Notes under the pieces: generated by a model | Told to the model about the DNA's origin: nothing | Database searches by the model: none | Seen by the model: the letters and a program-made list of their open reading frames with translations, nothing else | Virus record (IMG/VR): IMGVR_UViG_3300037110_000087 | Coordinates: 62,001 to 126,000 of that record | Direction: 5' to 3' (one strand) | Length of the DNA: 64,000 nucleotides | Position numbers and translations under genes: made by a program | Shown here: positions 1 to 64,000 of the stretch, in pieces | Position numbering within the stretch: position 1 is the first letter of the stretch | How the letters are laid out: each line of letters opens with the position of its first letter

Positions 1-1662
1 TATGTACCACAGCAATACACTTCCATCACCAATATTCAAGTAGTGACGATGACCAACAACCTCCCAGTCACTATGGGAGTGATTATCACCTGTGAGAACG
101 ACAACACCCTATCGGCTCCTCTAGCTAATGTAAATGTTTCCAAATCCGGGAACATTGAAGCCATTTATGATATGAGAGAACAGAGAATTCTGTTCGAGAA
201 AGAATCCAGTGATATCATTTATGAGGACTTCCATAATCCTCTTAATTTCGACCCAATTGAATCAAAATTTTCTGGTCGTGGACTAGAGAATGGAACCTGG
301 ATGAGTAGACCTTTCAAACTAGCTGCGGGAACTTATAGAATCGTCCTTTCTTTCGATGCTTATGATAATAATAGGCCACCTCAGTTCTATAATAACTTCT
401 TCACTTATGATATCACAAATACCCTGCATCAAAACCCTCAAACAGTAACTGGGGTCATTGGTGATGTTTACTTCGTTGAAATTGGTACCTTTTCAACTGA
501 TCCCGCTGGAGACTTAAACACCACTAGATTGATACTTCAGTGGGGAGATAATAACGCTTGGGTGATTCAGTCAGATATCAGTGGTAATAATTTCAGCTGG
601 TCTAATGGAATCGGAGCACCTGCTATTGGAATCACTTCAGGTGTCTATTACTTGGATACCGCCAATGTCAATTATTGGACTTTCAACAATGGAGCTTGGG
701 TAGAGATCTATAATTCAGCTACCGACAATGTGATTGATTCCTGTCGTGTGGGATATCGTGAGAATTTCTCTTCTCTTTCCCAGTTCAATCAAGAGGTCAC
801 AGCCGGATCCTATCAGTTGGGACCCACTAAACGAATTTACAGTTTCACCCTTACCCCGCAGGATGTTAATACTAATCTGCCTATTCCTGCTGATTGGTAC
901 CAATTTGTGGTATTAGTGCAGGGTGGTACCAGAGTTAGTGGTCTTTGGTTTGATACTAGTGTAGATGAAACAGCTATGCTAGCCGATTTGTCCTTATTGA
1001 AGAGCCAAATGGCCTTATTATCCAAACAGCAAGGGCCGGTGGGACCTCAGGGGCCGGTGGGTCCCGAAGGACCGGCAGGAGTGGGGCCAGCGGGGCCAGC
1101 GGGGCCAGCGGGGCCAGCGGGAACACCTGGAGATACAGGACCGGCAGGACCGGCAGGAGCACCAGGGCCAACCGGCGCGACCGGAGCAACGGGCGCAACG
1201 GGCGCGACCGGAGCAACGGGCGCAACGGGCGCTAATGCTGTCCCTTCTAGTCCCTGGTTGGCAGGTACTCTCGGACCTACTGCTGGATATTTCCCATTGA
1301 GCGTCAACGCTCTTGCTAGCTCCAATTTCCCTGATTTCTTCACCATTGGCACACAGACACTAACCGCGCTTCAACCCTGCACGGTCATGGTTAACTATCA
1401 ATGCGGAGTATACGGTGCAAACAACAGTTATGGCACAACTGCGTCGGTCCTCATTAATGGAACAGCTAGCCCCTTCGATAGTCAAGCGTATGCACTGTAT
1501 GGTCAGGACTTTGGTGAATCAAATATCTGGTCTAATACTCAGGTTATAATTCCTTGCGCCCAGGGTACAGTTTTAGCCTTCAAACAAGTGAATGCTTTTA
1601 GCCCATCGTACAATTTGGGACAGCGCATCAACATTGTTATTTTGAGTTCGTCCGCAAGTTAA
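1..1662 (+). CDS. Collagen-repeat virion structural/fibre protein, 5'-truncated by the window edge
   Basis: Frame is open from base 1 ([15 protein letters not shown] precedes the listed GTG at 43); about 22 Gly-X-Y triplets; G-x-GAP...YYLDT module shared with other fibre genes. Confidence 0.75.
1033..1230 (+). repeat. Collagen-encoding tandem repeats (9-bp gggccagcg units; 27-bp ggcgcgaccggagcaacgggcgcaacg x2)
   Basis: Seen directly in the sequence. Confidence 0.9.
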
Positions 1663-1671
1663 TGCTATACT
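1642..1671 (+). promoter_or_regulatory. Possible sigma70-type promoter (TTGAgt-N18-TATACT, extended TG)
   Basis: TGC-TATACT at 1663-1671, upstream of SD AAGGAG of the next gene. Confidence 0.35.
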
Positions 1672-1689
1672 AATAAAAGGAGTCCCATT

Positions 1690-2085
1690 ATGCTTATTAA
1701 ATGCTGGTCAGAAGTCAACGAGGGAGTAAACCTAGCTCATATTTCCATTGATAATTTCTCTGGATCCGAGAAGACCCAGGCTGGTCAATTTGGGTCCATT
1801 CAGTTTAATCTTGGTGGTGTCTTTGCAGGTAGTATCGGGACTAGTGATAGTGATCCTAACCCTATCGTTGTCAATTTCGCCGTTGCTCCAATCCAGGCTG
1901 TAATTGATCCGAATGGAGAGGGCTACACTTACGATCGTACTTTCACTGTTTCTCCTGAAACTCCAGTCCCTGGAGCCGCAGCTACCTGTTTCTGTCAGGT
2001 CAATATGGCTAAGATCCAGGCAGCTGTCGCAGCATGGAAGGCATTAACTTCAGCATATGCTGTAAACATTCAGCAGACCGTATAA
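1690..2085 (+). CDS. Hypothetical protein, probably virion-associated
   Basis: ORF with SD; beta-rich composition; structural neighbourhood. Confidence 0.6.
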   Translation: MLIKCWSEVNEGVNLAHISIDNFSGSEKTQAGQFGSIQFNLGGVFAGSIGTSDSDPNPIVVNFAVAPIQAVIDPNGEGYTYDRTFTVSPETPVPGAAATCFCQVNMAKIQAAVAAWKALTSAYAVNIQQTV

Positions 2086-2095
2086 GAGGTATATT

Positions 2096-3013
2096 TTGAC
2101 TCAGATCCGCTACGTAGGCATCAATGATGATGTAACACAGGAAATGCTACTGATGGTGAGTAGGGCATCAGCCATTTCTAGAGTCATTTCTGGGATGAAC
2201 GCCACTATTCAAGATACTGGAACTCCAGGATCCTTGAATATCAATGTAGCGGCTGGGAACTTAGTCATGCCTGATGGGATGATCATCCAAGAAACTACTG
2301 ATATATCTGTTCCCCTGACAATCGATACGACCATGGGACCAGTTGCCTATCAAGGAACTTTAGTAGCGGAGAAGGGCCTTGGGCAAGGGGCCTTAGAGGA
2401 TGTTGTCATCTATAACGTAATCCTTGGTCTTCACTTCTCAGATACTCTGCCTCAGATACCGGGCCGGATCAGAATGCCCATGGCTTTGATTGTTAAGAAC
2501 ACAGGAGGAATTACTGCCGCTAATTTCTTGACCAAAGATCTTGGTTCTCGTTCTAAAGCCTTCTTTACTGATGAATTTGTTCCTCCTCTACCAATCATTG
2601 ATAGCACTACAGGTATGAACGCCAATGTGATCTTGCAGACTCCTAATTTAGTTCACAGCTTGATTCCTGGTACCAATCAAACTTATTTCCTTCCGGTTAA
2701 TAGTGACGCCGATAGTTTTATATCCAATATCTCATTCCAAGGGACTTGCCCCAGTGGTAATTGTGCTCTAGTAATTACCAGCTTGTCCTATGGGTCTACC
2801 TATTCCAATCTGGTGAATGTAGCGCTATCCTTTGGATCAACTGTCGCTCCAGTTCAGTCCTTCTATTATCCCTATGGTTCGAAAGTGTTCTCTGATGTAC
2901 TCCAGATTCAAGTGGTGAATCTTAACAACATCTGGGCAGCGTCGAATTCGTTCAATCCTTTCTATCTTTCTGGTGTCAATGTAAACAGAATCAACTTGTT
3001 CTCATTAGTTTAA
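2096..3013 (+). CDS. Putative baseplate/fibre-associated structural protein
   Basis: TTG start with SD GAGG; N-terminal 'LNINVAAGNLVMPDGMIIQET' resembles phage fibre-attachment domains. Confidence 0.5.
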   Translation: MTQIRYVGINDDVTQEMLLMVSRASAISRVISGMNATIQDTGTPGSLNINVAAGNLVMPDGMIIQETTDISVPLTIDTTMGPVAYQGTLVAEKGLGQGALEDVVIYNVILGLHFSDTLPQIPGRIRMPMALIVKNTGGITAANFLTKDLGSRSKAFFTDEFVPPLPIIDSTTGMNANVILQTPNLVHSLIPGTNQTYFLPVNSDADSFISNISFQGTCPSGNCALVITSLSYGSTYSNLVNVALSFGSTVAPVQSFYYPYGSKVFSDVLQIQVVNLNNIWAASNSFNPFYLSGVNVNRINLFSLV

Positions 3014-3023
3014 CGGAGTTCAC

Positions 3024-3455
3024 TTGCCAGTATTTACGGTCTGTAAGTTCATTAAGAATACAGAGGGTCATGACAACAAATTTCCTTTTGTCAGTCGGAC
3101 TCTTGGTAAGATCGTAATTCCTACATTAAATGATCTTAGTGTTGATTTAAATGAGACTTTTGAGACTTTTTGGGTAACAGAGATCAAGGGCGAAACAAAA
3201 CCTGCCAATAAGGGTGTAATCATTGGTAGACCCTTATTCCCAGTCAAGGCAGTTCCTCTAGCTTCTGAAATGTTCACAGTAGTAGTCGAAAACCACTGGG
3301 TTTATTTGCGCTTAATCGAGTCAACATTGCGAGTTCCTTACTATATCCCTCATACCATCAAAGATCCTTTCATCGACAAAAAGTCGGGTGGATCAGTGAT
3401 CTGCGTTCCCTACACAATTGAAGATATTCGGTGTTGGGAAAAGAACTGTCTATAA
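3024..3455 (+). CDS. Hypothetical protein
   Basis: 143-aa ORF, TTG start after GGAG. Confidence 0.6.
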   Translation: MPVFTVCKFIKNTEGHDNKFPFVSRTLGKIVIPTLNDLSVDLNETFETFWVTEIKGETKPANKGVIIGRPLFPVKAVPLASEMFTVVVENHWVYLRLIESTLRVPYYIPHTIKDPFIDKKSGGSVICVPYTIEDIRCWEKNCL

Positions 3456-3482
3456 GGAAAATCATGCAACAAGGAGGATAAA

Positions 3483-3866
3483 ATGCTTTTGGTCAAGACC
3501 TACGTCAGTGTCTCAGATATTGCTGGAGTTGGTTTGTTTGCTGGGGAGGACCTCCCAAAAGGGACTCTCGTTTGGAGAGAGAACCCCGCAATTGACATTA
3601 GCTTTAAATCCTTTAACTCCCTGCATCTGTCTACTGAGAGCAGGAAACAGTTAGAAGCGTTTACCTACTTTGATGCAAATAGAGAAGTGTATATTCTATG
3701 TGGCGACAATGCCAGATTCATGAATCACAGCGAAGAACCTAACTGTGATGAATTTGAAGATGATGGATTCGGGATCCCTGTGACCCAGGCCAATAGGGAT
3801 ATTAAAGCCGGTGAAGAACTCACCATTGACTATCGGCAGATTCATACTGGTGATCTAGGTTTCTGA
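3483..3866 (+). CDS. SET-domain protein-lysine methyltransferase (bacterial type)
   Basis: GVGLFA, RFMNHSEEPN and RDIKAGEELTIDY signature motifs; SD AGGAGG. Confidence 0.9.
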   Translation: MLLVKTYVSVSDIAGVGLFAGEDLPKGTLVWRENPAIDISFKSFNSLHLSTESRKQLEAFTYFDANREVYILCGDNARFMNHSEEPNCDEFEDDGFGIPVTQANRDIKAGEELTIDYRQIHTGDLGF

Positions 3867-4124
3867 TTTTTCAAAGACTCTACCATTGGGAAACTCTACT
3901 CTGACCTTCTCGCCATTCAGAAACCAAGCTCGATAATTTAGAAGTGGGTCCACTATGGCAGGACCGTCCTCTCTGTGCAGTGCACCATGAAGATACCAAG
4001 CTTCTGCCCCATTACTGCAGATTAGGGCGGGTCCATTAATGCGATGCCATGCTCCGCTCTCAGTGTGCTCTTCTCTGGTGATCTCTCTCCCAGTTGGCTC
4101 TTTGTACTTTTTAGTCTCAATCAT
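3855..4124 (-). CDS. Small protein with HRxxGPA repeats
   Basis: HRINGPA and LHREDGPA repeats followed by WYLHG/WFLNG, a repeat family common in large viruses. Confidence 0.8.
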   Translation of the reverse strand: MIETKKYKEPTGREITREEHTESGAWHRINGPALICSNGAEAWYLHGALHREDGPAIVDPLLNYRAWFLNGEKVRVEFPNGRVFEKSET

Positions 4125-5380
4125 TACAGTAAGAACCGTTGTCCAACCTGATCTGACAGGGTTCCTGCCATTCCAAGTCCCTTTCTGAGAATATCCAGAC
4201 GAGACAGAGCATGCTGGTAAAACTGCTGTCTGATTCCGACAAGTGCGGTCTTCTGAGTTCTTCTTAAGACTAGCTCCTTTGAGGAGGGGAGCTTCTCATT
4301 GATCTCATGCAAGTAAGTATCAATCATGCCACCCAGGGCAGAACTAGGGTCATAGTCTAAGGTGATAGTCTGACCGGAGAAGGCAAATCCTAAATCGCTA
4401 TACATGTTGACCTGGGACTGCAGACCCACTAGACAAGCTGCTGTGACAAGGAAGTGACTGAGGTCTAGACCTCCCCACCATTGTCCACCTATAGGGAAGT
4501 TCTGCAGATTCCAATTAGTAATTTGAGGAGGGGCTATATTGATCATAGCGATCCCTCTCAGTAAGTATTCATGGACATCACCCATACTATAATGAGAAAC
4601 TAGAGTCTGCTTTTTTCTTGCCTTATCTAGAATAGTCATAACTGAGGGATACAGACGCCAATAATTATTAGCGACAATATGGGCCAGCACTATTTCATAC
4701 TGAACACCATGTTTGGAAGGAATTCGATATGAAAATCTAAAAATATAACGACCGGGTTGCCATTTACCAAAGTGCAAAAGACGACGAGGCATCCCACCAT
4801 CCAAATATCCATGTTTGGGAATGTGTCCACCATGGCTCTTGTCATGAGGATTGCCCTGGTGGAGGTCAAGACTTTCTCTAGTGTCAAACTCGATCTCATA
4901 AGTGTAGCCAGCGTTATTGGCATAGGTATTGAAGTCGCTGATTTCCGTAGTACTGAAAATAGAGTGGTCACCCTCGTCGATAATCTCTAATTCGACAGAA
5001 GTGGCCTTTTCAGGTAGACAAAATGAAACCGTTGATTTGAAATCCTCGGGTAACAGTAGGAATCGTTCCGGAAGTTCTTCAGTCTCTTCCACTACGTCAA
5101 ATTCTGTGACAATGTTGATGACCGTACCTTCGTCGGTGACAAAGCTCCAATCAATTGTCCAGCTTTTGTCTGCTGTTGATAGAGCAGCATCCATAGGGAC
5201 GATGAAAGTAACCTGCCAATTTCCACTGTCATAATTGACGCTGGCTGGACCCTGCCACTGTAGTACGCCATTGAGATCTTTGATGCAAACGTCTACTCTC
5301 TTAGCAATCGGAACGAATGTCCCATCTGCATTCTTGAGAATCTTCTCGAAAGTGATTGGTTGCCCTCTGTTTACTTTCAT
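4124..5380 (-). CDS. Putative head-tail adaptor/neck protein
   Basis: C-terminal 'LRGIAMINIAPPQITNW...FAFSGQTITLDYD' pattern typical of jumbo-phage adaptor proteins; N-terminal Ig-like part. Confidence 0.55.
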   Translation of the reverse strand: MKVNRGQPITFEKILKNADGTFVPIAKRVDVCIKDLNGVLQWQGPASVNYDSGNWQVTFIVPMDAALSTADKSWTIDWSFVTDEGTVINIVTEFDVVEETEELPERFLLLPEDFKSTVSFCLPEKATSVELEIIDEGDHSIFSTTEISDFNTYANNAGYTYEIEFDTRESLDLHQGNPHDKSHGGHIPKHGYLDGGMPRRLLHFGKWQPGRYIFRFSYRIPSKHGVQYEIVLAHIVANNYWRLYPSVMTILDKARKKQTLVSHYSMGDVHEYLLRGIAMINIAPPQITNWNLQNFPIGGQWWGGLDLSHFLVTAACLVGLQSQVNMYSDLGFAFSGQTITLDYDPSSALGGMIDTYLHEINEKLPSSKELVLRRTQKTALVGIRQQFYQHALSRLDILRKGLGMAGTLSDQVGQRFLL

Positions 5381-5389
5381 TCACACACC

Positions 5390-6229
5390 TTAGCCCAAAA
5401 TGGTAACATAATTCATTGCTGTAAATTTCACGCCTAGAAGTTCTTTGTGTTCCTTAACTTTACCTCTGATCTTGATTTTACTGCCGACTGCAATAGTAGG
5501 CATCTGCTTATCCAGATTATAGGCCATGAATTTGTTATCTTGAGCATCCTTCATCTTGAATAGAATAATCGGTTCTTCATTATAGACCTTATTATCCATC
5601 CGATATATTTCAACATCCACTGTGATGGGTTTGCCTACTTCGCCCTGGAATTGACTAGCTGAAGTCTCTTGGTTCTTCTTGGTCACTTCCTGGAAGTATA
5701 GATCAGAGAAGAACTTAATTGCTAGATTAGCTGGGCTATCGGCATATTTGGGATCGGCATTCTTGTTCAACCATGCGAAATAGCTTGGATTCTCTAAATA
5801 AACCTTCGCCATGGACAGACCACGATATTTGCCGAAGGTGAATTTAATCTCCTTCTGGGTCTTGCCAATCAGACCATGGCGAGTATCCTCACTGATTAAC
5901 TCAAGCTTGGCCATATTTGGGATGATCTCCATGGCCTTCCTGACTGCAGTAAGCATATCAGTTGATAAATTGCAAAAATACACGGGATTCTTAATCACGC
6001 TCATGAACCTAGGATCAATATCCTTATATCGCCATAGGGTATAGAAAACCTGATATTTGCCAGAGACATCAATGTAATAAAAACCTGGAATTGATTTATC
6101 TATTGTCTGGTTGTGTTCATTCATAAGAGCATAGGCTTGTTGTCTAGTCTCTTCTGGGATATCTTTCCACTCTAGTCTAGCCGCTGCAGCCTGACTCTGG
6201 ATACCGGCCCGAAGGAAAAGTTTAGCCAT
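5390..6229 (-). CDS. Leader-bearing protein with an FGKYRG (DUF3820/ExoX-C-like) motif and a C-terminal OB-fold-like domain
   Basis: Restarted at MAKLFLRA (ATG 6229, GGGGTG upstream), which removes the overlap with the upstream gene; IKFTFGKYRG...NPSYFAWL; GEVGK...KIRGKVKEH. Confidence 0.6.
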   Translation of the reverse strand: MAKLFLRAGIQSQAAAARLEWKDIPEETRQQAYALMNEHNQTIDKSIPGFYYIDVSGKYQVFYTLWRYKDIDPRFMSVIKNPVYFCNLSTDMLTAVRKAMEIIPNMAKLELISEDTRHGLIGKTQKEIKFTFGKYRGLSMAKVYLENPSYFAWLNKNADPKYADSPANLAIKFFSDLYFQEVTKKNQETSASQFQGEVGKPITVDVEIYRMDNKVYNEEPIILFKMKDAQDNKFMAYNLDKQMPTIAVGSKIKIRGKVKEHKELLGVKFTAMNYVTILG

Positions 6230-6293
6230 TAAACACCCCGTACCTTTAATTTTAACAGATACGAATTGGCCTCCGCTTACGGAGGCCAATTGT

Positions 6294-6713
6294 TTACCAT
6301 ATGCCTTGCTGTCGTGGCTTGGGGGGTTTGGGGGGTAGAGGCGGGATCTCATGGATTTTAAATCGTTCTATTGCCGCGATTACCTGTGCATTAGAAGGTG
6401 CAAAAGACTTGAATCTAATGTCCTGCTCAGTTTGTTCGTCCATTGTCTTCATCGTCTGCTGATAAACTGCACAATCAATAAAATTAGTCACGGCCTGATG
6501 AGGAGTAGTACCATAAGCTAGTAAATAATCGAATTGAGCATCCAGTAAGGAAGTTGGTAGATCTTTCGCGAGACTGGAGTATTTTCCAGTAACTGGAATC
6601 CATTTGTACAATTCATATTGATGATCAGGATTCCATACTTCTCTAAAATTGGCGACTACCGTCCCATGAGTGAAATGAATTAGATAGCCAGTTTCGGTCT
6701 TAGTTACTTCCAT
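6294..6713 (-). CDS. Hypothetical protein with Pro-rich C-terminus
   Basis: ORF translationally coupled to the upstream gene. Confidence 0.65.
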   Translation of the reverse strand: MEVTKTETGYLIHFTHGTVVANFREVWNPDHQYELYKWIPVTGKYSSLAKDLPTSLLDAQFDYLLAYGTTPHQAVTNFIDCAVYQQTMKTMDEQTEQDIRFKSFAPSNAQVIAAIERFKIHEIPPLPPKPPKPRQQGIW

Positions 6714-7696
6714 TAAAACTCCTTAATAATAGGAATACATTGTTCCTGGATCGCATTAATCTGAATCTTCGCTGCCCAGTCTGTGATCCATTCCCTGTCA
6801 GGCTTGTCTTGGAGAGTGCTGATCTCTAATTCCACGTTCAGTGTCCGCAATAGTTCATCAAGAATGTCAGCTATTTCAGGAGTGGAATATTTTCCTCCTC
6901 TGATATCCAAGAGGAGTGGGGCCTCTGGCCGGGGAAAGGTGATCTTTCCGGTCCTTAGTAATTCAATAGCCTCACTGGTGATCCGAGCGGCATGATACAT
7001 GGCCTTGTAGTCTTTGCCATCTGATTCTGCGGCAGTCTTTGCCCTTTCTCCATATTTGGATAGCATGCCCTCAAGTGGTCCAACCCACAGATTGAATGCA
7101 GTATCATCACCGAAACTCTTACCACATACTTCAATCAGGTGAGTGATATGGTTGGTCGTTCCTCTCTTATCTTCCCAAATGCGGACACCCGCTCTTGTTT
7201 TGAACTCATCACAAAGGAATTGGAATTCCTTTTTGGATGGAACCCGATTCTGATCACCCTGTCTACGAATCAGTGCCACATATTTGATGAACTCATTGAG
7301 AGTGTTGAGTCGTTCACCCTTAAGACTGTATTTGACAGCCTGTCCCCTGGCGTATCCCGCGAAGGGTCCAATATGCTTACTAATTACCTTGTCGCGATTG
7401 GCAATCAAATTCTCCCATTCTGGAGAACTACAGATCCATTTATCTTCAGGAGTGAATAACATATCCATTGCCACAGTCTGGGCCTGTATCAGCAGACTGC
7501 CAAATTTCTGGACATGGAAGAACTCCTCCTCGATCTTAGTGTCACCATGAGGGGTAACAGTGGCAGGAGGTTCAGTCTGACCACGTACGAATTCATCCAG
7601 GGAACTGACAAAGACCGTTTTATAATCGAAATCGCTACCCTCAACATTGACCCCGTAGAGTCGGCTACCAAAAACCGTCTTAATAATGGTTCTCAT
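6713..7696 (-). CDS. RlaP/Nuc-transf-like nucleotidyltransferase
   Basis: FGSRLYG...SDFD motif; YKAMYHAARI...GKITFPRPEAPLLLDIRGG C-terminal helix bundle. Confidence 0.85.
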   Translation of the reverse strand: MRTIIKTVFGSRLYGVNVEGSDFDYKTVFVSSLDEFVRGQTEPPATVTPHGDTKIEEEFFHVQKFGSLLIQAQTVAMDMLFTPEDKWICSSPEWENLIANRDKVISKHIGPFAGYARGQAVKYSLKGERLNTLNEFIKYVALIRRQGDQNRVPSKKEFQFLCDEFKTRAGVRIWEDKRGTTNHITHLIEVCGKSFGDDTAFNLWVGPLEGMLSKYGERAKTAAESDGKDYKAMYHAARITSEAIELLRTGKITFPRPEAPLLLDIRGGKYSTPEIADILDELLRTLNVELEISTLQDKPDREWITDWAAKIQINAIQEQCIPIIKEF

Positions 7697-7941
7697 CCTA
7701 TTACATTCCTATTGCAAGTTCCCGTTCCCTGAAGGAAATGGACCGGCCATTCTACTGTTTGCGGGTGCTGTACAGATAACCAGTCCAAGACTGCCTGCAA
7801 GTTCGACATATCTGGCCGTTGATCCCTTGGGACATCAGCCCACATGAAACTCAACTTAGCAGTAGGGCAAGGTTTTACCGCATATTGACCACCAATGTGC
7901 CTTACTTCCCAATAATCCTTAATTCTCAATTGATTCTCCAT
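7693..7941 (-). CDS. Hypothetical protein
   Basis: Coupled ORF in the operon. Confidence 0.6.
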   Translation of the reverse strand: MENQLRIKDYWEVRHIGGQYAVKPCPTAKLSFMWADVPRDQRPDMSNLQAVLDWLSVQHPQTVEWPVHFLQGTGTCNRNVIG

Positions 7942-8308
7942 CCCACATCAGATCAGGGACATTTGGATAAATTCCCATAATTTTTTCAATTTCACAAGTA
8001 AGATTCTGGCCAATTGCAATAGGATCACACCAATTTAAATCTGCTTCATAGATATTATCCCAGATGAGAGAGCCGTCTTCCAATTTACGACGTAGGTCTT
8101 TTCCAACTTCTGAACTAGGATCAAGACAGACCACTATGGCTCTAATTAGACAGTCTTGTACATCCCTCATTGTGATACCCTTGACTTCTTGTTTTCCGCG
8201 TCCTCCACTGTCAGTATGTGGCTGACCATCATAGGGTCTATCATGATCCATAGAAACAGCGGAACTCCCCATGGTAGCGCGGATAGCATTTTCGAGAAAT
8301 TCCTTCAT
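7919..8308 (-). CDS. Conserved hypothetical phage protein (RPYDGQPHT...RGKQEVKGITMRD)
   Basis: Start moved to MKEFLE (ATGA overlap with the upstream stop); motif recognised from phage hypotheticals. Confidence 0.65.
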   Translation of the reverse strand: MKEFLENAIRATMGSSAVSMDHDRPYDGQPHTDSGGRGKQEVKGITMRDVQDCLIRAIVVCLDPSSEVGKDLRRKLEDGSLIWDNIYEADLNWCDPIAIGQNLTCEIEKIMGIYPNVPDLMWDGESIEN

Positions 8309-8862
8309 ATGTCCCCCTGGTTGACACTTTTCATTCTCCAAATTACTTCTTCAAGATTTTTACCTTTATAAACAACTGCATTGGGATGATAAAAATCTTC
8401 GTTGTTAGGATGCAGAGGCAGAATTGCCAGACCAAGTGGGTGATTATTAAGCCATCCAATCACATAATCAGGCCAATCATCCACTAGAATATGACCCTGG
8501 GCCTTACTCTTATCATGAGTGATTGTGACTCCAGTCTTGGGGCAGTGCTGGTTGCACCACATCAGTTTTTCTGCCCAGGCACCGGGCTTAGTCTGAGGTC
8601 CTTTGGATAGGATGGACCGATTCATTCCAAGATTCTCTGCTGCTTCAAAGATATCCCATCCAAGCTTGAATTTCTCCAACTTCACCCACCATCCTAATTG
8701 AGAAGTAATGGTATGTCTTCTCTGATCTAGATACTCAGGCATTTCATAATAAAGCGACTCAAAATCTGGTTCAAAAGGGGAGGCTAATCTCTTTAGGTCT
8801 ACTTTGAGTGCCTTATCATAATCGACAAGAGTTCCGTCTAGATCAAATAGAATATCTACCAT
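8305..8862 (-). CDS. HAD-superfamily 5'(3')-nucleotidase-like protein
   Basis: ILFDLDGTL motif I; ILVDD motif IV; K-x-x-W-C-x-x-H segment. Confidence 0.85.
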   Translation of the reverse strand: MVDILFDLDGTLVDYDKALKVDLKRLASPFEPDFESLYYEMPEYLDQRRHTITSQLGWWVKLEKFKLGWDIFEAAENLGMNRSILSKGPQTKPGAWAEKLMWCNQHCPKTGVTITHDKSKAQGHILVDDWPDYVIGWLNNHPLGLAILPLHPNNEDFYHPNAVVYKGKNLEEVIWRMKSVNQGDI

Positions 8863-10208
8863 TAGATCATTCCATCATCGTCGGCTCTACCCTTCTTAGC
8901 ACGACGCTTTTCGAGTTCAGCGGCCTGTTCCAAAGCAATTACTTCTTCAGGACTAACAACATCAGCAACACCTGTGGTCTGGACGACACCAAGGATCTCT
9001 AACTGAGCAACAGTAAGACTGCCACCCCAAGCCGCTCCGGTGAATAACTGCTTGACGAACACTTCCCACATGTTCTTTTCACGCAGGACCTGTCCCATGT
9101 CGTCCTTCATGTACTTGCGGGTGGTGTTGAGATCAGGGCGACCAATAATCTCTAATTCATACCAAGCTCCATTCTGCTTGATCTGGCCAGTAACTAGACC
9201 AAAATTCCACATATCGGACATCTTGGAATAGCCTTTACCCATGATTGACATAATGTCGTACTTACGACCAGTAATATTAGCCCAACGACACTTTCTGGAA
9301 GTGACCTTCATATTGTATTGAGTGAGTTCTTCACCAGCCTCAAGCAGCTGCTCGTCCTTGCCCTCTCTGCTGATCCGGAAATTGCCAGAAGCATAGAAAT
9401 AAGGAGACTCACCACCCTTGGTAGTTTCAGGAGATCCAAATAGCACCATTGGCTTGAGCCGGGTCTGATTGACCATCAGGGTGACAGCACCAACCTTATT
9501 ATTCACTACTACGCAAATAGGAAGATATTGGGAGAGCAAACGAGCCAACCAAGCCTGCTGCCCACTCTCGTCTTCAAGCAGCTGCTTGGGAACAAGTAAG
9601 GCAATAGAGTCAATGGCAGTAAACGGAGCGACATATTGATCTAGCAGACCAGCTTCCTCGTGAGCCTTATACCACCCCATAGCAAAGTTCCGGTAATAAT
9701 AGAACCAGTCTTCTCCGTTTTCCGGATAGAACACATTAATCTTGGTAGGGTCAACCCCGCAGCCCTGAACGAAGCCCTCAGTTAAACCACCCTCAGCGTC
9801 ACAGAATACGATTGGGCGGTCTAGAAGTTCTCCATATACTTCCGAACCCCCAGGAAGATAGTTCGGAAGGCTTCCCATGCCCAGCTTACCTAGGCTAGGA
9901 CAATAAAATTGGTTAGCCGCAGCGGCACGATAGCACATCGTAGACTTTCCTGAGCCAGAAGGTCCGAAGAGATGCTGGAGATGCTTAGGTAGGAACCCGC
10001 CATTAAACACAAAATCAAGGAAGATACTACCAGTCCCGAGAGCAGTTGGGATGCGGCCAAAAATTGGTACTAGGTTGCTTTGAAGAGTCCCACCAAGGCC
10101 CTTTTTTGAAACCATTAGAATATCGCCAAAACTGGGCAGATTCTTCTTTTCTTTTAATACAGGCACAGGCAGATCCTGAGCGTCCTTCTTCTTCTTAGCT
10201 TCAGCCAT
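8862..10208 (-). CDS. recA: RecA/UvsX-like recombinase
   Basis: Walker A GPSGSGKST, DAEG, Walker B AIDSIA, NQTR...FGSPETTKGG. Confidence 0.9.
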   Translation of the reverse strand: MAEAKKKKDAQDLPVPVLKEKKNLPSFGDILMVSKKGLGGTLQSNLVPIFGRIPTALGTGSIFLDFVFNGGFLPKHLQHLFGPSGSGKSTMCYRAAAANQFYCPSLGKLGMGSLPNYLPGGSEVYGELLDRPIVFCDAEGGLTEGFVQGCGVDPTKINVFYPENGEDWFYYYRNFAMGWYKAHEEAGLLDQYVAPFTAIDSIALLVPKQLLEDESGQQAWLARLLSQYLPICVVVNNKVGAVTLMVNQTRLKPMVLFGSPETTKGGESPYFYASGNFRISREGKDEQLLEAGEELTQYNMKVTSRKCRWANITGRKYDIMSIMGKGYSKMSDMWNFGLVTGQIKQNGAWYELEIIGRPDLNTTRKYMKDDMGQVLREKNMWEVFVKQLFTGAAWGGSLTVAQLEILGVVQTTGVADVVSPEEVIALEQAAELEKRRAKKGRADDDGMI

Positions 10209-10299
10209 TATAGGACTCCGTGGTATTCTATATTATTAACCACATTCAAGTTACCGAAATATGTTAAAATTAAGAGAATTATGAAAAACCCTCCCCGAC

Positions 10300-10425
10300 A
10301 TGAGAACCAGAAAGAGAATGACCTCCGCAAGAGTTATTTTGATTGCCCTAGGCATACTATGGTGGGTCCTCTCTCTACCCTGGCGACTAGTTAAAAGGAT
10401 ACTTGATGAAATTAAGAATTGCTAA
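10300..10425 (+). CDS. Possible 41-aa single-pass membrane peptide
   Basis: MRTRKRMTSARVILIALGILWWVLSLPWRLVKRILDEIKNC, translated by hand; below the ORF-track cutoff. Confidence 0.3.
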   Translation: MRTRKRMTSARVILIALGILWWVLSLPWRLVKRILDEIKNC

Positions 10426-11437
10426 AATCAAAAGTACCAAGATGGCCTTTATCAGAACAAAAGCTATGGCTCAAGGAGACTTATTTAGAGCCGTTAATAC
10501 CGCTATTAAATACGGAGAAGATTATTCTGAATTGGCAAAGTTTGGTAAGAATGGTGGACAGTTCACAGAAGAAGAGAGAGCCTGCTTAATAGAAGAGATT
10601 CGCGCTCTTACTTCCACCAGGGAGAACATAGGAGAGCTTCAGAACCTACTCCGGGTGGTTGAAACTTCCCCGGCCATTAGTGACTTAGGAATGGTTGGTA
10701 AGGTGGAGAAGGAAGCCGGTAGAGAACTAAAGGTAAAAGATCGTAAGAATTTCCGCAGTAGAGATATGAAGAGAGTCTTCCTTGACATTGATGGAAAAAG
10801 TTACCCAGCTTACTCGGAAGATGCTAGCGGTAAATGGCTTACTCCGTATTTCACAAAAGAAGTAGCGGATCAAGTTGTACGCGACTGGAATACCATTGAT
10901 GAGGAAGGCGGTCATCTTGATTATGATGATGACTCCATTGAGGGTGCATACTATGATGAAGAAAATGGCATCCGGTTCGAAGGTGAAGAATGCTACGTGG
11001 ATGGTGAACTAACAATTCTGTTCCCTATAGGTGAGGGTGAATGGGGTTGGGATATTGATTCTGGTTACGAGCGTAGGGAAAGAAACCCTATTGACTATAA
11101 TAAAATAAAAAATATCAGTGGAGATAAGACCCTCGCTCCGGGTGGAAAGATTCCTGGAATCAAGACAGAAGACGAAGGAAGAGAACTTAGTCCAGAAGAG
11201 CTTGAAATTACTGATTCCGACAAGGATTTCTTGAGAGGCATGGGTATCAAGGGCAAGCGCATCCGGGTCGTGGCAGTTAATGATGTCAATGCAGTACCGG
11301 AAAAATTCAAGCCCAAAGAAACTAAGAAACAACCAGCTGAAGTTGTTGAAGGTCTGGGAATCACTACTAATGGGCCAGCTGCGACCACAGAAGATCTAAT
11401 GACTCCTGTCGAATCAGTAGCGAAGGTGAAGGAATAA
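10403..11437 (+). CDS. Multi-segment protein with weak leader (MKLRIA), acidic central domain and GIKG module; putative virion cargo
   Basis: Basic N-terminus ending RTKA; acidic 'WLTPYFTKEVA...LFPIGEGEWGW' domain; EITDSDKDFLRGMGIKGK module. Confidence 0.7.
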   Translation: MMKLRIAKIKSTKMAFIRTKAMAQGDLFRAVNTAIKYGEDYSELAKFGKNGGQFTEEERACLIEEIRALTSTRENIGELQNLLRVVETSPAISDLGMVGKVEKEAGRELKVKDRKNFRSRDMKRVFLDIDGKSYPAYSEDASGKWLTPYFTKEVADQVVRDWNTIDEEGGHLDYDDDSIEGAYYDEENGIRFEGEECYVDGELTILFPIGEGEWGWDIDSGYERRERNPIDYNKIKNISGDKTLAPGGKIPGIKTEDEGRELSPEELEITDSDKDFLRGMGIKGKRIRVVAVNDVNAVPEKFKPKETKKQPAEVVEGLGITTNGPAATTEDLMTPVESVAKVKE

Positions 11438-11438
11438 A

Positions 11439-12644
11439 ATGACGAAAGTTCAGTTCATCCTGAAATGCCGAAGCGGTGGTTATGGGTACGGCGAGTATGA
11501 ATACGACAGCTATGGCGACTATACAGAAGAATATGGCCAACCCTTTCTAGATGAATATGGTGGACCCTATGAGGATCCATATTCTACTTCATACAGTGAT
11601 GTGTATGGAGATTCCTATACCAACACCTACTCTGGATCCTTTAGTTCCGGATTAGCAAACTCTGCTGCTTTCATTGCTGCTGCTTTCAACGATGATCCCT
11701 CTAAAGGAATCCAAGCAGAGGTTTGTTTCGTCCCCGACAATAACTACATCGACAGGGAAGTAGCAAGGTTCCAGCCAGATGTTGTGATCATTGAAGCTTA
11801 TTGGGTCGTTCCTACCAAGTTCGCCGTTCTCACAGCTAAATATCCACGCATCAGGTGGGTGGTAAGGAATCATTCTGAGATACCCTTCATCGCTCAAGAA
11901 GGCGTTGCGATGGATTGGTCCCTGAAGTATCCTAGCTTTCCTAATGTCTATATAGCAAGCAACTCCACTAGATCTTTCAATGACCTCAGTGTTTTAATTA
12001 GCTCTGTCTACCCATCAGAGGCTACTAGAGTTGTCTATCTCCCAAATGTCTACCCAAATGTTACTGTCGGTACCAGAAGCACCAAGGTCGAGGACAACTC
12101 TCTAGATGTAGCCTGTTTCGGGGCTATTCGTCCTCTCAAGAATCATCTAATGCAAGCAGTGGCTTCAATTGCCTTTGCTCAGCAACTTGGCAAGACTTTG
12201 AGATTCCACGTGAACGACTTGGTTAGCGGACCTAATAGCAACGCTATTCTAAAGAACTTAACTTCCCTCTTCAGCCTTATTCCAAATGCTCAATTAGTCC
12301 AACACCCCTGGTATCCTCATGATCAATTTCTATCCGTGTTGAGATCAATGGATATTGGTCTGCAAGTCAGCTTCTCTGAGACTTTCAATGTCGTGAGTGC
12401 GGATATGGCCTACGTGGGTCTACCTATGGTAACTTCTTCGGAAGTCGTATGGGCATACTATCCAATCTGGGCCGATCCAACTGATTGCAAGAGTATTATA
12501 TCCACTATGACCAATATCTGGGCCAGTCGTGCGAACAAGAGAAGCACTGATGTTCTCCCCTTGACTCAGCAGGGCTTAAACAGCTACAGTTCTTCTTCCT
12601 TCAATCAGTGGTTCCTAGAAATAAACAATCTGGCTATGCCTTAA
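11439..12644 (+). CDS. Glycosyltransferase (GT-B/GT4-like) with Tyr-rich N-terminal insert
   Basis: CFGAIRPLKNH; MDIGLQVSFSETFNVVSAD (ExF motif). Confidence 0.8.
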   Translation: MTKVQFILKCRSGGYGYGEYEYDSYGDYTEEYGQPFLDEYGGPYEDPYSTSYSDVYGDSYTNTYSGSFSSGLANSAAFIAAAFNDDPSKGIQAEVCFVPDNNYIDREVARFQPDVVIIEAYWVVPTKFAVLTAKYPRIRWVVRNHSEIPFIAQEGVAMDWSLKYPSFPNVYIASNSTRSFNDLSVLISSVYPSEATRVVYLPNVYPNVTVGTRSTKVEDNSLDVACFGAIRPLKNHLMQAVASIAFAQQLGKTLRFHVNDLVSGPNSNAILKNLTSLFSLIPNAQLVQHPWYPHDQFLSVLRSMDIGLQVSFSETFNVVSADMAYVGLPMVTSSEVVWAYYPIWADPTDCKSIISTMTNIWASRANKRSTDVLPLTQQGLNSYSSSSFNQWFLEINNLAMP

Positions 12645-12987
12645 GGCATTTATCATAGAAGTCGTCTAATTTCTCGATTGACCTGGGCTGAATGATCTCA
12701 CGCATGCTTCTGAAATAGCTACAATCTTTGATCTTCTCGAATTCTGGCTTGCTACCGGCGAGGATTTCGGCCAGTTCCGACATACAAGCTTGCTGATCCT
12801 TATAGGCGAAGATAGAGTTAGCGAATTCAATATAGCGTTCTGGCTTATATCCGGACTTGTTGAGTTCTCTTAGTTTGCTCTTTATCGATAAATATGGATC
12901 ATTATCAACTAGGGATAGGGTTATCCAAAGCTTTACTTCATAATCCTCTTCGAATTCGTCAAACGTTGACTTCAACATCTTCCTCAA
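12634..12987 (-). CDS. Hypothetical protein
   Basis: ORF in the minus-strand operon. Confidence 0.55.
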   Translation of the reverse strand: MRKMLKSTFDEFEEDYEVKLWITLSLVDNDPYLSIKSKLRELNKSGYKPERYIEFANSIFAYKDQQACMSELAEILAGSKPEFEKIKDCSYFRSMREIIQPRSIEKLDDFYDKCLKA

Positions 12988-13312
12988 TCAATGACTGTTG
13001 GGTAAGTCGATTCTCGTAAAATTTTATCTCATTAAGCATCAGGCATCCATACTGAATTGAATACTCGATGGTCTTGGTGATGTCTAGTGAATATCCAAAG
13101 CCTACTCTCTTCAAGAATTCTGGATATTGGAATCCATTAATAGTGGTACCCCACAGGATGACACGAGCCAAGGTTCTGGTAGAAACCATGAATAGGTAAA
13201 GCTTCTCTGCTTCATTAAACGAGTATTTCTCGTTCTGCAGCATCATCAAGGTCCCGACTGCGTTCTCAACGATATTGCGGATCTTTTCGATCTCCTTAAT
13301 GTTTACGATCAC
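12959..13312 (-). CDS. Hypothetical protein
   Basis: Coupled ORF. Confidence 0.6.
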   Translation of the reverse strand: MIVNIKEIEKIRNIVENAVGTLMMLQNEKYSFNEAEKLYLFMVSTRTLARVILWGTTINGFQYPEFLKRVGFGYSLDITKTIEYSIQYGCLMLNEIKFYENRLTQQSLIEEDVEVNV

Positions 13313-14067
13313 AGCGTATCTCCGCTAGCAGTAGGCCAATTCAATAAGTTTAACTTTTCCTTCTCTTCCCCTGCCATCCCCCGCAAGTATAAATCCTGGG
13401 AACCACAGAAACAAGTATCAGTGAATTCACACTTCCATTGATCTCTATGGTTGCAGATCCCATGCTTCCTAGTCCCGTTCATCAATTCAATGCAGAGTTC
13501 AGCTACCTTTTCATCAACTGCATAATAATCGGACATTTTTGAGTATTTTGGGGTACCCCGATCTATATAAATGACTGCGAACCAACTAATTGGAAGATAT
13601 TGGCTAATCGCATAAGTAGTCAGGTTAGCTTGCAACCAATGTTCTCTGCGGGGCCGATCGTCTGGAATCCAACCGGTGCTCTTGAATTCCAATAGAACCC
13701 AAACGCCATTAACTTGGATCACCATGTCTGGCTTGCAATGTCGGTTGTGATTGGGGATAGGGACCTTGGCCTCAGTATATTTTAGATGATGAATATGTTC
13801 TGGTCTGGTTTGCATTCCTGCTTCTTGATTGCATTCAGCGCAGACCCAATTACCCCAGCAGGTGAATTTTGAGGCAAAGCGTTCCTGAATAACTGCATGG
13901 ATGGTGTTACCTGATTCTTTGAAGATCTCATTAACTACTGTCTCCACCTCAGTCTTTTGAGATAGGAAGATTTTCTTGATAGGGCAGAAAGGGAGTCCAC
14001 TTGGAACTGGTTCATAATATTTGAGGCGTTCAATCTTACCAAGTATATCCCAATCAAACGACTGCAT
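13309..14067 (-). CDS. Cas4-like PD-(D/E)xK exonuclease
   Basis: N-terminal CPIK, GNTIH, KPD...LEFKST, Q...Y, and C-terminal C-x5-KC-x4-C cluster. Confidence 0.75.
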   Translation of the reverse strand: MQSFDWDILGKIERLKYYEPVPSGLPFCPIKKIFLSQKTEVETVVNEIFKESGNTIHAVIQERFASKFTCWGNWVCAECNQEAGMQTRPEHIHHLKYTEAKVPIPNHNRHCKPDMVIQVNGVWVLLEFKSTGWIPDDRPRREHWLQANLTTYAISQYLPISWFAVIYIDRGTPKYSKMSDYYAVDEKVAELCIELMNGTRKHGICNHRDQWKCEFTDTCFCGSQDLYLRGMAGEEKEKLNLLNWPTASGDTL

Positions 14068-14085
14068 TGTGCTCCCTACTTCAAG

Positions 14086-14355
14086 TTATTCATTTAACCT
14101 TCTACCAGCTTGGATCCTCATATTGTTGAAGATGTCCTCGTGGCTTCTTTTGTGCTTTTTAGATAGGACGTAATCCATAACCATAGTGTGATTTTCATCT
14201 ATTTTGAAGGCTGACACATACAAATATTGATCATACCCAAGCTTCAGGAACTTGTCGATCACGTTCTCAGGGACAATTGCTTCCTTCGGCCAATAGTCGA
14301 CGTTCACTTCGGAATTAGATCCGCAAATTTGGAAGAGCGGGATTACTTCTTGCAT
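14086..14355 (-). CDS. Hypothetical protein
   Basis: 89-aa ORF in the operon. Confidence 0.55.
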   Translation of the reverse strand: MQEVIPLFQICGSNSEVNVDYWPKEAIVPENVIDKFLKLGYDQYLYVSAFKIDENHTMVMDYVLSKKHKRSHEDIFNNMRIQAGRRLNE

Positions 14356-15023
14356 AGCAGCTTCCCAATTTCTTCTTTCAGAGGAACCATCTTATCCTCT
14401 GAGTCGTACCAGATCACTGAAAAGTTGCCGGAACACTTGGAAATTGGAAATTCTGCATCGCAACAAAGAGCATCCCATAATTTCCCGGAGTTCTCTGCTT
14501 TTATTAATAGACTTTTGGTGTCCTCATCGGCCACATCATAGAGGTCTTTCTTGATCGTCTTCAAGATACCATTGACTTTAATCAGCCCAGCTTTGGTAGC
14601 TGGATCAGTCTGATCGTCAAAGATACCTGCAGCGACATATTCCCAGCCTTCTAGTTCCTTGGGCTTGGGCAATTCCATCGGCTCTTCCTTTTCCTCCTTG
14701 GCCTTTTTCTTGATCGGAGTATTGGTCTTAGCCAGTAAAGTCAGGAGAGAAGTACGAGCCTGCTTAGCTTCTGCACCATATGAAGCGTCGAACTCCATAG
14801 AGGCCAGAAGACGTACCACAGACGCAATCTTGGTGGGAGAATCATCTACCCGCTCGAAATATTTGTAATTTGTGTCTTCGATCCTCAGACCATAGATACA
14901 ATCTTCACCCTCTGCCAGGGGAACCCAGCGCTCAATATCACCATCAATCTTGGACTCGACAATTGCGGAGGTCCCTTCTTTTCTTTTGAGGACATAAAGA
15001 GATTCATTTATATTGTCAATCAT
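14343..15023 (-). CDS. Hypothetical protein
   Basis: 226-aa ORF with SD GAGGGTG. Confidence 0.65.
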   Translation of the reverse strand: MIDNINESLYVLKRKEGTSAIVESKIDGDIERWVPLAEGEDCIYGLRIEDTNYKYFERVDDSPTKIASVVRLLASMEFDASYGAEAKQARTSLLTLLAKTNTPIKKKAKEEKEEPMELPKPKELEGWEYVAAGIFDDQTDPATKAGLIKVNGILKTIKKDLYDVADEDTKSLLIKAENSGKLWDALCCDAEFPISKCSGNFSVIWYDSEDKMVPLKEEIGKLLCKK

Positions 15024-15058
15024 GCAATCACCCTCTAGTTTATTGTATCATTAATTTT

Positions 15059-15403
15059 CTACGACAATCCTATCAAATTGTCTGCCATTACCTCCTTCAG
15101 GTCGATGTTCAAAGATTCGAATAAACTACGAGGCAGTTCCTCCTTACACCAACGGAAATCATACTTATCTATCTCAGGTATGAAAAACTTGACCTCTAGC
15201 TTGATAATAGAACCATACCGATACTGACATGGTAGTTCCTGATAATTGAGGATTTCGTAAGGATAGTCATCCTTCATGGTAGATTTAAGAAGTCCAGTAT
15301 TGCTTGAGGTTGATCCTTTGATTTTAGGCGACCAAAATATAAATACTCTCCCCAAGGCATATGAAACTGCATTGTCATGGTTACCATTACCCCTGGAAGG
15401 CAA
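15059..15403 (-). CDS. Hypothetical protein (start uncertain)
   Basis: ORF downstream of the primase. Confidence 0.45.
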   Translation of the reverse strand: MPSRGNGNHDNAVSYALGRVFIFWSPKIKGSTSSNTGLLKSTMKDDYPYEILNYQELPCQYRYGSIIKLEVKFFIPEIDKYDFRWCKEELPRSLFESLNIDLKEVMADNLIGLS

Positions 15404-15439
15404 TTACTTTCTTGGGTCTGAAACTCAGTAATCTGACAA

Positions 15440-16369
15440 TCATCCTTCACAGGGAACCTCCTCGATTACAGGAGTTGGGTTTAGCTTCTCCTGATGCTGG
15501 GTCCAAACATGGACCTTGATTGATTCAATTAGTTCAGGTGCCAGATCGAATGGATCGTTGTCCTTTGGAAGAGTGATAACTTGAGTGTCAAAGAAATTTT
15601 TCAGTTTGTTGTAGTATTTACGCTGGGCATCCTGGCCTGGGTCATCACCATCCATGCAAAGAAAAATCATCGAAGGGCTTTTCTCGAGCAATAACGATAA
15701 CTTCTTATCAGACCAACTTTCTACTCCAAAGATCGCCATTGCCGGGATACCATTCATGTGGAACCGGATCGCATCCAATGGCCCCTCGACCAGGACAATC
15801 GGACACTGAGGGTGACAGTAATCATAAAGGTATAAGAACTGAGCAAAGTCCGCGCCCTTATAGTTGTTATAGCGCATAAACTCGTCGGTGTCGGTCCGGC
15901 GTCCAACGTAGGCCATCATAATCCCTTTGATATAAACCGGGAGTAAGATACGAACAGCACTTAGCTGCTCCTCCATGACATTATTCTCGTTGGCCTTCAC
16001 CTGGGTGTCATACCACCTAAGAGCCTTGAAATATCTCCACCATTCTTCAGGGACACCTCGATAGGCTCCGGACCATTGCTCCAATCTGAGCGTGGACAGA
16101 TCAGGAAGGTTAGCAGATCTGAACTTATTGGGATCTGGCTTAAAGAGATTGTTGATTTCCATCCCGAAATCAACAGCAATTTTATCCAACGTCCCAACAA
16201 ATCCGCACGACTTACATTTAAAAGGATGAGGCGGTTGGGTACTAATAACACAGGAAGGGTTCTTGTCAGGATGGGCAGGGTTGGGACACTGGGCAAGCCA
16301 ATATTTGCCCATAAACTTGATCGACTTGCCCAATTTTTCAAACAGTGCTTTTACTTGTCCTTCATTCAT
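15440..16369 (-). CDS. dnaG: DnaG-like DNA primase (Zn-binding + TOPRIM)
   Basis: CPNPAHPDKNPS...FKCKSCG; VLVEGPLDA; CMDGDDPG; NDPFDL. Confidence 0.85.
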   Translation of the reverse strand: MNEGQVKALFEKLGKSIKFMGKYWLAQCPNPAHPDKNPSCVISTQPPHPFKCKSCGFVGTLDKIAVDFGMEINNLFKPDPNKFRSANLPDLSTLRLEQWSGAYRGVPEEWWRYFKALRWYDTQVKANENNVMEEQLSAVRILLPVYIKGIMMAYVGRRTDTDEFMRYNNYKGADFAQFLYLYDYCHPQCPIVLVEGPLDAIRFHMNGIPAMAIFGVESWSDKKLSLLLEKSPSMIFLCMDGDDPGQDAQRKYYNKLKNFFDTQVITLPKDNDPFDLAPELIESIKVHVWTQHQEKLNPTPVIEEVPCEG

Positions 16370-16421
16370 CGAGTACTCCGCGTAGATAACACCCGGTCAC
16401 CTAATAGTAAAAGTTAAACAG

Positions 16422-17048
16422 TTGGAGGTAAACATGGATTTAATGGCTGCTAATTCTTTGATCATTATAGAGTTCTCTCATAATGGGACGTTATTGGCTC
16501 TTCACGATATTTTCACCGACTCTAACCGACTCGATATTAGAGGGTTGATACAGTCAGGGATTGAGTTCGTATTCGCTCAGACGAATTCTACCCTCACCAT
16601 CAACAAGTTATCATCGGGCTATCAGGTATTAATTGAAAGTTGCGTAGACAAGGTGAATAGTTCCCTTACCTGCAAATGCTTTGATACTTTTGGCTGGTCG
16701 ATGTTGGATCGATCTAATTTCATTCAGGAAAACATCAGTGGTCGAGAAATTGAATCCACCAAACTGGCCATGGATATCTTCCCTCAAATTCTCGAAGAAG
16801 GGGAATTGTTAGAAGATGGTTCAAAGATCAAAGGGTACACGAAGAGAGAAAAAGGGGATGAAGGGGATGGAGTCTGGGAAGATATTCTACCCTGCTCATT
16901 AACTGAGTTACTTATGAGCCGAGCCTCAAGACTCACTGAGTCCGAGACTCTGGTGTTCAAGATTCCCACCTACCCGATGTTTGAGATCCAGAACATCCCT
17001 AACATGACTTTCACTCAGCACTGGTTGATTAAGGGAAAGAGGTCATAA
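16422..17048 (+). CDS. Hypothetical protein (probable ATG at 16434)
   Basis: SD GGAGGT; divergent from the primase. Confidence 0.6.
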   Translation: MEVNMDLMAANSLIIIEFSHNGTLLALHDIFTDSNRLDIRGLIQSGIEFVFAQTNSTLTINKLSSGYQVLIESCVDKVNSSLTCKCFDTFGWSMLDRSNFIQENISGREIESTKLAMDIFPQILEEGELLEDGSKIKGYTKREKGDEGDGVWEDILPCSLTELLMSRASRLTESETLVFKIPTYPMFEIQNIPNMTFTQHWLIKGKRS

Positions 17049-17954
17049 ATGATAAGTGCTCTACTTGCTATCCTTGGTGAACATGGCTACCTTCCAGATA
17101 GCTATGATGAAGAATCTATCTGGATCAAGCTGGAACAATTCATCGTCGATGCAGTAGAGCACGATCTATCTGGGCCGTTGAACCGAATTAATAGTTTACT
17201 TGGGATTGATGGCATTAGTTTATCTGATAATTTGTCAGAAGATATTGGGCCAGGGTGTCCCTACCTGGGTGTTAACTTACAGACGAAATGTGGTCTGAGA
17301 AGCTGCCCTAATTGGCAGAAAAATCATGAATGGAACTGTAAGTTCTTAGGCAATGATCTGACACTTAGAGATGATGATATCAGCCAGATTTTAGGAAAAG
17401 TCGGCAAGGGAAGCAGCGCTGAGATCTTAGAAGAACAATTCCCACCCTCCCATGAATATTTCAGGGACCTGGGTTGCTGTGTCCTTTGTGGAGAACCTGA
17501 GGCCAAATTGGTCACTCCCAATCATAGGGTCTGTGACAATTGCCTTACTACTACTTCTGGTGGGATCAATCGGATATTTATAGAACTGAAATTTGGAAAA
17601 CCAGCCAGAGCAGTCCTAGAATATATCATTGCTAGATGGCACTCAACCCCAGAGCAGTCTAGAATCCTTGGTATTTCAACTGAAGAGTTGAACGTGTTGT
17701 ACAAGATGTACTCACTCAACCCGACTAAATATCTAACCAAGGATGAGAAACGATTTGTGAATCCCTTCGTCAATAGCAAGAAGACAGCTAAGAACACCGT
17801 TGATGAATACCTGCAACGGGTCTGGTTTAGATATATTGGATTCCGCAGAATTCAGAGCGTGAGAGAAGAAGTCCTGAAGCTGGGTGAAAATCTCATGATT
17901 GAAGCAAATAGCTTCCTAATCTCCAGGAAACTAGAGGGATTCAAGCAGCTTTAA
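17049..17954 (+). CDS. Cys-rich (Zn-binding) hypothetical protein
   Basis: CPY..KC..RSC...WNC and CCVLC...VCDNC clusters; basic C-terminal region. Confidence 0.65.
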   Translation: MISALLAILGEHGYLPDSYDEESIWIKLEQFIVDAVEHDLSGPLNRINSLLGIDGISLSDNLSEDIGPGCPYLGVNLQTKCGLRSCPNWQKNHEWNCKFLGNDLTLRDDDISQILGKVGKGSSAEILEEQFPPSHEYFRDLGCCVLCGEPEAKLVTPNHRVCDNCLTTTSGGINRIFIELKFGKPARAVLEYIIARWHSTPEQSRILGISTEELNVLYKMYSLNPTKYLTKDEKRFVNPFVNSKKTAKNTVDEYLQRVWFRYIGFRRIQSVREEVLKLGENLMIEANSFLISRKLEGFKQL

Positions 17955-18167
17955 TTTTTCGTTGCATGCGTCGATGATGAATTTCGCCCGAGTGATATCC
18001 ATCATTCCGGGAGCACAGTGATTGAGGGCCAAGGTGCATCCTCCTGGCATCACCACATAACAGGGATCGTGTTCCCCTGGTTCATCGTAGAAAGAGAAGG
18101 GGATATCTGGCCAACCGCAGATTTCCAATATTTCTTTTTTAGTCATGGCAGGAAGTTGAGACATCAC
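17931..18167 (-). CDS. Small hypothetical protein
   Basis: ORF coupled to the upstream gene. Confidence 0.6.
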   Translation of the reverse strand: MMSQLPAMTKKEILEICGWPDIPFSFYDEPGEHDPCYVVMPGGCTLALNHCAPGMMDITRAKFIIDACNEKLKLLESL

Positions 18168-18431
18168 TTATACCTTACGGAGTTCCTGAACAGTAACATT
18201 CAGGAGGGAACGAGCTGAGGGATACATCTCAGGAGGCACACAATGATCGATGATCAACAGGCAAGCCTTCTCCCATGCCTTATCCCTCTTATTGAGATCA
18301 GCACAGCGACAGGAATGCCATCCTCCAAGAAGATCACATTCTTTCCGGTGTTCAGCCAACCTAGAATTAGGCCCCTCGCATCCAGGTTTGCCACAGTAGG
18401 GAGTCTTGACTCTAGAATTACAGAGGCACAT
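18168..18431 (-). CDS. Small Cys-rich hypothetical protein
   Basis: CLC..VKTPYCGKPGC motif. Confidence 0.55.
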   Translation of the reverse strand: MCLCNSRVKTPYCGKPGCEGPNSRLAEHRKECDLLGGWHSCRCADLNKRDKAWEKACLLIIDHCVPPEMYPSARSLLNVTVQELRKV

Positions 18432-18500
18432 GGGTGCTCCAAATCTTGAATTTCGCTCTTGGGGAATTTCTTCTACCTATCTAACCTGGGATTATTTTAA

Positions 18501-18740
18501 TCAATTGACTGTACAGATAAGAGTACCGGAGATATAAACTGATTTCCCTGTAGCTTTATCCACGAAATTCATACCCTTACCATCCCCATCTGGGGTATCC
18601 TCTGAATCCCATTCTTTGACGGGTCCTGTACCTGAATAAAGCTGAATATGCCAGGAACACTTCTCTTGAGTAGTCTGTTGTTGGGTCTGCTGAGTATGTT
18701 GGTGTTGATCTTGAACCTTAAGAGGGGGGGCCTTTCTCAC
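18501..18740 (-). CDS. Small hypothetical protein with Gln-rich stretch
   Basis: WHIQLYSG...FVDKATGKSVYISG motif. Confidence 0.55.
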   Translation of the reverse strand: MRKAPPLKVQDQHQHTQQTQQQTTQEKCSWHIQLYSGTGPVKEWDSEDTPDGDGKGMNFVDKATGKSVYISGTLICTVN

Positions 18741-18782
18741 AACCCATAAGGAGAATAATAGTAGGAATAAGCAAGAATTTAT

Positions 18783-19088
18783 TCATTTTGGCTCCATTTT
18801 CCATTGGATTTGCCACCATGACCCATCTCGCTGGTCATCCTTCCACTCGATCTTGAATAGAGCAGCGGCCCAACCTGCCTTCAGGTATTTCTGCGTGAGA
18901 TCGTTCTCGATTTTGGCCAAATAATCACGATCATACCGGAGGTGAGGTTCCCTTGGACCGAGCACAATAGGATCAAGGCCCAAACAACCAGCTGAACCAA
19001 GTTCAACCAAACCTGTATCGATTACACTCTCAGTTTTGTTAACAGTATTCTCAAATTCTATTTTGAGGAAATTGGGACCGATAGCCAT
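18783..19088 (-). CDS. Hypothetical protein
   Basis: SD AGGAG. Confidence 0.6.
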   Translation of the reverse strand: MAIGPNFLKIEFENTVNKTESVIDTGLVELGSAGCLGLDPIVLGPREPHLRYDRDYLAKIENDLTQKYLKAGWAAALFKIEWKDDQRDGSWWQIQWKMEPK

Positions 19089-19121
19089 AGGAATTCTCCT
19101 TCTGGCTTAACAATTGTCAGT

Positions 19122-20603
19122 TTACTCCCAATATCCTTCAAATGATACTGAAGAGGTGATAGACTGGGAACCGGTGGCTGTTCCAACTACGAAACGAGCA
19201 GTAGAGGCAATAAATTCACCTGGGTTTACTACGATTGGAGTGGTAAATGTAGCGTTTATATCAGTTGCGTTCTGACCAATTACGGCAGCGATAGGCCAAA
19301 ACTGGGTACCAATTTTGGTGTGACGAGGAGCCTTAGCGTTAACAGCATCAGCAGTAGCCAGGGAAATTGCTGTATGACCCCAAGCGAGACCCCAGAGTAG
19401 AGTAGTTGGAGTAGTAGCAACTGTAGCACCGGTATTGATTGAAGTGATACGAACACCAGTAATAACCAAACGTTTAGACATCTGAGTAGCAGACTGTGCT
19501 GGTATCTGGAAGCTAGTGATGATATTGTCGCCAGCAGCAGCGACGTTAGAACCCTGAGCGTTAAACTGTACAACACCACCTAGACCGGCAGCGTTACCAA
19601 CAACAAGGGCAGTGTTGGAAGCAACACCAGTAGCAACGTAAGCAGTAGCGTTACCAAACGAAGGGGCTGATTCACCGATGGCTGAACCGAAAGGCACGTT
19701 AGCGGCATGCTGCTGCATACCAGAAACAATCTGGGACCATGGTTTCTGCCAATCACAACCATTCTGGGTAATCCACTGCTCAGCAATTTTAATCTGGGGA
19801 GCAAGTGAGACTGCGTTGATGGTATAAACACGCACTAGCTGAGGTGGATTTGGCTGATAGCAAGGACCAGGGAGACCCACAGGAGTGGCTAAGGAGGCCA
19901 CAAGAATCTGATCAATATAGAACTCACAACCTAACTGAGTGGCGACAATAGTGTAACGATGCATTACGTTATCAGTCGGAAGTGTTAGGGGTGAAGTCTG
20001 ATATTCAGTACCGTTAGCAGAAATGATACCAATGAAGGTACCACCAGTTGTCCATCTGAAGCAGAAACCATCCAGCAAGCCCACTGAGGTAGCTGAGGTG
20101 ATTAATCCAGCACCAATCTCAATGCACTTGTTGACTTGGTTATTGGCATTGACAACAAGTGCTTCCATCTCGTAACGAGTCTCGTAACCGCCATAGGTAG
20201 GAATGGTAGTGTAGGTCTGATAAGCAATACCCGTAGTGGTCGCAACGCTCAGACCGTTATTCAACCAGAGGAAACCACCGGCAGTAGAACCTGCGGAAGA
20301 GGTCATGGTGGTAGCAGTCTGCTTCAAGGCATCCTGAGGAATAGCGTTGGCAGCAGTCGCAGAACCAGCGAAATTAACATAGAATACCGGACGATCTACT
20401 GCAGCATGAATTCTACCCTCTGTAGATACTGGAATGGCACGATTCTGAGTTAATCCCGTAGTCCCAAGGATTTGACCGCTGATATTGGCGAATCCAATGT
20501 TGTCGGTCGTAGACTGCGGTAGAGTTACGAATGCATTATTTTCATTGTCAACCTCAATCATATTTCCACTGGTTGCGCCGATTATATTTGATGGTAATGG
20601 CAT
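19122..20603 (-). CDS. Virion structural protein with lectin/ConA-like core
   Basis: Start moved to MPLPSN (SD GGAGG); Thr/Ala/Gly-rich; DGFCFRW...MHRYTIV...EFYIDQ. Confidence 0.65.
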   Translation of the reverse strand: MPLPSNIIGATSGNMIEVDNENNAFVTLPQSTTDNIGFANISGQILGTTGLTQNRAIPVSTEGRIHAAVDRPVFYVNFAGSATAANAIPQDALKQTATTMTSSAGSTAGGFLWLNNGLSVATTTGIAYQTYTTIPTYGGYETRYEMEALVVNANNQVNKCIEIGAGLITSATSVGLLDGFCFRWTTGGTFIGIISANGTEYQTSPLTLPTDNVMHRYTIVATQLGCEFYIDQILVASLATPVGLPGPCYQPNPPQLVRVYTINAVSLAPQIKIAEQWITQNGCDWQKPWSQIVSGMQQHAANVPFGSAIGESAPSFGNATAYVATGVASNTALVVGNAAGLGGVVQFNAQGSNVAAAGDNIITSFQIPAQSATQMSKRLVITGVRITSINTGATVATTPTTLLWGLAWGHTAISLATADAVNAKAPRHTKIGTQFWPIAAVIGQNATDINATFTTPIVVNPGEFIASTARFVVGTATGSQSITSSVSFEGYWE

Positions 20604-20614
20604 GTAAAGTCCTC

Positions 20615-21079
20615 CTAGACCCAATTCCAATTAATATTAAAAGTTCCGATCATTGCATCCTTGCATACTGCATCCACTTGAAATCCTGAATCTTCAATTG
20701 GAGCCTCTGCTACTAAATGAATGAAAAGTGCCGCATAAATGTGATCCGTAACAGTGTGATCGGAAGTTGCTACTGCTGCAAGATAAGCATTTGGTATTGA
20801 GGTGCTTTCAATCGATGGACTTGACACTACTACAGATGCGGTGTTAGAGCCAGGAAAAGCACCAAAATCAAGGACAGCGGTACCACCAATTCCAGCGGGG
20901 CCAGTCTCGCCAGTCTCGCCAATTCCATAATAAGGAAGGCTACCCCAGGTTGTTACCCCATCTCCTATTTTTAGTTTACCTGTGTCTGTTTCATACCCAG
21001 GTTCACCTTGACCCAACAAAGTATTACTAGCAGTCCACAGGGCAGCCGTACCACGTCTTAATTGTATTTGTTCGGCCAT
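20615..21079 (-). CDS. Mtd_N-domain fibre-associated protein
   Basis: IQLRRGTAALW...GEPGYETDTGKLKIGDGVTTWGSLPY. Confidence 0.8.
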   Translation of the reverse strand: MAEQIQLRRGTAALWTASNTLLGQGEPGYETDTGKLKIGDGVTTWGSLPYYGIGETGETGPAGIGGTAVLDFGAFPGSNTASVVVSSPSIESTSIPNAYLAAVATSDHTVTDHIYAALFIHLVAEAPIEDSGFQVDAVCKDAMIGTFNINWNWV

Positions 21080-21468
21080 TAAGGAGTTCCTCCATCGACT
21101 GCGGATATTGCTACAAAATTCGTGCTGGGACTTCCCCCATCAAGATTTCCTATTCCCATTGATTGTACCATGAAATAAGGCAAACTGTTCCAAGCGGTTA
21201 CCCCATTACCAACTTTGATCTGCAATAAGACAGTATCATACGCAAACTGTCCTAGAGCCAACGTAGGATTCAGGGTGGCCCAACCAGTAGTCGTGTTACA
21301 TGAGATCTGTACCATGAAATAAGGAAGACTATTCCAAGCAGTAGTCCCATCACCCATCTTAATCTGATGAAGCAAGGTATCATAACCAAGTTCACCACTA
21401 GCCAGGATGGGATTGATTGTGGCCCAGTTTGTGGTTGTGTCGTTTCTTAGCTGTATCTGTACTGCCAT
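21079..21468 (-). CDS. Tandem double Mtd_N-domain protein
   Basis: Two copies of W...NP.LA.G..GYDT...QIK.G.G.TAWNSLPYFMVQ. Confidence 0.8.
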   Translation of the reverse strand: MAVQIQLRNDTTTNWATINPILASGELGYDTLLHQIKMGDGTTAWNSLPYFMVQISCNTTTGWATLNPTLALGQFAYDTVLLQIKVGNGVTAWNSLPYFMVQSMGIGNLDGGSPSTNFVAISAVDGGTP

Positions 21469-21920
21469 TAGCTAGCTCCCCCAGCATTCAGACTTAGTAT
21501 TCCATAGACTGAATTGGCTTTACCACCATCAAGGTAAGTAGAATTTTCATTAATAATGGTCGTACCACCACTTCCACCAGTAGAAACAGAGGCTACAGCA
21601 AGCCATCCTGAGGCACTAGCCTGTAAGGTTACTGAGGCGTTTTGTGCTCCAAGAATATAGTTAGCGACCCCTTCAACGGTGTCAGAGCCACTGCCAACGA
21701 TAGTTACAAGATTAGTTGTAGCGTCAACTTTCTTGACACTCAAAATGATCCCATAAGGGCTATCGAAGGCAGAAGAAATAGGGGGCAGAGTAACTACAAG
21801 ATTTCCAGAGACAGCATTCACAAAAATCCCACTATCCTGCACAGACGCTGAATAATCAGTTGTCTGAGTAGCGACATTAGAGAAGTAGGAAGTTACTTGA
21901 ATACCATTCGGAGCAATCAT
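21468..21920 (-). CDS. Fibre-associated structural protein
   Basis: VVTLPP...SVKKVDATTNLVTI motif common in phage fibre accessory proteins. Confidence 0.65.
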   Translation of the reverse strand: MIAPNGIQVTSYFSNVATQTTDYSASVQDSGIFVNAVSGNLVVTLPPISSAFDSPYGIILSVKKVDATTNLVTIVGSGSDTVEGVANYILGAQNASVTLQASASGWLAVASVSTGGSGGTTIINENSTYLDGGKANSVYGILSLNAGGAS

Positions 21921-21945
21921 TCTGTGACCTTATCTAACTTAACCT

Positions 21946-23991
21946 TTAGCCAACAACCACTACTCTGACGGTGTTGGAAGCAGGAGCAACCCCAAAAGTG
22001 ACTGTAATAGTGTTAGAAGTAGCTGCGGCCCAATCCGCGAGGAGAGCAACACCACCAGAAATGAGCGTAACCGCTGCGACCACATCGGTGGTTCCAAGGT
22101 TATGGGTAATAGTGTAGGTAGTAGTAACTCCATCACCGATAGTAGTAGCATATTTACCAGTGGCTCCCAGATTTGTTCTGGCTCCTGATGCAGAACCAGA
22201 ACCAGTACCACCGTTGACCACAGGAAGAGTTCCTGAGATACCTCCACTGTTGACATTATAAGGGATCTGAGCGATCGAGATAGAAGTGGTATCAATTGTA
22301 ATAACGCCAGTGGTGCTAATATACCAGACAGATCCTGCATAACTGGTACCACCCGCAAGAACCTCTATCTCTACGCCATAGAAGCCGTGGACAGTTGAAC
22401 CGGAAGGGAAATCAAGGGGTCTAGTAAGAGCGGAACCAGAAGAGTTCCAAACCCAGAGTCCATTTTGAGAAGCGGCAGTCTGGCCTGTCAGTAAAATTCT
22501 CTGGGAAGCTGATAGACCTACACCATCAATAGTAGCGCCAGGAGAGGCAATATTAATATTCGCGACAGCAACTGCAACAACAGGAACCTTTTCAACCAAG
22601 GGAGCCTGATTAAGGGCTGCAACATTAACACCAGTACCGCCTTGATTAAGAGGAACGACACCAGCAGTAATCTGGGAGAAGTTAAGGTTGGGAATATCAC
22701 CAGCAGATAAAGTAGTTCCAGAACTGACACGACCATAAGCATCAGTTGTTACCTTGGTATAAGTATTAGCAGAACCAACGGTTGGTAAGTCCGAAGCTAC
22801 TAATAGTCTCCAAGTAGGAGCACCAGAACCATTAACTGGACCAAGAAATCCAAAGCTCTGAGAAGTAGAGGTAAGCCCGGTACCACCATTACCAATAGGT
22901 AAGGTACCAGTAACAATGTTAGATCCACCACCAAGGGCAATAGCACCGTAGGCCGCTTCATTACCTGTACCATTGGAAAGTAAGGGCTGACCGGTGTTGG
23001 CATTAGACTTCACTCTCAAGGCATTAGAAACAGCCTCAAGGGTGGTAGTACCAGTTAAGTTAACATAGATACTAGAACCACTGACGGTAACGCCATTGGT
23101 TCCAGTGTAAGATGCAGACGCACCACTCTGAGCAAAGGTGATACCAGTTGAACCCAAATTGATGGTGCCAACTGTGGTAACGATCCACTGAGTAGCCTGT
23201 AGAGTAGAACCCTGGGCCACAAAGAGATAGGCACCATTCTGGATTAATCCAGGTGTATCAGGAGTAGTATTATCAAAATCATCACTTCTGGTTAGAACCC
23301 AAGGAGTGCCACCAGTACCAACCGTGGTAAGAGTATAAATACCATTATTAGCAGCTGTGGCTTCGTTCTTGACCAGGATTCTTTGGCCAATAGTTCCCAG
23401 TGTAATTCCATCAGCAGAGGGGAATGCACCATTGGCTGAAGCAGTCAGGGTCATTGGCCCGGATGCATAAGTGTTCGTGGGAAGAGGCCCTGTAGTGGCG
23501 CAAACAACATCTGACTTTGGATAAAAACCAGCAGCAATACTCTGTACATAAGCTAAGTTAACACCATCAGTCTGATTGACTGGAGCGTTGGCAATGCTAA
23601 TAGTATTGAACTGAGCATTACCACTGGAGTCCCTCAATACTAAAGTACTACCTGACGCTAGATTAGTAGCAGCATGTAATGTGGTATAATCTGCCGCTGA
23701 CATAGTTCCAGGAACAGAACCTGAAGAAGCCTGAACATTAAGGGTAGGGGCAAGAGCTGTACCTGAATTGGTTAAGGCCGTGCCAGGGGTAACGCTGGTT
23801 ACATATTGATCATCCAGAACGATAGTTCTCGTTCCAAGCTTTACCTTAGCTCGTCCTTGGGAGTCAGCGCCAGCAGAAGTATTGAACCAAATCTGACCAG
23901 TGCTAGGTGACCCAGGATCAGAGGCAAGATTCTGCAATACCACATTTAAAGCTTGATAATTACTAAAATCCAGATTGTTAATTATTTTCAT
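21946..23991 (-). CDS. Tail fibre / virion structural protein
   Basis: Two copies of the RIL(V/L)xxxxxAxxNG(I/L)(Y/W) domain; GTLP(I/V)xxGGTG repeats; C-terminal HNLGT domain. Confidence 0.8.
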   Translation of the reverse strand: MKIINNLDFSNYQALNVVLQNLASDPGSPSTGQIWFNTSAGADSQGRAKVKLGTRTIVLDDQYVTSVTPGTALTNSGTALAPTLNVQASSGSVPGTMSAADYTTLHAATNLASGSTLVLRDSSGNAQFNTISIANAPVNQTDGVNLAYVQSIAAGFYPKSDVVCATTGPLPTNTYASGPMTLTASANGAFPSADGITLGTIGQRILVKNEATAANNGIYTLTTVGTGGTPWVLTRSDDFDNTTPDTPGLIQNGAYLFVAQGSTLQATQWIVTTVGTINLGSTGITFAQSGASASYTGTNGVTVSGSSIYVNLTGTTTLEAVSNALRVKSNANTGQPLLSNGTGNEAAYGAIALGGGSNIVTGTLPIGNGGTGLTSTSQSFGFLGPVNGSGAPTWRLLVASDLPTVGSANTYTKVTTDAYGRVSSGTTLSAGDIPNLNFSQITAGVVPLNQGGTGVNVAALNQAPLVEKVPVVAVAVANINIASPGATIDGVGLSASQRILLTGQTAASQNGLWVWNSSGSALTRPLDFPSGSTVHGFYGVEIEVLAGGTSYAGSVWYISTTGVITIDTTSISIAQIPYNVNSGGISGTLPVVNGGTGSGSASGARTNLGATGKYATTIGDGVTTTYTITHNLGTTDVVAAVTLISGGVALLADWAAATSNTITVTFGVAPASNTVRVVVVG

Positions 23992-24006
23992 TTAATGCTC
24001 CCAACC

Positions 24007-24696
24007 CTAGGTTAAAACTGCCATACCGGAAAATGCTCCACCAAAAGTCAGTGTGACCTGATTCTCAGAGTTATAAGTCACGTCCCCATAGACCTGCGCA
24101 TTCGTGGAGTCTATTACTACAACACTTGGATATCGATTTAAACTATGATCTATCACCCAAATCCTCGATGGCATGCTTTGTGTAAAAGTATACCATGAAG
24201 AATCCCCAGGAATTCCTTGGGGTCCAGCCGGACCCTGTGGACCTTGGTCACCTTGAGGTCCCACTGTTCCCATTGGCCCCTCTGGTCCAACAGGTCCAGA
24301 TGGTCCAGTCTCTCCCTGAGGTCCAGGTGGTCCAGTAATAATAGTCCACCAATCTGGAGTATCTGCAATATTACTTTGCTGATCTGTTATTGGATTAAAT
24401 ATCGGATGTTCATGCTCGTGTTCATGGTGTGATTCAGGAGTGTAAGTTCCTGTAGAACATCCAGTGATAGGAATTATTATTTGGTTTGATGTCGTCGCAG
24501 ATTTCAGGAACCAAGTCCCAGTGCCTCTGACAGGACAATCAGCGGGGACAATTCGGTTAAGGTTATCATCAGTGCCAGTTATTTGACTGTAATAAATATA
24601 GACGTTCCCATCTATCTCTCTGATATCCCGATCGTGACATTTCTTTGAGGGTATTTGACGCAGGTCTTCGACTGTTTTTACAGTGATGTTAGCCAT
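24007..24696 (-). CDS. Collagen-repeat structural protein
   Basis: Gly-X-Y run; C-terminal FTQ...[13 protein letters not shown] domain. Confidence 0.8.
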
Positions 24697-24751
24697 GTCT
24701 CCCTCCGTATTTTCAGTTTAACATCCAATTCCCATGGTCCTTGGGAGACTA

Positions 24752-24780
24752 TTGACAGAGAAATCTTCTTGTGGTATAAT
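24752..24780 (+). promoter_or_regulatory. Perfect sigma70 promoter TTGACA-N17-TATAAT with extended TG
   Basis: Exact consensus read from the sequence. Confidence 0.9.
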
Positions 24781-24786
24781 GGAAAA

Positions 24787-25308
24787 ATGAGCGAACTGGA
24801 CCTCTCCACTTTACGCGAACTCCCGGCCTGGAAGAGCCTGGAAGAGTCCCGGAAGCTCAAGCTGAATGGCCTCCGCGCCCAGATCCTGGCCAAGGAAGGC
24901 AGTCTCAAGGAACTGGCCAAGGAAATACCCCAGAACCCCATGGGAGGGTGGTTTTCCGGTGCAGCCAACGAATCCCTGGAAGTCGAAATGACCTTCGGAC
25001 GGATCAAGAATGATATCAAGGCCCTGCAAGCTGAAATTGCAAAGACGATCCGAATGGATACCAGGGTCCTGGCTGGTGGAGAGAGTGCCCGATATGGTTC
25101 CCTGATTGTCGCCTTGGACCCCTCAGGACACACTACGGTCTACCGGCTGGTCCTGGTCCGCGAGGAACATCTGGAGCGGGGCATCGAACATGTCGAACTG
25201 GGTTGCCCCTTGGCCGACTCCCTGCTGGGAATCACCGAAGGTGAAGAGTTCGAAATGGGTATCTACTACAAGACTAAGTGCGAGGTCCTAAAGGTAATTA
25301 ATAATTAA
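24787..25308 (+). CDS. GreA/GreB-fold protein lacking the acidic catalytic tip
   Basis: Hand alignment to E. coli GreA: coiled-coil, then YG..IV...YRLV..E......VELGCPLADSLLG..EGE....CEVLKV. Confidence 0.7.
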   Translation: MSELDLSTLRELPAWKSLEESRKLKLNGLRAQILAKEGSLKELAKEIPQNPMGGWFSGAANESLEVEMTFGRIKNDIKALQAEIAKTIRMDTRVLAGGESARYGSLIVALDPSGHTTVYRLVLVREEHLERGIEHVELGCPLADSLLGITEGEEFEMGIYYKTKCEVLKVINN

Positions 25309-25321
25309 TAACTGGGATACC

Positions 25322-25350
25322 TTGTGTGAAATCCACGCCTGTGGTATAAT
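25322..25350 (+). promoter_or_regulatory. sigma70-type promoter TTGtgt-N17-TATAAT with extended TG
   Basis: TGTGGTATAAT identical to the 24770-24780 element; SD follows. Confidence 0.7.
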
Positions 25351-25372
25351 AAAGGGAAGGAGAAATCCATGA

Positions 25373-25762
25373 ATGAGCATAACCACCAAGCAACTTAAGG
25401 ATATCATTGCCGTGAATATCATGGCCTGGGGAGAGAGACTTTCCAGTATGGTGATCGAGGAACCTTCCGCATCCCAAGCAAAGAACTGGGCACGGGTTCA
25501 TAAGTGCAAGGTGGAGTTTCCCACCCCGGAAGAGTTTGAGTCCACCTTCATGGACGCAGAAGAGATCGGGATGATCAGAGAACAGCTTGAAGATGGCCCC
25601 GATGTGGATGGAATTGTCTTCAATGAAAGCTATGTCAAGACGGGCAATAGTTTCATCAGCCGAGTCTTCCAATGCAAGACTTGGGAATATCTCCATTGCC
25701 TATATGTTTTCACGGACGAACTAGATCACAATGTCGTCCTGATAACCATTCATGAGGACTGA
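25373..25762 (+). CDS. Hypothetical protein
   Basis: SD GGAAGGAG; downstream of the promoter. Confidence 0.7.
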   Translation: MSITTKQLKDIIAVNIMAWGERLSSMVIEEPSASQAKNWARVHKCKVEFPTPEEFESTFMDAEEIGMIREQLEDGPDVDGIVFNESYVKTGNSFISRVFQCKTWEYLHCLYVFTDELDHNVVLITIHED

Positions 25763-25767
25763 GTGCT

Positions 25768-26047
25768 ATGTGGGGTGAACCCAGGGACTACGAAGAAACT
25801 CACTTGGCCTCCCCACAGGAGGCCGTGAATGAATGGGCTAGGAATGTTGGGGCAGAGCGACTTGACTGCCAGTGGCTCCTGCACGACTGGGATGTATGGG
25901 TCCGCAACCCCCCACTACACTGGCCCCGAACAGCGTCACCCCGAAGATACTGGGGATTGGACGGTATGGTCTTTTGCAGATGGAACTCCCACCAGCGTTT
26001 ATGATGATGGGAACTGGAAGCGCTATCGGGATCGCAACTGCTATTAG
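25768..26047 (+). pseudogene. Small conserved phage protein split by a +1 frameshift in a C6 run
   Basis: Removing one C at 25908-25913 joins WDVWVRNP to HYTGPEQRHPED, giving one 92-aa ORF. Confidence 0.65.
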
Positions 26048-26074
26048 AATTCGTGAAGAAGCATATCAGAGGGT

Positions 26075-26512
26075 GTGATGAGACAGCTTAGCTTTTACTG
26101 CGGTGACTACCAAGCCGCATTGAAGTATTTTAACGCCAACAATCCAAATTCCCACATGGAGAAGCTCACCCAGGATCTGCAGACCGGCGATCAGATGGTT
26201 GAGGAAACCCGACAATATATAGGATCATTCCTCGACAATACCCTGATTACCTATGGGGCCTTCTGGAACCAGGAAACCAGCCCACTCTATTTGTTCTCCA
26301 ATTGTGAGTTTGTGTTCAACACCCTGCGTCTACTGGTTGCCGAAGGGAAGCTGGATCGAAATCAGGTGAACATCCTCTATTTCGAGGATAAAGATGCCAA
26401 TTCCCCTCACATGGGTCTAATGATCGGGAAGAATGGACAGCTTAACTGCTGGCCCTACGGATTCTTTGATACCATGGGGAAGCTGCTGACACGGCTGATG
26501 GAACTGCGCTAG
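26075..26512 (+). CDS. Stand-alone DUF3696-like domain protein
   Basis: NTLRLLVAEGKL...VNILYF...IGKNGQLNCWPYGFFD...LLTRL. Confidence 0.7.
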   Translation: MMRQLSFYCGDYQAALKYFNANNPNSHMEKLTQDLQTGDQMVEETRQYIGSFLDNTLITYGAFWNQETSPLYLFSNCEFVFNTLRLLVAEGKLDRNQVNILYFEDKDANSPHMGLMIGKNGQLNCWPYGFFDTMGKLLTRLMELR

Positions 26513-28653
26513 CTTCCTATTGGAAATAATTTTACATAAGTCTTTATGTAGCCACTGATATCACTAAGGCCCTCCCACAACCTGTAGGATCCACACTGAA
26601 AATTTACGATCTCTGGATGTTTCTTTAGCCACTGATCCAATTTCGGCCATCTAATCTTATATGTAGCTAGCCAATGGATTCCGGGGATAACAATTTCTGC
26701 AGCGTTATTCTCGTACTTTGAAGGTATTGGTTTAAAATTAAATTGGTTACTAAAGGGATCTAATCGAGATAGCCATAATTTATAACCATCATCTGATGGG
26801 TCAACGTAGTTCAGGAGATGAAGTTTCTCACTTTCTCTGAGTCCGTCATAAGCTTCATTGTAGATTAATCTATATTTTTCCTCTTCATACTGTTGTTTAG
26901 CAAGATCGAATTTAGGAGCGTAACCCAATAAATGTTTCTTCAGATACTCGGTAGAGAATTGGATGGGATCAAACATATCCGCATCATCAAACAATTCAGG
27001 ATAAAATTCATCGGAATCGTTTAAATATCCACTCACAAAATCAAAAACCTTCTTCGTCCCACGAATCAAAGGAACTAATTTATCAAAATCCTTAATCCTG
27101 TTACCCTTGAAATGGTTAATGACACTAAGTATATCACCTATGTGAACCTTCTTCTGAATCAGCAGATCAAGATCCTTTGCTATATAAGATTCATATTCCT
27201 GGCCAGGATAGTCCAAGGGATTCACACTTTGAAGAGTAATCTTTGGTGTCACCCAAGTAGGACCGTTCATTTTTCGCAAGTAAGGAACGCAATTAATCTT
27301 ATTTTGGGCATAATCCATTAATCTTTCGTCACGTACATTTCTACTAGTGGCTACTTCAATCAGGGCGTCTATCATTCCCTTTGCTGCTTTTTGTTTTCTT
27401 ATTTCTAAACATTTATCGAGAACCTCAGGCCAGACATAGCCTGCCTGTTTACAATATTGTCCAATTTTGTCCAATTTTGTATTAGCTCCCCAATCAACAT
27501 AGTCTTTATCAGTTATTGGTATAATGAACCAATTTTGGAACATCTTAGGCTCAATCAACAGTTGTCTCTTCTTGATCTTTCCAGCCTTTAGCATTACCTC
27601 CATCTCTGAAAGAGTCTTGATGGGTATATCTTTCTGGAACTGATCAATATACTGAGCACGAAGATTCGAAGAAGTCTTCTTGATCGCACGTTCAGCTTCG
27701 GGCCAAGCTGCACCAATTACATAAAGGGCATAGCCTGCAGCCCACATACCCTTATTAACAATAGCGGCTTCAACATTAGGATCCCTGGGACCAAAATCTT
27801 CAAACCACCCTCTGATTAGATTTTCCTTATCCATGACCTGAGCATCAAACACCTTTGGTTCAAGTTCTGGATAGCGTCTAATCATAATACGCTCTAGTAC
27901 GCTAGCGATCATGACTACTGACTTAGTACCTAGAATCTTTAGATATTTGTCCGAAGGTTCGACGTAGGGAAGAATCCTCTCACAATAATCAACCATCTCA
28001 GGATCTTTCGTCTTATCCCTTATTTCATGAACTAAGTCATAGACCTGATTATTTTTGAGATGATAACCATCTCTGAAGCTCCGATCCCCACGATCACAGA
28101 ACTGACCTGAATCTGGATGTAACTGGGCGTAGGGTTTCCCATCTCGGTAAAAAATCCATAGGGGTCCATCCTTGAGATAGCTGGCAGCAGTCTTCGTACT
28201 GGCCGCCGTACACCAATTGGTATTTGATCCCAAAACTACCGCAGCCTGAGGGGTTGTTACCCGATAAACAATCCAGGGGTCTTCTTTATATTTAATCTCC
28301 GACCCATTAATGCCTTCGTGAACATTTCGCTTCTCTTGCTTCTTTGAATCACCAAATTCATCCAGAGCTTTAAACAGAGAATTGGGAGTATAGGAACCAA
28401 TGTCTGTACTATGGGATTCTTTAAACTGTGAGTTCTTCAGGCGAGTGAATTTCTCGAGTAGACCACGAATCTTTTCGACATCCTCTGGTATTTTGATATT
28501 TTTTGCTTTAATTTGTTTGACCAGCCAGTCGGTATAATTAGAAGGGGGATCAATCTCATCAGCTTGATCCAAGACCTCTGGACCCACTGAATACTTTCGC
28601 ATCAACAGCTCTTTCTTTCTCTCATTGATAACTGCACTAAACCGGAAGGTCAT
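26509..28653 (-). CDS. Large leader-bearing protein with PcfJ-like TNWCTA domain and WPE-type helical repeats
   Basis: MTFRFSA start; VYRVTTPQAAVVLGSNTNWCTAA; AWPEAERAI and VWPEVL repeats. Confidence 0.65.
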   Translation of the reverse strand: MTFRFSAVINERKKELLMRKYSVGPEVLDQADEIDPPSNYTDWLVKQIKAKNIKIPEDVEKIRGLLEKFTRLKNSQFKESHSTDIGSYTPNSLFKALDEFGDSKKQEKRNVHEGINGSEIKYKEDPWIVYRVTTPQAAVVLGSNTNWCTAASTKTAASYLKDGPLWIFYRDGKPYAQLHPDSGQFCDRGDRSFRDGYHLKNNQVYDLVHEIRDKTKDPEMVDYCERILPYVEPSDKYLKILGTKSVVMIASVLERIMIRRYPELEPKVFDAQVMDKENLIRGWFEDFGPRDPNVEAAIVNKGMWAAGYALYVIGAAWPEAERAIKKTSSNLRAQYIDQFQKDIPIKTLSEMEVMLKAGKIKKRQLLIEPKMFQNWFIIPITDKDYVDWGANTKLDKIGQYCKQAGYVWPEVLDKCLEIRKQKAAKGMIDALIEVATSRNVRDERLMDYAQNKINCVPYLRKMNGPTWVTPKITLQSVNPLDYPGQEYESYIAKDLDLLIQKKVHIGDILSVINHFKGNRIKDFDKLVPLIRGTKKVFDFVSGYLNDSDEFYPELFDDADMFDPIQFSTEYLKKHLLGYAPKFDLAKQQYEEEKYRLIYNEAYDGLRESEKLHLLNYVDPSDDGYKLWLSRLDPFSNQFNFKPIPSKYENNAAEIVIPGIHWLATYKIRWPKLDQWLKKHPEIVNFQCGSYRLWEGLSDISGYIKTYVKLFPIGS

Positions 28654-28662
28654 TTGAATTCC

Positions 28663-29175
28663 TTAAGATTCCCACATTGGTGTCATAACCTTAGCCCATA
28701 CTGCACCATAAGAATCCTCACTTGACTGGTTGATCCAAGTTTCGTCAATTCCGGGTCCGGTGATTGCAATCTCGTCGGCAAAATCTTCTGTCAAGCATTG
28801 ACTAATGCCAGTCTTCATTTCTTCGATAGAGCTGTAGTCTTCATCCCAACTGCCACCAGAGTCGGTCTGACGGAATTCCACATGATAACTGCCACTCGAT
28901 GTGGGTTCCAGATCTGCTTTCTTCACCTTGTTCTTCAGAGGCTTGACAGCACTCTTGTCATTGCCAGATTTGTTGTCCTTGTTGAACTTGATCTGAGGAT
29001 ACTTTTTGGTCTTGGCCAACAGAGGATCAGAGAATGGGGTTTCCAACTCTGGAGCGCCCACATTTGGTCCATCGATTAGAGGCAGAACGGCACCCTTGTC
29101 GTTGCCAGAATCATTTCTCTTATTGAACACAATAGTTGGATATTTCTTGACAGATTTGAAGTTTAATTTAGACAT
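28663..29175 (-). CDS. Leader/YPTI-module protein with acidic C-terminal domain
   Basis: Two YPxIxFNK..SGNDK.AV.PL modules, then KKA and an acidic domain. Confidence 0.75.
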   Translation of the reverse strand: MSKLNFKSVKKYPTIVFNKRNDSGNDKGAVLPLIDGPNVGAPELETPFSDPLLAKTKKYPQIKFNKDNKSGNDKSAVKPLKNKVKKADLEPTSSGSYHVEFRQTDSGGSWDEDYSSIEEMKTGISQCLTEDFADEIAITGPGIDETWINQSSEDSYGAVWAKVMTPMWES

Positions 29176-29179
29176 AATT

Positions 29180-29686
29180 CTATCCTCTTTTCAATTTTAA
29201 CATTTTGGGCTTTAGTTTTCCTTTGATACCCATTCCTTTCAGGAAATCTTTATCAGCATCAGTGATCTCAGGCAATGGCTCAAGATCCATCAATTGATCT
29301 TTGATCCCCTCCATCATTTTCTGATGTTTCTTGATTCTTTCTTCCCTTTCCTCCCTGGTCGCGAATGTGTTGTTAGCACAGTCTATACAAATGGTTGATT
29401 CACCATCCTCACTCACACAGATTGGATCTTCTTCGGTATCCTTGATTCCACCACCACACCAGTCACAATTAATCACATCGCCCAGACCAGCTTTCTTGGC
29501 TTCCAGCATCTCTTTCAGTTCACCGCCCTGATCCTTCAGTTCTTTCTTGTCTTCTTTCTTGGTCGGATGCTTGAGGAATTTCACCAGTTCCTTATGTTCA
29601 TCAATGGCGTCCTCTAAGGACATCGAGTAAGTGTCATTCTTGATCGTGTCAGATTGCTTGACAAATGCTTTTAAATTAAGTTTCAT
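29180..29686 (-). CDS. Leader-bearing protein with CxxC..CxxC zinc finger and GIKG module
   Basis: Start MKLNLKA at 29686; CDWC...CIDC; EITDADKDFLKGMGIKGK. Confidence 0.75.
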   Translation of the reverse strand: MKLNLKAFVKQSDTIKNDTYSMSLEDAIDEHKELVKFLKHPTKKEDKKELKDQGGELKEMLEAKKAGLGDVINCDWCGGGIKDTEEDPICVSEDGESTICIDCANNTFATREEREERIKKHQKMMEGIKDQLMDLEPLPEITDADKDFLKGMGIKGKLKPKMLKLKRG

Positions 29687-29688
29687 AA

Positions 29689-31074
29689 TCAGTCCTTTGG
29701 ATCTAGTGTAACATTCAAGACCCATTTCTTTTTGCCAGAATCCCAGATTCGATACCAGCCCTTCTTGGCTGCTTCTTCCTGCTCATTTACACCCGCTGGA
29801 ACTCTGAAGTTGAACTTATGCTTGCGTACCTGTTGTCTCGTGTAGTAATAATCAGGCCCCAGTTCTTTTACACATTCAAAGCCCAGATCTTGATAAAGTT
29901 TCCCAGTATGCAAACGATTATCTGAGAAACTTATTATCTTCTGATATTGATTGAGTTGGAAAATCAAATTAAGTGCTTTCTGATGTGGATTCCAGGTTTT
30001 ATACTGATGGTCGAAACTCGCTCTGGTCCATTCTAGTTCGGCCCCAGGCCGTTTCTTGAAAACCCAAGCTCCGACAACCTTGGATTTATACTTCGCGCAA
30101 ATGTAATGGGTCCCACTACACTGATTATCGCCAAGATAATGGAATTTGCTTAGAAATTCCTTCACATCATTCATATGACAAAATTCATAGGTTGGCTTGA
30201 TACGCTTTTGTGATTTGGGAATTAGTTGATCGATGATAAGCTGCCAATTCTCATCTCCAAAGATCTGGAGCAAACGAATTCCGAACGATTCACATAAGAG
30301 ATGTTTATCATGATCTCTTTTGGGTTCATTCGCTACAGCTTCCGAGTGCCATCTTAATCCTTGATATTCTATCCCAGTTCTAATAGAAGGAATCCAGATG
30401 TCAAGCTCATATGGCTTTATTATGGTTTTGTCTGAAAATAAAGCGTCAGGGAAAGATTTAACAATCAATTCGAAGATCTTGTGAGCGGGGCTTGTATCCG
30501 CCGTCCCTGCAACAACACAACCACAGCTAAGAGTGAACTCCCTCAGCACATCTTTACCAACAATCTCTTTAGAATTCCCACAATCACACAAAAACCGGAA
30601 TTTCTCACCTGTTTTGAGACTGAACTCTCCTTCTGGCAATCGGTCGGGATCGAGTCGTAGCTTACCCCATTTTTCATTCAATATTAAGCGATCAGTAAAG
30701 TTACATCTCCCACAACGATGAACATTACCTCTAACTGCTGTCCGGAATGCTTTTATGGAAGTCCTACCACAATCACAGATGAACTGCACTTTCATAGCAG
30801 ATCCCTGACTCCACTCATCCAGAAGAGGTTGATCTGGATCTAATCTCAGCTCGCCCCATTTTTGTTCGAGCCAATAGCTCTTCGGTTTGTCCTCGCAATG
30901 ACCACAAGATTTTAGTTTTATAACTGCGTAGAACTGTTTGGTCGTTGTTCTACCACAGCTACAAATGAATACAAATTCAGAATGAGATCCTGGACCCCAA
31001 TCGTTGGGAAGGAGCTGATTCGGGTCAAGATGCAGGGTACCAAACTTTGTATTAAGCCATTCTTCGCGCTTCAT
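29689..31074 (-). CDS. Hef-like/very-short-patch PD-(D/E)xK homing endonuclease with three Zn-ribbon repeats and a C-terminal GNAT-like domain
   Basis: 3x K[FW]G.L.LDP...F.C.CG; YELDIWIP...GIEYQGLRWH; SFSDNRL..G.LY..LGF...YRIWDSG. Confidence 0.7.
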   Translation of the reverse strand: MKREEWLNTKFGTLHLDPNQLLPNDWGPGSHSEFVFICSCGRTTTKQFYAVIKLKSCGHCEDKPKSYWLEQKWGELRLDPDQPLLDEWSQGSAMKVQFICDCGRTSIKAFRTAVRGNVHRCGRCNFTDRLILNEKWGKLRLDPDRLPEGEFSLKTGEKFRFLCDCGNSKEIVGKDVLREFTLSCGCVVAGTADTSPAHKIFELIVKSFPDALFSDKTIIKPYELDIWIPSIRTGIEYQGLRWHSEAVANEPKRDHDKHLLCESFGIRLLQIFGDENWQLIIDQLIPKSQKRIKPTYEFCHMNDVKEFLSKFHYLGDNQCSGTHYICAKYKSKVVGAWVFKKRPGAELEWTRASFDHQYKTWNPHQKALNLIFQLNQYQKIISFSDNRLHTGKLYQDLGFECVKELGPDYYYTRQQVRKHKFNFRVPAGVNEQEEAAKKGWYRIWDSGKKKWVLNVTLDPKD

Positions 31075-31100
31075 TAGTAAGTTAACCCAAATTTGTCTAT

Positions 31101-31130
31101 ACAGAAAGAGGGGAACCGAAGTCCCCCTCT
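31101..31130 (-). terminator. Rho-independent terminator after the major capsid gene
   Basis: 10-bp stem AGAGGGGGAC-TTCG-GTTCCCCTCT followed by TTCTGT. Confidence 0.85.
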
Positions 31131-31153
31131 TGACCTGTTTATGAACGACTCAT

Positions 31154-32272
31154 TTAGAGTCTGGTGCCCTTGTTCACGCCGTTCGCGTTAACGATGACGG
31201 GTGCGACGATCTCGCGGATGAGCCAGCCACGTGCGGGGATACCCAGGACGTTCTTGTTGATTGGCTCGCTAACGAGGCCCTGGCGAACCAGGAACTGACC
31301 GAGAGTCTTGGGGTGTGAGAAGAAGTAAATCTCACCGGCCTGGAGGACGCGCAGCTGAGAGTTGATGAATGCGTCAGTGTGCATTGTCACACCAAGCAGA
31401 CTACCAAGCTCACCAGTCAGCACGATTTCATGCTTGGTGACGGGATCAAACCAGGAAGCGAAGGTAGGATCAGCTACCAGATCGTTCATGAGGTTGTTAG
31501 CCATCCAGCAATTGCTCACTGGTAGACCGCGATTCTCAACCTGATTCTTCAAGCTCTGATAGACCGCAGGGGTCAAGCTGGAGAAGAAAGTGGGAACGTT
31601 GAGGGTGGCAGCAGCCTGATCAGCCAGGGTCTTCCACTGGCGGTCTTCCTGCACCATGACCATTTCCATACCGTCCTCAAGCTTCTCTTCAAGAAGATCA
31701 GCACCGAGGCGAGCGAGTTCCTTTTCCTCAATCAGGATGTGTGACTCGATGTAATTCTCACGCAGGTAAAGCTCTCTCTGCTTGATGTGAGATACAGGGG
31801 TCTGGCCATCAGTTGACATCGAGAAAGCAAGGGTATCCTGCTTGCGGATGTAGACTTTGCACTCTTCCTGGACCTTGAGTTCACGTTCCTGAGCGAAACG
31901 GCGAAGGAAACCAGTACGGCTGATTGTGGTGCGGATTTCGTTGGTCACTTCTTCACCGATGGTGCCGAAGTTTGCAGCGGAACGGGTTAAGCTAGCGGTG
32001 CGGATATCAGAGGCTAGCTGATCCAGGGTTTCGCGAGCAGAAGCCTGCTTCTGAATCTGGCCCTTCTGAGCAGCACTAACGATGTTAGCAATCTGCTGGA
32101 AGGCATCACGCTTGTTGTAGGCGTTAATCTCGCCATTGCTGTTTGCGACGGCTTCGTTGGACTGGGAATACCCGCCCTTGGAGGTCACGCCACCAGCTTT
32201 CTGCTCTGAGGCAGGAATGTCGGTACCGGTAAGGGTAGCAACAAACGGGTTTCTTTTTGGTGTTACGGCCAT
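31154..32272 (-). CDS. Major capsid protein (HK97 fold)
   Basis: 372 aa; NGEINAYNKRD, RTGFLRRF, QEDRQW, WFDPVTKHEIVLTGELGSLLG; strong codon bias; followed by a terminator. Confidence 0.8.
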   Translation of the reverse strand: MAVTPKRNPFVATLTGTDIPASEQKAGGVTSKGGYSQSNEAVANSNGEINAYNKRDAFQQIANIVSAAQKGQIQKQASARETLDQLASDIRTASLTRSAANFGTIGEEVTNEIRTTISRTGFLRRFAQERELKVQEECKVYIRKQDTLAFSMSTDGQTPVSHIKQRELYLRENYIESHILIEEKELARLGADLLEEKLEDGMEMVMVQEDRQWKTLADQAAATLNVPTFFSSLTPAVYQSLKNQVENRGLPVSNCWMANNLMNDLVADPTFASWFDPVTKHEIVLTGELGSLLGVTMHTDAFINSQLRVLQAGEIYFFSHPKTLGQFLVRQGLVSEPINKNVLGIPARGWLIREIVAPVIVNANGVNKGTRL

Positions 32273-32277
32273 TTTAA

Positions 32278-32829
32278 TTACTCCTTTGTGGAACGGTTAA
32301 GCTTTTCTAAAGCGGTTGCAGCTTCAGTGGCGGTTGCTTGGTGAAGAGACATTACGGAATTATCCGGCAGAACGATATAGCACTTGCCATCTGCATCGTT
32401 GATTACTTCCACTCCCTCACCGTCAATTTTTACATCAATGGTGACGTCCTGGTCTTCTCCTACTCCTAATTCTTCAATTGTGGTTGGAATTGGATTCTCT
32501 ACTAGTGGGTCCAATTCATCTCCCGTTACTGCAGAATCGGGTGTGGGATCTGGGAAGCTTTCCTCAATTTCAGGAAACTCAGCTTCATCATCAGTCAGGT
32601 CGGCAATTACCTTAAGCTCAGAAATGGCATTAGATAACGCGATCTGGAAGAAACCAATGCTGGCATGAGATCCAACATGGGCAATACGAGCCTTAATGAC
32701 CGGATTGGAAGCCCTGGAAACCAGAGCCTCCAGGTCCTTGTCAGTGATACCTTTAGCCAGGGCCGCAGTCGCCTCCAGCTGAGCAATTCGCCCAACCAGT
32801 GACTCAAGTGACTTTGCGACTCGCTTCAT
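32278..32829 (-). CDS. Acidic head-associated hypothetical protein
   Basis: Between the putative decoration gene and MCP; SD GAGGAG. Confidence 0.6.
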   Translation of the reverse strand: MKRVAKSLESLVGRIAQLEATAALAKGITDKDLEALVSRASNPVIKARIAHVGSHASIGFFQIALSNAISELKVIADLTDDEAEFPEIEESFPDPTPDSAVTGDELDPLVENPIPTTIEELGVGEDQDVTIDVKIDGEGVEVINDADGKCYIVLPDNSVMSLHQATATEAATALEKLNRSTKE

Positions 32830-32841
32830 GGATCACTCCTC

Positions 32842-33507
32842 TTATACGTTGTATTCGATACCGAGGAAAGGATCGGCAGCGGATGGGACCGAGATGCAAA
32901 CGCCGCACTGATTGCCAGCACCAGAAGTGCCAACAAAACCACCAGCCAAGAGTTTGATTGCAGTACCAACGGTATAAGTATCGTTAGCCTTGAAGTTATT
33001 CACGTACAGGCGGGTCAGACTGCGGAAGATAGCGGCCTTACGGATGAACGCGGAAGCGGAGGGGATTGGGCTAATTCCAAGCATTGCCTGCTGCATTGGT
33101 GTCAGCTGGTAGTTGTAATTAACGGTCATTGACTCACCAGCGTGTGCAGCCACGAAAGTTACCTGATTACCGGAAACGGTGAAATCAGCACCGGCAACTG
33201 CGCCGTTCTGATTGAAGAACACCATATTGGTGATGGAGGTAGTATCGGGCAGAACCACGGTCAGAGGAGAGGTGGAAGGAACCTGTAGGGCGTAGCCATA
33301 ACGGGTGCCGAGAGTAGAGGCATGCTTATCAAGGTAGAGGAAGCCAACAAACTGGTCGGCATTGGTGCCACCAGAAAGCAACATGACTTCGTTACCGAGA
33401 GCATCAGCACCACGAACCATGGCAAGACCAGATTCAGTGGGATCTACAGAAGCATCAAGAGCAAGCTCAATGATGTTTGTGTACTGGAGACGGGAAATAT
33501 CTAGCAT
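32842..33507 (-). CDS. Putative capsid decoration/minor head protein
   Basis: Position upstream of MCP; beta-rich; C-terminal PSAADPFLGIEY. Confidence 0.55.
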   Translation of the reverse strand: MLDISRLQYTNIIELALDASVDPTESGLAMVRGADALGNEVMLLSGGTNADQFVGFLYLDKHASTLGTRYGYALQVPSTSPLTVVLPDTTSITNMVFFNQNGAVAGADFTVSGNQVTFVAAHAGESMTVNYNYQLTPMQQAMLGISPIPSASAFIRKAAIFRSLTRLYVNNFKANDTYTVGTAIKLLAGGFVGTSGAGNQCGVCISVPSAADPFLGIEYNV

Positions 33508-33525
33508 TTTTGTTTTCTCCTTGGG

Positions 33526-34635
33526 TTAGCGACTTAAAAAGCCGGTACGGAAATTTCTGGTTTCAACTGGAACCACTGGGACGCTGGCTTTGTGCAAACG
33601 AGCAGCAAACTCACGGTCAGGGGTGTAATCGGAAGTGGGAAGACCCTTGCCGAAATCGGAACTGGCGCGGGAAACGAACTTCTGGAAATCTTCCTTGACA
33701 GAAGCAGAATATCCGCTGATTTCATCAGTTACTTCCTGAAGAGCGGCAATGAACTCACCGTCGTCGTGCATTACGCCATGGGCGAACACATCAGGCTGGT
33801 CAATGCTTGCTTCAGCAGCAGCTTCGAAAATGCGAGCGCCGAGAGGATTGGTGCGAACACCGGCCTTCAAGGCAGTCCAGGCAGTTGCCATGTCATTGAA
33901 AAGACTGACGCGAGCTTCAGCTTTGATTGCAGCAACATCAACGGGTTCCTGAATGGAAACCACGCGACCCTTGCTAATGAAAACCTTAGCTTTCAGGAGA
34001 GGCAGGACTACTGACCAGCCACTCTTCTCAGCAGCTTTCTGGACCTGAGCGGTAAAGGTAGCAGTATTGTTGAACAATGCCAGTACATCCTCACTCTTGT
34101 CTTCCTGATCCGCATAAGCGACGGTAGCGATGGGGAACCCATCCCTGGTCAGGGTCAGAACTGGGTTCTCAGTGGAACCTGTCTGCACAAAACTTGCCTT
34201 GCAGCCTTCAAGACCTTCCATGCAAGACTTGGTGTCAGCTTCTTCACTGTAAGCTTCTGGCTTATCAGCTGGAGGGGCCTGAGTCTCTAGATCGGTTGGT
34301 TCTGGCTCTTCACCTTCAGTTTCCTCACCTTCGTCGTCATGCACTTCGATGGTAATCATAGTAATGGGTTCGCCATCACCATAATCCTCGATCTGCAGGG
34401 GTTCAGTAGGAACAACTAAAAGATTGCCACTTGGGGTGGTATAGACCTGAGCGTCTAGCTGCTCAGCTCCTTCTGGAATCTCGACATCGCTAGTGAGCTT
34501 AGTCTCAACCGCAGGAACTTCAGCTTCTTCTGTCTCTACATCAACAGGAGGAGGAGCCTGGGTTTCGTCTTCAGCGCGACGCTTGTGATTTCCAGAGGTT
34601 CTTTTGTTCAGTTGTTCAAAGCTTTCTCTTGCCAT
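33526..34635 (-). CDS. Putative prohead scaffold/core protein
   Basis: First gene of the head operon; highly acidic disordered N-terminal half; SD GGAGG. Confidence 0.5.
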   Translation of the reverse strand: MARESFEQLNKRTSGNHKRRAEDETQAPPPVDVETEEAEVPAVETKLTSDVEIPEGAEQLDAQVYTTPSGNLLVVPTEPLQIEDYGDGEPITMITIEVHDDEGEETEGEEPEPTDLETQAPPADKPEAYSEEADTKSCMEGLEGCKASFVQTGSTENPVLTLTRDGFPIATVAYADQEDKSEDVLALFNNTATFTAQVQKAAEKSGWSVVLPLLKAKVFISKGRVVSIQEPVDVAAIKAEARVSLFNDMATAWTALKAGVRTNPLGARIFEAAAEASIDQPDVFAHGVMHDDGEFIAALQEVTDEISGYSASVKEDFQKFVSRASSDFGKGLPTSDYTPDREFAARLHKASVPVVPVETRNFRTGFLSR

Positions 34636-34887
34636 TGAACGGACCTCCGTAAAAAGAAATGGTTAATTTGACGAGAAATCGTCTAGTTAATTTTCCCATG
34701 GCATAGATCTTGCATTTTAATAACGTGGGGTAGAAAATTGGAAAAGTGTGGTAAGGGGAAGGTAAACCTATAATAGACAAGGCAAGGTTTACCTATTTCC
34801 AATGACGGTTTGTTGGGACAAAACCTTCTGCTCCATTATAGGAGCCGGGAACTAAATAAAATTAGGTTATGATGTAAAGGAGAATCT

Positions 34888-35277
34888 ATGAGCAAAAAGG
34901 ATTTTTGTGGTTGTAGAGTGACTAGAGATAGTGATGGCCAATTAATGTGGTTAGTGCGCTTCGAAAATGATGGGTTTGTTTGTCATAATACAGGTGATGA
35001 AGAGACTAAGATGTTCATTGCTGGGGAGGAATTACCTGAGACATGGTATGACCTTGATGAAATTACTTTCTTTGTTGATCCCATGGACCCCCTTACATCA
35101 ATGATGTCAAAATTACTCGACTTTTTCTCCAATGATTCCCCTAGCAGTCTGCATTATATCAAGAAGTCTATGATCTATGATGATGGTACTTCCGAGATGT
35201 TAGAATGTGGTTTTAAAGTGGTATATCAGGGAGATCTCTGGAAGATCAAGGCTGAGAGGGTCCTAGTGAATGACTAA
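34888..35277 (+). CDS. Hypothetical protein
   Basis: SD AAGGAG. Confidence 0.6.
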   Translation: MSKKDFCGCRVTRDSDGQLMWLVRFENDGFVCHNTGDEETKMFIAGEELPETWYDLDEITFFVDPMDPLTSMMSKLLDFFSNDSPSSLHYIKKSMIYDDGTSEMLECGFKVVYQGDLWKIKAERVLVND

Positions 35278-36403
35278 GGGCATAGATATTAAGTCCAAGA
35301 ATTCTGATCTACAAATCTTCGTTAAAGATGAATTAAAAACCTATGGCTGGGAGGATGTGGTACCTGTATTCTTTGCTTCCTGGGTATCTGGGGTACCCTC
35401 TGTATTAATTGGTGATCCTGGGGCATCTAAGACTACATTCCTACAGCGTTTTAGTCTGGCATTGAAGGAAAAAACTGAGACATTAGACCTCAAGTATCTG
35501 ACTCCTACTAGACTTCTTGGTATCCCAAATCCAGATAAACTACGACAGGGGATCCTAGAATATGTAGGTGGTCTGATTGCTACCCGTCCTAGGATTGTTA
35601 TCCTTGATGAATTGACCCGCTGCAATGATGGTGTACAGAGCTTGATTCTAGAGTTCATCAGAGAGGGCCGGTTAGATCAGACTTACATTGCTTGTAAGAG
35701 AGTTTGTACTGCCAATCCCCCTATGAGTGGTCTGGTCCAGGTGAGTTATCTCGACTATGCTAATGCTACCCGTATGGTCCATATCGAAGTCCCAAACCTA
35801 TCCAAGGAATTATTCCCTACCTTCGTGAAGGAATGGGGCCTGAAATGGGAGCCTACTCAAGAAGCCTGCGAATTGGCCAAATATGTGAATGGTCTAGAAC
35901 TGAAGCTACCTGATGCTGAGAAGCTCCAGATGATGACGACCACAATTCTTGGATCGTTGGTTGACTATAACATCAATGGTAGACAGCTAAGCAATCTGAT
36001 GCGTCTATTAGTGGCTACCTACACGATCGAACAGTCTGGACTCCATACCTACACCAGTGATGATATTGGTAGAGTGGCTGTCTCAATCGTGCCATTGAAG
36101 CTCACCAAGAACAAATGGACTACCCAGGCGGATGTACTAGCCTCTGAGGTCGCTAAAGATCTTCCGCTTCTGCCCTGGCAACACAAGGAGAAGGATAACA
36201 CTTCGGTGATTGCATCCCGGCAGGTTGAAGAGATCAAGAAGACCTTGGCAGAGAAACAACCCGAAGAGCTAATCGAAATCATCAAGAGCGGTGATCAGCT
36301 GAATAGCTTTATTGCCTTCGGAGAGCTAATCAAGAATATGGCTGTCAATTCCAGCTGGAATATTCCATTCGACAACTTTGACGCGATTCTTAAAGCGGTT
36401 TAG
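35270..36403 (+). CDS. MoxR-like AAA+ ATPase
   Basis: LIGDPGASKTT, ILDELTR, TANPP. Confidence 0.85.
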   Translation: MTKGIDIKSKNSDLQIFVKDELKTYGWEDVVPVFFASWVSGVPSVLIGDPGASKTTFLQRFSLALKEKTETLDLKYLTPTRLLGIPNPDKLRQGILEYVGGLIATRPRIVILDELTRCNDGVQSLILEFIREGRLDQTYIACKRVCTANPPMSGLVQVSYLDYANATRMVHIEVPNLSKELFPTFVKEWGLKWEPTQEACELAKYVNGLELKLPDAEKLQMMTTTILGSLVDYNINGRQLSNLMRLLVATYTIEQSGLHTYTSDDIGRVAVSIVPLKLTKNKWTTQADVLASEVAKDLPLLPWQHKEKDNTSVIASRQVEEIKKTLAEKQPEELIEIIKSGDQLNSFIAFGELIKNMAVNSSWNIPFDNFDAILKAV

Positions 36404-36811
36404 ATTGCGATCTTGATCTGTTCTGGATAAAAGGCAACCCAGGAATCCGCTCGATCATGAGCGGCTTCATATTCATTTCGATAAACTAACCCATCGTAAC
36501 CGTTCATAGTGGCTCTAATCTTGGGGATCAGGCCCTAGATCTTTCACACGTTGAGGGTTTTTGATATTTAAATAGACTGGTATATAGCGAATTCCTTCTT
36601 CTCCGCGAAAATCCAAACGATCGGCATGTTCATCCACCTGTGAGAGAGTACCAAAATGGGCACCCATTTTTGTATCGAATGTACCAAAGTCATGTGAAGT
36701 GACATGATATAGTTTTAAAGGTTTCCCTTTAGAATCAACCACCTTGCTGCCTGAGAACCAGAATGTATCAAGTTCGGCGGTCTTAAGAAAAGCCCTCAGG
36801 GTGAGTTTCAT
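36400..36811 (-). pseudogene. ART-PolyVal-like ADP-ribosyltransferase, leader-bearing, frameshifted
   Basis: MKLTLRA...SKVVDSKGKPLKLYHVT...YIPVYLNIKNP stops at 36515; the expected C-terminus NGYDGLVYRNEYE...SWVAFYPEQIK lies in another frame and ends at 36400. Confidence 0.7.
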
Positions 36812-36812
36812 T

Positions 36813-37202
36813 TTATCCGTCCCTATATTTTTCGCCCAGAGCGTTAAGGGCGAGAAAACCTTTATCTGTGCCTCTCCAATTCTCCCCAGTGAAGGTATCA
36901 ATCAGGAAGACTGTGTTACAAGCACAGTAAGTCTTTAGAAAGTGTTTGACTGCCGCGAAATTAAGGGACAACCTCGGCCCTATTATTTCGAAGACCCCCA
37001 ATCCATCAGTGGAGAGTCTACACCAGCCAGCAGCCTTCATCGTGTCTGCTATGTCACCGAAATCCTTGTAGTCTCTTTTGACAATTTGGTACGCCATATC
37101 ACGATGACCCTCGTAGGCACAAGGTATCATTTCGAGAGTGTTCAAATTGGCCCAGCCACACCCTGATGGTTGTTTGATATTAGCAACCAAATGGAGTTTC
37201 AT
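36813..37202 (-). CDS. Leader-bearing hypothetical protein (GW...GH...GWxR family)
   Basis: MKLHLVA start. Confidence 0.7.
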   Translation of the reverse strand: MKLHLVANIKQPSGCGWANLNTLEMIPCAYEGHRDMAYQIVKRDYKDFGDIADTMKAAGWCRLSTDGLGVFEIIGPRLSLNFAAVKHFLKTYCACNTVFLIDTFTGENWRGTDKGFLALNALGEKYRDG

Positions 37203-37624
37203 TACATATACTCCCCGGTCACCACGTTCATGATTTTCACGTGCTCAAAGATCGCGATGCTTCCGGCCTTGTCGCCTTGGACATAAGCGTCGAAGCCTTT
37301 CTTGCGCAGGGTTTCGAAGAACTCAATCGTCGCGTGGTTCATTTTCTCGTAGTGCTTTTCTCGATCGGCCTCAGTGGCGTGATAAGGATTTCTAACATCG
37401 AGCCAGCAGGTGTATAGTTCCCCTTCTTCTCCAATAAGGTTTGATTGGTACTCTTGATTCTTGGTGAACCAGATACCTTCCGGCTTTCGTTTCAATACAT
37501 TCAATTTCTTGGCCGCGCTACCATGGTACATACGACAGTTAATCTCGGTCTTAGGGAATGGACATTTGGACTGTTTGAATTCAGTCTTGAATCCTTTTCC
37601 CTTCGCAACAAAATGGAGTTTCAT
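37202..37624 (-). CDS. ART-PolyVal-like ADP-ribosyltransferase domain, leader-bearing
   Basis: MYHGS...GIWFT...YTCWLDVRNP...GFDAYV...IAIF. Confidence 0.7.
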   Translation of the reverse strand: MKLHFVAKGKGFKTEFKQSKCPFPKTEINCRMYHGSAAKKLNVLKRKPEGIWFTKNQEYQSNLIGEEGELYTCWLDVRNPYHATEADREKHYEKMNHATIEFFETLRKKGFDAYVQGDKAGSIAIFEHVKIMNVVTGEYM

Positions 37625-38400
37625 TTCTTTCTCCGATAATTAAGCTTCCGACTATACTGGTAGTGATTAGCCTCAATCCAACCCACCACCTTGTCCAGGT
37701 CCGCAGCCTTGAAATAGGGATGACTTTCATCACCCACGTACCACTCGTCGTCATACCCATTCTTTGAGACAGGTACAATATTCCGAGCAGAAGGACCCCA
37801 GAAAATAATCTGCTGCTCTTCATCACCAAAGTGGGAAACTTCGATTCCACTGGCTCGGAAAATAACAGCCTCTGTGCCATACTTGTTGGTCGGATAGTTG
37901 TAATTGATGTCAAAGGCGAAATTGTAACCAATGCCTCGTTTCCTGTTCTTAAACCAAGTGGTCAGACCAAGCTGCTCCATTTCCGCGAAGCCATACTTGA
38001 AACCGTCAGTCGCGATTGCGTAGGGGTCATCACAGAAGTGAATCAACCACCCATCCTTGAACACGCTATCGAATTCCAGATGCATGTAAGAGGGACATTC
38101 TACCGCGTCGTGGTTCATTGCATCATATTGCTTCTCATTGAAGAATTTGACCATGAGCGCATCAGGCATCGAATAGATTGAGTCGTAATTGAAATCCCCG
38201 TCTTCACCAAACAGGGTGATGAATTCACTCACTTCTTCATAAGGTTCTTCTTCTAAAAATTCCGAAAGCAAATGGGGAAAGACACTGGCTAGTTCACGCC
38301 CTTTATCAGCCTCATCCATTTCCAGATAATTCTTAAGATGCACAATTTCTTGGCAAAGGTAAGCCTGTCTGGTGATGTGGGCCTTTAGGTGTAGTCTCAT
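37621..38400 (-). CDS. Leader-bearing protein, possible ART fold
   Basis: MRLHLKA; WLIHF...GYNFAF...KYG...HFGDEEQQIIFW. Confidence 0.5.
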   Translation of the reverse strand: MRLHLKAHITRQAYLCQEIVHLKNYLEMDEADKGRELASVFPHLLSEFLEEEPYEEVSEFITLFGEDGDFNYDSIYSMPDALMVKFFNEKQYDAMNHDAVECPSYMHLEFDSVFKDGWLIHFCDDPYAIATDGFKYGFAEMEQLGLTTWFKNRKRGIGYNFAFDINYNYPTNKYGTEAVIFRASGIEVSHFGDEEQQIIFWGPSARNIVPVSKNGYDDEWYVGDESHPYFKAADLDKVVGWIEANHYQYSRKLNYRRKK

Positions 38401-38412
38401 GAACTCATTGTA

Positions 38413-38844
38413 TCATGCCGATCGATCCGCTTGTTCGAGCAAATATTCGGCCAATAACCGATCTTCAGGTTCCCCCAGGATTCCCTTGGACCACCGGGCC
38501 ATCATGTGAAATAGCTCGAATAATTCGCTGATGTAGACGGTATCGCTCTTGAACAAACCGAGCATCCGAGCAATTTCTGATGCCAGCTGCTGGTGCACTA
38601 GCAGATGTTCCTTGTATCGTGGGTATTCGACCTCCCGCATCAATTTCTCTTCGGTAGCGAAATGCAGGTCGAAATATATGACCAGGGAGGCAAACGAATT
38701 CCGAATTTCGGATTCTCTCACCGGGGCTTCAAATGATGCGAGAAATCGGTTGAAGATAACCACCAACTGTCGATGCTGACTATCTATCTTTTCATGACCT
38801 GTTTCACAGCAAGTATGCCAGTGAACCAAATACGGATTAACCAT
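38413..38844 (-). CDS. Bacteriohemerythrin-like protein
   Basis: TGHEKIDSQH, HFATEEKLM...YP...H...H. Confidence 0.85.
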   Translation of the reverse strand: MVNPYLVHWHTCCETGHEKIDSQHRQLVVIFNRFLASFEAPVRESEIRNSFASLVIYFDLHFATEEKLMREVEYPRYKEHLLVHQQLASEIARMLGLFKSDTVYISELFELFHMMARWSKGILGEPEDRLLAEYLLEQADRSA

Positions 38845-38874
38845 TTCCTCACCTTTCGGGATTTATTATCAAAA

Positions 38875-38918
38875 CAATAAGCGGATCTTCACCAGTGTAA
38901 CAGAGGATCCGCTTATTG
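38875..38918. repeat. 13-16-bp inverted repeat (terminator or operator)
   Basis: caataagcggatc ... gatccgcttattg. Confidence 0.8.
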
Positions 38919-38922
38919 TCAA
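38894..38922 (-). promoter_or_regulatory. sigma70-type promoter TTGACA-N17-TACACT for the hemerythrin gene
   Basis: Read on the reverse strand; lies within an inverted repeat. Confidence 0.65.
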
Positions 38923-38931
38923 GTTAAATCC

Positions 38932-40197
38932 TTAAAGTAAGATGCTAGCAAGCTCGCTCAAAGCGGAACGCTCGCCCTTGGTCAAAATGATGGAGCCAGC
39001 GATAGCACGACCCCTGAATTTCTCAGCGATGTAGGTCAAGCCATTAGTGACCCGATCCACGTAGGGATTATCGATCTGATCAGGGTCGCCGGTCAAGATA
39101 ACTTTAGTGTTCTCACCCGCTCTAGTTAGAATAGTCTTAACTTCTTTCGGGCTGAGATTCTGGGCCTCATCAATGATCATAATCTGATCAGGAATACTGC
39201 GGCCTCTGATATAAGTAAGAGGCTCAATGCTGATATATCCTGCCTCTTCCAAATTGGCTGCACTCATAGATTTCTTGTTGCAATTTCCAATGAAATCCAA
39301 GTTATCATAAATGGGCTGCATATAAGGACGTAATTTTTCATTGATATCACCAGGAAGGAATCCGATATCATTGCCCATGGGAACGACCGGACGACTGACA
39401 AGGATTTTATTATACTTCTCATCCTTTACAGTCAACTGGAGGGCTGCGGCCAGGGCCAGTAGAGTCTTTCCCGTTCCTGCCTTGCCAATTAGGGTGACCA
39501 ATTTAACATCTGGATCGAGAAGAAGAGCGAAAGCACATGCTTGTTCCGGGTTCCGGGGCTTGATGCCATAAATGGCTTCTGGAGTTACTGGGAGGACTAT
39601 TTCTCCCATACATCTACCGATTACCCATTCGTTATCACCAAACTGACAGAAAGTATTGACATGCATTCCTAGGTTGGAAGGAACGCCACCAGCATAAAGA
39701 AGGTTGACAGCGGTCTCAGCCAGATCGGGATCAGAAATCTCCGCTATTACGATCCCGCATGCGACATTATCGGCCTTGTCGGTAGTGTAGTCTTCAGCCT
39801 TGAGATCTACTGCATTGGCCTTAATTCTCAGGTTAGTATCTTTTGACACCAGGATGGCTTTGTGAGCAAGGGCACAGGAGAGGATCTTGTTGTCCACCTT
39901 GGAGCTATTGTCTAGGTCAAAATCATCAGGTAGCAGATGGAACTTTGGATCAACGAGGATCAAGCCACCACTTTCCCCGATAGGGACTCCTTCCCAAATA
40001 TTTCCGGACAGTCGTAGTTTATCCAAACTACGAAGAACTTCCCTGGCATTCCTATTCAGTTCTGAACCACCTTTTTTGAATTCATCGAGTTCCTCTACCA
40101 CACAAATCGGGATGACTAGTTTGTTATCTTCGAATTGGAAAATGGAATCTGGATCATGAAGCATCACGTTCGTATCTAGAACAAAGGTCTTTATCAT
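38932..40197 (-). CDS. phoH: PhoH-family protein (PIN + ATPase)
   Basis: LDTNV PIN start; GKAGTGKT; YIRGRS; IIDEAQN; GDPDQID. Confidence 0.95.
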   Translation of the reverse strand: MIKTFVLDTNVMLHDPDSIFQFEDNKLVIPICVVEELDEFKKGGSELNRNAREVLRSLDKLRLSGNIWEGVPIGESGGLILVDPKFHLLPDDFDLDNSSKVDNKILSCALAHKAILVSKDTNLRIKANAVDLKAEDYTTDKADNVACGIVIAEISDPDLAETAVNLLYAGGVPSNLGMHVNTFCQFGDNEWVIGRCMGEIVLPVTPEAIYGIKPRNPEQACAFALLLDPDVKLVTLIGKAGTGKTLLALAAALQLTVKDEKYNKILVSRPVVPMGNDIGFLPGDINEKLRPYMQPIYDNLDFIGNCNKKSMSAANLEEAGYISIEPLTYIRGRSIPDQIMIIDEAQNLSPKEVKTILTRAGENTKVILTGDPDQIDNPYVDRVTNGLTYIAEKFRGRAIAGSIILTKGERSALSELASILL

Positions 40198-40205
40198 TTA
40201 TACTC

Positions 40206-41507
40206 CTAAATGTTAACTATTTCTACAAGGTTGTTGTCTATCCGGTTTAACTTTGATGTCCCTCTTCTAAGAACAGTAATATTATGTCTTTTAAGAATGT
40301 TCTCAGCGTGTTCCTTCGCGTACCCCTCTAGTGTCCACTCGCCATCAGTAACAATGATCACATCAGAAGTAGGTCGTCGAGCCAAGATTTGTAGAATGGC
40401 CCCAAGATCGGTACCGAACCCAGTCTTGACATAAGCGTACTTCTGATCAAAGACAATTTCTGCAGCCATAGTACTGAATGCCCAATATTCTGCAGATTCT
40501 CCCATGGTTGATCTCACTGATTGCAGCAGACTTAAGAAGGGAAACATGGACTGAGAAACGTCGAAGATTACCAGGACATCCCGTTTGTTCTTACTTGTGA
40601 CTGCCTCTGTCCAAGGGGTGTAGATATCTAATTCCCACATGATCAGATCTTCCACATCAGGATTATGATATCCATCTTGTCTACGATCAGAGCTATCATC
40701 CTCAATTTTGGTAGATAGCTTCTGAAATTCCTCTAAAAGGTTTTGTAAACAACCTGAAGCGTTGAAGTTCCGGAACCGGTGAGAAAGAGGCTGACCATCC
40801 AAAGGAATTTTTAACTCTAGAAAAGACCCGTCACTCTCGTTACCACTTCCTCCTCCATTTCCTTCACAATTCGAATGTTTCTTGTCTTCTTTCGCTGCCT
40901 TCTCGTGTTTCACCATTGTCTCATCAGAAGGAGCTATAGGCATTGAGATGAGGAAATCACAAGCCATCTTGTAGGCGATCATTAATTTACCGAGAGTGTA
41001 GTCTTCATCTCGATACCACTCCACCGCAGCGATCTTGAACATCTCTAGCTTGGAAGTTTGTTCATCGGTCAGGGTCTTGAGGACCTTTATTCTATCAAAT
41101 CCTTCTGGTAATCTCTGTAATAACTGATACTGCCAGTCTGATTTGGCATAGTACCTTTCAATCAGATTAGACGGGATCTCATGAAATAGAGATAAATTAA
41201 TGAAAAGGTCCTCTAAGTAATTAGTCTCCCAACCTCTATTGATTAGAATACTATAACGGACATTGATATCATAATCGAATGCTAACAAGGTGCGAACCTG
41301 TGGATGAGCAGATTCATGACCTAGTACAAATGCAGCATCGTGCACATTTTTGATAAACTCATCAAAGAATCTATCTCCAATTATGACATTTCCAAACTCG
41401 TCCACTTGGGCGGTTTGCACATCTTCAGAGAATTCTATGGAATTCGTTCTCCCTATCTGTTGTTTATACAGGTAGAGTGCTTGGAGCAACAACTCGCGTC
41501 TATCCAT
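40206..41507 (-). CDS. VWA domain / HExxH metallopeptidase-like protein (MoxR partner)
   Basis: GHESAH; FDVSQSM MIDAS motif; GFGTD; IVTDGE. Confidence 0.8.
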   Translation of the reverse strand: MDRRELLLQALYLYKQQIGRTNSIEFSEDVQTAQVDEFGNVIIGDRFFDEFIKNVHDAAFVLGHESAHPQVRTLLAFDYDINVRYSILINRGWETNYLEDLFINLSLFHEIPSNLIERYYAKSDWQYQLLQRLPEGFDRIKVLKTLTDEQTSKLEMFKIAAVEWYRDEDYTLGKLMIAYKMACDFLISMPIAPSDETMVKHEKAAKEDKKHSNCEGNGGGSGNESDGSFLELKIPLDGQPLSHRFRNFNASGCLQNLLEEFQKLSTKIEDDSSDRRQDGYHNPDVEDLIMWELDIYTPWTEAVTSKNKRDVLVIFDVSQSMFPFLSLLQSVRSTMGESAEYWAFSTMAAEIVFDQKYAYVKTGFGTDLGAILQILARRPTSDVIIVTDGEWTLEGYAKEHAENILKRHNITVLRRGTSKLNRIDNNLVEIVNI

Positions 41508-41519
41508 ACATTTATAACA

Positions 41520-43064
41520 CTATAGTTCTATAGCAGTCAAATAAGCATTGGATAATATACAAGATCCAGAGGCGTTTGATACCATGGCAATATCAAACCA
41601 ATAAGTAGTTCTTAAATTCAATCCGACTAATAATGTCTGGAAACAGAAGGGGATTTTCACATCTGTGACGGAGGAATTAATCAAAATTCCAGAAGGGGTA
41701 GTAGGAGGGGTAGCTCCTGAAGTCGGTGGGGTTCCTGTCCCACCTATGATACCAAGCGTCGCAGGAGCAGAAATGGAATCAGACTGGAAATTACCAGTGG
41801 CAATGATTAAGAATTTTCCAGTAGAGGCTGGAATCACCGAAAGCCCCAATCCGGCCATACCAGAGCCATTATTGAACAGGGATAAGGCTCCAGTAGTACT
41901 CATGGCGTCAGTCTTGACTAATTGATTCTGGATATTAGTAACAGTATTTACGAGAGCAGTTATTGATGAATTGGCTCCAGTTAATTGCTCGCTGACCCAA
42001 CCTTTGGAGGGGACACCAAGGGGATCTGTATCACCATCCACGGTTAATTCTGAATCATATTTTGGAACACTTCCATTCAGGGTAGTCTGACCCTGAATGA
42101 TAGTTCCCTGATTATCGCTGCCTGTTAGAACCAGATCAACGAAAGTAGCCTCATTAAAGGTGGAGTTATCAAAGGTGGAATCAGAGACAGTAATTCCAGA
42201 GACAGTACCACCACTGATTGTGGGGGTATTAATTGTGGGGGTATTAATTGTGGGGGTATTGATTGTCGCGGTGCCGAGTGTTGCGCCACTGATTGCTGTT
42301 CCACTCATTGTTCCATTACTGATAGTTGGGGTATTGATTGTGGGGGTATTTAGAACTGACCCAGTAGAGGTCTCTTCGGTGACTGTTGCACCACTGATGG
42401 CTCCACCACTAATTGTTGGGGTATTAATTACTGGTCCACTGAATGTCCCACCACTTAAATTGGTTACAGCGGTTTCCAATTCCATGTAGGTCACATAAGC
42501 ATCTCCATCACTTCCACCATCAGTCCAGATTGGAGGGAAGTTTGCACCCTGGACAATAACTGCTGCTTGGATATAGAAGGGGAAAAGGCCATTATTAGAT
42601 ATGCTGAGATAAATCCCTTTGCAGTTAACGGCCTGCCCCAATATACCAATTCTACTTTCCCCTGTTGCCAGAGAATTTTGACTCGATGCAATATTGCTTC
42701 CAAGACTATCAGTGATGGTTAATAGAAGACTACCAGAACCACTCTGGTTATAAATCTTCACTCCCGCCGATAGAGTGGTTGATATTAGAGTCTTCCCATC
42801 TTCAAGCCAAATTGGAGAAGAAACCTTTACTGTCGTCCCTACAGGAACGTAATATCCATTAGTGGGATCTAGGGAAGCGGTTGTTCCATTTGTAGTTGTC
42901 CATCCCCAGGGGAAACCAGTTCTCGAATCCACTTTAAAAAAGGGGTTCTGAACCAAGTTTACACTACTAATTTTGGTAGTTGCCAAACTTCCAGTAGAAC
43001 TGCTACCCGAATCGCTAATGGCATCAATCGCTAATGCAAGACCTTCCAGTGAGAGTTCAGTCAT
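41520..43064 (-). CDS. Fibre-like structural protein with CBM-like N-domain and INTPT pentapeptide repeats
   Basis: NLVQNPFF; repeated INTPT/ISGG(A/T). Confidence 0.7.
   Translation of the reverse strand: MTELSLEGLALAIDAISDSGSSSTGSLATTKISSVNLVQNPFFKVDSRTGFPWGWTTTNGTTASLDPTNGYYVPVGTTVKVSSPIWLEDGKTLISTTLSAGVKIYNQSGSGSLLLTITDSLGSNIASSQNSLATGESRIGILGQAVNCKGIYLSISNNGLFPFYIQAAVIVQGANFPPIWTDGGSDGDAYVTYMELETAVTNLSGGTFSGPVINTPTISGGAISGATVTEETSTGSVLNTPTINTPTISNGTMSGTAISGATLGTATINTPTINTPTINTPTISGGTVSGITVSDSTFDNSTFNEATFVDLVLTGSDNQGTIIQGQTTLNGSVPKYDSELTVDGDTDPLGVPSKGWVSEQLTGANSSITALVNTVTNIQNQLVKTDAMSTTGALSLFNNGSGMAGLGLSVIPASTGKFLIIATGNFQSDSISAPATLGIIGGTGTPPTSGATPPTTPSGILINSSVTDVKIPFCFQTLLVGLNLRTTYWFDIAMVSNASGSCILSNAYLTAIEL
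42217..42261. repeat. 3x 15-bp tandem repeat attgtgggggtatta
   Basis: Seen directly; encodes INTPT on the minus strand. Confidence 0.9.
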
Positions 43065-43065
43065 T

Positions 43066-44808
43066 TTATCCCCAATAAGTGATATAACCAGTTAAAGATG
43101 CTGTAGAGAACCAGTTGAAAACTGTGATCGTGACCGGCTGGCCTTGAACAAATGTGTTCTCGTCCACTTGACCACCAACGGTCGCAGGTCCAATATAATA
43201 AATAAGTCCTGAACTAAGGTTATAATAACCACCAAGGGAAAGTTTTGGCGTGGAAGTACTGGTAGGAACTGCGCTATAAAGGGCGCAATTGTCACTTATT
43301 GTATAATAACCAGTCTGGTTAACTGAGAAATTCACAAATCCTGAAGCATATTCATTTGTGGTGTATTGGCTATAGTCCACTATATTGAAGGCATTAGATG
43401 CCATATTCATGGTTATGTAAGAATGCCCACTACTTAATTCGGTGATGGTTGTCGTAACCGTAGTGGGAGTGCTACCGTTGCCATTAAATACTGAGTTGAA
43501 CTGGACTGTGGCAGGAGGAGTCCAAGCTGGAGGAGTCCAAGCTGGACCCTGTGGACCAGTATCTCCCTGTGGACCCTGTGGACCAACATCACCTTGGGGT
43601 CCTTGTTCACCAGTAGCACCAGTAGCACCAGTAGTGCCAGTAGTGCCAGTATCACCCACATTTCCAGTTGGTCCTGGAGGGCCAGCAGGACCAACTGGTC
43701 CGACCGGACCAGTTGGTCCCATTGAGGTAAAAACAAAAACCCAATTACCTGTTACAACACCGGTTGGTACATAATCCCAAACGACGGTTCCATCTACCAT
43801 TCCCGTCCCAGTTCCACTAGGCCCAGTTCCACTGCTACTAGAGGTACCTGCTGTGGTGCAAATATATTCAGAACCACCATTTGCGCATACCTGACCAATT
43901 GCATAACCAATATTGACAGTCCAAGGGGTATAGAGCCAATAATTTCCTGAAACTGTATCAAAATACCAGCTCCCGAGGCTCCCTAATATAGTAGTGGGCG
44001 CACCTGATCCGCCTTGGATAGGATAACCAACTGTGCCCCTTGGTCCGATGTCGCCAGTTATACCAATTGGTCCCGAAGGTCCTTGTGGTCCTGCTGGCCC
44101 TACTATTCCACCGTTAATGATATCAAAATCATTAAGGCCAGCCATATAAACGTAGGAAGGGATCACATCGCCCACAACTAGTGCAATATAGTGTAGTAGG
44201 ATATTTGAATATCCTGCATTTCCGAAGGAAATTATTACTGATCTGGTGCCAGCGGGAGCAGTAAAAGTGACGCCATAGATATTAAGCTCGGAGATCTGCG
44301 GCTGTGCCGATCCGATTGTGACCTGATTCTGATCCCTTACGGCTATGGACAAAGGGACTGTCGGACCCTCAGCCTTGATTGCGATCGTGAAATCAGTGTT
44401 TCTAATTAGTCCAGATCCATCTTCAAGAGTGATAATCTCGGTTAGTATGGTTCTGTTCATGGCTGGATTTACTACATCCAAGGTCAAGACATTCGCAGGG
44501 CTGGCAGTTTGCGATACTTGCCAATTAGAAGAAATATTTGGAATGCTTCCTGTATTGGCGACAACACAAATATAAGTAATACCAATATAGACTACTCTGT
44601 CATTAATAATATATCCAGTGGTGTTGCTCCAGACTGGAACATTACCAGAAACAGGGGTAATATTAAATCCCTTTGAATTGTCATAGGGAACCCAACCGGC
44701 AACGGGACTATAAATATTTGTATTGGCGACAAAGAAAGGGTTTCTAAGAAGGTTAAAAGAATCCTTGGTTGAAACGCTTTGATTCACACTGGCTAGAGAG
44801 AGATCCAT
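43066..44808 (-). CDS. Collagen-repeat fibre protein with CBM5/12-like modules
   Basis: [18 protein letters not shown]; [16 protein letters not shown]; about 21 Gly-X-Y triplets. Confidence 0.75.
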
Positions 44809-44818
44809 TTATTTGCCC

Positions 44819-45838
44819 CTATTTGTTTTCCGAATTTTCCGGCTTAGGCTTTTTTGTTTTTGACATTTTATCAAGAAGTGCAGAATCCTTTTCTATATCT
44901 AATTTAATTGCGGCTGCCATTTCCGCCTTCTCTGCTGTTGTCTTCTCTGTACGCTCAAGTAATCGTTGTTCAATCGTTGTTAATCTCTCGGCCAGAGCTT
45001 TCTTATCCGCAACATCGGCCAATCCCTTCAGGTATAAACTCAACAGTGCAAACAAAATCAATTGCAAAGCATACTTGGAAAACAACATCGTAATACTACG
45101 GATAATCCACGATTTCACCATTGGGATTAAGCTCATGTACTTGCCATCTTTATCCATGTATTTATCAAAGTACATGAATTCGAGTATTTTATTTACATTT
45201 GCTTCTACATCCTGGACTCTGCGGTCCAGAGCAGTCATACGAGATCCACCAAGACTACAGAATTCCTGGGTGGCAGTCGTCTGTCGTAGGAGATGTAAAC
45301 TGGCATCACAGGACTTGATAATCTGCATGATCACATCAAGTTGATTGGTTACATCAATAGTGTCTTCTGATCTTGATTGAATATCTTTGTGTACCTGTTT
45401 TAATTCGGCCACACTGACGGAGAAGCTATCACTGATCTTCTGGTACTTTTCCCAATTTTTATCATTGGATTCAATAATATACTTAGAGAGATCTTTGGCA
45501 AATTCATCCATTTTCTCTAGGATAGAAATAGTATTTGGGATCAATTGTTCTTCTAACTTTTCGGAAACTCTGAATTGATCTCTGGAAACTTCCTCTAATT
45601 TCTTTCTGAATTCCTCAACTGTAGCTTGTGCTCGTCTTATTTCCTGATTCAGTGACTCATCTTTTACAACCCCAGTGTTCAATACAATGGATAAAACCTT
45701 AATCACTTCTTTTAATGAATCAGTGATCACCGTAATAGATTCCAGAACTTCAGATAGTGACCTGCCTAAATCAGATATAACCGCATTTGGCGAGGTATCA
45801 AATGATCCTGGACTCTGAGGTTTATTGACAAATGACAT
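44819..45838 (-). CDS. Coiled-coil protein with a transmembrane segment near the C-terminus
   Basis: Heptad-rich; YALQLILFALLSLYL. Confidence 0.65.
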   Translation of the reverse strand: MSFVNKPQSPGSFDTSPNAVISDLGRSLSEVLESITVITDSLKEVIKVLSIVLNTGVVKDESLNQEIRRAQATVEEFRKKLEEVSRDQFRVSEKLEEQLIPNTISILEKMDEFAKDLSKYIIESNDKNWEKYQKISDSFSVSVAELKQVHKDIQSRSEDTIDVTNQLDVIMQIIKSCDASLHLLRQTTATQEFCSLGGSRMTALDRRVQDVEANVNKILEFMYFDKYMDKDGKYMSLIPMVKSWIIRSITMLFSKYALQLILFALLSLYLKGLADVADKKALAERLTTIEQRLLERTEKTTAEKAEMAAAIKLDIEKDSALLDKMSKTKKPKPENSENK

Positions 45839-45906
45839 GATTGATTCCTAGGGCTACGGCAAATCTCTATCTCAATAGTATCATGAGCTTGAGAAGGCTT
45901 GCTTTT

Positions 45907-46497
45907 TTAGTTCATAAGCCCCAATTCATGTATCTTTTTGATACTCGTTTGAGCATTCTCCTTGAAATCTTGCAAGGCTAGCTTCAAACTTTCTGATTTA
46001 TATCTCATCTGGTCTACTTGCCTGATAGTTCTGGCAGTACCATATAAAGGATGCGATACATAATTATCCCAATCTTTTAATATTCCGTTATTAAGGTTTT
46101 TTGGAATAATCACACACATTATCATATCATCAAATTCTTTACCAACAATTTTATTAGAGTCATCTATTAAACCGTTGGTTCTGAACTTTGCTATTTCTTC
46201 TTGTTCCCCAGTCCAGGATTTCAAGCTGGGACATTCAAATACTTCCATGATGCATCTCTTGCATCGTTCACCGAATTTAGAGATGAAAGCTGGGTTGTTG
46301 TAAACAATCTCCAGAGTCTTCTTATCAAAAGTACAGGCAGGCAAAGGACAAACATCAAAGGATTCTGGACAGTAATAATAACCTGGAGTCTCCATTGATT
46401 TAAGTAAATTAGTTACTGAGCTAGTAATAGGACTCATTAGAATGACCTTGGGTTGTGGCATTCGAGTTGACTGGTGGTCTAACAGCTGTCGGGGCAT
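45907..46497 (-). CDS. Hypothetical protein (start uncertain)
   Basis: ORF overlapping the upstream gene. Confidence 0.55.
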   Translation of the reverse strand: MPRQLLDHQSTRMPQPKVILMSPITSSVTNLLKSMETPGYYYCPESFDVCPLPACTFDKKTLEIVYNNPAFISKFGERCKRCIMEVFECPSLKSWTGEQEEIAKFRTNGLIDDSNKIVGKEFDDMIMCVIIPKNLNNGILKDWDNYVSHPLYGTARTIRQVDQMRYKSESLKLALQDFKENAQTSIKKIHELGLMN

Positions 46498-46921
46498 TAT
46501 TTAGGCCCAAAATATTCTTGATCGGGGCTGGTAGACTCATAGACTTCAGAGAGGTTATTCCGTAACCAGCCAAAGTCAGATAGAACAAGTAACTGAGAAC
46601 CTGAGACTGATATTCTAGATTGACGAAAATACTCTTAGGTAACACCATGATAAGGACATGGAATATAAGCATCAATGCAAAAGAGATAGCACTGATTAAC
46701 CTTCCATAGGAAGCTGTTGGATCACTACTAAAGATCCTTTTAATGAAGGGTGCGGGTGGAGGGGGCGGTATAGGAGGAAGGGGTGGTCCTGGGGCTGGAG
46801 GGGCCACAGGAGGTACAGGAGGAACATCTGGGGTCTTTGAATATTCCTCGCAGGTCACAACCTCCCCCACCTTGGTCTTGGACCAAGAAAGAACTATCCG
46901 AGGGGAAGTAAGGTCGCTCAT
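46421..46921 (-). CDS. Two-TM holin-like membrane protein with polyproline stretch
   Basis: Start MSDLTS (TAATG coupling); PPVPPVAPPAPGPPLPPIPPPPPAP; SYGRLIS plus two hydrophobic helices. Confidence 0.5.
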   Translation of the reverse strand: MSDLTSPRIVLSWSKTKVGEVVTCEEYSKTPDVPPVPPVAPPAPGPPLPPIPPPPPAPFIKRIFSSDPTASYGRLISAISFALMLIFHVLIMVLPKSIFVNLEYQSQVLSYLFYLTLAGYGITSLKSMSLPAPIKNILGLNNAPTAVRPPVNSNATTQGHSNESYY

Positions 46922-47724
46922 TATCTGCTCTTTGGGGTCATTGTCTGAGGGGATTCCAACTGAGCCTTGGTGGCCATGTTGCAAATGGTAATCTTAGAGA
47001 ATCCACCTTCTAGGAAGTTAGAGATCTCATGTGACTCATTTAGCATGCTCATATAATTGGTGAACTCCAAAAGTTGATCGAAATAGACCAATAGGGTACA
47101 ATCGGTTTTGGCTAGAGGAGTTTCTAAAAGGACACTCTCAACCAGACCAGAGAAATACTGGCTAGCATAATTATCAAGAGAAGTCAAGAGGCTCTTCCTC
47201 TTTCCATCAGATAGAGCATAGAACTTGTCATTAAAACAAAGCTCGACAGCAGTGACATACTTGGCATTCAAATAATCATTGGTGTCTCGTTCGGACTGGA
47301 TCCTAGTCAGATCACTCCAAGTGTATCCGGGTACCTGAGGGGTAGCTTCTTCGAATGGAGTCTTGGGGTAGAATCTACTGAAGGTAATTTCACTCATTCT
47401 GCCTCTGATAATATTAGAGGTCAGAAGCTGGGTAGCTGTGTTCCATTTCTTGATACCAACCAACTGAGCTTCGACATGGGTTACTGCCTTATCATCATAC
47501 CAATAGGATAGGGCAAAATCTCCTTCAATCTCGTTCTGAGTGTTTAGAATAATGTAATAGCCAGTGGCGACTTGAATCTCCATTGAGGTCATTCTCGGCC
47601 CCAAAGACAAACGGTTCTCTCTACGAGTTTTCACGGAGGGATCTAGGTCGTAGGTCGCGGGAAATTTGTAGACAGAAAGAACGAAATTCATCTTGGTATT
47701 ACTATTTGTCAATTCTGCAGTCAT
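46921..47724 (-). CDS. Hypothetical protein, possibly structural
   Basis: 267-aa ORF. Confidence 0.6.
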   Translation of the reverse strand: MTAELTNSNTKMNFVLSVYKFPATYDLDPSVKTRRENRLSLGPRMTSMEIQVATGYYIILNTQNEIEGDFALSYWYDDKAVTHVEAQLVGIKKWNTATQLLTSNIIRGRMSEITFSRFYPKTPFEEATPQVPGYTWSDLTRIQSERDTNDYLNAKYVTAVELCFNDKFYALSDGKRKSLLTSLDNYASQYFSGLVESVLLETPLAKTDCTLLVYFDQLLEFTNYMSMLNESHEISNFLEGGFSKITICNMATKAQLESPQTMTPKSR

Positions 47725-47874
47725 ATATACCCTTCCTAAGTGTTAGTGTAGCACATGGATCGTCACATGGATCTTAACCTTTTTAATTGAGGTTATTTTA
47801 CATGCGAATCTCCATAATTTCTGAGTCAGACTTCTGCCTCAATGATACCATAGAATCAAGAATGAGGTTTAAAC

Positions 47875-50646
47875 TTGGCCATCCTAACATCCATCAGTCT
47901 AACCGAAAAGCCTTCTAGAGCTGTCCTCCATCGCCTCCAAAACGGAGTTTTCCCTCCAGGAATCTATAATGGAGGATCGGTGACCCCTGGTTCTGGCCGG
48001 AATGTCAATATATCTCAGTTTTCTGGAAAATCCCTTGAAGGATTAACGGTATACTCTAATAGCTCGATGGTCCAACCATTGCCAGAGGTAGCATTAGCAA
48101 ATCCCACCAATCCTTCTGACCCGGCCAACTATACCACTTATTATGTCGTCCTCTATGTTCAGGAATGGTACCAGGGATGTGGCTGGGCAGATAACATGGC
48201 GGAAATCCTCGTAATGGATGCTAATTCCTGGGCTTCTTACACTAACGCCCAGTATTGTATTGTGCTAGCTACCCTCAGATTGGGCAATTCATCAATTCAA
48301 CCTAGTCTGGCCGCTACTGATGTCGATTCCACTGTCGCCCAGGTAATTGATCTACAATATCAAGCTGGAAAATTCATGCTGAGTGGGACTGCTAGCTTTA
48401 ATGGACAGATAGGTACCCTCATCATTCACAATTTGGGCGCTGCCACCAATAATTACAGAGTTTCCGTTACTCCCACAGGTACTTTGCCCTTCGGGACCGG
48501 AATCGGGGATATTTGGGTCACCAAGACCCCAAGCAGTTTTACTGTCTATACTAATGGCAATGCGGTGGGTCTGCAGTTTGACTGGTTGTTAACTACGGCC
48601 CCTTCCGATTCTGCTTCCTTTGCTGGATCTGGAAAGTTACCTTTGCCCCAGTTTTATGTCAATCCAGGGCCTCCATCACCCTCTCTTGGAAATAATTCAG
48701 ATACCTACTTTGACTCTGTTGCCAACAATTTATATATCAAAGTGGAAGGAAGCTGGTATTCGGAAAGTGGACCGGCTGGGCCTAATGGGGCAACTGGCGC
48801 TCAGGGTCCTGCTGGCCCTGCTGGCCCCCAAGGTCCAATGGGATCTCAAGGTATTGCCGGTTCTACTATTTGGAGTGGTGCTGGAGCACCTGCTAACTCC
48901 CTTGGGAAAATTAATGACTGGTATATAGATACTTCTGAAGGTGATTACTACTTAAAGACAGGTTCTAATCATTGGTCCTATCAATTCAATGCCAGAGGAC
49001 CTCTTGGCCCAACTGGTATGGCTACTAGCATTATTACCGGCCTAGGAGCACCCAACGTCAATGTTGGAAGCGTCAACGATTTGTATATCAATATCAACAC
49101 TGGTGATCTGTACAAAAAGACAGCGATTGCAACATGGTCATTACAATTCAATCTGACCGGTCCGCAGGGTTTACAAGGTCTAGCAGGATCCACTATCTAT
49201 AATGGAACTTCCGCGCCTTCGAATGCATTAGGTAATAATGGTGATTACTATCTGAACACTCTCAATAGTAATTTCTATAACAAGATCTCTGGCACTTGGT
49301 CACTGGAAATGAATTTGGTTGGTGCTGCAGGGACAACAATCTGGGATGGAACCGGAAGTCCTCAGACTACCCTTGGTGCAGTTGGTGATTATTACATAGA
49401 CAATGCCAGCCAGAGATTCTATAATAAGATAGGTCCTGCTGCTTGGTCCTTTTTATTTAATCTCCAAGGAGCAACTGGCCCACAGGGAGCAACAGGTGCT
49501 CAGGGTCCTACCGGTGCTCAGGGTCCACAAGGAATTCAAGGAACAGTTGGACTTCAGGGTCCTATTGGTTTAACTGGCCCACAGGGTACTCCTGGGTATT
49601 CCGTGTTAAATGGTGTTACGAATCCTCTCACGACTGATGGAAATCCTGGTGACTTGTATGTCAATATCGCCACCTACACTCTATTTAAGAAGATATCTCC
49701 CACTTCCTGGGCCAGTGAAGGCTCTTTCCAGGGTATTCAAGGAATTCAAGGAATTCAAGGCCCAGTTGGATCCAGCATCCTGACTGGGATTGTTGATCCT
49801 TTGTCCACTGATGGTAACGTCAATGATTTATGGCTTAATACCCTTAGTTGGAATTTATTTAAAAAGACCAATACTGGATGGGTCTCCCAAGGTAGCATTG
49901 AGGATACCCATGGGTCACTCTATGTAAATGCCACCGATACAACTCCAGTTCAGGGTGATTCTTCCCTCACTCTTGATGGGACCTTATCTTCTTATGCAGG
50001 GACTACCTGGACTCCTGCTATGAAACTGGGAAGATGGGATTCAACTATTATCGTTCCAACCTCTCCTCAGATCTACAATTCCACTACCACCACAAGCTTG
50101 GCTAGAAGTTATAGAAATATGACCATTTTTGGTAGGATTAAATCAACTCTATTCAGAACTACTTCTCCAAAGATGACACTAGCCTTACGATCAGTCTATG
50201 GTACTCAGATCTTGGCTTCCAACTTCATGGCAGTTGCCACTCAATTGACTAATTCTGGCGTGGTTTTAAGTAATAACTATGGATCCATCAATATCAACAA
50301 TGGGTTCTATGCCCAATTCTCCTCCCCGACAGTGGGTTCTATGCCTGCGATCTCATCTGGGAATGAGAGTTTCGTCATCAACCCAGACTCCGAGACATTA
50401 ATTACCATCGCTGCTCCTGTGGTGATGGACCAGGATATTCTATTTGCTTTCTATATCCAGGATGTCAGTGCCAACAATGCCATTTCATTCGCTGATTTTA
50501 GTTTCGGAACAAGTGATTTGACCTGTGGTGTTGGTGCTGGGAATTTACTATCCGGGGCACCTTCATTCATCAGTGTCTTCTCAGAGGGCATTTTCACTAC
50601 TGTTGGATCATTATTCCTTGCTAAGGTCTATAGTGATTTTAACTAA
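47875..50646 (+). CDS. Long tail fibre/baseplate protein with collagen segments and about 7 G-x-G-x-P...G..ND.Y repeats
   Basis: Alternating GPxG linkers and '[23 protein letters not shown]' type repeats. Confidence 0.75.
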
Positions 50647-50657
50647 TCGAGGCATTA

Positions 50658-51395
50658 ATGGCAGAATTGACTGAAGACGGTTTCGTACAAGAAGCTTTCC
50701 ATAGAATATCAGCAAAGATGGCAGATACTAAGAATGTCTTTAAAAAGGTATCTAAGTTAACTGTCTACGAGATGATCAGATATACCCCGATGAATATTAG
50801 ACTGAATCGAAAGAATAACTGTAGGGTGTATTTTTACAATAGTGAATTTATCAAGAGAGAAGGTAAAAGGGGTCTTAGAACATTTGCGTATAAAACTGGT
50901 TGTAATCAACATACTTATTTAACTCAGATTGGATTTCTGGATTATAAATTGAACCTGAAATCCCCCGTATGGGTTAGCTGTCAATGTGACTATTATAAAT
51001 ACCAATTGGAATGGGTAAACACTTCTTATGGAGCGTCTGATCATACCTACGCCCTCAATCAACCTCCAGTGTTTACCAATCCTCATATGGTACCCGGTGC
51101 CTGCAAACATATTCTTTCAGTGGTTGATGATGCTATGAAGCGCACCAGACAATTCGCTAGACTTGATGCAAACAAGGACCTTGAAGTCGAAGATACCAAG
51201 ATTGATAAACGTTGGGATCTTTCGAAGGACTACACCAAGCTGAAGAAAATACCTTCTGGGAAGGATACCGGCCCAACGTTTACCCCGGATGATAATAAAC
51301 TCCAGATGAGGGAGTATAATCCAAATAAGTCAGTCAATCCAGACAGGTTCTTTGAGGCTCCGGAGCCAGAGAAACCCGAGGAGAAAGAGGAATAA
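50658..51395 (+). CDS. SWIM-type zinc-finger protein
   Basis: VWVSCQCDYY...TNP...GACKHI. Confidence 0.7.
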   Translation: MAELTEDGFVQEAFHRISAKMADTKNVFKKVSKLTVYEMIRYTPMNIRLNRKNNCRVYFYNSEFIKREGKRGLRTFAYKTGCNQHTYLTQIGFLDYKLNLKSPVWVSCQCDYYKYQLEWVNTSYGASDHTYALNQPPVFTNPHMVPGACKHILSVVDDAMKRTRQFARLDANKDLEVEDTKIDKRWDLSKDYTKLKKIPSGKDTGPTFTPDDNKLQMREYNPNKSVNPDRFFEAPEPEKPEEKEE

Positions 51396-51487
51396 TGTTT
51401 GAACACCTAAAGAGAAATAGCTTAGATTCATGCGAAAATTAATAAGAGATTGACTAACATCGAAACTATTGCAAATGGGAGGGTACT

Positions 51488-54394
51488 TTGTCATACCAAG
51501 AAACTCTAACTTTAACCCAGTATATTCGCCCAAGTACCAAGATTGGTAGAGATTATAACGCCAAGACCGTAGCTCTTGGAAATCTTCCCCGTATTCCGAC
51601 CTTCATTGGGCAGGGTGTTCCTTACATTGCTGCAACGAACATGGCCATTGTTCGCTGTTTCGTTCAGAGGGAAGTTCTTACCTTCAGCAGCACTGCTCCC
51701 TTCATCGCCCCCTTGGATCATCTCAGCAACGGTAGCCAACTTCCCTCCAATGGTTCCATCGTTCAGCTATATGACGCCAATAATGTTCAGGTCGATCCAC
51801 TCAAATGGAAGTTCACCAAATCTGATCCTAGTTCACCTAATTATGATCTAGTTCAGATCTTTACCGAGGTATATAGCTCTCAGTCAACTTACTACATTGA
51901 TTACCAGAGCGTCGATACCACCCTGATGGATAAGCTCCCAATCACTGGCCTGAGAACAATCAACTACAGTGGTAATCATGCCTACGAGAATCTATACGCT
52001 CTAGGTACCGATTTCTCAATGTTCTCCTCCATCACCAATCCAGTTGGTAATTCTACCAATGTTGGTACTGGCGTAATTCAGGTGAACACCGAGGCAAGTT
52101 ACACCGCTTGGAATAGAAATTACACCCTGACCATTGAGAGCAGAACTGATGTCGTCACTTCCTCTTTCTTAACAAGCGCATGGACTGCAGGGACCAACAC
52201 AGGTACTGCTTCGATTGCGATTGCTGCGACCTCCGCTTACACTGGGACCGCTGCGACCTACACCCTGAGTGTCTCTTCAGTTTCCGGATCTTCAGTTACT
52301 CTAGCTTGGTCCCGCTCTACTGATTCAAATACTGGCACCATTATCGTGCCCCTTGCTAATCCAATTAATATAACCGGCCCCTACGGAATGACCATTACCA
52401 TGACCAATCCTGATCAGGCCCTGGCTGGAGATACCTTCACCAACACTGCCACTTCAGTTAGTACTCCTAGCATGCAGGTGAGTTGGTTCAGTGACGACTT
52501 TACTGCTGGTTCTGGTCTTTTCACTATTAATAATAGCACCTCTACCTCAGTTGCTATCGAATCTGGAATCCTCCTTGATTTCGGATCAGTCATCGGTGGT
52601 AACTTTGTTTCTGGTGGTCTGGATGCCTTCACTACCGGCGACGTCTTCACCTTTGAAGCGATCAATTCTGATCTCATCGACTGGAACTACACCAGAACAA
52701 ATACTCAGTCCTTCAGCACCAGCAATATCTACTATGATGCCATGGGTATCATTACAGGTACCTCCAGAAGCTATTACATCACTTTGGATTACGTTCCTGC
52801 TGGAGTCGATACGGTTGGACCCAGCTTTAATCAGATCATATCAGGTGTCACCTCTCAGGCTACTCATGTCAGAATCAATTCTGGCAGTGTTTACACTGGT
52901 TCTTTCCCTGATCAGTTCACCTTCACTGTCAGTGGCGTCACTTCAGGCGCTGCTACAATGTCTTGGACTCACTCCGCTAGCTCCGATACAGGGTCTATTG
53001 CTATCACCAGCACTGGAACTACCGGTCTAGCAGGACCTTACGGAATCCTGATTGATGTGGACTTCGCTTCCCTTGTTAACGCTCAGGTTTTCACTCTGAT
53101 CGCTACCCCGGCAGTGAATTTGGTCTACTCCAGCCTGGGAACCAACATCCAGCACGTTAGTATTCCTAACAAGCCCTATGTGAAGCTGTTCTCTTCTCCA
53201 ATCACCAACATTTCTGCTACTTATAGCTACTCAAATTCTCCTCAAGTTGGGCAGCTTTACTACGTTACTGCTCAGTACACCAGACCTTCGTCAATGTACA
53301 ATACCCCTCTGGTCTTTACTGACGTCAATGAGGCTCAGGCTACTATTGGTCTTCCCAGCCCGACTAATCAGCTTGGAATCATGGTTGATTATGCCTTCAA
53401 TGTTGCCAATAACAACATCATCGCTGTCATTCAGATTTCTAGTGCTGATCATTCTGGTGTCTATAATAGCAATGATTACTCAGTTGGAATCAATGCTCTC
53501 ATGCAGAGAAGCGATCTGAGTGATGTCTGCGTCCTTGGATCATTCGATTCACTCAGCAACCAGATCTATAACAGTCAGATTTCCAATGATCCCCTCTATG
53601 GTGCTTTAAGACTCTACTGGATCGGTTACCCACAGGGGTATCAGGTCGGTGGTGGATCCGTTCCGGGAACCATTGCTTACACTAGCAGCCAGATCCTGCA
53701 GGTGTCAGGTAATAACCCAGCCCACGGAACTTTCATCAGTGTTGCCAATCAGTGGGTTCAGAGAACCATGGCAATGGAAAATGGAACTACCGCCCAGCTT
53801 ACCCTGGATGGTTCATTCTTCGCGGCAATGATCTGCTGCTTACAGACTGCGAGTCCAGACCCCAACTTCTTCCTGATCAATCAGGTAGTTCCTGGTGTTG
53901 ATAATGTTGCGACCTTTGTGGATACTGATGTCACAATCCTGGGTAGCACTAGCAATACTTACGCTCTGCAGCCACAGAATAGTACCGTAGTTACCATCAC
54001 TGATGCTGTGACCACTGACAGTTCTTCTAGCTCTCTCCACGAGATTAACGTAATGATTGCCACTCAGTACGTGACCAAGGATATCATCCAGACCTGCAAC
54101 ACCGCTCTGATTGGGTATGTTGCTCAGAGCGTGGATGATGGTATCGCTCGCATCACAAGTGTCATCAGCAACGAACTGATCAGCCTCATCAGCAATGGTG
54201 TAATTGCTCAGTACACAGACGCTACTGGCACTCCACGTCCGCTCGCGAATACCGACATCGACGTCTGGCAGGATGTTGACGACCCAACCAGATATAATTT
54301 CAACTACTGGTTCAATGGACGTTATGGTATTAAGAGACTGATCGGTATGTACAGTGTGGACCAGAACAACTTCTTGGCCACTCAGTCTTCATAA
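51488..54394 (+). CDS. Tail sheath protein with large internal insertions
   Basis: N-terminal PSTKIG; C-terminal sheath domain (LDGSFFAAM, ITDAVTTD, DPTRYNFNYWF...IKRL); upstream of the tube gene. Confidence 0.85.
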   Translation: MSYQETLTLTQYIRPSTKIGRDYNAKTVALGNLPRIPTFIGQGVPYIAATNMAIVRCFVQREVLTFSSTAPFIAPLDHLSNGSQLPSNGSIVQLYDANNVQVDPLKWKFTKSDPSSPNYDLVQIFTEVYSSQSTYYIDYQSVDTTLMDKLPITGLRTINYSGNHAYENLYALGTDFSMFSSITNPVGNSTNVGTGVIQVNTEASYTAWNRNYTLTIESRTDVVTSSFLTSAWTAGTNTGTASIAIAATSAYTGTAATYTLSVSSVSGSSVTLAWSRSTDSNTGTIIVPLANPINITGPYGMTITMTNPDQALAGDTFTNTATSVSTPSMQVSWFSDDFTAGSGLFTINNSTSTSVAIESGILLDFGSVIGGNFVSGGLDAFTTGDVFTFEAINSDLIDWNYTRTNTQSFSTSNIYYDAMGIITGTSRSYYITLDYVPAGVDTVGPSFNQIISGVTSQATHVRINSGSVYTGSFPDQFTFTVSGVTSGAATMSWTHSASSDTGSIAITSTGTTGLAGPYGILIDVDFASLVNAQVFTLIATPAVNLVYSSLGTNIQHVSIPNKPYVKLFSSPITNISATYSYSNSPQVGQLYYVTAQYTRPSSMYNTPLVFTDVNEAQATIGLPSPTNQLGIMVDYAFNVANNNIIAVIQISSADHSGVYNSNDYSVGINALMQRSDLSDVCVLGSFDSLSNQIYNSQISNDPLYGALRLYWIGYPQGYQVGGGSVPGTIAYTSSQILQVSGNNPAHGTFISVANQWVQRTMAMENGTTAQLTLDGSFFAAMICCLQTASPDPNFFLINQVVPGVDNVATFVDTDVTILGSTSNTYALQPQNSTVVTITDAVTTDSSSSSLHEINVMIATQYVTKDIIQTCNTALIGYVAQSVDDGIARITSVISNELISLISNGVIAQYTDATGTPRPLANTDIDVWQDVDDPTRYNFNYWFNGRYGIKRLIGMYSVDQNNFLATQSS

Positions 54395-54403
54395 AGGTAG
54401 GTA

Positions 54404-54787
54404 ATGGCAAACCTTAGGTTAAACTTTGAATCGGGATTTAGTCAGGCGATGAAAAAACATCGTCTGGCTAACCTTCTGGAAATCAAAGAGTTACTTGATA
54501 GGAACAATGAATTAGATCTAAAGCCAAAAAACTTGCAATTACTAGCACAGGCTGCGAAAGAGCTTAATGCATTTTTCCAAAGTAGTGCTGGGCGTTCAAG
54601 GGAATTTAGAGACTATCTTGATCAGATCGAGAACAGCGTAGGTATTATCTTGAAAGAATCTGGGAAGGAAAAATTGCCAAGACAGAGCATCAGAAGCCTA
54701 CAGGCGTCAGTGCAGAAAATAAATCCGATTGTTAGTGGTATACTTAAGAAAGAAATGAGTGGAGGCTATAACAATGTCAGCAGCTAA
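54404..54787 (+). CDS. Basic helical hypothetical protein between sheath and tube
   Basis: SD AAGGTAGG. Confidence 0.6.
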   Translation: MANLRLNFESGFSQAMKKHRLANLLEIKELLDRNNELDLKPKNLQLLAQAAKELNAFFQSSAGRSREFRDYLDQIENSVGIILKESGKEKLPRQSIRSLQASVQKINPIVSGILKKEMSGGYNNVSS

Positions 54788-55286
54788 CGAGTTTAACGTC
54801 ACAGTTCCTATTACTGAGGTAACTCTTACTAAGACCTATCATGGTCTTTCTATTATCTCAGGAAGTGGGCAGATTGTGGGCAGAATTCAGAGTTTCCAGC
54901 CCACAGCTTATGCAAGAGATGGAAAACATGTTTACGAGTTAAACGCTTTTACCTTCGGTAGACCAGTAGATTATGTTCCAGGTATCGAGAGCGGTCGTCA
55001 GTTAAACTGCGAACGTGTTGAGATGTGGAATGACGAGTTTGAAATTGAATTTGGTGCCAGTGCCGACGTTCAGAGAAATGGTGGTATTGAGTGGATCGAC
55101 TTATGTGAGCAGACTAGACCATTTATCGTACAGGAAGCGCTGTTCCGTGGCGGTTCTCGTTATCGTACTTGGGAATATCTGGGCTGCTGGTTGAAGGCTA
55201 AGACAATCACAGGGTTCCAAGCTGAAGGTGACGCAAAGGTTATTGTTACCTGTGATATGGCTTTCATCATCAGAAAAGCTCTGTAA
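54774..55286 (+). CDS. Tail tube protein
   Basis: Start MSAANEF (SD GGAGG); IVGRIQSF...YELN...L..ERVEMW...WEYLGCW. Confidence 0.8.
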   Translation: MSAANEFNVTVPITEVTLTKTYHGLSIISGSGQIVGRIQSFQPTAYARDGKHVYELNAFTFGRPVDYVPGIESGRQLNCERVEMWNDEFEIEFGASADVQRNGGIEWIDLCEQTRPFIVQEALFRGGSRYRTWEYLGCWLKAKTITGFQAEGDAKVIVTCDMAFIIRKAL

Positions 55287-55319
55287 ACTACTGATAAAAT
55301 AGAGAAAGGGAGTCACTAA

Positions 55320-55961
55320 ATGTTATTTAACGCCAACAACATTCTTGCAGCAGTCAACAACAAGGCTGACGTTCTAAATCGTTCAGATTTGGAATGCATC
55401 TCCGTTAAGGCATGTGGATCAAAGGGTGATTCCAAGATCTATATGGTCCGTTACGCTTATGCAGCCGTAGCTGGGGTACCAACTAGAGTTCAGTTCCAGG
55501 CATCCATTAATAAGGATCTTGGTCAATCAGTTACGATTGATCCATGTCATATTCTTGTCGGCCAGTACGCAATCGTTTCCAAGGTTTATAGCAAGTATCC
55601 ACTGACTGAACAGACCATGCCAAAGCAGTATATTGGTGGCATGAAGGCTATTCTTGAAGAGAATCCTACTGATAAGCTGATTGAGATGGGTGACGAAGTT
55701 CGTGGTTTTGATGGTATGTCAACTTTCCTGGGTCAGGTTGTGGGATACGATGACAATGAAGTCAGCCTTCGCACTGGTGCCGTTATCAAGTCAGTTGGTT
55801 TTGATCAGATCATCGAAGTAAAGGCCGCTCCTCGTTTCGCTCCGATCGATCAGGCTTGCTACGATTATTATATTCAGATCTATCCTAAGGAGTTTGTTGA
55901 AAAGCTTACTGCCAAGGAAGACTATCTGAAGAGCCTCCAGAAGAGATCTGCTGAGAAGTAA
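55320..55961 (+). CDS. Probable virion structural protein
   Basis: Last gene of the tail operon, followed by a hairpin. Confidence 0.55.
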   Translation: MLFNANNILAAVNNKADVLNRSDLECISVKACGSKGDSKIYMVRYAYAAVAGVPTRVQFQASINKDLGQSVTIDPCHILVGQYAIVSKVYSKYPLTEQTMPKQYIGGMKAILEENPTDKLIEMGDEVRGFDGMSTFLGQVVGYDDNEVSLRTGAVIKSVGFDQIIEVKAAPRFAPIDQACYDYYIQIYPKEFVEKLTAKEDYLKSLQKRSAEK

Positions 55962-55973
55962 GTTTCCTCTTCG

Positions 55974-56020
55974 ATGGCCAAGCTTTCTTCCGACTCTCCA
56001 GGAAAGCTTGGCCATTTCTC
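55974..56020 (+). terminator. Terminator-like 14-bp stem-loop
   Basis: atggccaagctttc-N14-gaaagcttggccat followed by ttctcttattt. Confidence 0.75.
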
Positions 56021-56034
56021 TTATTTGGTGATCA

Positions 56035-57243
56035 ATGAAACTCCATCTTAAAGCCTTTGTTAAAAAAGCTTATGGTACGGATTACGCCTTTACAACAGGT
56101 GAATCTGTTAAGGTAGATGGGAAGGCGGTTTCCATTTGGTGCATTTTAGTTGTTGATACACCAGACTACATTGGTGGGCGAATGGCCATCAGAAAATGTG
56201 ATCTTGGTCTAGATGAAGATGAACACGAATATTTCGTCATTTTTACAACTAGCAGGAATCTGACCGGCGAAGAAATCGAAGGTGGAATCTATCTTAGAGA
56301 AATGATCGGTGATTGGGATGAAATTTACGAACTCTTGGATTGGAGTGAATGGAGTCCAAGGGACCAGTACAATCTTGGGGAATTTGAATATTTCGAAGAA
56401 ACTGGTGAGTGGCCTGATGCAATGAAACCAGAACTCTCTGAATCAGATATAAAAGAATTAAAGCAATGGGGAATTAAAGGAAGGAATAAAATGGAACTTC
56501 ATCTAGTAGCGACTATTCAGAAGAAACCGATCAAAAAGATATCGGTCCATCGCAAAAAGGGCGCTATTCCTCCTCCAGTTGTTACCCCGACACCTCAACC
56601 GGTTAATCCACCGGCCCAGACTGAAGTAGTGAATCAGAATACACAGACCACGAACACCCAGACTCAGGCTCCTCCTCCTAAGTGGATGGAAAATCCCTGC
56701 TACAATCCTCTATACATTGGTGATACTGGACAATCAGCTGCTTCGCCAGAGAAGGCTGAAGCAGCCGCCAAGGATAGATTGGCTAAGGGTATTATTGACC
56801 AATTTCATAAACAGAAATATTCCTTTAGTGAACAAATAATTGGGGCATGGGTTAAGAAATGGAGCAAGATCGGAATTGAAGGCGTTGATGGTCACTTCCA
56901 AGATCAGGGTTGGAATCGTGCCTGGGCAACGCTGGATGCTAGACAGTATGGCGATTTGGCCAAATATGTTAGAGATCACCCAACTGGTGAACAGAATGGG
57001 CAAAATCTCCAGCAGAACAACAACCAGACTACCCAGAACAACAACCAGAATTCCAAGAATATCGTGTATGATAAGACCCAGACCAAGACTTCTGATAAGG
57101 GGCCTCTGGCACCAGGATTCCTTCCTGATGGTCATTATCCATCAAAACAGGATCTGCTGAAGCAGTTTCCGAATGTACAAAATGACGATAGTTTAGCACG
57201 ACGCCAATATGATCTAGCAAGACACCAACAGCCACAAGGATAA
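56035..57243 (+). CDS. Leader-bearing two-part protein (second leader at 56491) with Pro- and Gln/Asn-rich segments
   Basis: MKLHLKAFVKKA; GIKG module; internal MELHLVA. Confidence 0.75.
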   Translation: MKLHLKAFVKKAYGTDYAFTTGESVKVDGKAVSIWCILVVDTPDYIGGRMAIRKCDLGLDEDEHEYFVIFTTSRNLTGEEIEGGIYLREMIGDWDEIYELLDWSEWSPRDQYNLGEFEYFEETGEWPDAMKPELSESDIKELKQWGIKGRNKMELHLVATIQKKPIKKISVHRKKGAIPPPVVTPTPQPVNPPAQTEVVNQNTQTTNTQTQAPPPKWMENPCYNPLYIGDTGQSAASPEKAEAAAKDRLAKGIIDQFHKQKYSFSEQIIGAWVKKWSKIGIEGVDGHFQDQGWNRAWATLDARQYGDLAKYVRDHPTGEQNGQNLQQNNNQTTQNNNQNSKNIVYDKTQTKTSDKGPLAPGFLPDGHYPSKQDLLKQFPNVQNDDSLARRQYDLARHQQPQG

Positions 57244-57246
57244 GAA

Positions 57247-58302
57247 ATGAAGATGAAATTTGTTGCCAAAAAAGTTAAGGTTTACCCAACTATTGTCTTC
57301 AACAAGGATAATAAGTCGGGTAATGATAAAAGTGCTGTTCAGCCCTTGAAGAAGAAAGCAGGGATTCAGGATGACGCTCACAAGTGTGTATTTTGGATTG
57401 ATGAGTTTGATGACAATCCAGACGTAAACCCCGATTGTTTTGTCGATCTCGCAAATCCGGCTATGACCAAAGAATTATGTGCCAAAGCTGGGATTGAACT
57501 GATTGGCTACGATTCGAGCAGAGGGTGTGCCTCAGGATATCTACCCGATGATTTATATAATGAACTCGAAACTACGGGTTCGTTCGATAAGACCGTCCAA
57601 GGAAGCAATGGAGTTTATTATCAGATTCATGCTCCCTTCGAAACCCTCCCTGAAGATACCCTTAATTTCGAGGGAAAGACCAAGAGATACCCAACTATTA
57701 CCTTCCACAAGAAGAATCAGTCAGGTAATGATAAAAGTGCTGTTCAGCCTTTGAAGAAAGCTGAAGTAAGGACCGCTGAGAAATCCACTAAATGTGTCGA
57801 TTGTGGTACCCCAGGTACTGTAAAAGATATGGTGTCTAATAATGAAGGTGCTGGTTACGTTTGCAACAAGTGCTTTCACAAACGCCGTATTGAAGATGAT
57901 AAAGCCAAGAAAGGATCCCCTAAGACCGCCTTGGTGCCCAAAGAACTGAAACTTCCTCCCGAATCTCTTAAAGGACCGCAGGGTCCAGCGAATAAAGAGA
58001 CTGTAGAGAAGCAAAAACTCGCTCCGGTTCCTCATGAACCGATGAAGGCTAAAGCGAGTGCGCAGAATCCAGTATTTGTCACCCTAGAAGAAAGTGAAGA
58101 GAACGAGAACGGGACTAGCATGACCTTCTATTATCACAAGGGAACAGCCACCACAGATGAGATTAAGCAATTTATTATTGATCATGATGGACGTTTTGCC
58201 TGTGGTCTTTCGGTGATGGTTAATGACGGTATGACAGTTGATCTCTGTGAGGAACAGCCTTTTCCAGAATATGATAGGTTTCAAGCTAATCCAGTGGGTT
58301 AG
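57247..58302 (+). CDS. Leader/YPTI-module polyprotein-like protein with acidic and Zn-finger segments
   Basis: Two YPTI modules, CVDC..CNKC, KTAL..KGP module. Confidence 0.75.
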   Translation: MKMKFVAKKVKVYPTIVFNKDNKSGNDKSAVQPLKKKAGIQDDAHKCVFWIDEFDDNPDVNPDCFVDLANPAMTKELCAKAGIELIGYDSSRGCASGYLPDDLYNELETTGSFDKTVQGSNGVYYQIHAPFETLPEDTLNFEGKTKRYPTITFHKKNQSGNDKSAVQPLKKAEVRTAEKSTKCVDCGTPGTVKDMVSNNEGAGYVCNKCFHKRRIEDDKAKKGSPKTALVPKELKLPPESLKGPQGPANKETVEKQKLAPVPHEPMKAKASAQNPVFVTLEESEENENGTSMTFYYHKGTATTDEIKQFIIDHDGRFACGLSVMVNDGMTVDLCEEQPFPEYDRFQANPVG

Positions 58303-58311
58303 GAGGATAAA

Positions 58312-59181
58312 ATGACGAAGCTAAAATTCAAAGCAAAGAAAACCAAGAAATACCCTACTATTACCTTTCACAAGGATAACAAGTCAGGCAATGACAAGAG
58401 TGCTGTCAAGCCTCTGAAGAAAAAGGCTTCACCTACCTCCATTCTCTTTGTGGATGAGATTGAAGGTGTACTACACGAACATATTATCAACTGTGAAGCT
58501 ACTGCTCCTCCTGAGGAGATCCTTAGGGCAGTTGATATGGCATGCTTCGAGGGAGATGAAGAAGCACTCAATGAGAGTGGGCCACTCCGCCTAGTCTCTG
58601 ATACCACAATTGATGGTAATCGCGTTATCGAAGCTTGTTTTGGTGATAGAAATCATCAGGCTTGGATTGCAATTGGTCCTACTGCCAAAAGGGCTATCAC
58701 TAAAGCTTCTGATATGGATTTTGAAGCATCCGTCAAGACCGCTCTCAAACCAACCGAAGTGAAAATGAATCCGGGTTCCGAGAAGGGTCCCAAGGGCGAA
58801 CAGAACAAGGAGACTGTTGCTCAGAAGCCAATTATCACAGTCGAACCGGGCGAGAAAGATAAGGTAGAAAAGAAAGCTGCTGGAGAATGGGGTCCCGGTT
58901 CGGGAGCGATTTCCGGATCCTTGGCAGACAGGCTCAATCAGGCGAAAGCTTTCCCTGAGCGAATAAGCAGGGGTAAGTTCGAGCTTTGCAAATTCACTGA
59001 TGAAGTAGATCCCAGCACACAATGCTATGAAAATGACGGTCCTTGCGTTGGTTTCGAGGGTTGTGAGCTTTATCTTGATGATCATCCAGAAGGGTCTGAC
59101 AGAGGTGGTTATGTCGTTTTCTGCGAACTGAATGGGGAAACTGCTCATTTCGATGAAGGCATGGGTGACTGGGTGGACTAA
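58312..59181 (+). CDS. Leader/YPTI-module polyprotein-like protein with two acidic segments
   Basis: One YPTI module and one KTAL..KGP module; SD AGGAGG. Confidence 0.75.
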   Translation: MTKLKFKAKKTKKYPTITFHKDNKSGNDKSAVKPLKKKASPTSILFVDEIEGVLHEHIINCEATAPPEEILRAVDMACFEGDEEALNESGPLRLVSDTTIDGNRVIEACFGDRNHQAWIAIGPTAKRAITKASDMDFEASVKTALKPTEVKMNPGSEKGPKGEQNKETVAQKPIITVEPGEKDKVEKKAAGEWGPGSGAISGSLADRLNQAKAFPERISRGKFELCKFTDEVDPSTQCYENDGPCVGFEGCELYLDDHPEGSDRGGYVVFCELNGETAHFDEGMGDWVD

Positions 59182-59188
59182 CAAAGCA

Positions 59189-59629
59189 ATGAAGCTCCAT
59201 CTGGTCGCTAATATCAGGAAAGCAATCATCACCCAGCATACAGACCTGGGTGGTGAACCCATGAGTCCTATCATGGAAGCCATCTATTGGTGCCTGATCT
59301 TCAATATTGAGCGTTTTGTATCAGTTAGGGAACAAAAACAAGAATGGAATGGGTTCAAAAGCATTGTTCCCAATCCTGATGAAAAGCCAACTCGTAAGAT
59401 GATTGGGAATGAAAAACCCCTCTCCTACCTCATGGTCAAATATTATTGGAAAGCGTTGAAACTCGATCGAGTTTTAGATCAGGAGATCAAGGATCATTAT
59501 CTTTTTGAGATTGATGCAGATTCTGAAGAGGAACTTATTGCTAGATTCGATCAAATCCTACAAATGATTGAAGGTCATGTCTGGGATCTTATCCTCGCCA
59601 GAAAAAAGGCCGACGATTTAAAACCCTAG
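59189..59629 (+). CDS. Leader-bearing hypothetical protein
   Basis: Start moved to MKLHLVANIRKA, just after the upstream stop. Confidence 0.7.
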   Translation: MKLHLVANIRKAIITQHTDLGGEPMSPIMEAIYWCLIFNIERFVSVREQKQEWNGFKSIVPNPDEKPTRKMIGNEKPLSYLMVKYYWKALKLDRVLDQEIKDHYLFEIDADSEEELIARFDQILQMIEGHVWDLILARKKADDLKP

Positions 59630-59673
59630 TCAATAAATGTTAAACTGGAGGAGAAATCCTCTGGAGTTAACTT

Positions 59674-60372
59674 ATGTCTGATCAGCAAGACCAATCAATC
59701 GATAGCCTCTTAGGTCAAATTGATGATACCTTTGATCCGACCTCTTATATCCCCACCGAACTGACTAACCATGTCTGTTGCGTCTGTGCTCTCCCTATCG
59801 GCCAGAGGATGGAACTTGAGAAGGAATTGTTCGAAACCTTCGATATTGAGGCATCAGTCACTAAGAATGCTCCTATCACTCTCCGAGATATTAGGAAGCA
59901 TCTGACTGAGTGTGTGGTGGAGAGAGATTCCATTATCCAGACTGGCAAGATGATTGGAGAACTTCAGGCCCAGCTCAGTTTGTTTGTCGAGGAGATGGAC
60001 AAATATCGGCTCTTGATTAATTCTAGTGAAAAGAATCCTGATATGATGCTGGCCTATAATGATATGTTTAAGAACTTCCGGACCTCAGTGGACTCAATTC
60101 GCAAGTACAATCCCCCACAGAGACAGGCCGAGGATATTAAGAATAACGCCATTAAGCCCTTGGTAATTCAGCTGCTCAGGACTACTATTGAGCAGTTCCG
60201 TAATACCAAGGACTATGTGGTAAATGCTTTTCCAGAGGCCAAGGACCGGATGGAAGAATCTTTTAGAATTGCCCTGAAGAACTGGGGTGAAATTGCTGAG
60301 TCCCAGCATAAACAATCATTAGTGAAAATGGCCGAGATCCTTGGGGTCCAACCCTCTGATCTAATGAAATAG
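59674..60372 (+). CDS. Helical protein with CxxC...H motif; possibly terminase small subunit-like DNA-binding protein
   Basis: VCCVC...DIRKHLTEC followed by a coiled-coil; function weakly inferred. Confidence 0.4.
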   Translation: MSDQQDQSIDSLLGQIDDTFDPTSYIPTELTNHVCCVCALPIGQRMELEKELFETFDIEASVTKNAPITLRDIRKHLTECVVERDSIIQTGKMIGELQAQLSLFVEEMDKYRLLINSSEKNPDMMLAYNDMFKNFRTSVDSIRKYNPPQRQAEDIKNNAIKPLVIQLLRTTIEQFRNTKDYVVNAFPEAKDRMEESFRIALKNWGEIAESQHKQSLVKMAEILGVQPSDLMK

Positions 60373-60377
60373 AGGTT

Positions 60378-60566
60378 TTGATGAAAGTACATTTACAAGC
60401 AACAGTTATTAAAACAGGCAGAGGCAAGGTAACTCTCCATACCGAGTTCAAGAAGCTGAAGAATGAGACTCCAGCCTATGTGAAGGACAATATTGGTGTA
60501 GATATCGAGAAAGATATGGACAAGACTGTGGACTACATGAAAGAATCGGGCGAGTATCCAAAATAA
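60378..60566 (+). CDS. Small leader-bearing protein
   Basis: MKVHLQA start; SD GAGG. Confidence 0.6.
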   Translation: MMKVHLQATVIKTGRGKVTLHTEFKKLKNETPAYVKDNIGVDIEKDMDKTVDYMKESGEYPK

Positions 60567-60594
60567 TTCATTAAATCTTGCAAAGGTTAAATAC

Positions 60595-60623
60595 TTGACA
60601 ATACAGCTGTCAGAACTTATAAT
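60595..60623 (+). promoter_or_regulatory. Perfect sigma70 promoter TTGACA-N17-TATAAT
   Basis: Exact consensus. Confidence 0.9.
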
Positions 60624-60655
60624 GTGATGACTCTTAACAATGTCAAGGAGATTTA

Positions 60656-61300
60656 ATGAGTGGAACCGCTAAACCCGCATCCAAGAAACCAGCAACTGTA
60701 GTTCTTGATCAACTATGCAAAGAAGGTAACGCTGTTTATCTTCGCAATGTCCTGCAGAAGAGCAAGGGCGTGATGGGTGATCTTGTGGTGGCCCTGAAAG
60801 ATCCAATCGCGGACAAGGCCATTACCCTGTCAGTTCCTCGTAATTCCATCGTCTGTGCATCTGATCAAGTTACCAGTGAGGCTCTTAGAGGCTCTACTGA
60901 TCTCCGTCGCTATCTCCGTGAGGGATATTTGGAGATCATGACTCAGGATGAGTATGATGAAATTGCTGCAACTGAACCCCGTTTGATCGAGAAGAGCAAG
61001 ACCGAATTAAACCGCATGAACCGCACTGCTGCTGGCAATGGCAATGGTGATCAGGAAGCACCCAAGCAGGTCGGCAAGGGTGAGAATAAGAAGCCCGATG
61101 CCGCTCCTGATTACATTAGACCGGCTCTGGCCCAGGTCATCTCTCGTGCTCAGTTCGAAGATGGTGACGAAGGCGACTTGCTGCTTGACTTCAAGGCTCT
61201 GATTCCCTTTACCGGGATTGAGATTAGCCATCTGCAGTCCTCAATCAACACCATCCCCGATACCCTGAGAGACATTCGTCAGTTCATTATCGAGATGTAG
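60656..61300 (+). CDS. Hypothetical protein in its own transcription unit
   Basis: SD AAGGAG; STDLRRYLREGYLEI motif. Confidence 0.7.
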   Translation: MSGTAKPASKKPATVVLDQLCKEGNAVYLRNVLQKSKGVMGDLVVALKDPIADKAITLSVPRNSIVCASDQVTSEALRGSTDLRRYLREGYLEIMTQDEYDEIAATEPRLIEKSKTELNRMNRTAAGNGNGDQEAPKQVGKGENKKPDAAPDYIRPALAQVISRAQFEDGDEGDLLLDFKALIPFTGIEISHLQSSINTIPDTLRDIRQFIIEM

Positions 61301-61343
61301 GCACCAAATCTACCACGACAATGGTAGCTGCAAATGTTAACTT

Positions 61344-61380
61344 GGGGGTCACATCTTAAATTGATGTGACCCCCCCTGTT
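61344..61380 (+). terminator. Rho-independent terminator
   Basis: gggggtcacatc-ttaaatt-gatgtgaccccc followed by tgttt. Confidence 0.8.
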
Positions 61381-61391
61381 TAGGAGACACA

Positions 61392-61826
61392 ATGATTACT
61401 GTTCATAGAAACCTCTGTCATCGAGATGAAGCAACTGTCGTCGTTGATCCCAAGGGGCTTGTCTTTTCAATTGATGCTGATGGTCATACACCGGTTGCGC
61501 ATATCATGCAGGCTAAAGTCTATCTACGTACTTTCGCAATTTGTCTACCATTGGAAGATAGTGATCCTTTGGATGAGAACAGAGATGAAATAGAGTTAGG
61601 TAAACATAAAGAGTTGCGGGATAGGTTTGCGGAAAAAGCAAAATTCTGCGCTGCTCAGCATTGCTCAGCAACTGCTAATTATAAAGATGATAAATATACT
61701 GGGGTCATTCTCTTCAGAACTCCACCCACCAGTATCTATATCGAAGAGATTGGCAAATTTTATCATTACGCTGTTGGTGCGGTGATGGCAACAGTTGGAG
61801 AAGTTTCACTAGAGCATTTGCGCTAA
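61392..61826 (+). CDS. Hypothetical protein
   Basis: SD AGGAG. Confidence 0.65.
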   Translation: MITVHRNLCHRDEATVVVDPKGLVFSIDADGHTPVAHIMQAKVYLRTFAICLPLEDSDPLDENRDEIELGKHKELRDRFAEKAKFCAAQHCSATANYKDDKYTGVILFRTPPTSIYIEEIGKFYHYAVGAVMATVGEVSLEHLR

Positions 61827-62017
61827 TGTCTCAAGATTGGGAAGTTGAGCCACTAAGTATGGATGTCTTTGGTAATATTAGTGAGGGTTTCGCCCTGATT
61901 GGACGAGAACCCTTCAGACTAATTCAAATGACCTTCGGTCCCGAGAAAGCTCAACAAGTAGCAGGGACCCTACGCGCTATTGCAGATCGACTAGATCGAT
62001 TGGGAGAACAGAAATGA
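61826..62017 (+). CDS. Small hypothetical protein
   Basis: TAATG coupling. Confidence 0.6.
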   Translation: MSQDWEVEPLSMDVFGNISEGFALIGREPFRLIQMTFGPEKAQQVAGTLRAIADRLDRLGEQK

Positions 62018-62559
62018 ACCTTTTCAAGAAATATCTAGACAGACTCATGGGTCGGTCCATGACCATTCAGGCCAACAATGTCTTCCTCGATATAGACTAT
62101 CGACAAGACGGCTTATTAATCACACGGACCACTGATGAGCGAATTGACTGTACTTTTCTTCTGTACAGACATTTAGTCCAGTTGATTCTCCTCCGTGGAC
62201 AATTAGTAGAGAAAGATGTTTTGCCTGTTATTAACAACATCAGGAGTATTGATCTGAGTACCACCCTAGATTCAGTAAACTTTGCTGTTCGTTGGGAAAA
62301 TAAAGAAGTCCAGTCTCAGGCAACCTGGAGGTTGGATTATGGAATGAAAAAGTCAGAATTTGAGGAATACGTCTTTTCCTGGTATGAAACTAGAGGCATC
62401 AAAGTCCCTAAGTTGGATTATTTAATCACGAGAGATAAGACCACACGACAGACCAAAAGAGCGGAACCAGATCCTAATCTTGGACACAAATTAGTGGAAC
62501 GACTTGATGCAAAAAGAGATAGTATCATAGCTCGCAATGGATCCGGAGCCAATGCTTAA
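62014..62559 (+). CDS. Hypothetical protein
   Basis: ATGA coupling. Confidence 0.65.
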   Translation: MNLFKKYLDRLMGRSMTIQANNVFLDIDYRQDGLLITRTTDERIDCTFLLYRHLVQLILLRGQLVEKDVLPVINNIRSIDLSTTLDSVNFAVRWENKEVQSQATWRLDYGMKKSEFEEYVFSWYETRGIKVPKLDYLITRDKTTRQTKRAEPDPNLGHKLVERLDAKRDSIIARNGSGANA

Positions 62560-62710
62560 GCATTGGCTAAAGCAATTATTCTGCAAGCACATTTTTGTTT
62601 TTGAGAGCAATATTCATGGCGATATGATCAATTACTTCGGAGGAGCTAGGAGTATCTGGATCTGCTCTAAGTGTCGAAAGACCAAGTTTGAGAAATTTCT
62701 CCATTAAGAT

Positions 62711-62738
62711 AATGAGAGGGGCCGAATGGCCCCTCATT
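62711..62738. terminator. GC-rich hairpin followed by an extended -10 (TGT-TATACT at 62738-62746)
   Basis: aatgagaggggcc-gaat-ggcccctcatt. Confidence 0.55.
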
Positions 62739-62765
62739 GTTATACTAGTATAGAGATACACACAC

Positions 62766-64000
62766 ATGGCCGCTTTTACTGTACCTACTCCACAAAGTCT
62801 AGATCAGACTCGCTTACAAAATATTTCCCAGAATCCACCTGTTCCTACTGATCCTCAATTAGTAGCCCTGGCTCAGCAGCAGCAGTTGATTGGGATTGCG
62901 CAGCCTGCCCAGCCATTGACCTCAGCTACCACTGGTCTATATAGTCTACTGGGAGGAGTATCCCAGCTTCAGCAGACAGTCGCTCAGCCCATTCAGCAGG
63001 TCCAGACCGTTATTCAGACCGCGCAAAGAGCCGGTCGTGATATTAGTGGTGTGATCAACAACTTCAATACCCTCAAGAACAGTATCTTCGGTTCTCCAGA
63101 TAATGCTAAACAAAATGCAGCTATTGCCACGGCTCCAATCAAAGGAAACCCTACTGTAACCTATTCCCCGACTGTTGAGTCTGCGGACTATATTAAGGAT
63201 CACAACAAACAGATCAACCAGTCTCAACTAGCTACAAAACCTCCTGCAGCTACTGCTAGATCGATTATTGCCGGGTCCTCAGTAGCATGGGTCCTTACGA
63301 CATCAGAACGACAGGCCCTTTGTGGTCAGGATAAATCACACATATATGATCCCATTCAGTTTTATGTTAATCCTAGCCATATTATTTATGATTTTGAGTT
63401 GAATGAGTCTCTCGAATTCAGTCAGAAAGGATATTTCTATAGCAATTGGGTTGCTACCGATGTAGCGAATCGTATTCCCGCGATCAAGATTAATTTTACC
63501 TTCCAATCCAGTAATATCCTCCCTGAGACCTATGCTACTGATACCACTATTCATTTAAATGGTAAAGCGATCAATAATGTAAGTGATTATAAGGAACCAC
63601 CAGGAATAGACAATTTCTATCGCATTCTTGATATATTCAATAGTGATCAGACTATGGATGGATCAATATTCAATGATACCAATTTAGGTAAAAAACTAGA
63701 TGGTCAACCCAACTTTTGTATCCTACAAATTTCTACTAGAATCTTCCCTCTACTGACGCTTTATGGATTCTTTACTACTGGATTGAATTTACAGGAAGAA
63801 GCTATTAATCCTTTGGGTTTTGAGACCCAATTGAGTTTTATTGCTCTTAAATCTGATCCAAATTGGTGGGAATTTCAAAAGATCAGTGATAGATATAATA
63901 ATTTCTACAAATCTTGGATCAGCGGATCCCAATTAGCAGGAACAACTTCTTCTCAGATTCAATTTAGTATAAATGCAGCATTGAACACAGCCAATACTCT
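62766..64000 (+). CDS. Putative baseplate/tube-initiator-type protein, 3'-truncated by the window edge
   Basis: Hand translation from ATG 62766 stays open to the window end; Gln-rich N-terminus; IQFYVNPSHI, INFTFQSSN, LTLYGFFT. Confidence 0.6.
   Translation, partial: MAAFTVPTPQSLDQTRLQNISQNPPVPTDPQLVALAQQQQLIGIAQPAQPLTSATTGLYSLLGGVSQLQQTVAQPIQQVQTVIQTAQRAGRDISGVINNFNTLKNSIFGSPDNAKQNAAIATAPIKGNPTVTYSPTVESADYIKDHNKQINQSQLATKPPAATARSIIAGSSVAWVLTTSERQALCGQDKSHIYDPIQFYVNPSHIIYDFELNESLEFSQKGYFYSNWVATDVANRIPAIKINFTFQSSNILPETYATDTTIHLNGKAINNVSDYKEPPGIDNFYRILDIFNSDQTMDGSIFNDTNLGKKLDGQPNFCILQISTRIFPLLTLYGFFTTGLNLQEEAINPLGFETQLSFIALKSDPNWWEFQKISDRYNNFYKSWISGSQLAGTTSSQIQFSINAALNTANT

What the first reader, a model, noticed from the sequence alone, without database searches (positions are those of the whole stretch)
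11204..11275. Third shared module: E[IL][TS]xxDxxxLxx[MW]GIKG, always followed by a leader-like strand
EITDSDKDFLRGMGIKGK-RIRVVA (11204-11275), EITDADKDFLKGMGIKGK-LKPKMLKLK (about 29187-29270, minus) and ELSESDIKELKQWGIKGR-NKMELHLVA (56431-56511) occur in three otherwise unrelated genes up to 45 kb apart. Each copy closes an acidic payload and precedes a leader-like segment, suggesting a conserved linker or docking helix at cargo junctions.
Basis: partly seen in the sequence, partly recalled or inferred. Interest (0 to 1): 0.6.

Follow-up and report, generated by a model that had tools for sequence, protein, structure and literature searches.

The report
Conserved C-terminal helix tag in jumbo phage
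A 17-residue peptide motif that ends otherwise unrelated accessory proteins of an uncultured 307-kb phage is real, under protein-level selection and shared with other large uncultured phages; it looks like a small docking helix (an address tag), but what it binds is not known.

Summary
The motif sits at window 11204-11254 (+), 29219-29269 (-) and 56431-56481 (+). The 307-kb virus genome holds exactly five copies; chance predicts about 0.02 for the six-residue core. Identical residues often use different codons, so selection acts on the protein. A profile search and a DNA-pattern scan gave 31 non-redundant copies in uncultured large phages, up to seven per genome. They lie either 3-12 residues from a C-terminus or between domains of 500-1900-aa proteins. 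The invariant core is D-[KR]-x-hydrophobic-L-[KR]-x-M-G-[IV]-[KQ]-[GA] followed by basic residues. It reads as a self-capped three-turn helix ending in a hydrophobic-Gly-hydrophobic-Lys anchor.

"Always followed by a leader-like strand" is true only for the copy at 56431. The firmer link is that four of the five carriers begin with an N-terminal tag, MKLHLKAFVKK-like, found on about 21 genes here, some with ART-PolyVal domains.

In four other phage contigs the motif-rich protein lies just upstream of the head protease and major capsid genes. My best reading (about 0.4) is a docking tag that loads accessory modules into the head. The main rival is a proteolytic processing junction. No structural or co-folding test gave a usable answer.

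The parts
10406..11437 (+). Gene A (343 aa). It has a degenerate N-terminal leader, an acidic body (pI 4.8, with a phrog_9945 match at residues 139-223), the motif, and a 59-aa tail.
   Evidence: The ortholog P0089 (58% identity) has the same layout, so the internal position of the motif is not an assembly error.
11204..11254 (+). Motif copy A (internal, 60 residues before the stop).
   Evidence: (41.7 bits)
29180..29686 (-). Gene B (168 aa). It has an N-terminal leader (29654-29686), a Cys4 zinc-ribbon-like body, and the motif 12 residues before the stop. It lies two genes downstream of the major capsid gene.
29219..29269 (-). Motif copy B (C-terminal).
   Evidence: (44.3 bits)
56035..57243 (+). 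Gene C (402 aa), which reads as two modules fused in frame. Module 1 has a leader (56035-56067), an acidic body and the motif. Module 2 starts with a second leader and is a basic, Q/N/T-rich body.
56431..56481 (+). Motif copy C (internal, W in place of M).
   Evidence: (33.9 bits)
56491..56523 (+). Internal leader-like strand of C, three residues after the motif. This is the only motif copy truly followed by a leader.
   Evidence: 25.4; 19.5 with this copy left out of the matrix
36515..38400 (-). Cluster of four small genes. Three start with the leader (36515-36811, 36813-37202, 37621-38400). Two match ART-PolyVal (36515-36811 over the Pfam cut-off; 37202-37624 below it).
59189..59629 (+). Leader-bearing gene (146 aa) at the end of the C gene cluster.
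31154..32272 (-). Major capsid protein (context only), used as the test partner.

Best explanation
The motif is a short, self-contained recognition element. It is a three-turn amphipathic helix with its own caps, followed by a hydrophobic-Gly-hydrophobic-Lys/Gln-small anchor and a basic tail. The N-cap is T/S/N-x-x-D. The C-cap is a Gly, with the following Ile packing back onto the invariant Leu. The element sits at the C-terminal edge of diverse accessory modules, after a flexible acidic or Pro-containing linker. I infer that it docks each module onto one common partner. The most likely partner is a component of the assembling head (shell interior, scaffold/core or protease), so that the modules are loaded into the virion. 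In this phage it works alongside a separate N-terminal tag (MKLHLKAFVKK-like). Shown here: the motif, its conservation, its placement and its gene context. Inferred only: the helical reading, the binding, and the partner.
For: (1) Across 31 non-redundant copies specific residues are fixed: D(-7) in 31/31, L(-3) 30/31, M(0) 28/31, G(+1) 28/31, I/V(+2) 31/31, K/Q(+3) 26/31, G/A(+4) 28/31, T/N/S(-10) 23/31, with K/R enriched at +5 to +7. Such fixed identities fit a specific protein contact better than a mere linker. (2) At least seven copies lie 3-12 residues from a natural C-terminus (B, D, E, P0088, P0093, the second copy of P0084, L010 ORF1). The rest lie between domains of proteins of 500-1900 aa. 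(3) The motif stays nearly identical between A and a 58% ortholog while both flanks change. (4) Gene context. In four IMG/VR contigs the motif-rich protein lies 0-3 genes upstream of a head-maturation-protease homolog and 6-7 kb upstream of the capsid homolog, on the same strand. In this genome B is two genes from the capsid gene. D lies in the same-strand run of genes that holds terminase, portal and protease. Three leader-only genes lie between terminase and portal. (5) Four of five motif carriers bear the leader, which occurs on about 21 of 422 genes (hypergeometric p about 2e-5). Leader genes include ART-PolyVal domains, a class predicted to be packaged (PMC5512222). T4 Alt, also an ADP-ribosyltransferase, has propeptides at both ends (PMC9026906). 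(6) The anchor M-G-I-K plus a basic tail has the two features described as decisive for encapsulin targeting peptides: two hydrophobic residues separated by Gly, and a Lys near the C-terminus (PMC7925596).
Against: There is no direct evidence of binding or of virion location. Co-folding with the capsid protein scored 0.00, which the tool counts as no answer. Gene A sits next to a RecA-like gene and E sits in an accessory cluster, not in structural blocks. In two close relatives the region downstream of the capsid gene lacks B. Cultured relative PaBG has no copy, so no proteome can be consulted. Two tags on one protein for one purpose would be redundant. The helix reading comes from sequence rules only; the AF2 model of D had pLDDT 33.7.
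Confidence: 0.4

Rival explanations
1. Processing junction. The motif marks the sites where a phage protease, either the head maturation protease or a polyvalent-type metallopeptidase, cuts multi-module precursors into separate modules. This could occur alongside a targeting role, as with T4 propeptides.
For: There are several copies between domains of giant proteins. Modules are fused in some phages and separate in others, with the gene break 3-12 residues after the motif. The motif ends in a small residue followed by basic residues. A head maturation protease is present (phrog_18299) and lies directly downstream of the motif protein in contig G004. Virion proteins of PaBG are cut at multiple sites (PMC7412058). 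There is a weak MPTase-PolyVal match in an 842-aa protein.
Against: Many copies lie 3-6 residues from a natural stop, where cutting achieves nothing. The conserved stretch is a 17-residue helix, longer than usual protease subsites. The Glu before the helix, a possible Glu-specific site, is present in only 12 of 31 copies. The protease class could not be established: Pfam S77 and S78 were not found, and the fold attempt failed.
Confidence: 0.2
2. The motif is a recognition peptide for a partner outside the head. Candidates are a host protein hijacked by injected or early effectors, the cell membrane (a C-terminal amphipathic, basic helix), or nucleic acid.
For: The carriers are accessory, fast-evolving, mostly acidic proteins. 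A and E lie among non-structural genes. The motif is an amphipathic helix with a Lys/Arg tail. From memory only, and not tested, it resembles the C-terminal membrane-targeting helix of MinD.
Against: Strict identity of D, L, M, G and I is more than membrane binding needs. The motif proteins recur next to the protease and capsid genes in four contigs.
Confidence: 0.15
3. Head-to-tail docking between modules. The C-terminal helix of one module binds the N-terminal strand of the next, as docking domains do in modular synthetases, so that fused and unfused arrays are equivalent.
For: Motif-stop-leader junctions occur in L010, L014 and after B, and there is a fused motif-leader junction in C.
Against: There are about 21 leaders but only 5 motifs in this genome. 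The motif is common in phages that lack the leader altogether: 125 kb of foreign loci hold only one leader hit. D and E are not followed by a leader gene.
Confidence: 0.1
4. Plain paralogy. The five genes descend from one gene and only the termini stayed recognisable; the motif is a structural end-piece with no separate role.
For: The carriers share both an N-terminal and a C-terminal element.
Against: The middles differ in length (about 100-260 aa) and composition and give no BLAST match at E 1e-3. The motif occurs without the leader and several times per protein in other phages.
Confidence: 0.05

Closest known systems
T4 capsid targeting sequences (propeptides of IPI-III and Alt)
   Same: Both are short conserved terminal peptides on otherwise diverse, fast-evolving accessory proteins. 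In T4 they include an ADP-ribosyltransferase, and Alt carries propeptides at both ends (PMC9026906). The genes sit in or near the head module.
   Different: The T4 tag is N-terminal, 10-19 residues long, and removed by gp21 after Glu. This motif is C-terminal or internal and has no sequence likeness to the T4 tag. A preceding Glu is present in only 12 of 31 copies. Neither packaging nor cleavage is shown.
Encapsulin C-terminal targeting peptides (family 1)
   Same: Both are C-terminal and follow a flexible linker. Both have an anchor of two hydrophobic residues separated by Gly plus a nearby Lys/Arg. The encapsulin partner is an HK97-fold shell (PMC7925596), and this phage's capsid protein matched a solved major capsid protein.
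   Different: Here the anchor is preceded by a strictly conserved capped helix. Copies also occur internally and several times per protein. The GSL element of encapsulin peptides is absent. Co-folding with the capsid protein gave no answer.
Polyvalent proteins of phages (Iyer et al. 2017)
   Same: Both involve giant multi-domain phage proteins and ART-PolyVal domains in the same genome. For polyvalent proteins, packaging and proteolytic release of domains have been predicted (PMC5512222).
   Different: The motif proteins themselves carry none of the typical polyvalent Pfam domains. A repeated junction motif of this kind did not turn up in that paper's passages on cleavage and packaging or in a string search of the literature.
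Prp-cleaved N-terminal extension of L27 and of phage 80alpha capsid and scaffold (relevant to the leader, not the motif)
   Same: Both are N-terminal, about 10 residues long, with an M-x-L-x-L start, a Lys pair after it, and occurrence on several phage proteins.
   Different: The defining (D/N)LQ(F/L)F'A is not kept. No Prp gene is present in the phage.

Membership tests
T4-type capsid targeting sequence | N-terminal propeptide of 10-19 residues | tested here: not met
   The motif is C-terminal or internal in all 31 copies.
T4-type capsid targeting sequence | Removed by the prohead protease after Glu ([LI]-x-E) | tested here: inconclusive
   Glu precedes the helix in 12 of 31 copies and P3 is not consistent. 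Protease specificity is unknown.
T4-type capsid targeting sequence | Directs the protein into the prohead core | not testable with these tools
   This needs virion proteomics or reporter fusions.
Encapsulin targeting peptide | C-terminal peptide with hydrophobic-Gly-hydrophobic and a terminal Lys/Arg | tested here: met
   M-G-[IV] is present in 28-31 of 31 copies, with K/R enriched at +3 and +5 to +7, compared with the description in PMC7925596. Only at least seven copies are truly C-terminal.
Encapsulin targeting peptide | Binds the inner face of an HK97-fold shell protein | tested here: inconclusive
   Complex prediction with the capsid protein scored 0.00, which the tool reports as 'no answer'.
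Prp-cleaved L27-type leader (for the 'leader-like strand') | MLxx(D/N)LQ(F/L)F'A(S/H)KK with a Prp protease present | tested here: not met
   Leader positions 6-8 are K/I/V, A, F/N/T/R, with no Q. PF04327 is absent from the phage.
Polyvalent protein | Several Pfam PolyVal-type effector domains in one polypeptide | tested here: not met
   The motif proteins gave no such domains. ART-PolyVal is found in leader genes, not in motif genes.
Helix-hairpin-helix motif | G-hydrophobic-G hairpin followed by a second helix | tested here: not met
   The first Gly (-1) is present in only 14 of 31 copies, and many copies end 3-5 residues after the hairpin.
Any Pfam or PHROG family | Profile match over the motif | tested here: not met
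   There is no Pfam family for A, B, C or E at E 0.01. D was not scanned. Among A, B and C, only phrog_9945 matches, in the body of A and not over the motif.

The most novel reading that the evidence does not exclude
A group of uncultured jumbo phages uses a modular two-tag address system to load a changing set of accessory or effector modules into the capsid. The tags are an N-terminal strand and a C-terminal capped helix ending in an encapsulin-like hydrophobic-Gly-hydrophobic-Lys anchor. The anchor would bind the inner face of the HK97-fold shell or its core. That would be a phage counterpart of encapsulin cargo loading, and a portable tag for packaging foreign proteins.
Probability: 0.25. 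Interest if true: 0.8.

Novelty: new variant of a known kind. Interest (0 to 1): 0.55.

Why it matters
How large phages choose which proteins travel inside the head is known in detail only for T4 and partly for phiKZ-like phages. A short, sharply defined peptide shared by many unrelated modules gives a concrete handle on that question. It predicts which accessory proteins belong to one pathway. It can be tested with a single reporter fusion or peptide pull-down. If it is a loading tag, it links phage capsids and encapsulins mechanistically and offers a packaging tag. If it is a cleavage junction instead, it defines the specificity of an uncharacterised head protease family.

Tried and rejected
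- **Co-folding.** The motif peptide (alignment A4) with the major capsid protein (alignment A3) scored 0.00. The verdict was 'no answer', so it counts neither for nor against binding.
- **AF2 models.** Motif protein D folded from a single sequence gave pLDDT 33.7, which is unusable. The head protease with six homologs gave pLDDT 32.0, so no fold search was run. A profile of the protease against PDB sequences gave nothing.
- **ESM Atlas.** Look-ups for B (motif part) and A found no usable neighbours. The Atlas's own models are poor, with pLDDT 0.59 and 0.41.
- **Word-based protein searches.** B found only itself. A found only itself and P0089. These searches cannot see relatives that share only the termini.
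- **The search for related loci.** The capsid protein found no close relative. The five-copy motif alignment gave 92 pattern hits, consistent with my own rough estimate of chance, and none was confirmed.
- **Cultured phages.** tblastn of the motif against the collection gave no match, and a whole-record search of PaBG gave none.
- **Sequencing runs.** The in-frame fusion in C could not be checked against reads.
- **Protease families in the genome.** Prp (PF04327), S77 (PF03420) and S78 (PF04586) were absent.
- **DNA-level repeat or regulatory cassette.** Rejected, because of the synonymous differences and the lack of conserved upstream DNA.
- **Other motif classes.** Helix-hairpin-helix was tested against the position table and not met. 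EF-hand/dockerin, adenain-type (M/I/L)XGX-G sites and clamp- or SSB-tail-like peptides were compared by eye only. None fits the invariant positions.
- **The 968-aa and 514-aa neighbours as tail sheath.** Not supported by BLAST against the PaBG sheath.

Full report
**What the window is.** The window is bases 62001-126000 of a single 307,124-bp virus record with 45% G+C and no tRNA in the window. The major capsid protein (31154-32272, -) matches phrog_2522. It is 28-33% identical to those of PaBG, phiRSL1, Erwinia and Vibrio jumbo phages. The closest metagenomic relatives reach 72-73%. Elsewhere in the genome I located:
- terminase large subunit at 140836-143196;
- portal at 144852-146888;
- a head maturation protease (phrog_18299) at 147505-148212.

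**The observation.** All three peptides are present. The genome holds exactly five copies:
- A: window 10406-11437, motif internal;
- B: window 29180-29686, minus strand, motif 12 residues from the stop;
- C: window 56035-57243, motif internal;
- D: genome 157929-158339, five residues from the stop;
- E: genome 228113-228700, minus strand, four residues from the stop.

A profile built from 19 copies separates the five (32-44 bits) from everything else (at most 8.7 bits). A and B share 16 of 18 residues, 9 of them with different codons. The DNA outside the motif does not align. This is selection on a peptide, not a DNA repeat.

- Only C is followed by a true leader-like strand: score 19.5 on a matrix built without it, p about 0.003. 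The tails of A and B are not leader-like, and D and E simply end.
- The real regularity concerns the carriers' own N-termini. B, C, D and E begin with M-K-L-H-L-[KIV]-A-x-[VI]-K-K, and A has a stretched version.
- This tag scores at or above threshold 23 times in the genome against 0 in a reversed-sequence control, almost always at an ATG. Synonymous codons vary and there is no shared upstream DNA.
- With about 21 tagged genes out of 422, four of five motif carriers being tagged has p about 2e-5.
- Several tagged genes match ART-PolyVal: 36515-36811 and genome 28377-29729 over the Pfam cut-off, two more below it.
- C therefore reads as two modules fused in frame: leader-body-motif, then leader-body.
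- The bodies show no mutual similarity. Four of five are acidic.

**The motif outside this genome.** A profile search of 1.84 billion representative proteins gave 13 hits. Five were this phage's own B, C, D and E plus P0089, the ortholog of A. Two were unrelated repeats. The rest were informative:
- P0088 (120 aa) has both the leader and a C-terminal motif.
- P0093 (366 aa) has a C-terminal motif.
- P0084 (963 aa) has two copies, one at the very end.
- P0092 (523 aa) has two copies, P0094 (1245 aa) three and P0095 (1892 aa) four.

Loci around these proteins added more copies. In L010 a gene ends with a variant motif, and nine bases later P0088 starts with the leader. In L014, P0093 ends with the motif and overlaps a leader gene, followed by another leader-plus-motif gene.

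A degenerate DNA pattern found five IMG/VR contigs of 57-210 kb. Whole-record searches found 2-7 copies in 1-3 genes per record. PaBG has none, and neither do the capsid neighbourhoods of two close relatives. The leader is confined to this phage and near kin; the motif is broader.

**Anatomy.** From 31 non-redundant copies, numbering from the Met:

| Position | Residue | Count (of 31) |
|---|---|---|
| -11 | hydrophobic (F/I/L) | 22 |
| -10 | T/N/S | 23 |
| -9 | D/E | 21 |
| -7 | D | 31 |
| -6 | K/R | 28 |
| -4 | hydrophobic | 26 |
| -3 | L | 30 |
| -2 | K/R | 25 |
| 0 | M | 28 |
| +1 | G | 28 |
| +2 | I/V | 31 |
| +3 | K/Q | 26 |
| +4 | G/A | 28 |
| +5 to +7 | K/R-rich | not counted |

A Pro often lies 2-4 residues upstream. 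By the established helix-capping rules (my knowledge, not a tool result), T/S/N-x-x-D is an N-capping box. L-x-x-M-G-I is a Schellman-type C-cap in which the residue after Gly packs onto the residue three before the cap. The motif thus reads as an autonomous three-turn helix with one hydrophobic face, ending in a hydrophobic-Gly-hydrophobic-Lys anchor and a basic tail. The low-confidence AF2 model of D also drew a helix there, but that model cannot be relied on.

Between A and its 58% ortholog the motif is nearly unchanged, while the upstream linker diverges and an eight-residue indel follows it.

**Context.**
- In contigs G001, G003, G004 and G005 the main motif protein lies 0-3 genes upstream of a homolog of the head maturation protease and 6-7 kb upstream of the capsid homolog, on the same strand. 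In G004 the protease starts 32 bases after the motif protein's stop.
- P0084 follows a 1211-aa protein homologous to window 51488-54394, the same relative place as C and its two neighbours here. So modules that are separate genes here are fused there.
- In this genome B is two genes from the capsid gene, with an HNH homing endonuclease between them. D lies in the same-strand run of genes that holds terminase, portal and protease. Three leader-only genes lie between terminase and portal.
- A and E are in accessory regions.

**Interpretation.** The fixed residue identities, the terminal or inter-domain placement, the flexible flanks, the multiple copies and the head-module context fit a docking peptide that attaches varied modules to one partner during head assembly. 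Published analogues:
- T4 propeptides target internal proteins and the Alt ADP-ribosyltransferase to the core. Alt is processed at both ends (PMC9026906).
- Encapsulin targeting peptides bind through two hydrophobic residues separated by Gly plus a terminal Lys (PMC7925596).
- Polyvalent phage proteins are predicted to be packaged and cut (PMC5512222).

I give this reading about 0.4. A processing junction is the main rival (about 0.2) and could coexist with targeting. Virion proteins of PaBG are cut at several sites (PMC7412058). However, copies a few residues from a stop, and the weak conservation of the preceding Glu, argue against cleavage as the sole role. Other partners (host factor, membrane), module-to-module docking and plain paralogy are less likely, for the reasons given under the rivals.

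**Limits.**
- No structure prediction reached usable confidence.
- The single co-folding job gave no answer.
- No cultured carrier exists, so virion location is inference.
- A literature string search found no mention of the motif or the leader.

Noticed in passing
window 28663-29175 (-), 57247-58302 (+), 58312-59181 (+); genome 25776-26168: A second shared module of about 27 residues (K-K-Y-P-T-I-V/T-F-N/H-K-x-N-x-S-G-N-D-K-x-A-V-x-P-L-K-K) occurs once or twice in four proteins. Each copy follows a short basic leader-like N-terminus, and two of these genes directly follow motif genes B and C.
   Followed up: partly
window 26509-28653 (-); genome 158500-160737, 218919-224858: A six-member paralog family shares an N-terminal domain of about 200 aa (30-42% identity) and has no Pfam match. 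One member follows B (after one gene), one follows D (after one gene), and four lie 3-9 kb from E.
   Followed up: partly
window 29689-31074 (-): An HNH homing endonuclease (phrog_559) is inserted between the capsid gene and B, with a 57%-identical paralog at genome 21356-22801. Relatives carry GIY-YIG or DUF7487 endonucleases at the same place, so the region downstream of the capsid gene is a variable insertion site.
   Followed up: partly
genome 143663-144415 (outside the window): Three tandem small genes (83, 93 and 69 aa), each starting with the leader, lie between the terminase and portal genes.
   Followed up: partly
window 11439-12644 (+): This 401-aa protein has a Tyr/Gly/Asp/Glu-rich low-complexity N-terminus. 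It lies directly after gene A and has a 51%-identical paralog at genome 234715-235833, near the E cluster. It has no Pfam or PHROG match.
   Followed up: no
window 61392-61826 (+): This 144-aa ORF has a 42-residue stretch 43% identical to residues 130-171 of the major capsid protein. A second such fragment lies at genome 43122-43454.
   Followed up: no
genome 191713-194241 (outside the window): This 842-aa protein has a weak MPTase-PolyVal match (E 0.003) and an ART-like stretch shared with leader genes. It is a candidate polyvalent protein.
   Followed up: no
window 43-1662, 43066-44808 (-), 47875-50646: Three large proteins carry collagen-like repeats and match tail-fibre PHROGs. Window 21946-23991 matches a head-decoration family.
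   Followed up: no
window 8862-10208 (-), 38932-40197 (-): A RecA-like recombinase and a PhoH-like ATPase.
   Followed up: no

What the first reader, a model, noticed from the sequence alone, without database searches (positions are those of the whole stretch)
24787..25308. Phage-encoded GreA-fold protein with the catalytic acidic tip replaced: candidate RNA polymerase secondary-channel modulator
The C-terminal half aligns by eye with the GreA/GreB C-domain, and the N-terminal half is a coiled-coil hairpin. Where GreA has GDLxENAEY (the Asp/Glu pair that positions Mg2+ for transcript cleavage) this protein has GGWFSGAANES. Established: non-cleaving Gre homologues such as Gfh1 and Rnk bind RNAP without stimulating cleavage. 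Inference: an early host-takeover factor that occupies the secondary channel or competes with Gre/DksA.
Basis: partly seen in the sequence, partly recalled or inferred. Interest (0 to 1): 0.75.

Follow-up and report, generated by a model that had tools for sequence, protein, structure and literature searches.

The report
Phage Gre-like factor, remodelled tip
A 307-kb peat phage carries a real but very divergent relative of the bacterial transcript-cleavage factor GreA that has lost one of the two catalytic acidic tip residues and rebuilt the tip, so it probably docks on the host RNA polymerase without working as a normal cleavage factor; this is untested.

Summary
The ORF at 24787-25308 (+), 173 aa, is a real gene and a true Gre-family homologue. 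A profile of its family matches canonical GreA over both domains (98.8 %, E 5.6e-17). An alignment-based AlphaFold model (pLDDT 82) finds Gfh1, GreA, GreB and Rnk as its top 14 PDB hits.

The ungapped alignment puts G58-A59-A60-N61-E62 opposite GreA G40-D41-L42-S43-E44. Asp41 is lost (Ala or Gly in all 10 members), but Glu44 is kept as an invariant Glu. The end of helix 1 before it is replaced by a conserved Pro/Gly/Trp-Phe segment.

The family is tiny: about 10 clusters among 5.8 billion proteins, and none in GenBank phages. It occurs in three lineages of related jumbo phages and as low-GC single-gene islands in a few bacteria, one of them a Holophaga MAG that also has normal GreA.

The phage has no detectable RNA polymerase or sigma factor. 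The gene sits 6 nt behind a perfect sigma-70 promoter, one of 14 that mostly precede GC3-rich ORFs, among them DNA ligase and helicase genes.

Best reading: a cleavage-impaired secondary-channel factor acting on host RNAP. Binding and activity are untested. I rate it a new variant of a known kind, of moderate interest.

The parts
24752..24780 (+). Sigma-70-type promoter. TTGACA, 17-nt spacer, TATAAT, with TG extended -10 (TGTGGTATAAT): 12 of 12 consensus positions.
   Evidence: 12/12, TG present; 2 perfect sites in the window against 0.01 expected; one of 14 such sites in the genome against 0.9 expected.
24781..24786 (+). Only 6 nt (GGAAAA) lie between the -10 hexamer and the ATG, with no Shine-Dalgarno. 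The mRNA is probably leaderless or nearly so (inferred).
   Evidence: Sequence. Searches show that most other promoters of this class have 20-35-nt leaders, typically with an AGGAGAAATCC-like Shine-Dalgarno. The start is fixed by alignment with homologues.
24787..25308 (+). Gre-like gene, 173 codons plus stop (protein P0001).
24787..24837 (+). Family-specific N-terminal extension, residues 1-17, with invariant L9, L12, P13, W15, K16. Canonical GreA has no counterpart.
   Evidence: invariant columns. The hhalign alignments start at residues 26-29.
24838..24924 (+). Coiled-coil helix 1, residues 18-46, ending at invariant E46.
   Evidence: AF2 model..
24925..24963 (+). Remodelled tip segment, residues 47-59 (I P Q N P M G G W F S G A). 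It is predicted non-helical with low pLDDT, and P48 and G54 are invariant. It occupies the place of the distal turns of GreA helix 1. A59 is the Asp41 position.
24970..24972 (+). Codon GAA for E62, the invariant Glu aligned with GreA Glu44. It lies within the invariant N61-E62-S63.
24964..25050 (+). Coiled-coil helix 2, residues 60-88.
   Evidence: Ungapped alignment to GreA helix 2.
25075..25302 (+). Gre C-terminal globular domain, residues 97-172. It keeps the signature [SC]-P-[LV]-x-x-x-L-L-G ... G.
   Evidence: PF01272 at residues 102-170. Residues 97-172 superpose on Gfh1 79-156, Z 10.5, rmsd 2.6. Invariants P141, L146, L147, G148, G152.
24787..26512 (+). GC-rich plus-strand island of about four small ORFs between minus-strand genes. 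GC3 is 0.59-0.67 against 0.32-0.40 in the flanks. The Gre-like gene is its first gene.
25322..25350 (+). Second promoter of the same class (TTGTGT, 17 nt, TGGTATAAT), 14 nt after the Gre-like stop. It serves the next ORF at 25373-25762.

Best explanation
P0001 is a member of a small, fast-evolving, horizontally mobile clade of the GreA/GreB/Gfh1 superfamily carried by a group of peat jumbo phages.

Shown:
- It has the two-domain Gre architecture.
- Its coiled coil has the same length as that of GreA and Gfh1.
- It keeps the Gre C-domain signature.
- It keeps the Glu44-equivalent glutamate.
- It has lost the Asp41 equivalent.
- It has a conserved Pro/Gly/aromatic segment where GreA has the last turns of helix 1.

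Inferred mechanism:
- The C-domain docks on the beta-prime rim helices of the host RNA polymerase.
- The coiled coil enters the secondary channel.
- Without the Asp, and with a bulkier irregular tip, the protein cannot position the second Mg2+ as GreA does.
- It would then act as a non-cleaving or poorly cleaving occupant. It would exclude the host's GreA (and DksA-type factors if present) and/or alter catalysis, as Gfh1, Rv3788 and Rnk do.

The phage appears to depend on host RNAP. The gene is driven by a consensus sigma-70 promoter of the class that also drives ligase and helicase genes. It is therefore probably made early, by unmodified host holoenzyme, from a probably leaderless mRNA.
For: Homology and fold:
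- hhalign of the family against canonical GreA: 98.8 %, E 5.6e-17, 140 columns across both domains; one search agrees.
- Among 401 Acidobacteriota genomes the family profile finds canonical GreA at about 50 bits over positions 20-170.
- AF2 model: pLDDT 81.9, pTM 0.68.
- Foldseek's top 14 hits are all Gfh1, GreA, GreB or Rnk.
- VIA-align gives Z 10.6 to RNAP-bound Gfh1 over 146 of 154 residues.
- ESM Atlas neighbours are all GreA_GreB clusters.

Tip:
- A59 aligns with D41 and invariant E62 with E44.
- D41 and E44 contact the catalytic Mg2+, and a D41A E44Y variant lacks antipause activity (PMC7527559).

C-domain: invariant P141, L146, L147, G148 and G152 match the canonical invariants P121, L126, G128 and G132. 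The Gre globular domain binds the beta-prime rim helices (PMC7527559).

Precedent: Gfh1 and Rv3788 inhibit catalysis. Rnk binds RNAP. All three displace Gre and DksA in vitro (PMC4598747).

Dependence on host RNAP:
- No Sigma70_r2, Rpb2_6, T7-type RNAP or DksA/TraR match in G000.
- No DFDGD motif in any of the six frames.

Promoter. The class also drives an NAD-dependent DNA ligase and an SF2 helicase.

Selection: the gene is retained in three phage lineages that share other genes with G000. The family forms one clade with 100/100 support.
Against: - There is no direct evidence of RNAP binding.
- P0001 is below the Pfam gathering score (22.5 against 26.9). It is far below the NCBIfam GreA cut-offs (18 against 139-167 bits).
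- The invariant E62, E46 and E65 could still supply an acidic pair, so cleavage activity is not excluded.
- The tip has low model confidence (pLDDT about 50). Its shape and reach are unknown.
- The host is unknown. The early timing rests on promoter class alone.
- No RNA run covering the gene was listed.
- The presence of the gene in bacterial chromosomes shows it is tolerated by cells. This argues against a strongly toxic shut-off factor.
Confidence: 0.5

Rival explanations
1. It is a working transcript-cleavage and anti-arrest factor. The phage brings its own GreA-like activity to keep host RNAP moving on a 307-kb genome and to clear backtracked complexes ahead of replication forks. It would use E62 together with another conserved acidic residue (E46 or E65) in place of Asp41.
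For: - E62 (the Glu44 position), N61 and S63 are invariant. E46 is invariant. E65 is Glu or Asp in most members, Thr in one (P0005).
- The coiled coil has full Gre length.
- The gene shares a promoter class with replication and repair genes, ligase and helicase.
- Gre factors are known to resolve backtracked complexes (PMC4598747, PMC7527559).
Against: - The Asp41 position is Ala or Gly in all ten members.
- Both D41 and E44 are described as taking part in an essential Mg2+ contact.
- The Holophaga MAG that carries a family member already has a canonical GreA. The bacterial copy would therefore be redundant if the activities were the same.
- A long branch separates the family from GreA.
Confidence: 0.22
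2. The Gre fold has been re-used for something other than RNAP. It might bind another partner through the new tip and the N-terminal LPxWK extension, for example a host defence or stress protein, or it might act as a chaperone.
For: - There are family-specific invariant motifs with no counterpart in GreA: L9, L12, P13, W15, K16 and the P-x-N...G-W-F segment.
- Divergence is extreme (NCBIfam 18 bits).
- Single-gene mobility between phages and bacteria is typical of accessory or conflict genes.
Against: The parts of Gre factors that matter for RNAP are the ones that are kept:
- the C-domain signature,
- the coiled-coil length,
- the Glu44 position.
All characterised proteins of this fold bind RNAP.
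Confidence: 0.2
3. It is a decaying, functionless copy of a captured host greA.
For: It scores below the family thresholds, and its GC content differs from the phage average.
Against: - It has an intact ORF in about 10 clusters, with 30 invariant columns.
- Homologues occur in three related phage lineages.
- It has its own perfect promoter.
- The family forms a coherent clade rather than scattered GreA derivatives.
Confidence: 0.03

Closest known systems
GreA / GreB transcript-cleavage factors (Pfam PF03449 + PF01272)
   Same: - Same two-domain architecture and the same coiled-coil length.
- Homologous over both domains.
- The C-domain S/C-P-x-x-x-x-L-L-G signature is kept.
- The Glu44 equivalent is kept.
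   Different: - The Asp41 equivalent is Ala or Gly.
- N45 is Ser, and Y48 is aliphatic in most members (Glu in P0005).
- The distal turns of helix 1 are replaced by a Pro/Gly/Trp-Phe segment.
- There is a 17-residue N-terminal extension.
- PF03449 is not detected. The GreA equivalog models score 17-18 bits against cut-offs of 139-167.
- It is borne by phages.
Gfh1 (Thermus/Deinococcus) and Rv3788 (Mycobacterium): Gre homologues that inhibit RNAP
   Same: - Best structural matches: RNAP-bound Gfh1 3aoi/3aoh, Z 10.5-10.6.
- They are paralogues that coexist with a canonical GreA and do not cleave.
- The Holophaga MAG likewise has GreA plus a family member.
   Different: - Gfh1 and Rv3788 keep both tip acidic residues, and Rv3788 needs them for inhibition. 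This family keeps one.
- There is no specific sequence relationship. Identity in the structural alignments is 13-24 %.
- pH-switching has not been assessed.
Rnk (E. coli; PDB 3bmb, and 2pn0 from Nitrosomonas)
   Same: Gre-type C-domain. It binds RNAP without a known catalytic effect and competes with Gre and DksA. It appears among the Foldseek hits.
   Different: [quoted passage not shown] Here both helices are about 29 residues and the model aligns to full-length Gfh1 and GreA.
Phage and plasmid TraR/DksA-type secondary-channel effectors (F TraR, lambda Orf73)
   Same: They are the precedent for mobile-element proteins that reprogram host RNAP through the secondary channel (PMC9239242).
   Different: They belong to a different family, with a DksA zinc-finger fold. 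No PF01258 match exists in this genome. No Gre-family phage effector turned up in my literature or GenBank-phage searches.

Membership tests
Gre superfamily (GreA/GreB/Gfh1/Rnk fold) | C-terminal GreA_GreB globular domain (PF01272) | tested here: met
   - PF01272 E 1.1e-4 for P0001 alone, below the gathering score.
- One relative carries a precomputed PF01272 hit.
- Profile-profile probability 98.8 %.
- Residues 97-172 superpose on the Gfh1 C-domain, Z 10.5, rmsd 2.6.
Gre superfamily (GreA/GreB/Gfh1/Rnk fold) | N-terminal antiparallel coiled-coil hairpin | tested here: met
   AF2 helices 18-46 and 60-88. The whole model aligns to Gfh1 6-156, GreB and GreA. hhalign covers residues 26-90 against GreA 9-70.
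GreA/GreB proper (cleavage factors) | Asp41 at the coiled-coil tip | tested here: not met
   A59 aligns with D41. The column is Ala or Gly in all 10 members.
GreA/GreB proper (cleavage factors) | Glu44 at the coiled-coil tip | tested here: met
   E62 aligns with E44 and is invariant.
GreA/GreB proper (cleavage factors) | Score above the curated family thresholds (NCBIfam greA/greB equivalogs; Pfam PF03449 N-domain) | tested here: not met
   TIGR01462 gives 18.5 bits against a cut-off of 139. NF001261 gives 17.4 against 167. PF03449 is not reported even at E <= 10.
GreA/GreB proper (cleavage factors) | Stimulates endonucleolytic cleavage of backtracked RNA by RNAP | not testable with these tools
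   This needs an in vitro cleavage assay.
Secondary-channel binding factors (functional class) | Binds RNAP at the beta-prime rim helices and inserts into the secondary channel | not testable with these tools
   Only indirect evidence: the C-domain signature is conserved.
Rnk | Short coiled coil, about half the Gre length | tested here: not met
   The helices are 29 residues each. The alignment to Gfh1 and GreA is full length.
Gfh1 / Rv3788 | [quoted passage not shown] | tested here: not met
   Only the second acidic position is kept.
DksA/TraR | DksA C4 zinc finger (PF01258) | tested here: not met
   No PF01258 match in P0001 or anywhere in G000.

The most novel reading that the evidence does not exclude
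This would be the first Gre-family secondary-channel effector of phage origin. A clade native to about 55 %-GC jumbo phages has turned the GreA cleavage finger into a non-catalytic plug with a Trp-Phe/Gly tip. The phage would use it early in infection to exclude host GreA and DksA-type factors, or to retune host RNAP catalysis. The gene has since been passed as a single-gene cassette into bacterial chromosomes.
Probability: 0.35. Interest if true: 0.7.

Novelty: new variant of a known kind. Interest (0 to 1): 0.55.

Why it matters
The secondary channel is a main regulatory entry to the RNAP active site. The mobile-element effectors known to use it are TraR/DksA-like, such as lambda Orf73. A phage-borne Gre-family protein with a naturally redesigned tip would add a second family to that list. 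The redesign is loss of Asp41, retention of Glu44, and an aromatic/Gly segment instead of helix.

It would also give a natural separation-of-function variant for studying how the tip geometry of Gre factors controls catalysis. It may further show how jumbo phages without their own RNAP tune the host enzyme.

The compositional evidence makes it a clean small case of phage-bacterium gene traffic. The gene is 54-58 % GC whether it sits in 45 %, 55 %, 62 % or 70 % GC DNA.

Tried and rejected
- **Complex prediction** of P0001 (with alignment A2) against a 440-aa Holophaga beta-prime fragment (active-site loop, rim helices, F-loop, bridge helix; P0014). Verdict 'no answer': score 0.31 against a mark of 0.32. 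It is not used as evidence for or against binding.
- **Single-sequence AF2.** It gave the coiled coil but an unfolded C-domain, pLDDT 51.7. The alignment-based model replaced it.
- **phmmer of P0001 alone against PDB.** Only chance hits with E about 0.7. The family profile was needed.
- **PHROGs.** No meaningful hit.
- **megablast of 10 kb around the gene, and tblastn of P0001, against 50,697 GenBank phage records.** No match.
- **IMG/VR pattern scan with the family alignment.** No further viral contig.
- **Conserved partner gene.** The 714-aa neighbour at 26509-28653 is unrelated to the roughly 740-aa protein that flanks the homologue in contigs L002, L004 and L005. That protein's G000 homologue lies about 190 kb away. 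There is no conserved gene pair.
- **Expression evidence.** No RNA run was listed for the gene. Laying four runs gave only sparse contigs at 99 % identity or more and no transcript ends. The one RNA-library run covers only 26555-26829.
- **Phage-encoded RNAP as an alternative target.** None was found.
- **Regular cellular paralogue in Acidobacteriota.** Rejected: only 1 of 401 genomes has a true member.
- **My first promoter regex** used the wrong spacer and found nothing. It was corrected.

Full report
**What is there**

The window is bases 62001-126000 of a 307,124-bp IMG/VR virus record that CheckV rates 98 % complete. Its GC content is 45 %. The region around the finding carries tail-fibre and collagen-like genes on the minus strand.

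At 24787-25308 (+) there is a 173-codon ORF, P0001. Its start is fixed by homologues whose N-termini align with M1. The overlapping minus-strand ORFs have no support.

**Is it a Gre protein?**

Alone, P0001 matches only the Pfam GreA_GreB C-domain, and weakly: residues 102-170, E 1.1e-4, 22.5 bits against a gathering score of 26.9.

Exhaustive searches find a very small family:
- 5 representatives among 1.84 billion clusters;
- 10 proteins among 5.8 billion;
- 33-60 % identity to P0001 (alignment A2).

The family profile links it firmly to GreA:
- It hits E. coli GreA 1grj at E 3.2e-4.
- It matches a canonical GreA (P0012) at E 5e-8 in the whole database.
- hhalign gives 97.7 %, E 1.5e-12, against P0012.
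- hhalign gives 98.8 %, E 5.6e-17, over 140 columns against an alignment of ten canonical GreAs, A3.
- In 401 genomes of the Holophaga MAG's phylum it picks out the canonical GreA at about 40-56 bits over profile positions 20-170, that is, over both domains.

The structure prediction agrees:
- An AF2 model built on A2 has mean pLDDT 81.9 and pTM 0.68. It shows helices 18-46 and 60-88, a low-confidence loop at 47-59, and a beta-rich C-domain.
- Foldseek's 14 significant PDB hits are all Gfh1, GreA, GreB, a GreA/Gfh1 chimera, or Rnk-type proteins.
- VIA-align gives Z 10.6 to RNAP-bound Gfh1 over 146 of 154 residues (model 17-172 against chain 6-156).
- The C-domain alone gives Z 10.5 at rmsd 2.6.
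- ESM Atlas neighbours are all GreA_GreB clusters.

The fold claim is confirmed.

**The tip**

The profile alignment is ungapped from E46 to beyond E67. It pairs G58-A59-A60-N61-E62-S63-L64-E65-V66 with G-D-L-S-E-N-A-E-Y. ties the Holophaga GreA numbering to E. coli: D38 is D41 and E41 is E44.

| GreA position | In this family |
|---|---|
| D41 | Ala in P0001, Ala or Gly in all ten members |
| E44 | E62, invariant, flanked by invariant N61 and S63 |

Residues 49-57 (Q N P M G G W F S) align with helical residues of GreA helix 1. They are rich in Pro and Gly and carry a conserved Trp-Phe (Met-Val in one subclade). P48 and G54 are invariant, and AF2 does not make the segment helical.

The family also has a 17-residue N-terminal extension with invariant L9, L12, P13, W15 and K16. 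The C-domain keeps the canonical signature positions: P141, L146, G148 and G152 correspond to P121, L126, G128 and G132.

According to PMC7527559, D41 and E44 make an essential contact with the catalytic Mg2+, a D41A E44Y variant lacks antipause activity, and the globular domain binds the beta-prime rim helices.

**Who carries it**

Relatives of the phage:
- Contigs L002/L003 and L004-L007 are 53-57 % GC and consist of many small unannotated ORFs, with SmpB, NAD kinase, RNase III and AAA genes.
- They share several other proteins with G000, including a roughly 740-aa protein at 39-40 % identity.
- They are therefore distant relatives of this phage, and the Gre-like gene is present in at least three lineages of the group.
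- Its position is not conserved.

Bacterial copies:
- The closest copies (56-61 %) lie in cell-like contexts.
- L008-L010 carry an M23 peptidase, an amidohydrolase, a HAD hydrolase and a PIN/Phd pair, at 61-64 % GC.
- A Holophaga sp. MAG from SPRUCE peat, L011, has the gene between a class-V aminotransferase and a DUF927 gene. MraW, RuvC and an RNB-domain exoribonuclease (RNase II/R type) are nearby.
- That MAG also has a canonical GreA at 65 bits.
- Only this 1 of 401 genomes has a true family member, at 261 bits.

Composition: the gene is 54-58 % GC everywhere. The host DNA is 45 % (G000), 53-57 % (phage relatives), 61-64 % (L008-L010) and 70 % (Holophaga, where the 500-bp window at the gene dips to 58 %).

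A tree puts the family in one clade (100/100) on a long branch from GreA. It has three subclades. The bacterial copies nest with the G000 copy, and the other two subclades include the copies that lie on phage-like contigs (midpoint root only).

I read this as a gene native to the roughly 55 %-GC phages that has moved as a single-gene cassette. The direction is inferred, not proven.

No relative exists in 50,697 GenBank phage records. Canonical-GreA-like ORFs occur in 23 of those records, several of which are plainly bacterial contigs. I did not follow these up.

**Expression signals and target**

- A 12-of-12 sigma-70 promoter with TG extension lies at 24752-24780. Two perfect sites occur in the window against 0.01 expected.
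- The ATG follows the -10 hexamer after 6 nt with no Shine-Dalgarno, so the mRNA is probably leaderless (inference).
- A relaxed pattern (TTG[AT][CGT][AGT], 13-15 nt, TGnTAnAAT) finds 14 sites in the genome against 0.93 in shuffles.
- 11 of the 14 precede GC3-rich ORFs (0.59-0.85). Seven of them have an AGGAG(A/C)A-type Shine-Dalgarno, in three cases exactly AGGAGAAATCC.
- The GC-rich islands seen in the genome profile coincide with these sites.
- Genes of this class include an NAD-dependent DNA ligase and an SF2 helicase. The class looks early or replicative rather than structural.
- The genome shows no Sigma70_r2, Rpb2_6, T7-type RNAP or DksA/TraR match. It has no DFDGD motif in any frame.

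The phage therefore most likely relies on host RNAP, which is the natural target of a Gre-like protein.

The host is unknown. The peat habitat and the Holophaga copy are leads only.

**Interpretation**

Best-supported reading (0.5): a secondary-channel factor that docks like Gre or Gfh1 but cannot promote cleavage normally, because Asp41 is missing and the tip is remodelled. It would act as a competitor or modulator of host RNAP.

This fits the known behaviour of Gfh1, Rv3788 and Rnk, which bind RNAP, do not cleave, and displace Gre and DksA (PMC4598747). It differs from them: Gfh1 and Rv3788 keep both acidic residues, and Rnk has a short coiled coil.

Rivals:
- Retained cleavage or anti-arrest activity using E62 plus E46 or E65 (0.22).
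- A role independent of RNAP (0.2).
- Gene decay (0.03).

None of the functional steps is shown. Binding, channel insertion, lack of cleavage and early timing are all inferences.

**Novelty and score**

Literature searches found phage TraR-type effectors (PMC9239242) but no phage Gre-family effector. The protein fails the curated GreA and GreB thresholds and one defining catalytic residue, so I do not file it as GreA or GreB.

It is a new, phage-associated variant within the Gre superfamily. It is interesting as a candidate and as a natural tip redesign, but it is built on a known fold with known non-cleaving precedents. Interest 0.55.

Noticed in passing
G000 genome-wide; in the window at 24752-24780 and 25322-25350: There is a distinct promoter class. 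Its -35 region often reads CTTGTG(C/T)GAAATC or TTGACA, and it has an extended -10 TG(G/T)TATAAT. Several members are followed by an AGGAG(A/C)A-type Shine-Dalgarno, often AGGAGAAATCC. There are 14 sites against 0.9 expected. Most lie in front of GC3-rich ORFs (0.59-0.85) that form GC-rich islands in a 45 % GC genome.
   Followed up: partly
G000:C1:259039-259353 (minus strand, outside the window): A second gene of the same promoter class also has only 6 nt between the -10 hexamer and the ATG (105 aa, GC3 0.67). Leaderless starts may therefore recur in this phage.
   Followed up: no
window 26075-26512 (+): A 145-aa ORF in the same GC-rich island matches DUF3696 (PF12476, E 3.3e-10, above the cut-off) in residues 94-141 only. 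It looks like a stand-alone fragment of a domain that, to my knowledge, normally sits at the C-terminus of larger ATPase-type proteins. Its function is unknown.
   Followed up: no
window 24007-24696 (-): A collagen-repeat tail-fibre-like protein (PF01391) has a His/Glu run (H-H-E-H-E-H-E-H) ahead of the Gly-X-Y repeats. Its start lies back to back with the Gre-like gene's promoter region.
   Followed up: no
window 25374, run X3: One 233-nt contig from another peat metagenome matches 25374-25460 exactly. Upstream it continues into 146 nt unlike the window. A related strain may therefore differ just upstream of the ORF that follows the Gre-like gene. This is a single low-depth contig.
   Followed up: no
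L002:2386-4629, L004:6606-8720, L005:1803-4007; G000:C1:277708-279945: A roughly 740-aa protein without a Pfam match lies next to the Gre-like gene in the related phage contigs. The two contig copies compared (L002, L004) are 75 % identical to each other. Its 39-40 % identical homologue in G000 lies about 190 kb away from the Gre-like gene.
   Followed up: partly
L011:8001-8519 (Holophaga sp. MAG, JBELAL010000006.1): The bacterial copy starts with GTG. It fills a 58 %-GC gap between a class-V aminotransferase gene and a convergent DUF927 gene in DNA that is otherwise 70 % GC. It looks like a single-gene insertion rather than a prophage.
   Followed up: partly
window 29689-31074 (-): A 461-aa ORF matches HNH and homing-endonuclease PHROGs (phrog_559, E 2.3e-43) and has a weak CDGSH zinc-finger hit.
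   Followed up: no
L002 (31-kb contig of a related phage): The relative encodes SmpB, a Band_7 protein, an NAD kinase and a NADAR-domain protein close to its Gre-like gene.
   Followed up: no

What the first reader, a model, noticed from the sequence alone, without database searches (positions are those of the whole stretch)
28663..34635. Recurrent K/R-x-A boundary shared by leaders, cargo junctions, scaffold and major capsid protein
Leaders and modules tend to end in K/R-x-A right before the payload: FVKKA|YG, FLKTA|EL, ITRQA|YL, NIRKA|II, LKKKA|GI, LKKKA|SP, KVKKA|DL, EAKKA|GL, EVRTA|EK, VEKKA|AG. The MCP N-terminal region has KQA, RTA and RSA, and the putative scaffold has KRRA. This pattern is what a single prohead-protease recognition site would produce. 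Two tagged cargo genes follow directly after the head operon. No protease gene was recognised in this window.
Basis: partly seen in the sequence, partly recalled or inferred. Interest (0 to 1): 0.65.

Follow-up and report, generated by a model that had tools for sequence, protein, structure and literature searches.

The report
Shared N-terminal tag on jumbo-phage cargo
An uncultivated 307-kb jumbo phage puts the same short basic N-terminal tag (M-K-L-x-L-x-A…) on at least 26 otherwise unrelated genes, most likely to load effector proteins into its capsid as phage T4 does; the proposed K/R-x-A protease cut site is only an optional tail of that tag and is not demonstrated.

Summary
Every quoted peptide is in the sequence, but most lie outside 28663-34635. 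The robust feature is a 7-12-residue N-terminal leader, M-K-L-x-[LF]-x-A-x-[VIL]-K-K-[A/S].

- It sits on 26 genes of the 307-kb phage, 11-12 of them in the window. The DNA pattern gives 22 hits against 1 control.
- It is conserved at protein level, not DNA level, and is fused to unrelated bodies (ART-PolyVal, NUDIX, SET, small acidic proteins).
- A second, roughly 30-residue basic module (KKYPTI…SGNDKSAV…PLKKKA) follows the leader in g41, g69 and g70, and recurs inside g41 and g69.

K/R-x-A ends the leader in 9 of 26 cases (0.4 expected) and ends 5 of 6 modules. In related phages that keep the leader it does so in only about 4 of 22.

In the capsid protein and the "scaffold", the motif frequency equals what composition predicts.

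The prohead protease exists but lies 21.5 kb beyond the window end. Leader genes sit next to head genes here and in relatives.

Verdict: a T4-like capsid-targeting tag is the best reading (about 0.5). K/R-x-A as the protease site is possible (about 0.25) but unproven. A Φ-x-Ala site is an equally good rival.

The parts
It has a basic N-terminal ~21 aa ending K-R-R-A (nt 34573-34581 = R19-R20-A21), then an acidic low-complexity stretch, then a conserved C-terminal domain.
   Evidence: No Pfam or PHROG hit. Orthologues sit upstream of the MCP in all close relatives. The basic-Ala boundary before the acidic stretch is kept only loosely in six relatives.
32842..33507 (-). g46, virion structural protein. 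It has an internal A-F-I-R-K-A (aa 153-158, about nt 33034-33049) that repeats leader residues 7-12.
   Evidence: phrog_16710, E=2.4e-10. Homologue of PaBG gp81, which runs as several gel bands in virions (PMC7412058). K-x-[A] is kept at this place in 6 of 8 relatives. Strict AF[VI][KR]K[AS] occurs internally only in g46 and G178.
32278..32829 (-). g45, 183-aa helical/acidic protein directly upstream of the MCP. R48-I-A50 is at nt 32680-32688.
   Evidence: No family hit. R-x-A|[HYF]-V-G is kept in 5 of 7 relatives.
31154..32272 (-). Major capsid protein, 372 aa. Candidate sites: I49-N50-A51, K75-Q-A77 (32042-32050), R91-T-A93 (31994-32002), R97-S-A99 (31976-31984).
   Evidence: phrog_2522, E=1.8e-57. 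About 30% identity to the PaBG, Lu11 and phiRSL1 MCPs. AF2 model with pLDDT 76: floppy 75-77, helix 79-96, break 97-99. Conservation over 80 homologues.
29689..31074 (-). g43, homing endonuclease inserted between the MCP gene and the tagged genes.
   Evidence: phrog_559, E=2.3e-43, and phrog_3339. Relatives carry other insertions at this spot.
29180..29686 (-). g42, tagged gene. The leader MKLNLKAFVKQS is at 29651-29686, and its start codon follows the g43 stop directly. EAKKA|G is at aa 62-66.
28663..29175 (-). g41, tagged gene. It has a variant leader (MSKLNFKS) plus two copies of the ~30-aa basic module (29068-29151 and 28915-29010). The second ends K-V-K-K-A|D, followed by an acidic body.
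36515..38400 (-). Four tandem tagged genes: g50 (36515-36811), g51 (36813-37202), g52 (37202-37624), g53 (37621-38400).
   Evidence: Leaders. g50 hits ART-PolyVal at 32.5 bits (cut-off 31.2) and g52 at 26 bits.
56035..60566 (+). Tagged gene cluster: g68 (56035-57243, second in-frame leader at 56491-56529), g69 (57247-58302, modules at 57274-57360 and 57679-57777), g70 (58312-59181, module 58342-58428), g71 (59189-59629), g73 (60381-60566).
   Evidence: No family hits. g68 has no homologue outside this genome.
10406..11437 (+). g15, a possible variant leader (MKLRIAK…, Lys instead of Ala at position 7).
   Evidence: No Pfam hit.

Best explanation
The window is part of a 307-kb uncultivated jumbo myophage whose capsid protein is of the PaBG/Lu11/phiRSL1 type.

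A short, basic, alternating (beta-strand-like) N-terminal leader, M-K-L-x-[LF]-x-A-x-[VIL]-[KR]-[KR]-[A/S], marks proteins for loading into the assembling prohead. In some genes it is extended by a roughly 30-residue basic module that also recurs as an internal junction.

The cargo would be effectors delivered with the DNA: ADP-ribosyltransferases, a NUDIX hydrolase, a SET-domain protein and small acidic proteins. This is the same logic as the capsid-targeting sequence of the T4 internal proteins and Alt. The genome's single prohead protease (Ser/His type, outside the window) may then trim the tag. K/R-x-A is the common but non-obligatory end of the tag, and at most one form of the site.

Shown: the leader family, its N-terminal specificity, its protein-level conservation, its attachment to unrelated bodies, its neighbourhood with head genes, and the existence of the protease gene.

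Inferred: packaging, cleavage, and the position of the cut.
For: Leader family:
- The DNA pattern for M-K-L-x-L-x-A gives 22 hits in this genome against 1 control, and none above control in PaBG, HRDY3 or 8 other distant jumbo relatives.
- 26 genes carry it.
- The core pattern occurs 26 times at N-termini. Internally it occurs 11 times against 14.7 expected.
- Synonymous codons are scrambled in leaders and modules.
- Bodies are unrelated by BLAST apart from three small paralogue groups.

Cargo types: ART-PolyVal (51.3, 32.5, 26 and 19.7 bits), NUDIX, SET. Leader net charge is +2.65, and 18 of 26 bodies are acidic.

Head linkage:
- Tagged genes follow the MCP here and in relatives L105 and G001.
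- Three tagged genes lie between the large terminase and portal genes.
- In relatives L119/L120, L121 and L122 a tagged gene lies directly beside the protease gene.
- G178, just downstream of the protease, carries both an internal AFVKKS and a module-like motif.

Protease: phrog_18299, E=1.4e-31. His107 and Ser159 are invariant in 33 homologues. The nearest named ESM-Atlas clusters are Peptidase_S78, S77 and S80.

Processing occurs in this phage group: the PaBG MCP loses about 20% of its mass, and gp81 (the g46 homologue) gives several bands (PMC7412058).
Against: - There is no virion proteome, N-terminal sequence or structure for this phage or any leader-bearing relative.
- One leader-like gene in relative L103 is an HNH_3 endonuclease, an odd cargo.
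- The protease-leader complex prediction gave no verdict. The protease fold could not be confirmed: the AF2 model has pLDDT 51 and there is no PDB sequence match.
- Cargo bodies contain K/R-x-A at the expected rate, so the tripeptide alone cannot define cleavage.
- The leader is confined to a narrow clade, and tagged genes are not syntenic in every relative (L006, L104).
Confidence: 0.5

Rival explanations
1. One reading: one prohead protease recognises K/R-x-Ala and cuts after the Ala in the leaders, the module junctions, the MCP propeptide and the scaffold-like proteins.
For: - 9 of 26 leaders and 5 of 6 modules end this way, against 0.4 expected.
- Two tandem [KR]-x-A are conserved in the N-terminal 30 aa of 11-12 of 12 close protease homologues, where autoprocessing would be expected.
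- MCP [IVM]-R-x-A93 is kept in all 13 close relatives and in PaBG and HRDY3.
- g45 R-x-A50 is kept in 5 of 7 relatives, and g46 K-x-A159 in 6 of 8.
- K75-Q-A77 of the MCP lies in the only sub-50 pLDDT loop, at 20.7% of the length, matching the roughly 20% mass loss in PaBG.
Against: - The motif is missing in 17 of 26 leaders here and in about 18 of 22 in relatives.
- The basic residue at MCP position 91 is kept in only 25 of 80 homologues, and A93 sits inside a predicted helix with an i, i+3, i+4 hydrophobic pattern.
- K75-Q-A77 is not conserved.
- Conserved-column enrichment is 2-fold, P=0.07, like the control motifs.
- Density in the MCP N-termini equals the composition expectation.
- Cargo bodies are not depleted.
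Confidence: 0.25
2. The protease needs Ala at P1 with a hydrophobic residue at P3 (Φ-x-Ala|), as herpesvirus assemblin does at (V/L/I)-x-A|S. Leaders would be cut after the invariant L5-x-A7, and the MCP after I49-N50-A51. K/R-x-A is then incidental.
For: - Ala7 is the one leader residue kept in every lineage. It occurs in 27 of 33 N-termini that match the first six positions, and in relatives G001, G002, L103, L105, L119, L121 and L122.
- G47-E-[ILFM]-N50-A51-[S/Y] is the most conserved block of the MCP N-terminal 100 aa (N 77/80, A 78/80). It lies in a coil before helix 54-69.
- Phage prohead proteases share the assemblin fold, and assemblin sites are V/L-N-A|S (own knowledge, not tested here).
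Against: - Removing 51 residues is 14% of the MCP, rather less than the roughly 20% reported for PaBG.
- A 7-residue leader would be very short for a targeting signal that must act before cleavage.
- The conserved R-x-A pairs in the protease N-terminus do not fit a hydrophobic P3.
- The assemblin-like fold of this protease was not confirmed.
Confidence: 0.2
3. The leader has nothing to do with the capsid. It could be an uncleaved N-terminal signal for something else: a degron for timed turnover by a host AAA+ protease, a docking strand for the phage's MoxR-type ATPase or another complex, or a translation-initiation-region preference.
For: - There is no direct evidence of packaging.
- A Met-basic-hydrophobic N-terminus resembles known ClpX N-terminal motifs (own knowledge).
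- An AAA_5/MoxR ATPase gene is a fixed neighbour of the head operon.
- Several tagged enzymes (NUDIX, SET, a possible HNH) would also make sense as cytoplasmic early proteins.
Against: - Conservation extends over 7-12 residues at protein level with free synonymous sites, which rules out a purely nucleotide or initiation effect.
- Tagged genes are repeatedly placed inside or beside head-gene blocks, next to the protease in three relatives.
- The leader tail and the module recur inside two head-module proteins.
- ART-PolyVal domains are typical of head-delivered polyvalent proteins (PMC5512222).
Confidence: 0.2

Closest known systems
Phage T4 capsid-targeting sequence (CTS) of internal proteins IPI-III and Alt, removed by the gp21 prohead protease
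   Same: - A roughly 10-residue N-terminal peptide is shared by otherwise unrelated, fast-evolving proteins encoded in small tandem clusters.
- The cargo includes an ADP-ribosyltransferase.
- The phage encodes one Ser/His prohead protease.
   Different: - The sequence is unrelated: M-K-L-x-L-x-A… against T4's MKTYQEFIAE.
- The T4 tag always ends in the protease motif L/I-x-E, whereas here no single motif ends all tags.
- There are far more tagged genes (at least 26).
- An extra ~30-residue module also serves as an internal junction.
- Packaging and cleavage are not shown here.
Propeptides of phiKZ/201phi2-1/SPN3US head proteins, cut by gp175/gp245 at S/A/G-x-E (PMC5694885, PMC10052503)
   Same: A jumbo myophage with many head-internal or ejected proteins processed by one protease. 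Propeptides may act as targeting signals.
   Different: - A different capsid lineage and a different protease family by sequence (no S80 or S77 Pfam hit).
- There is no x-E motif.
- The phiKZ-type propeptides are long and dissimilar to each other, not a shared short tag.
Prp-processed N-terminal extension of ribosomal protein L27 and of the capsid and scaffold proteins of Staphylococcus phage 80alpha (…KLNLQFF|A…)
   Same: A short N-terminal alternating strand. g42 begins M-K-L-N-L-K-A-F, which shares K-L-N-L and F with the L27 leader.
   Different: - There is no F-F-A cut motif.
- The tag is on cargo, not on the MCP or scaffold.
- There is no Prp (PF04327) gene in the phage.
- Relatives of this phage infect Proteobacteria, which lack the L27 extension (own knowledge).
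Herpesvirus assemblin maturation sites (V/L/I)-x-A|S
   Same: Ala at the proposed P1. The MCP block I-N-A-[S/Y] and the leader L-x-A have the same form. Prohead proteases of tailed phages share the assemblin fold (own knowledge).
   Different: A eukaryotic virus. The fold of this protease was not verified, and no cleavage data exist.
Polyvalent proteins of phages and conjugative elements (Iyer et al. 2017, PMC5512222)
   Same: The ART-PolyVal domain, and the proposed delivery with the DNA to act on the host early.
   Different: Here the domains are separate small proteins, each with its own tag, or two-cargo fusions, not one giant multidomain polypeptide.

Membership tests
T4-type capsid-targeting sequence system | The same short N-terminal peptide on several otherwise unrelated proteins | tested here: met
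   26 genes. Bodies are unrelated by BLAST. The pattern is N-terminal specific.
T4-type capsid-targeting sequence system | The tag ends in the cleavage motif of the phage's prohead protease in all members | tested here: inconclusive
   K/R-x-A ends 9 of 26 leaders, or 13 of 26 if Ser/Gly/Pro are allowed at the last place. The protease's specificity is unknown.
T4-type capsid-targeting sequence system | The phage encodes a prohead (head maturation) protease | tested here: met
   Genome 147505-148212 (window-equivalent 85505-86212). phrog_18299, E=1.4e-31, with invariant His107 and Ser159. No Pfam S77/S78 hit.
T4-type capsid-targeting sequence system | Tagged proteins are present in proheads or virions, and the tag is sufficient for packaging | not testable with these tools
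   Uncultivated phage. No proteome exists.
T4-type capsid-targeting sequence system | Sequence similarity of the tag to the T4 CTS, and an L/I-x-E end | tested here: not met
   The leader consensus has no similarity to the T4 CTS and no x-E end.
Prp/L27-type leader | Leader ends in the F-F|A motif | tested here: not met
   No leader has F-F-A.
Prp/L27-type leader | A Prp cysteine protease (PF04327) is available | tested here: not met
   No match in the phage genome at E≤1. The host is unknown.
phiKZ/SPN3US-type propeptide processing | S/A/G-x-E cleavage motif and an S80-family protease | tested here: not met
   No such motif ends the leaders. Peptidase_S80 appears only as an ESM-Atlas neighbour at 0.90, with no HMM hit.
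HK97-fold major capsid protein (phrog_2522) | Profile match and an HK97-like secondary-structure order (N-arm, E-loop, spine helix, A domain) | tested here: met
   E=1.8e-57. The AF2 model has E-loop strands 128-182 and a spine helix 192-224.
ART-PolyVal (PF18760) | Score above the Pfam gathering threshold | tested here: met
   g50 scores 32.5 bits and G41 scores 51.3 bits against a cut-off of 31.2. g52 (26) and G18 (19.7) are below it.

The most novel reading that the evidence does not exclude
A lineage of jumbo phages devotes 6% or more of its genes to a tag-directed protein-loading system of its own. The system has three parts: a 7-12-residue beta-strand leader, an optional ~30-residue basic adaptor module, and two-cargo polyproteins joined by that module. 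All would be trimmed by a prohead protease with Ala at P1, as in herpesvirus assemblin. The tag would then be a ready-made handle for loading foreign proteins into large capsids, and a way to list a phage's injected effectors from sequence alone.
Probability: 0.3. Interest if true: 0.7.

Novelty: new variant of a known kind. Interest (0 to 1): 0.5.

Why it matters
If the leader is a packaging tag, the full set of proteins this phage injects (ADP-ribosyltransferases, NUDIX, SET and about 20 unknowns) can be read directly from the genome. That is rarely possible for uncultivated phages.

It would be a second, independent example of the T4 capsid-targeting principle, in a different capsid lineage and with a different tag. 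The junction module suggests cargo made as polyproteins.

Tried and rejected
- **Complex prediction.** Protease (with alignment A6) plus residues 1-60 of g68 gave no verdict (score 0.01). This is not evidence either way.
- **Protease fold.** The AF2 model from a 5-row alignment was too poor to search (pLDDT 51). No PDB match was found by sequence or by profile. Pfam gave no protease family, and there are no PF04586 or PF04327 hits in the genome.
- **Close relatives by single-protein scan of IMG/VR.** None were found. An alignment query worked.
- **IMG/VR scan for the DNA pattern of M-K-L-H-L-K-A.** It returned 24 single, unrelated hits and no other multi-copy genome.
- **g68 homologue search.** Only the protein itself was found, so no orthologue test of its leader boundary was possible.
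- **Motif avoidance.** Neither the cargo bodies nor the mature MCP is depleted of the motif.
- **Upstream regions of the leader genes.** No shared promoter-like element was seen by eye.
- **Literature.** No cleavage-site data exist for the PaBG/Lu11/phiRSL1 group.
- **Rejected readings.** DNA-level repeat or recombination-site explanations fail because synonymous sites are scrambled. A signal-peptide or lipoprotein reading fails because the leader has no hydrophobic core and no Cys.

Full report
**What the window is.** The window is bases 62001-126000 of a 307,124-bp virus record that is 98% complete.

The gene at 31154-32272(-) is the major capsid protein (MCP). It hits phrog_2522 at E=1.8e-57. 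Its nearest cultured relatives, at about 30% identity, are the jumbo phages PaBG, Lu11, phiRSL1, HRDY3 and Erwinia/Xanthomonas phages. Metagenomic relatives reach 73% identity.

Upstream on the same strand lie three genes:
- g45 (32278-32829);
- g46 (32842-33507), a virion structural protein of phrog_16710;
- g47 (33526-34635).

Downstream lie a homing endonuclease gene (29689-31074, phrog_559) and then g42 and g41.

**The observation.** All quoted peptides exist, but seven of the ten leader and junction examples lie outside the stated coordinates.

What recurs is an N-terminal leader. Genome-wide, 26 genes begin M-[KR]-[LMV]-x-[LFIM]-x-A. Eleven are in the window (g41, with a variant leader, g42, g50-53, g68-71, g73), and g15 is a further possible variant.

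Four results characterise the leader:
- The degenerate DNA pattern for M-K-L-x-L-x-A hits 22 times against 1 for the reversed control.
- The pattern is N-terminal specific: 26 N-terminal cases, and 11 internal cases against 14.7 expected.
- Codon choice at the conserved Lys, Leu and Ala positions is spread over the synonymous codons, so the constraint acts on the protein.
- Apart from two small paralogue pairs and the module-bearing genes, the protein bodies share no similarity.

Position-wise information is high for residues 1-7. It is 1.2-1.6 bits for residues 8-11 (x-[VIL]-K-K), 0.8 bits at residue 12 (Ala in 7, Ser in 4 of 26), and noise beyond that.

A second element, about 30 residues long (KKYPTI…SGNDKSAV…PLKKKA), follows the leader in g41, g69, g70 and G38. 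It recurs internally in g41 and g69. Its synonymous sites are also largely scrambled.

g68 has a second, in-frame leader (MELHLVATIQKKP, 56491-56529) preceded by a Shine-Dalgarno-like AAGGAAGG.

**Is K/R-x-A more than chance?**

At the leader end, yes. Nine of 26 leaders have [KR]-x-A ending at residue 12 or 13. Shuffling gives 0.41, and other N-termini give 5 of 385. Five of six modules end with it. These are copies of one leader and one module, however, so this is conservation of a consensus, not independent recurrence.

Elsewhere, no:
- MCP has 5 sites against 3.6 expected, and g47 has 2 against 3.7.
- Over 80 MCP homologues the N-terminal density is 1.69 per 100 aa against 1.66 from composition.
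- Conserved [KR]-x-A columns in alignments of the protease, MCP, g45, g46 and g47 number 6 against 2.95 expected (P=0.07), on a par with several control motifs.
- Cargo bodies are not depleted: 37 against 32.3.

**Relatives.** The leader is a clade trait. It is present in the following relatives, where percentages for the first four are MCP identity and for the last three protease identity:

| Relative | Identity |
|---|---|
| G001 | 71% |
| G002 (M-K-L-x-I-x-A) | 61% |
| L103 | 70% |
| L105 | 73% |
| L119/L120 | 65% |
| L121 | 56% |
| L122 | 57% |

It is absent above control in PaBG, HRDY3 and eight other distant jumbo relatives. A scan of IMG/VR found no other genome with multiple copies.

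Only about 4 of 22 leaders in relatives end in K/R-x-A. The M-K-L-x-Φ-x-A core is what persists.

**Link to the head.** Three observations tie tagged genes to head genes:
- Tagged genes follow the MCP gene here, in L105 and, after an insertion, in G001.
- Outside the window the head module reads: large terminase, G169, three tagged genes (G170-172), G173, portal, G175, protease, G178.
- In L119/L120, L121 and L122 a tagged gene sits directly beside the protease gene.

G178 contains an internal AFVKKS, identical to residues 7-12 of G170, and a module-like KKYPEITFN…NDKGK. g46 contains AFIRKA. These two are the only internal matches to the strict leader tail in the proteome, about 0.04 expected by my estimate.

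**Cargo.** The Pfam hits are:
- ART-PolyVal: G41 at 51.3 bits, g50 at 32.5, g52 at 26, G18 at 19.7;
- NUDIX: G50;
- SET: G263.

Many of the others are small acidic proteins. Leaders average +2.65 net charge, and 18 of 26 bodies are acidic. ART-PolyVal domains belong to proteins thought to be delivered from phage heads (PMC5512222). T4 packages the ADP-ribosyltransferase Alt by an N-terminal signal (own knowledge; reviews PMC3012670, PMC9026906).

**The protease.** No protease gene lies in the window. A homologue of the annotated head maturation protease of phage HRDY3 lies at genome 147505-148212, 21.5 kb past the window end. It hits phrog_18299 at E=1.4e-31.

His107 and Ser159 are invariant in 33 homologues. 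The nearest named ESM-Atlas clusters carry Peptidase_S78, S77 and S80. The fold itself could not be verified.

In 12 close homologues the N-terminal 30 residues keep two tandem sites, R-[IVT]-A and [KR]-[HYT]-A. This is the best single piece of support for an R/K-x-A site.

**Where might the MCP be cut?** The PaBG MCP loses about 20% of its mass (PMC7412058). There are three candidates in this MCP:
- **K75-Q-A77.** It lies at 20.7% of the length, in the only internal sub-50 pLDDT loop, but it is poorly conserved.
- **R91-T-A93.** Ala is kept in 79 of 80 homologues and Leu/Ile/Val at position 90 in 78 of 80. The basic residue is kept in only 25 of 80, and the site lies inside a predicted helix.
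- **I49-N50-A51.** It is part of G-E-Φ-N-A-[S/Y], the most conserved N-terminal block (Asn in 77 and Ala in 78 of 80). It has the form of herpesvirus V/L-N-A|S sites (own knowledge).

The last candidate and the invariant L5-x-A7 of the leader support a rival rule, Φ-x-Ala. Sequence alone cannot decide between these.

**Conclusion.** The leader, with its optional module, is real, strongly non-random and head-associated. It is best read as a capsid-targeting tag for delivered effectors, and this remains an inference by analogy.

K/R-x-A is the frequent tail of that tag in this genome and a plausible protease site in some head proteins.

Noticed in passing
window 56491-56529 (inside g68, 56035-57243 +): A second, in-frame copy of the leader (MELHLVATIQKKP) begins with ATG and is preceded by AAGGAAGG. 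g68 may be a fusion of two tagged units, or may also be translated from an internal start.
   Followed up: partly
window 29689-31074 (-), compared with L068, L007 and L103: The spot just downstream of the MCP gene holds a different inserted gene in each relative: an HNH-type homing endonuclease here, a 456-aa radical-SAM-like gene in G001, a GIY-YIG gene in G002, and a DUF7487 gene in L103 and L007. This looks like a hot spot for mobile insertions.
   Followed up: partly
window 61413-61532 (+), inside ORF 61392-61826: A 144-aa ORF carries a 41-residue stretch with 43% identity to MCP residues 132-172 (E-loop region), E=9.4e-4. It may be a capsid-gene fragment or a decoy.
   Followed up: no
window 35270-36403 (+): An AAA_5/MoxR-type ATPase gene is a fixed upstream neighbour of the g47-g46-g45-MCP block in all close relatives, and PaBG and HRDY3 have ATPase genes at the same place. 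In this genome it is inverted relative to the head operon.
   Followed up: partly
genome 148222-149694 (+), outside the window (window-equivalent 86222-87694): G178, the 490-aa gene after the protease, contains an internal AFVKKS (leader residues 7-12), a Pro/Glu/Lys-rich linker, a module-like KKYPEITFN motif and 11 K/R-x-A. It is a candidate core or scaffold protein from which the tags may derive.
   Followed up: partly
window 31154-32272 (-), MCP residues 47-54: G-E-I-N-A-[S/Y]-x-K is nearly invariant across 80 homologues that are otherwise variable in the N-terminal 100 residues. It has the same form as herpesvirus protease maturation sites.
   Followed up: partly
   Followed up: no
window 24007-24696 (-) and 48067-50646 (+): Collagen-like Gly-x-y repeats occur in two tail-fibre-type proteins (phrog_3904 and others for the second).
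   Followed up: no
window 38413-40197 (-): An ORF with conserved His/Glu motifs resembling hemerythrin (its counterpart in relative L007 has a faint Pfam Hemerythrin hit) and an ORF with P-loop NTPase motifs resembling PhoH (read by eye, not searched against families) lie next to the four tandem tagged genes.
   Followed up: no
L103 13657-14055 (+): In a relative with 70% MCP identity, a gene with a leader-like start (MKLRFTA) has a Pfam HNH_3 hit. This is either a chance resemblance or a tagged nuclease.
   Followed up: no

Follow-up and report, generated by a model that had tools for sequence, protein, structure and literature searches.

Why should four adjacent phage genes with different products all begin with the same short peptide? 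The question is raised by a group of minus-strand genes at 36515-38400 of the window (the whole 64,000-nucleotide stretch of DNA that was analysed), where a sequence-only reading had described four tagged genes, three of them with ADP-ribosyltransferase (ART)-like payloads.

A block of four genes with a common leader

The four genes, A to D (Table 1), are tightly packed; they abut or overlap by 1-4 nt at their junctions (ATGA, TAATG) and have GGAG-like ribosome sites 7-12 nt upstream. The C-terminal piece of gene D extends the block to 36400. Tail-fibre genes and head genes on the same strand flank the block, and a scan for promoters and terminators around it gave no excess over the shuffled expectation. 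All four products carry the leader M-[KR]-L-x-[LF]-x-A-x-[VIL]-K at the N-terminus; the sequence-only reading had placed it at the start of each gene, and the ORF starts of A, B, C and D bear this out. Each product is a single-payload protein within a range of 98-259 aa, with fewer than two effector domains per polypeptide. The best explanation is that the block is operon-like and that each gene joins the same short, portable leader at the N-terminus to a payload of its own. A search for relatives of the phage gave no DNA match among phage records, its capsid protein found nothing in IMG/VR, and word-index homology searches with genes A, B and C each retrieved the query alone.

Table 1. Genes of the block in window coordinates, with the layout of the gene A product in residues
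Feature	Position	Strand	Product	Content
Gene A	37621-38400	-	259 aa, MRLHLKAHITRQ	ORF
Gene A layout	residues 1-11; 13-100; 105-259			leader; helical domain; ART-like domain
Gene B	37202-37624	-	140 aa, MKLHFVAKGKGF	leader + compact ART-PolyVal-type domain
Gene C	36813-37202	-	129 aa, MKLHLVANIKQP	leader + payload without family
Gene D, N-terminal piece	36515-36811	-	98 codons, MKLTLRAFLKTA	leader + ART-PolyVal profile positions 1-70, including His36
Gene D, C-terminal piece	36400-36534	-	+1 frame	ART-PolyVal profile positions 101-134

The leader is conserved as a peptide across the genome

The leader is an 11-residue N-terminal peptide found on about 27 genes of this peat jumbo phage. When its 307-kb genome was scanned with a position matrix, about 27 ORF starts reached the cut-off of 9 bits, whereas none did so in the reversed genome used as a control (maximum 2.3 bits); chance does not come near to explaining this number. 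Taken together, positions Leu3 and Leu5 draw on all six Leu codons, and Ala7 on all four Ala codons, with the residues fixed, which argues that selection acts on the peptide and not on the DNA. In both AF2 models the leader is disordered, with pLDDT below 50 for the leader of gene A and for residues 1-13 of gene B. As among T4-type internal proteins, the payloads that it heads are otherwise unrelated and include ART, NUDIX, SET and unknown folds.

Ten tagged genes lie in or beside the structural block and several others among replication genes (helicase, topoisomerase); some are arranged in tandem arrays. The DNA upstream of the tagged genes is not conserved within this genome. A hairpin followed by TATAAT stands directly upstream of some of them, here and in the unrelated contig L071, and also of tagged genes of contig L040; the arrangement resembles that of individually promoted early genes. 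In L071, a repeated 60-nt upstream block accompanies the leader. Three leader patterns searched in IMG/VR gave chance matches only, and a metagenome scan gave mostly chance matches, the exceptions being L071, L096, L146 and L040, for which look-ups returned only contigs of at most 3 kb.

Gene B probably encodes a small ART-PolyVal-type enzyme

The claim that gene B fits the ART-PolyVal pattern largely stands: the motifs YHGS, GIWFT, WLDVRNP and GFDAY are present, but C-W-L replaces the V-[YW]-L of the pattern. His on strand 1, an aromatic residue on strand 2 and Asp on strand 5 define the ART-PolyVal site (PMC5512222), and gene B has H34, W52/F53 and D112 at these places. Its match to the Pfam ART-PolyVal family PF18760 scored 26.0 bits (E 1.8e-5), under the gathering cut-off of 31.2 bits, and an independently built ART profile gave 21 bits with filters off; the ART-PolyVal profile matched nothing among PDB sequences. 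Structure prediction, which the sequence-only reading had proposed as a check, gave a clear ART fold by AF2, VIA and Foldseek alike. With the AF2 model (pLDDT 78.6) as the query, the top 31 VIA matches were all ART-superfamily chains (Z 9.0 to 5.0), in agreement with the fold of the His-Tyr-[Glu/Asp/Gln] clade; 9k3a_B ranked first at Z 9.0 and was followed by MbcT, PARP2, ParT and AcrIF11. The best Foldseek match was 6kyf, and probabilities were 0.9-1.0. The motifs and modelled fold of gene B are best explained by an ART-PolyVal enzyme with a His-Tyr-Asp site that would transfer ADP-ribose from NAD.

Two of these matches are known from phages. AcrIF11 (PDB 6kyf), an ART of 132 aa from phages or plasmids, modifies the type I-F CRISPR complex by ADP-ribosylation; it shares with gene B its small size, its stand-alone form and its fold clade (Z 6.4), but the two are only 11% identical and AcrIF11 has no leader. 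The first-ranked chain is the large ejection protein of the cyanophage A4 pre-ejectosome (9k3a chain B; rmsd 2.7 A over 110 residues), in which the ART-like domain is physically within the capsid. That domain is part of a podophage protein of more than 1000 aa, unlike the 140-aa gene B, and the paper describing the pre-ejectosome names no ART domain (PMC12002296).

Gene D appears to be inactivated by a frameshift

The sequence-only reading had treated 36400-36811 as one ART-PolyVal gene. The family assignment was correct, with YHVT, GAHFGT and VYLNIKNP all present, but the region is not a single ORF: frame 0 ends after 98 codons at a TAG (36517-36515), and the G[YF]D motif is in the +1 frame. 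There, a 44-codon ORF (36403-36534, stop 36400-36402) holds the GYDG catalytic Asp and the last strand. The N-terminal half exceeded the PF18760 cut-off with 32.5 bits (31.9 bits in the genome scan), the C-terminal half matched positions 101-134 of PF18760, and both halves matched the independently built ART profile (E 3.6e-9 for the N half, 2.8e-6 for the C half). Since H36 and F53 are in frame 0 and the Asp only in the +1 frame, no single frame encodes the full triad. We also considered whether the TAG is read as sense; the in-frame continuation is non-homologous, which points to a change of frame and not to recoding, and nothing about this TAG indicated another genetic code.

The best explanation of the sequence is that gene D is a second ART-PolyVal gene, apparently inactivated by a frameshift. 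We consider it doubtful that the gene is intact in the living phage, either because an assembly or sequencing slip occurred in the C4 run at 36523-36526 of the coding strand or because ribosomes slip by +1 on CCC-C. Conservation is good in both halves, the overlap of the two frames is confined to 36515-36537 (23 nt), where the break and the homopolymer run are found together, and the site is covered by the source sample only. However, no variant is reported for the source contig at its depth of 17, neither a slow codon nor a stimulatory element was seen, and an independent peat sample contains a form from which 182 nt spanning the break site are deleted, which suggests that the gene is decaying.

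Gene A belongs to an ART-like family that has no Pfam model

The family of gene A comprises 892 relatives (representatives at the 50% identity level), found mostly inside polyvalent proteins of 1400-2700 aa beside ART-PolyVal, NUDIX and GNAT domains, with E-values down to 1e-74. Among the 34 relatives longer than 900 aa, 14 also bear ART-PolyVal. The arrangement of His, an aromatic residue and E-x-Q noticed in the sequence-only reading of gene A proved to be conserved family-wide: in 38 diverse members H121, D193 and Q197 are invariant, E195 is present in at least 90%, and G158-Y159-N160-F161-A162 is conserved. In the AF2 model (pLDDT 89.3) these residues fall on DSSP strands 108-122, 159-164 and 195-201, which correspond to strands 1, 2 and 5. 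Having His, Tyr/Phe and Glu invariant or nearly so on these strands points to an active NAD site.

The structural check proposed for gene A likewise returned ARTs as the closest folds. The top 40 re-aligned matches were all ARTs with Z up to 5.8, the first non-ART following at Z 3.4-3.6, and ARTs accounted for 14 of the 16 top chains in an exhaustive structure search. The model contains the split beta-sheet of the ART fold, though Z is modest (below 6) and no Foldseek E-value fell below 0.001. Fold searches of BFVD, ESM Atlas and AFDB clusters gave nothing significant, and in AFDB there were only weak pierisin-like matches. The best structural matches (Z 5.0-5.8) are the pierisin-group ARTs (Scabin, ScARP, pierisin-1, MTX) and the Rhs ART toxins TreX and TreTu, which we take to belong to the R-S-E clade, the pierisin group with a Q-x-E motif. 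The alignments span most of the target chains, but at 9-16% identity, with no relation at the sequence level, and gene A differs from these toxins in its additional N-terminal helical domain and in a strand-1 His in place of the Arg of the R-S-E clade. In the pierisin-type toxins, strand 5 carries the catalytic Glu of the R-S-E set. The clade is described in PMC5512222, where the set is given for Alt and VIP2.

Gene A is best explained as a member of an unnamed family that combines a site of His, Tyr/Phe and Glu-x-Gln with a predicted ART-like fold. Less probably, it is not a transferase at all but a companion of true ARTs that has their fold and is either inactive or of another catalytic activity (an NADase, an RNA 2'-phosphotransferase-like protein or a binding module). 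Sequence profiles gave no relation to any described ART family: hhalign against ART-PolyVal returned a probability of only 1.5%, no Pfam family was found for any of the 38 members, and a PDB sequence-profile search was without a match. The structural Z of only 5-6, weak structural matches to Tpt1 and Tne2, and a Glu-x-Gln motif where the structurally closest pierisin-type toxins bear the R-S-E set are in line with such a role. The near-invariance of the three site residues in the 38 members argues against it.

Of the remaining payload, that of gene C, there was no Pfam or PHROG match and no homologue was found; a weak paralogue is encoded at G000 224931-225275 (pairwise BLASTP E 5e-8). The view that three of the four payloads are ART-like thus needs amendment: genes B and D qualify by profile, B also by fold, and A by fold and site, but gene D is broken, which leaves the cluster with at most two intact ART-like genes.

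Tagged genes resemble the separate domains of polyvalent proteins

Elsewhere in the genome the leader is attached to NUDIX, SET and additional ART-PolyVal domains; PHROGs assigned no family to ten other tagged proteins. The tagged NUDIX gene and the tagged gene at G000 3709-4629 match internal domains of 1400-2700-aa polyvalent proteins (E 9e-36 and 5e-49, respectively). Together with the gene A family, these homologies support the proposal that polyvalent-protein domains are here split into small tagged genes. For the polyvalent proteins of phages and conjugative elements, packaging and injection have been predicted, and among their modifying domains ART is the most frequent (PMC5512222, PMC9503650). 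Like this phage, the polyvalent proteins have a repertoire that includes ART-PolyVal, NUDIX and the domain of the gene A family (Iyer et al. 2017, PMC5512222), but the phage gives each domain a separate gene with its own leader instead of joining the domains in one giant polypeptide. The tagged NUDIX, SET and further ART genes support the reading of the set as an "unbundled polyvalent protein", as judged from sequence. The sole small true polyvalent protein in the genome is an untagged 842-aa product (G000 191713-194241) with ART-PolyVal and a weak MPTase-PolyVal match (18.3 bits, under the cut-off). The leader motif is not enriched within polyvalent proteins; the idea that it is an inter-domain joint or cleavage motif of theirs was rejected, as 150 proteins gave 1 match of at least 12 bits compared with 0-3 in shuffles.

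Possible roles of the leader

The leader has the look of an address label and may serve in loading the virion. On this view it would be an unstructured addressing peptide recognised by one receptor for all tagged proteins, most likely part of the head core or close to the portal, much as in T4 capsid targeting. Virions would carry the payloads into the cell together with the DNA, and early in infection the payloads would ADP-ribosylate host proteins or nucleic acids or modify them in some other way. We rate as an even chance that the block is a four-gene effector block whose diverse payloads are loaded and injected through the leader, a mechanism that we infer. More tentatively, and on balance short of probable, the leader may be a general, transferable signal for virion loading and injection in a non-T4 lineage, serving about 27 separate effectors that include at least six ART-type enzymes and the new ART-like family. 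The modest Z of gene A (below 6) without profile similarity to ART-PolyVal or Pfam, the sub-threshold score of gene B and the break in gene D weigh against the reading as a four-gene effector block.

T4 provides the precedent. Its internal proteins are alike only in their N-terminal leader for packaging (PMC3012670, PMC12373910); IpI-III and their relatives are, like the tagged genes, unrelated small proteins, often in tandem, with only a leader of about 10 residues in common. The payloads of these proteins and of Alt modify the host or its defences, and Alt is a packaged ART (PMC3012670, PMC12373910, PMC5512222). The leader of this phage, however, is unrelated in sequence to the T4 capsid-targeting sequence, and its ARTs are of the His-Tyr-Asp type whereas Alt is of the Arg-Ser-Glu type. 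In T4 the leader packages its proteins; here it is a candidate packaging signal. Pfam searches of the genome, in which some controls were silent, found no prohead protease (gp21-type included), Mu F, gp23-type capsid protein or T4 portal. The protease families looked for, and not found, were S77 and S78; the S77 control was silent everywhere, so that the protease search is uninformative.

The leader may instead be a functional tag with no part in packaging, acting in docking to a phage structure or compartment after infection, in timed proteolysis or in efficient initiation of translation, and the ARTs would then act like T4 ModA and ModB and not like Alt. We think this rather unlikely. The presence of tagged genes among helicase and topoisomerase genes, and of the hairpin and TATAAT before some of them (L071 and L040 included), speaks for such a tag and against packaging, as does the failure of the Pfam searches to identify a head-core, protease or Mu F partner. 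On the other side, the payloads are of the kinds present in polyvalent proteins that are delivered with DNA, ten tagged genes are in or next to the structural block, with the four-gene block itself between tail-fibre and head genes, and the nearest solved structure to gene B is an ejection protein inside the capsid. It is highly improbable that the leader is a DNA-level cassette (ribosome site and first codons) spread by gene-shuffling recombination with no role for the peptide, a notion favoured by the L071 upstream repeat and the tandem arrays but already disfavoured by the unconserved upstream DNA and the free use of synonymous codons.

Independently of the role of the leader, gene A defines a widespread, unstudied family without a Pfam model that occurs beside ART-PolyVal in polyvalent proteins, and gene B adds a predicted stand-alone ART of 140 aa that resembles the anti-CRISPR AcrIF11 in size and fold. 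If the leader serves in loading, the T4 capsid-targeting principle would have a second, independent example, and it would be explained how domain sets of the polyvalent type can be delivered as separate, freely exchangeable genes. The leader also supplies a simple sequence rule by which the candidate injected effectors of a phage can be listed.

Layout of the Tagged Genes

The window consists of bases 62001-126000 of an IMG/VR virus record (307,124 bp, about 98% complete), and peat metagenomes contain the same DNA. Its content is mostly structural genes, and at 36400-38400, on the minus strand, it holds the four closely packed genes A to D. Genes A and B overlap by ATGA, B and C have one base in common, and C and D are spaced by one base. 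The four genes come after a PIN-PhoH gene and a hemerythrin-like gene, on the strand of the tail-fibre genes. GGAG-like sites lie 7-12 nt 5' of most leader ATGs. Public gene calls begin B at internal Met32 and C at internal Met36, which drops the leader, and automatic annotation thus hides the class of genes that start with it (tagged genes). An HNH/homing-endonuclease gene (29689-31074) lies between the major capsid gene and the tagged gene at 29180-29686.

Genes A to D, their neighbours and other features. Positions are those of the window unless marked G000 (the whole 307-kb phage genome).
Feature	Position	Strand	Remarks
Gene A	37621-38400	minus	259 aa
Gene B	37202-37624	minus	140 aa
Gene C	36813-37202	minus	129 aa
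Gene D	from 36811	minus	first open piece 98 codons, stop TAG 36517-36515
ATPase	neighbours of A-D at 35270-36403 and 38413-41507		PHROG match; converges on D, 4-nt overlap
Hemerythrin-like gene	same neighbour regions		read by eye, without family match
PhoH-like gene, apparent N-terminal PIN	same neighbour regions		PhoH, PHROG match; PIN, by eye
433-aa protein, VWA-like DxSxS motif	same neighbour regions		by eye
Head decoration	21946-23991
Major capsid protein	31154-32272
Virion protein	32842-33507
Tail-fibre proteins	41520-44808 and 47875-50646
Tagged NUDIX hydrolase	G000 37003-37497
Tagged SET-domain protein	G000 211510-211983

The Leader Peptide

All four genes (4/4) start with the 11-residue leader, M-[KR]-L-x-[LF]-x-A-x-[VIL]-K. 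With an initial regular expression, 22 leader starts were counted in the genome; a position matrix raised this to about 27 at 9 bits or more, the maximum in the reversed genome being 2.3 bits; additional variants were found beside ART (ADP-ribosyltransferase) matches. Met1 and Ala7 were invariant, position 5 was Leu or Phe in 27/27 genes, and Leu3 was present in 25/27. Six of six Leu codons were used across positions 3 and 5, and all four Ala codons at position 7; this synonymous spread argues that the peptide is the target of selection. The leader was also the sole long stretch with pLDDT below 50 in both AlphaFold models (A and B), as would fit a free tag. Ten tagged genes lie within or adjoining the structural block, and the remainder are partly among helicase, polymerase and topoisomerase genes. 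In the tagged 402-aa gene at 56035-57243, another leader-like stretch, MELHLVATIQKK, lies inside the protein at residue 153; two tagged genes may have fused here.

Some tagged genes are preceded by a GC hairpin and TATAAT. Upstream of G000:C1:188786, 229972 and 296813, a GC-rich hairpin comes first, then TATAAT and a brief untranslated stretch, with the tagged gene directly after. In T4-type phages, mobile early genes are flanked by similar promoter-stem-loop cassettes.

Arrays of leader-bearing genes on metagenome contigs indicate that the leader exists outside this phage. The 2.4-kb contig L071 (Ga0222713_10077320, 1-2440; with it L096 and L146) carries five tandem genes starting MKL[HKR]L.A.I.K or a near variant (MKLHLTARIKK, MKLKLATKMNK, MKLRLTSKIAK and, twice, MKLRAKAYLRI), and an identical block of ~60 nt with TATAAT and AAGGAG precedes three of the five. 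Payloads of such tandem genes include WG-type repeats. A fourth contig, L040, has the leader-like start MKLHLTATIKKAG. Almost nothing except the leader is common to these four contigs and the phage.

Payloads of Genes A to D

From sequence alone, gene B had been matched to the ART-PolyVal pattern, and its predicted fold supports this. The Pfam model (PF18760) scored it at 26.0 bits (E 1.8e-5), short of the cut-off of 31.2 bits, and a profile of our own, drawn from 15 ART-PolyVal stretches in polyvalent proteins (giant multi-effector proteins delivered with DNA), gave 21 bits with filters off; tblastn matched an annotated ART of Pseudoalteromonas phage vB_Pun_Y3. In the alignment, H34, W52-F53, the WLDVRNP strand and D112 fall at the positions of the His/aromatic/Asp triad of the family (PMC5512222). 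An exhaustive structure search with the gene B model (pLDDT 78.6) returned ART-superfamily chains in 31/31 top rows, the best being 9k3a_B (Z 9.0, rmsd 2.7 A, 110 residues), followed by MbcT, PARP2, NatT, ParT, tankyrase and AcrIF11; the best Foldseek match was 6kyf (AcrIF11). We conclude that gene B belongs to the His-Tyr-[Glu/Asp/Gln] clade of ARTs, with predicted enzymatic activity. A paralogue (G000:C1:173790-174518, E 1.5e-18) has the variant leader MNQLHLKAFVKE, carries Arg where gene B has the strand-1 His, and is not detected by PF18760. The closest structural match of gene B itself belongs to the pre-ejectosome of cyanophage A4, where the matching domain lies at about residues 942-1601 of a large ejection-protein chain; the paper on that structure makes no mention of an ART domain in this part (PMC12002296).

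Gene A matched no Pfam or PHROG family. An exhaustive representative search found 892 relatives (75 with E 1e-30 or better), and many of these form internal parts of proteins 1400-2700 aa long. The large proteins also hold ART-PolyVal, NUDIX, GNAT, SprT-like and 2H domains, which identifies them as polyvalent proteins; ART-PolyVal was present in 14/34 relatives longer than 900 aa. Across 38 diverse members, P103, W118, H121, F134, G137, G158, A162, F181, H190, D193, Q197, F200 and W241 were invariant and E195 nearly so. The model (pLDDT 89.3, pTM 0.86) joins a helical domain at the N terminus to a beta-rich one at the C terminus, in which strand 108-122 closes with H121, strand 159-164 holds Y159-F161 and strand 195-201 opens with E195-x-Q197, a predicted placement that is the pattern of ART strands 1, 2 and 5. 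Structural matches were individually modest (best Foldseek E 0.05; best VIA Z 5.7-5.8, with unrelated folds from Z 3.4-3.6), but ARTs made up 14/16 top chains in the exhaustive search and 40/40 in re-alignment; they included Scabin, ScARP, TreX/TreTu, pertussis S1, pierisin-1, MTX, EcPltA and cholera A1, and the matches span most of each target. The proposal that gene A is ART-like is supported by its modelled structure. Sequence-profile comparisons with known ARTs yielded no link. On our reading, gene A encodes a divergent domain of ART-like type, in which an active site is probable and transferase activity putative.

Gene D, which had been read as one ART-PolyVal gene at 36400-36811, does match PF18760 in both of its pieces, but these are split over two frames. 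Its first 98 codons cover profile positions 1-67 (32.5 bits), and the remaining part (GYDG with the catalytic Asp, and the last strand) is encoded in the +1 frame by 44 open codons (36403-36534) that run into a stop at 36400-36402. The two open frames overlap only at 36515-36537, where the coding strand has a C4 run. Nothing is gained if the TAG is read as sense, and another genetic code is therefore not indicated. Gene D as assembled is a broken gene, and the break, covered by the source sample only, may be decay, a sequencing slip or +1 slippage. In the independent peat run X3, a 151-nt contig (depth 2.3) passes directly from 36500 to 36683 and so lacks 182 nt spanning the break; the junction of this deletion sits between the near-repeats GTAACC and GTACC.

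Gene C matched no Pfam or PHROG family and had no homologues beyond this genome, in which its sole relative is one weak paralogue.

Polyvalent-Protein Domains in Separate Genes

The suggestion that polyvalent-protein domains are here split into separate tagged genes is supported by homology, since the polyvalent proteins with A-like domains have further internal domains that tagged genes match: the NUDIX gene at E 9e-36, the gene at G000 3709-4629 at E 5e-49 and, weakly, that at 31365-32081 (E 5e-9). A tagged 450-aa protein has a C-terminal ART-PolyVal domain (51 bits), and two more tagged proteins match it weakly. The same genome encodes a small true polyvalent protein outside the window (G000:C1:191713-194241), an untagged protein of 842 aa with ART-PolyVal (58.8 bits) and an HExxH zincin-like region that MPTase-PolyVal matches weakly (18.3 bits, below cut-off).

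Possible Role of the Leader

A portable, disordered, peptide-selected leader sits on many unrelated payloads, among them enzymes of the ART, NUDIX and SET types along with domains that are usual in proteins delivered with DNA. We infer that the leader may serve as an address peptide. The capsid-targeting sequence of T4 offers the nearest working model: it is the sole common feature of the T4 internal proteins and brings them into the prohead core so that they can be injected (PMC3012670, PMC12373910). T4 also packages an ART, Alt (PMC5512222). Like the T4 sequence, the leader is an N-terminal peptide common to otherwise unrelated proteins, and by analogy it would act in the same way. The match of gene B to a pre-ejectosome chain indicates that such an ART domain can sit inside a capsid. 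Against packaging, neither a receptor nor a protease was identified, and the gene neighbourhoods of tagged genes are mixed. A competing reading to be taken seriously is a tag for another common fate after infection. The diversity of the leader codons makes a purely DNA-level cassette unlikely.

ART-PolyVal domains and packaged ARTs were already known. What is new is the leader itself and its scale of about 27 genes, the unnamed ART-like family of gene A, and a polyvalent repertoire in unbundled form.
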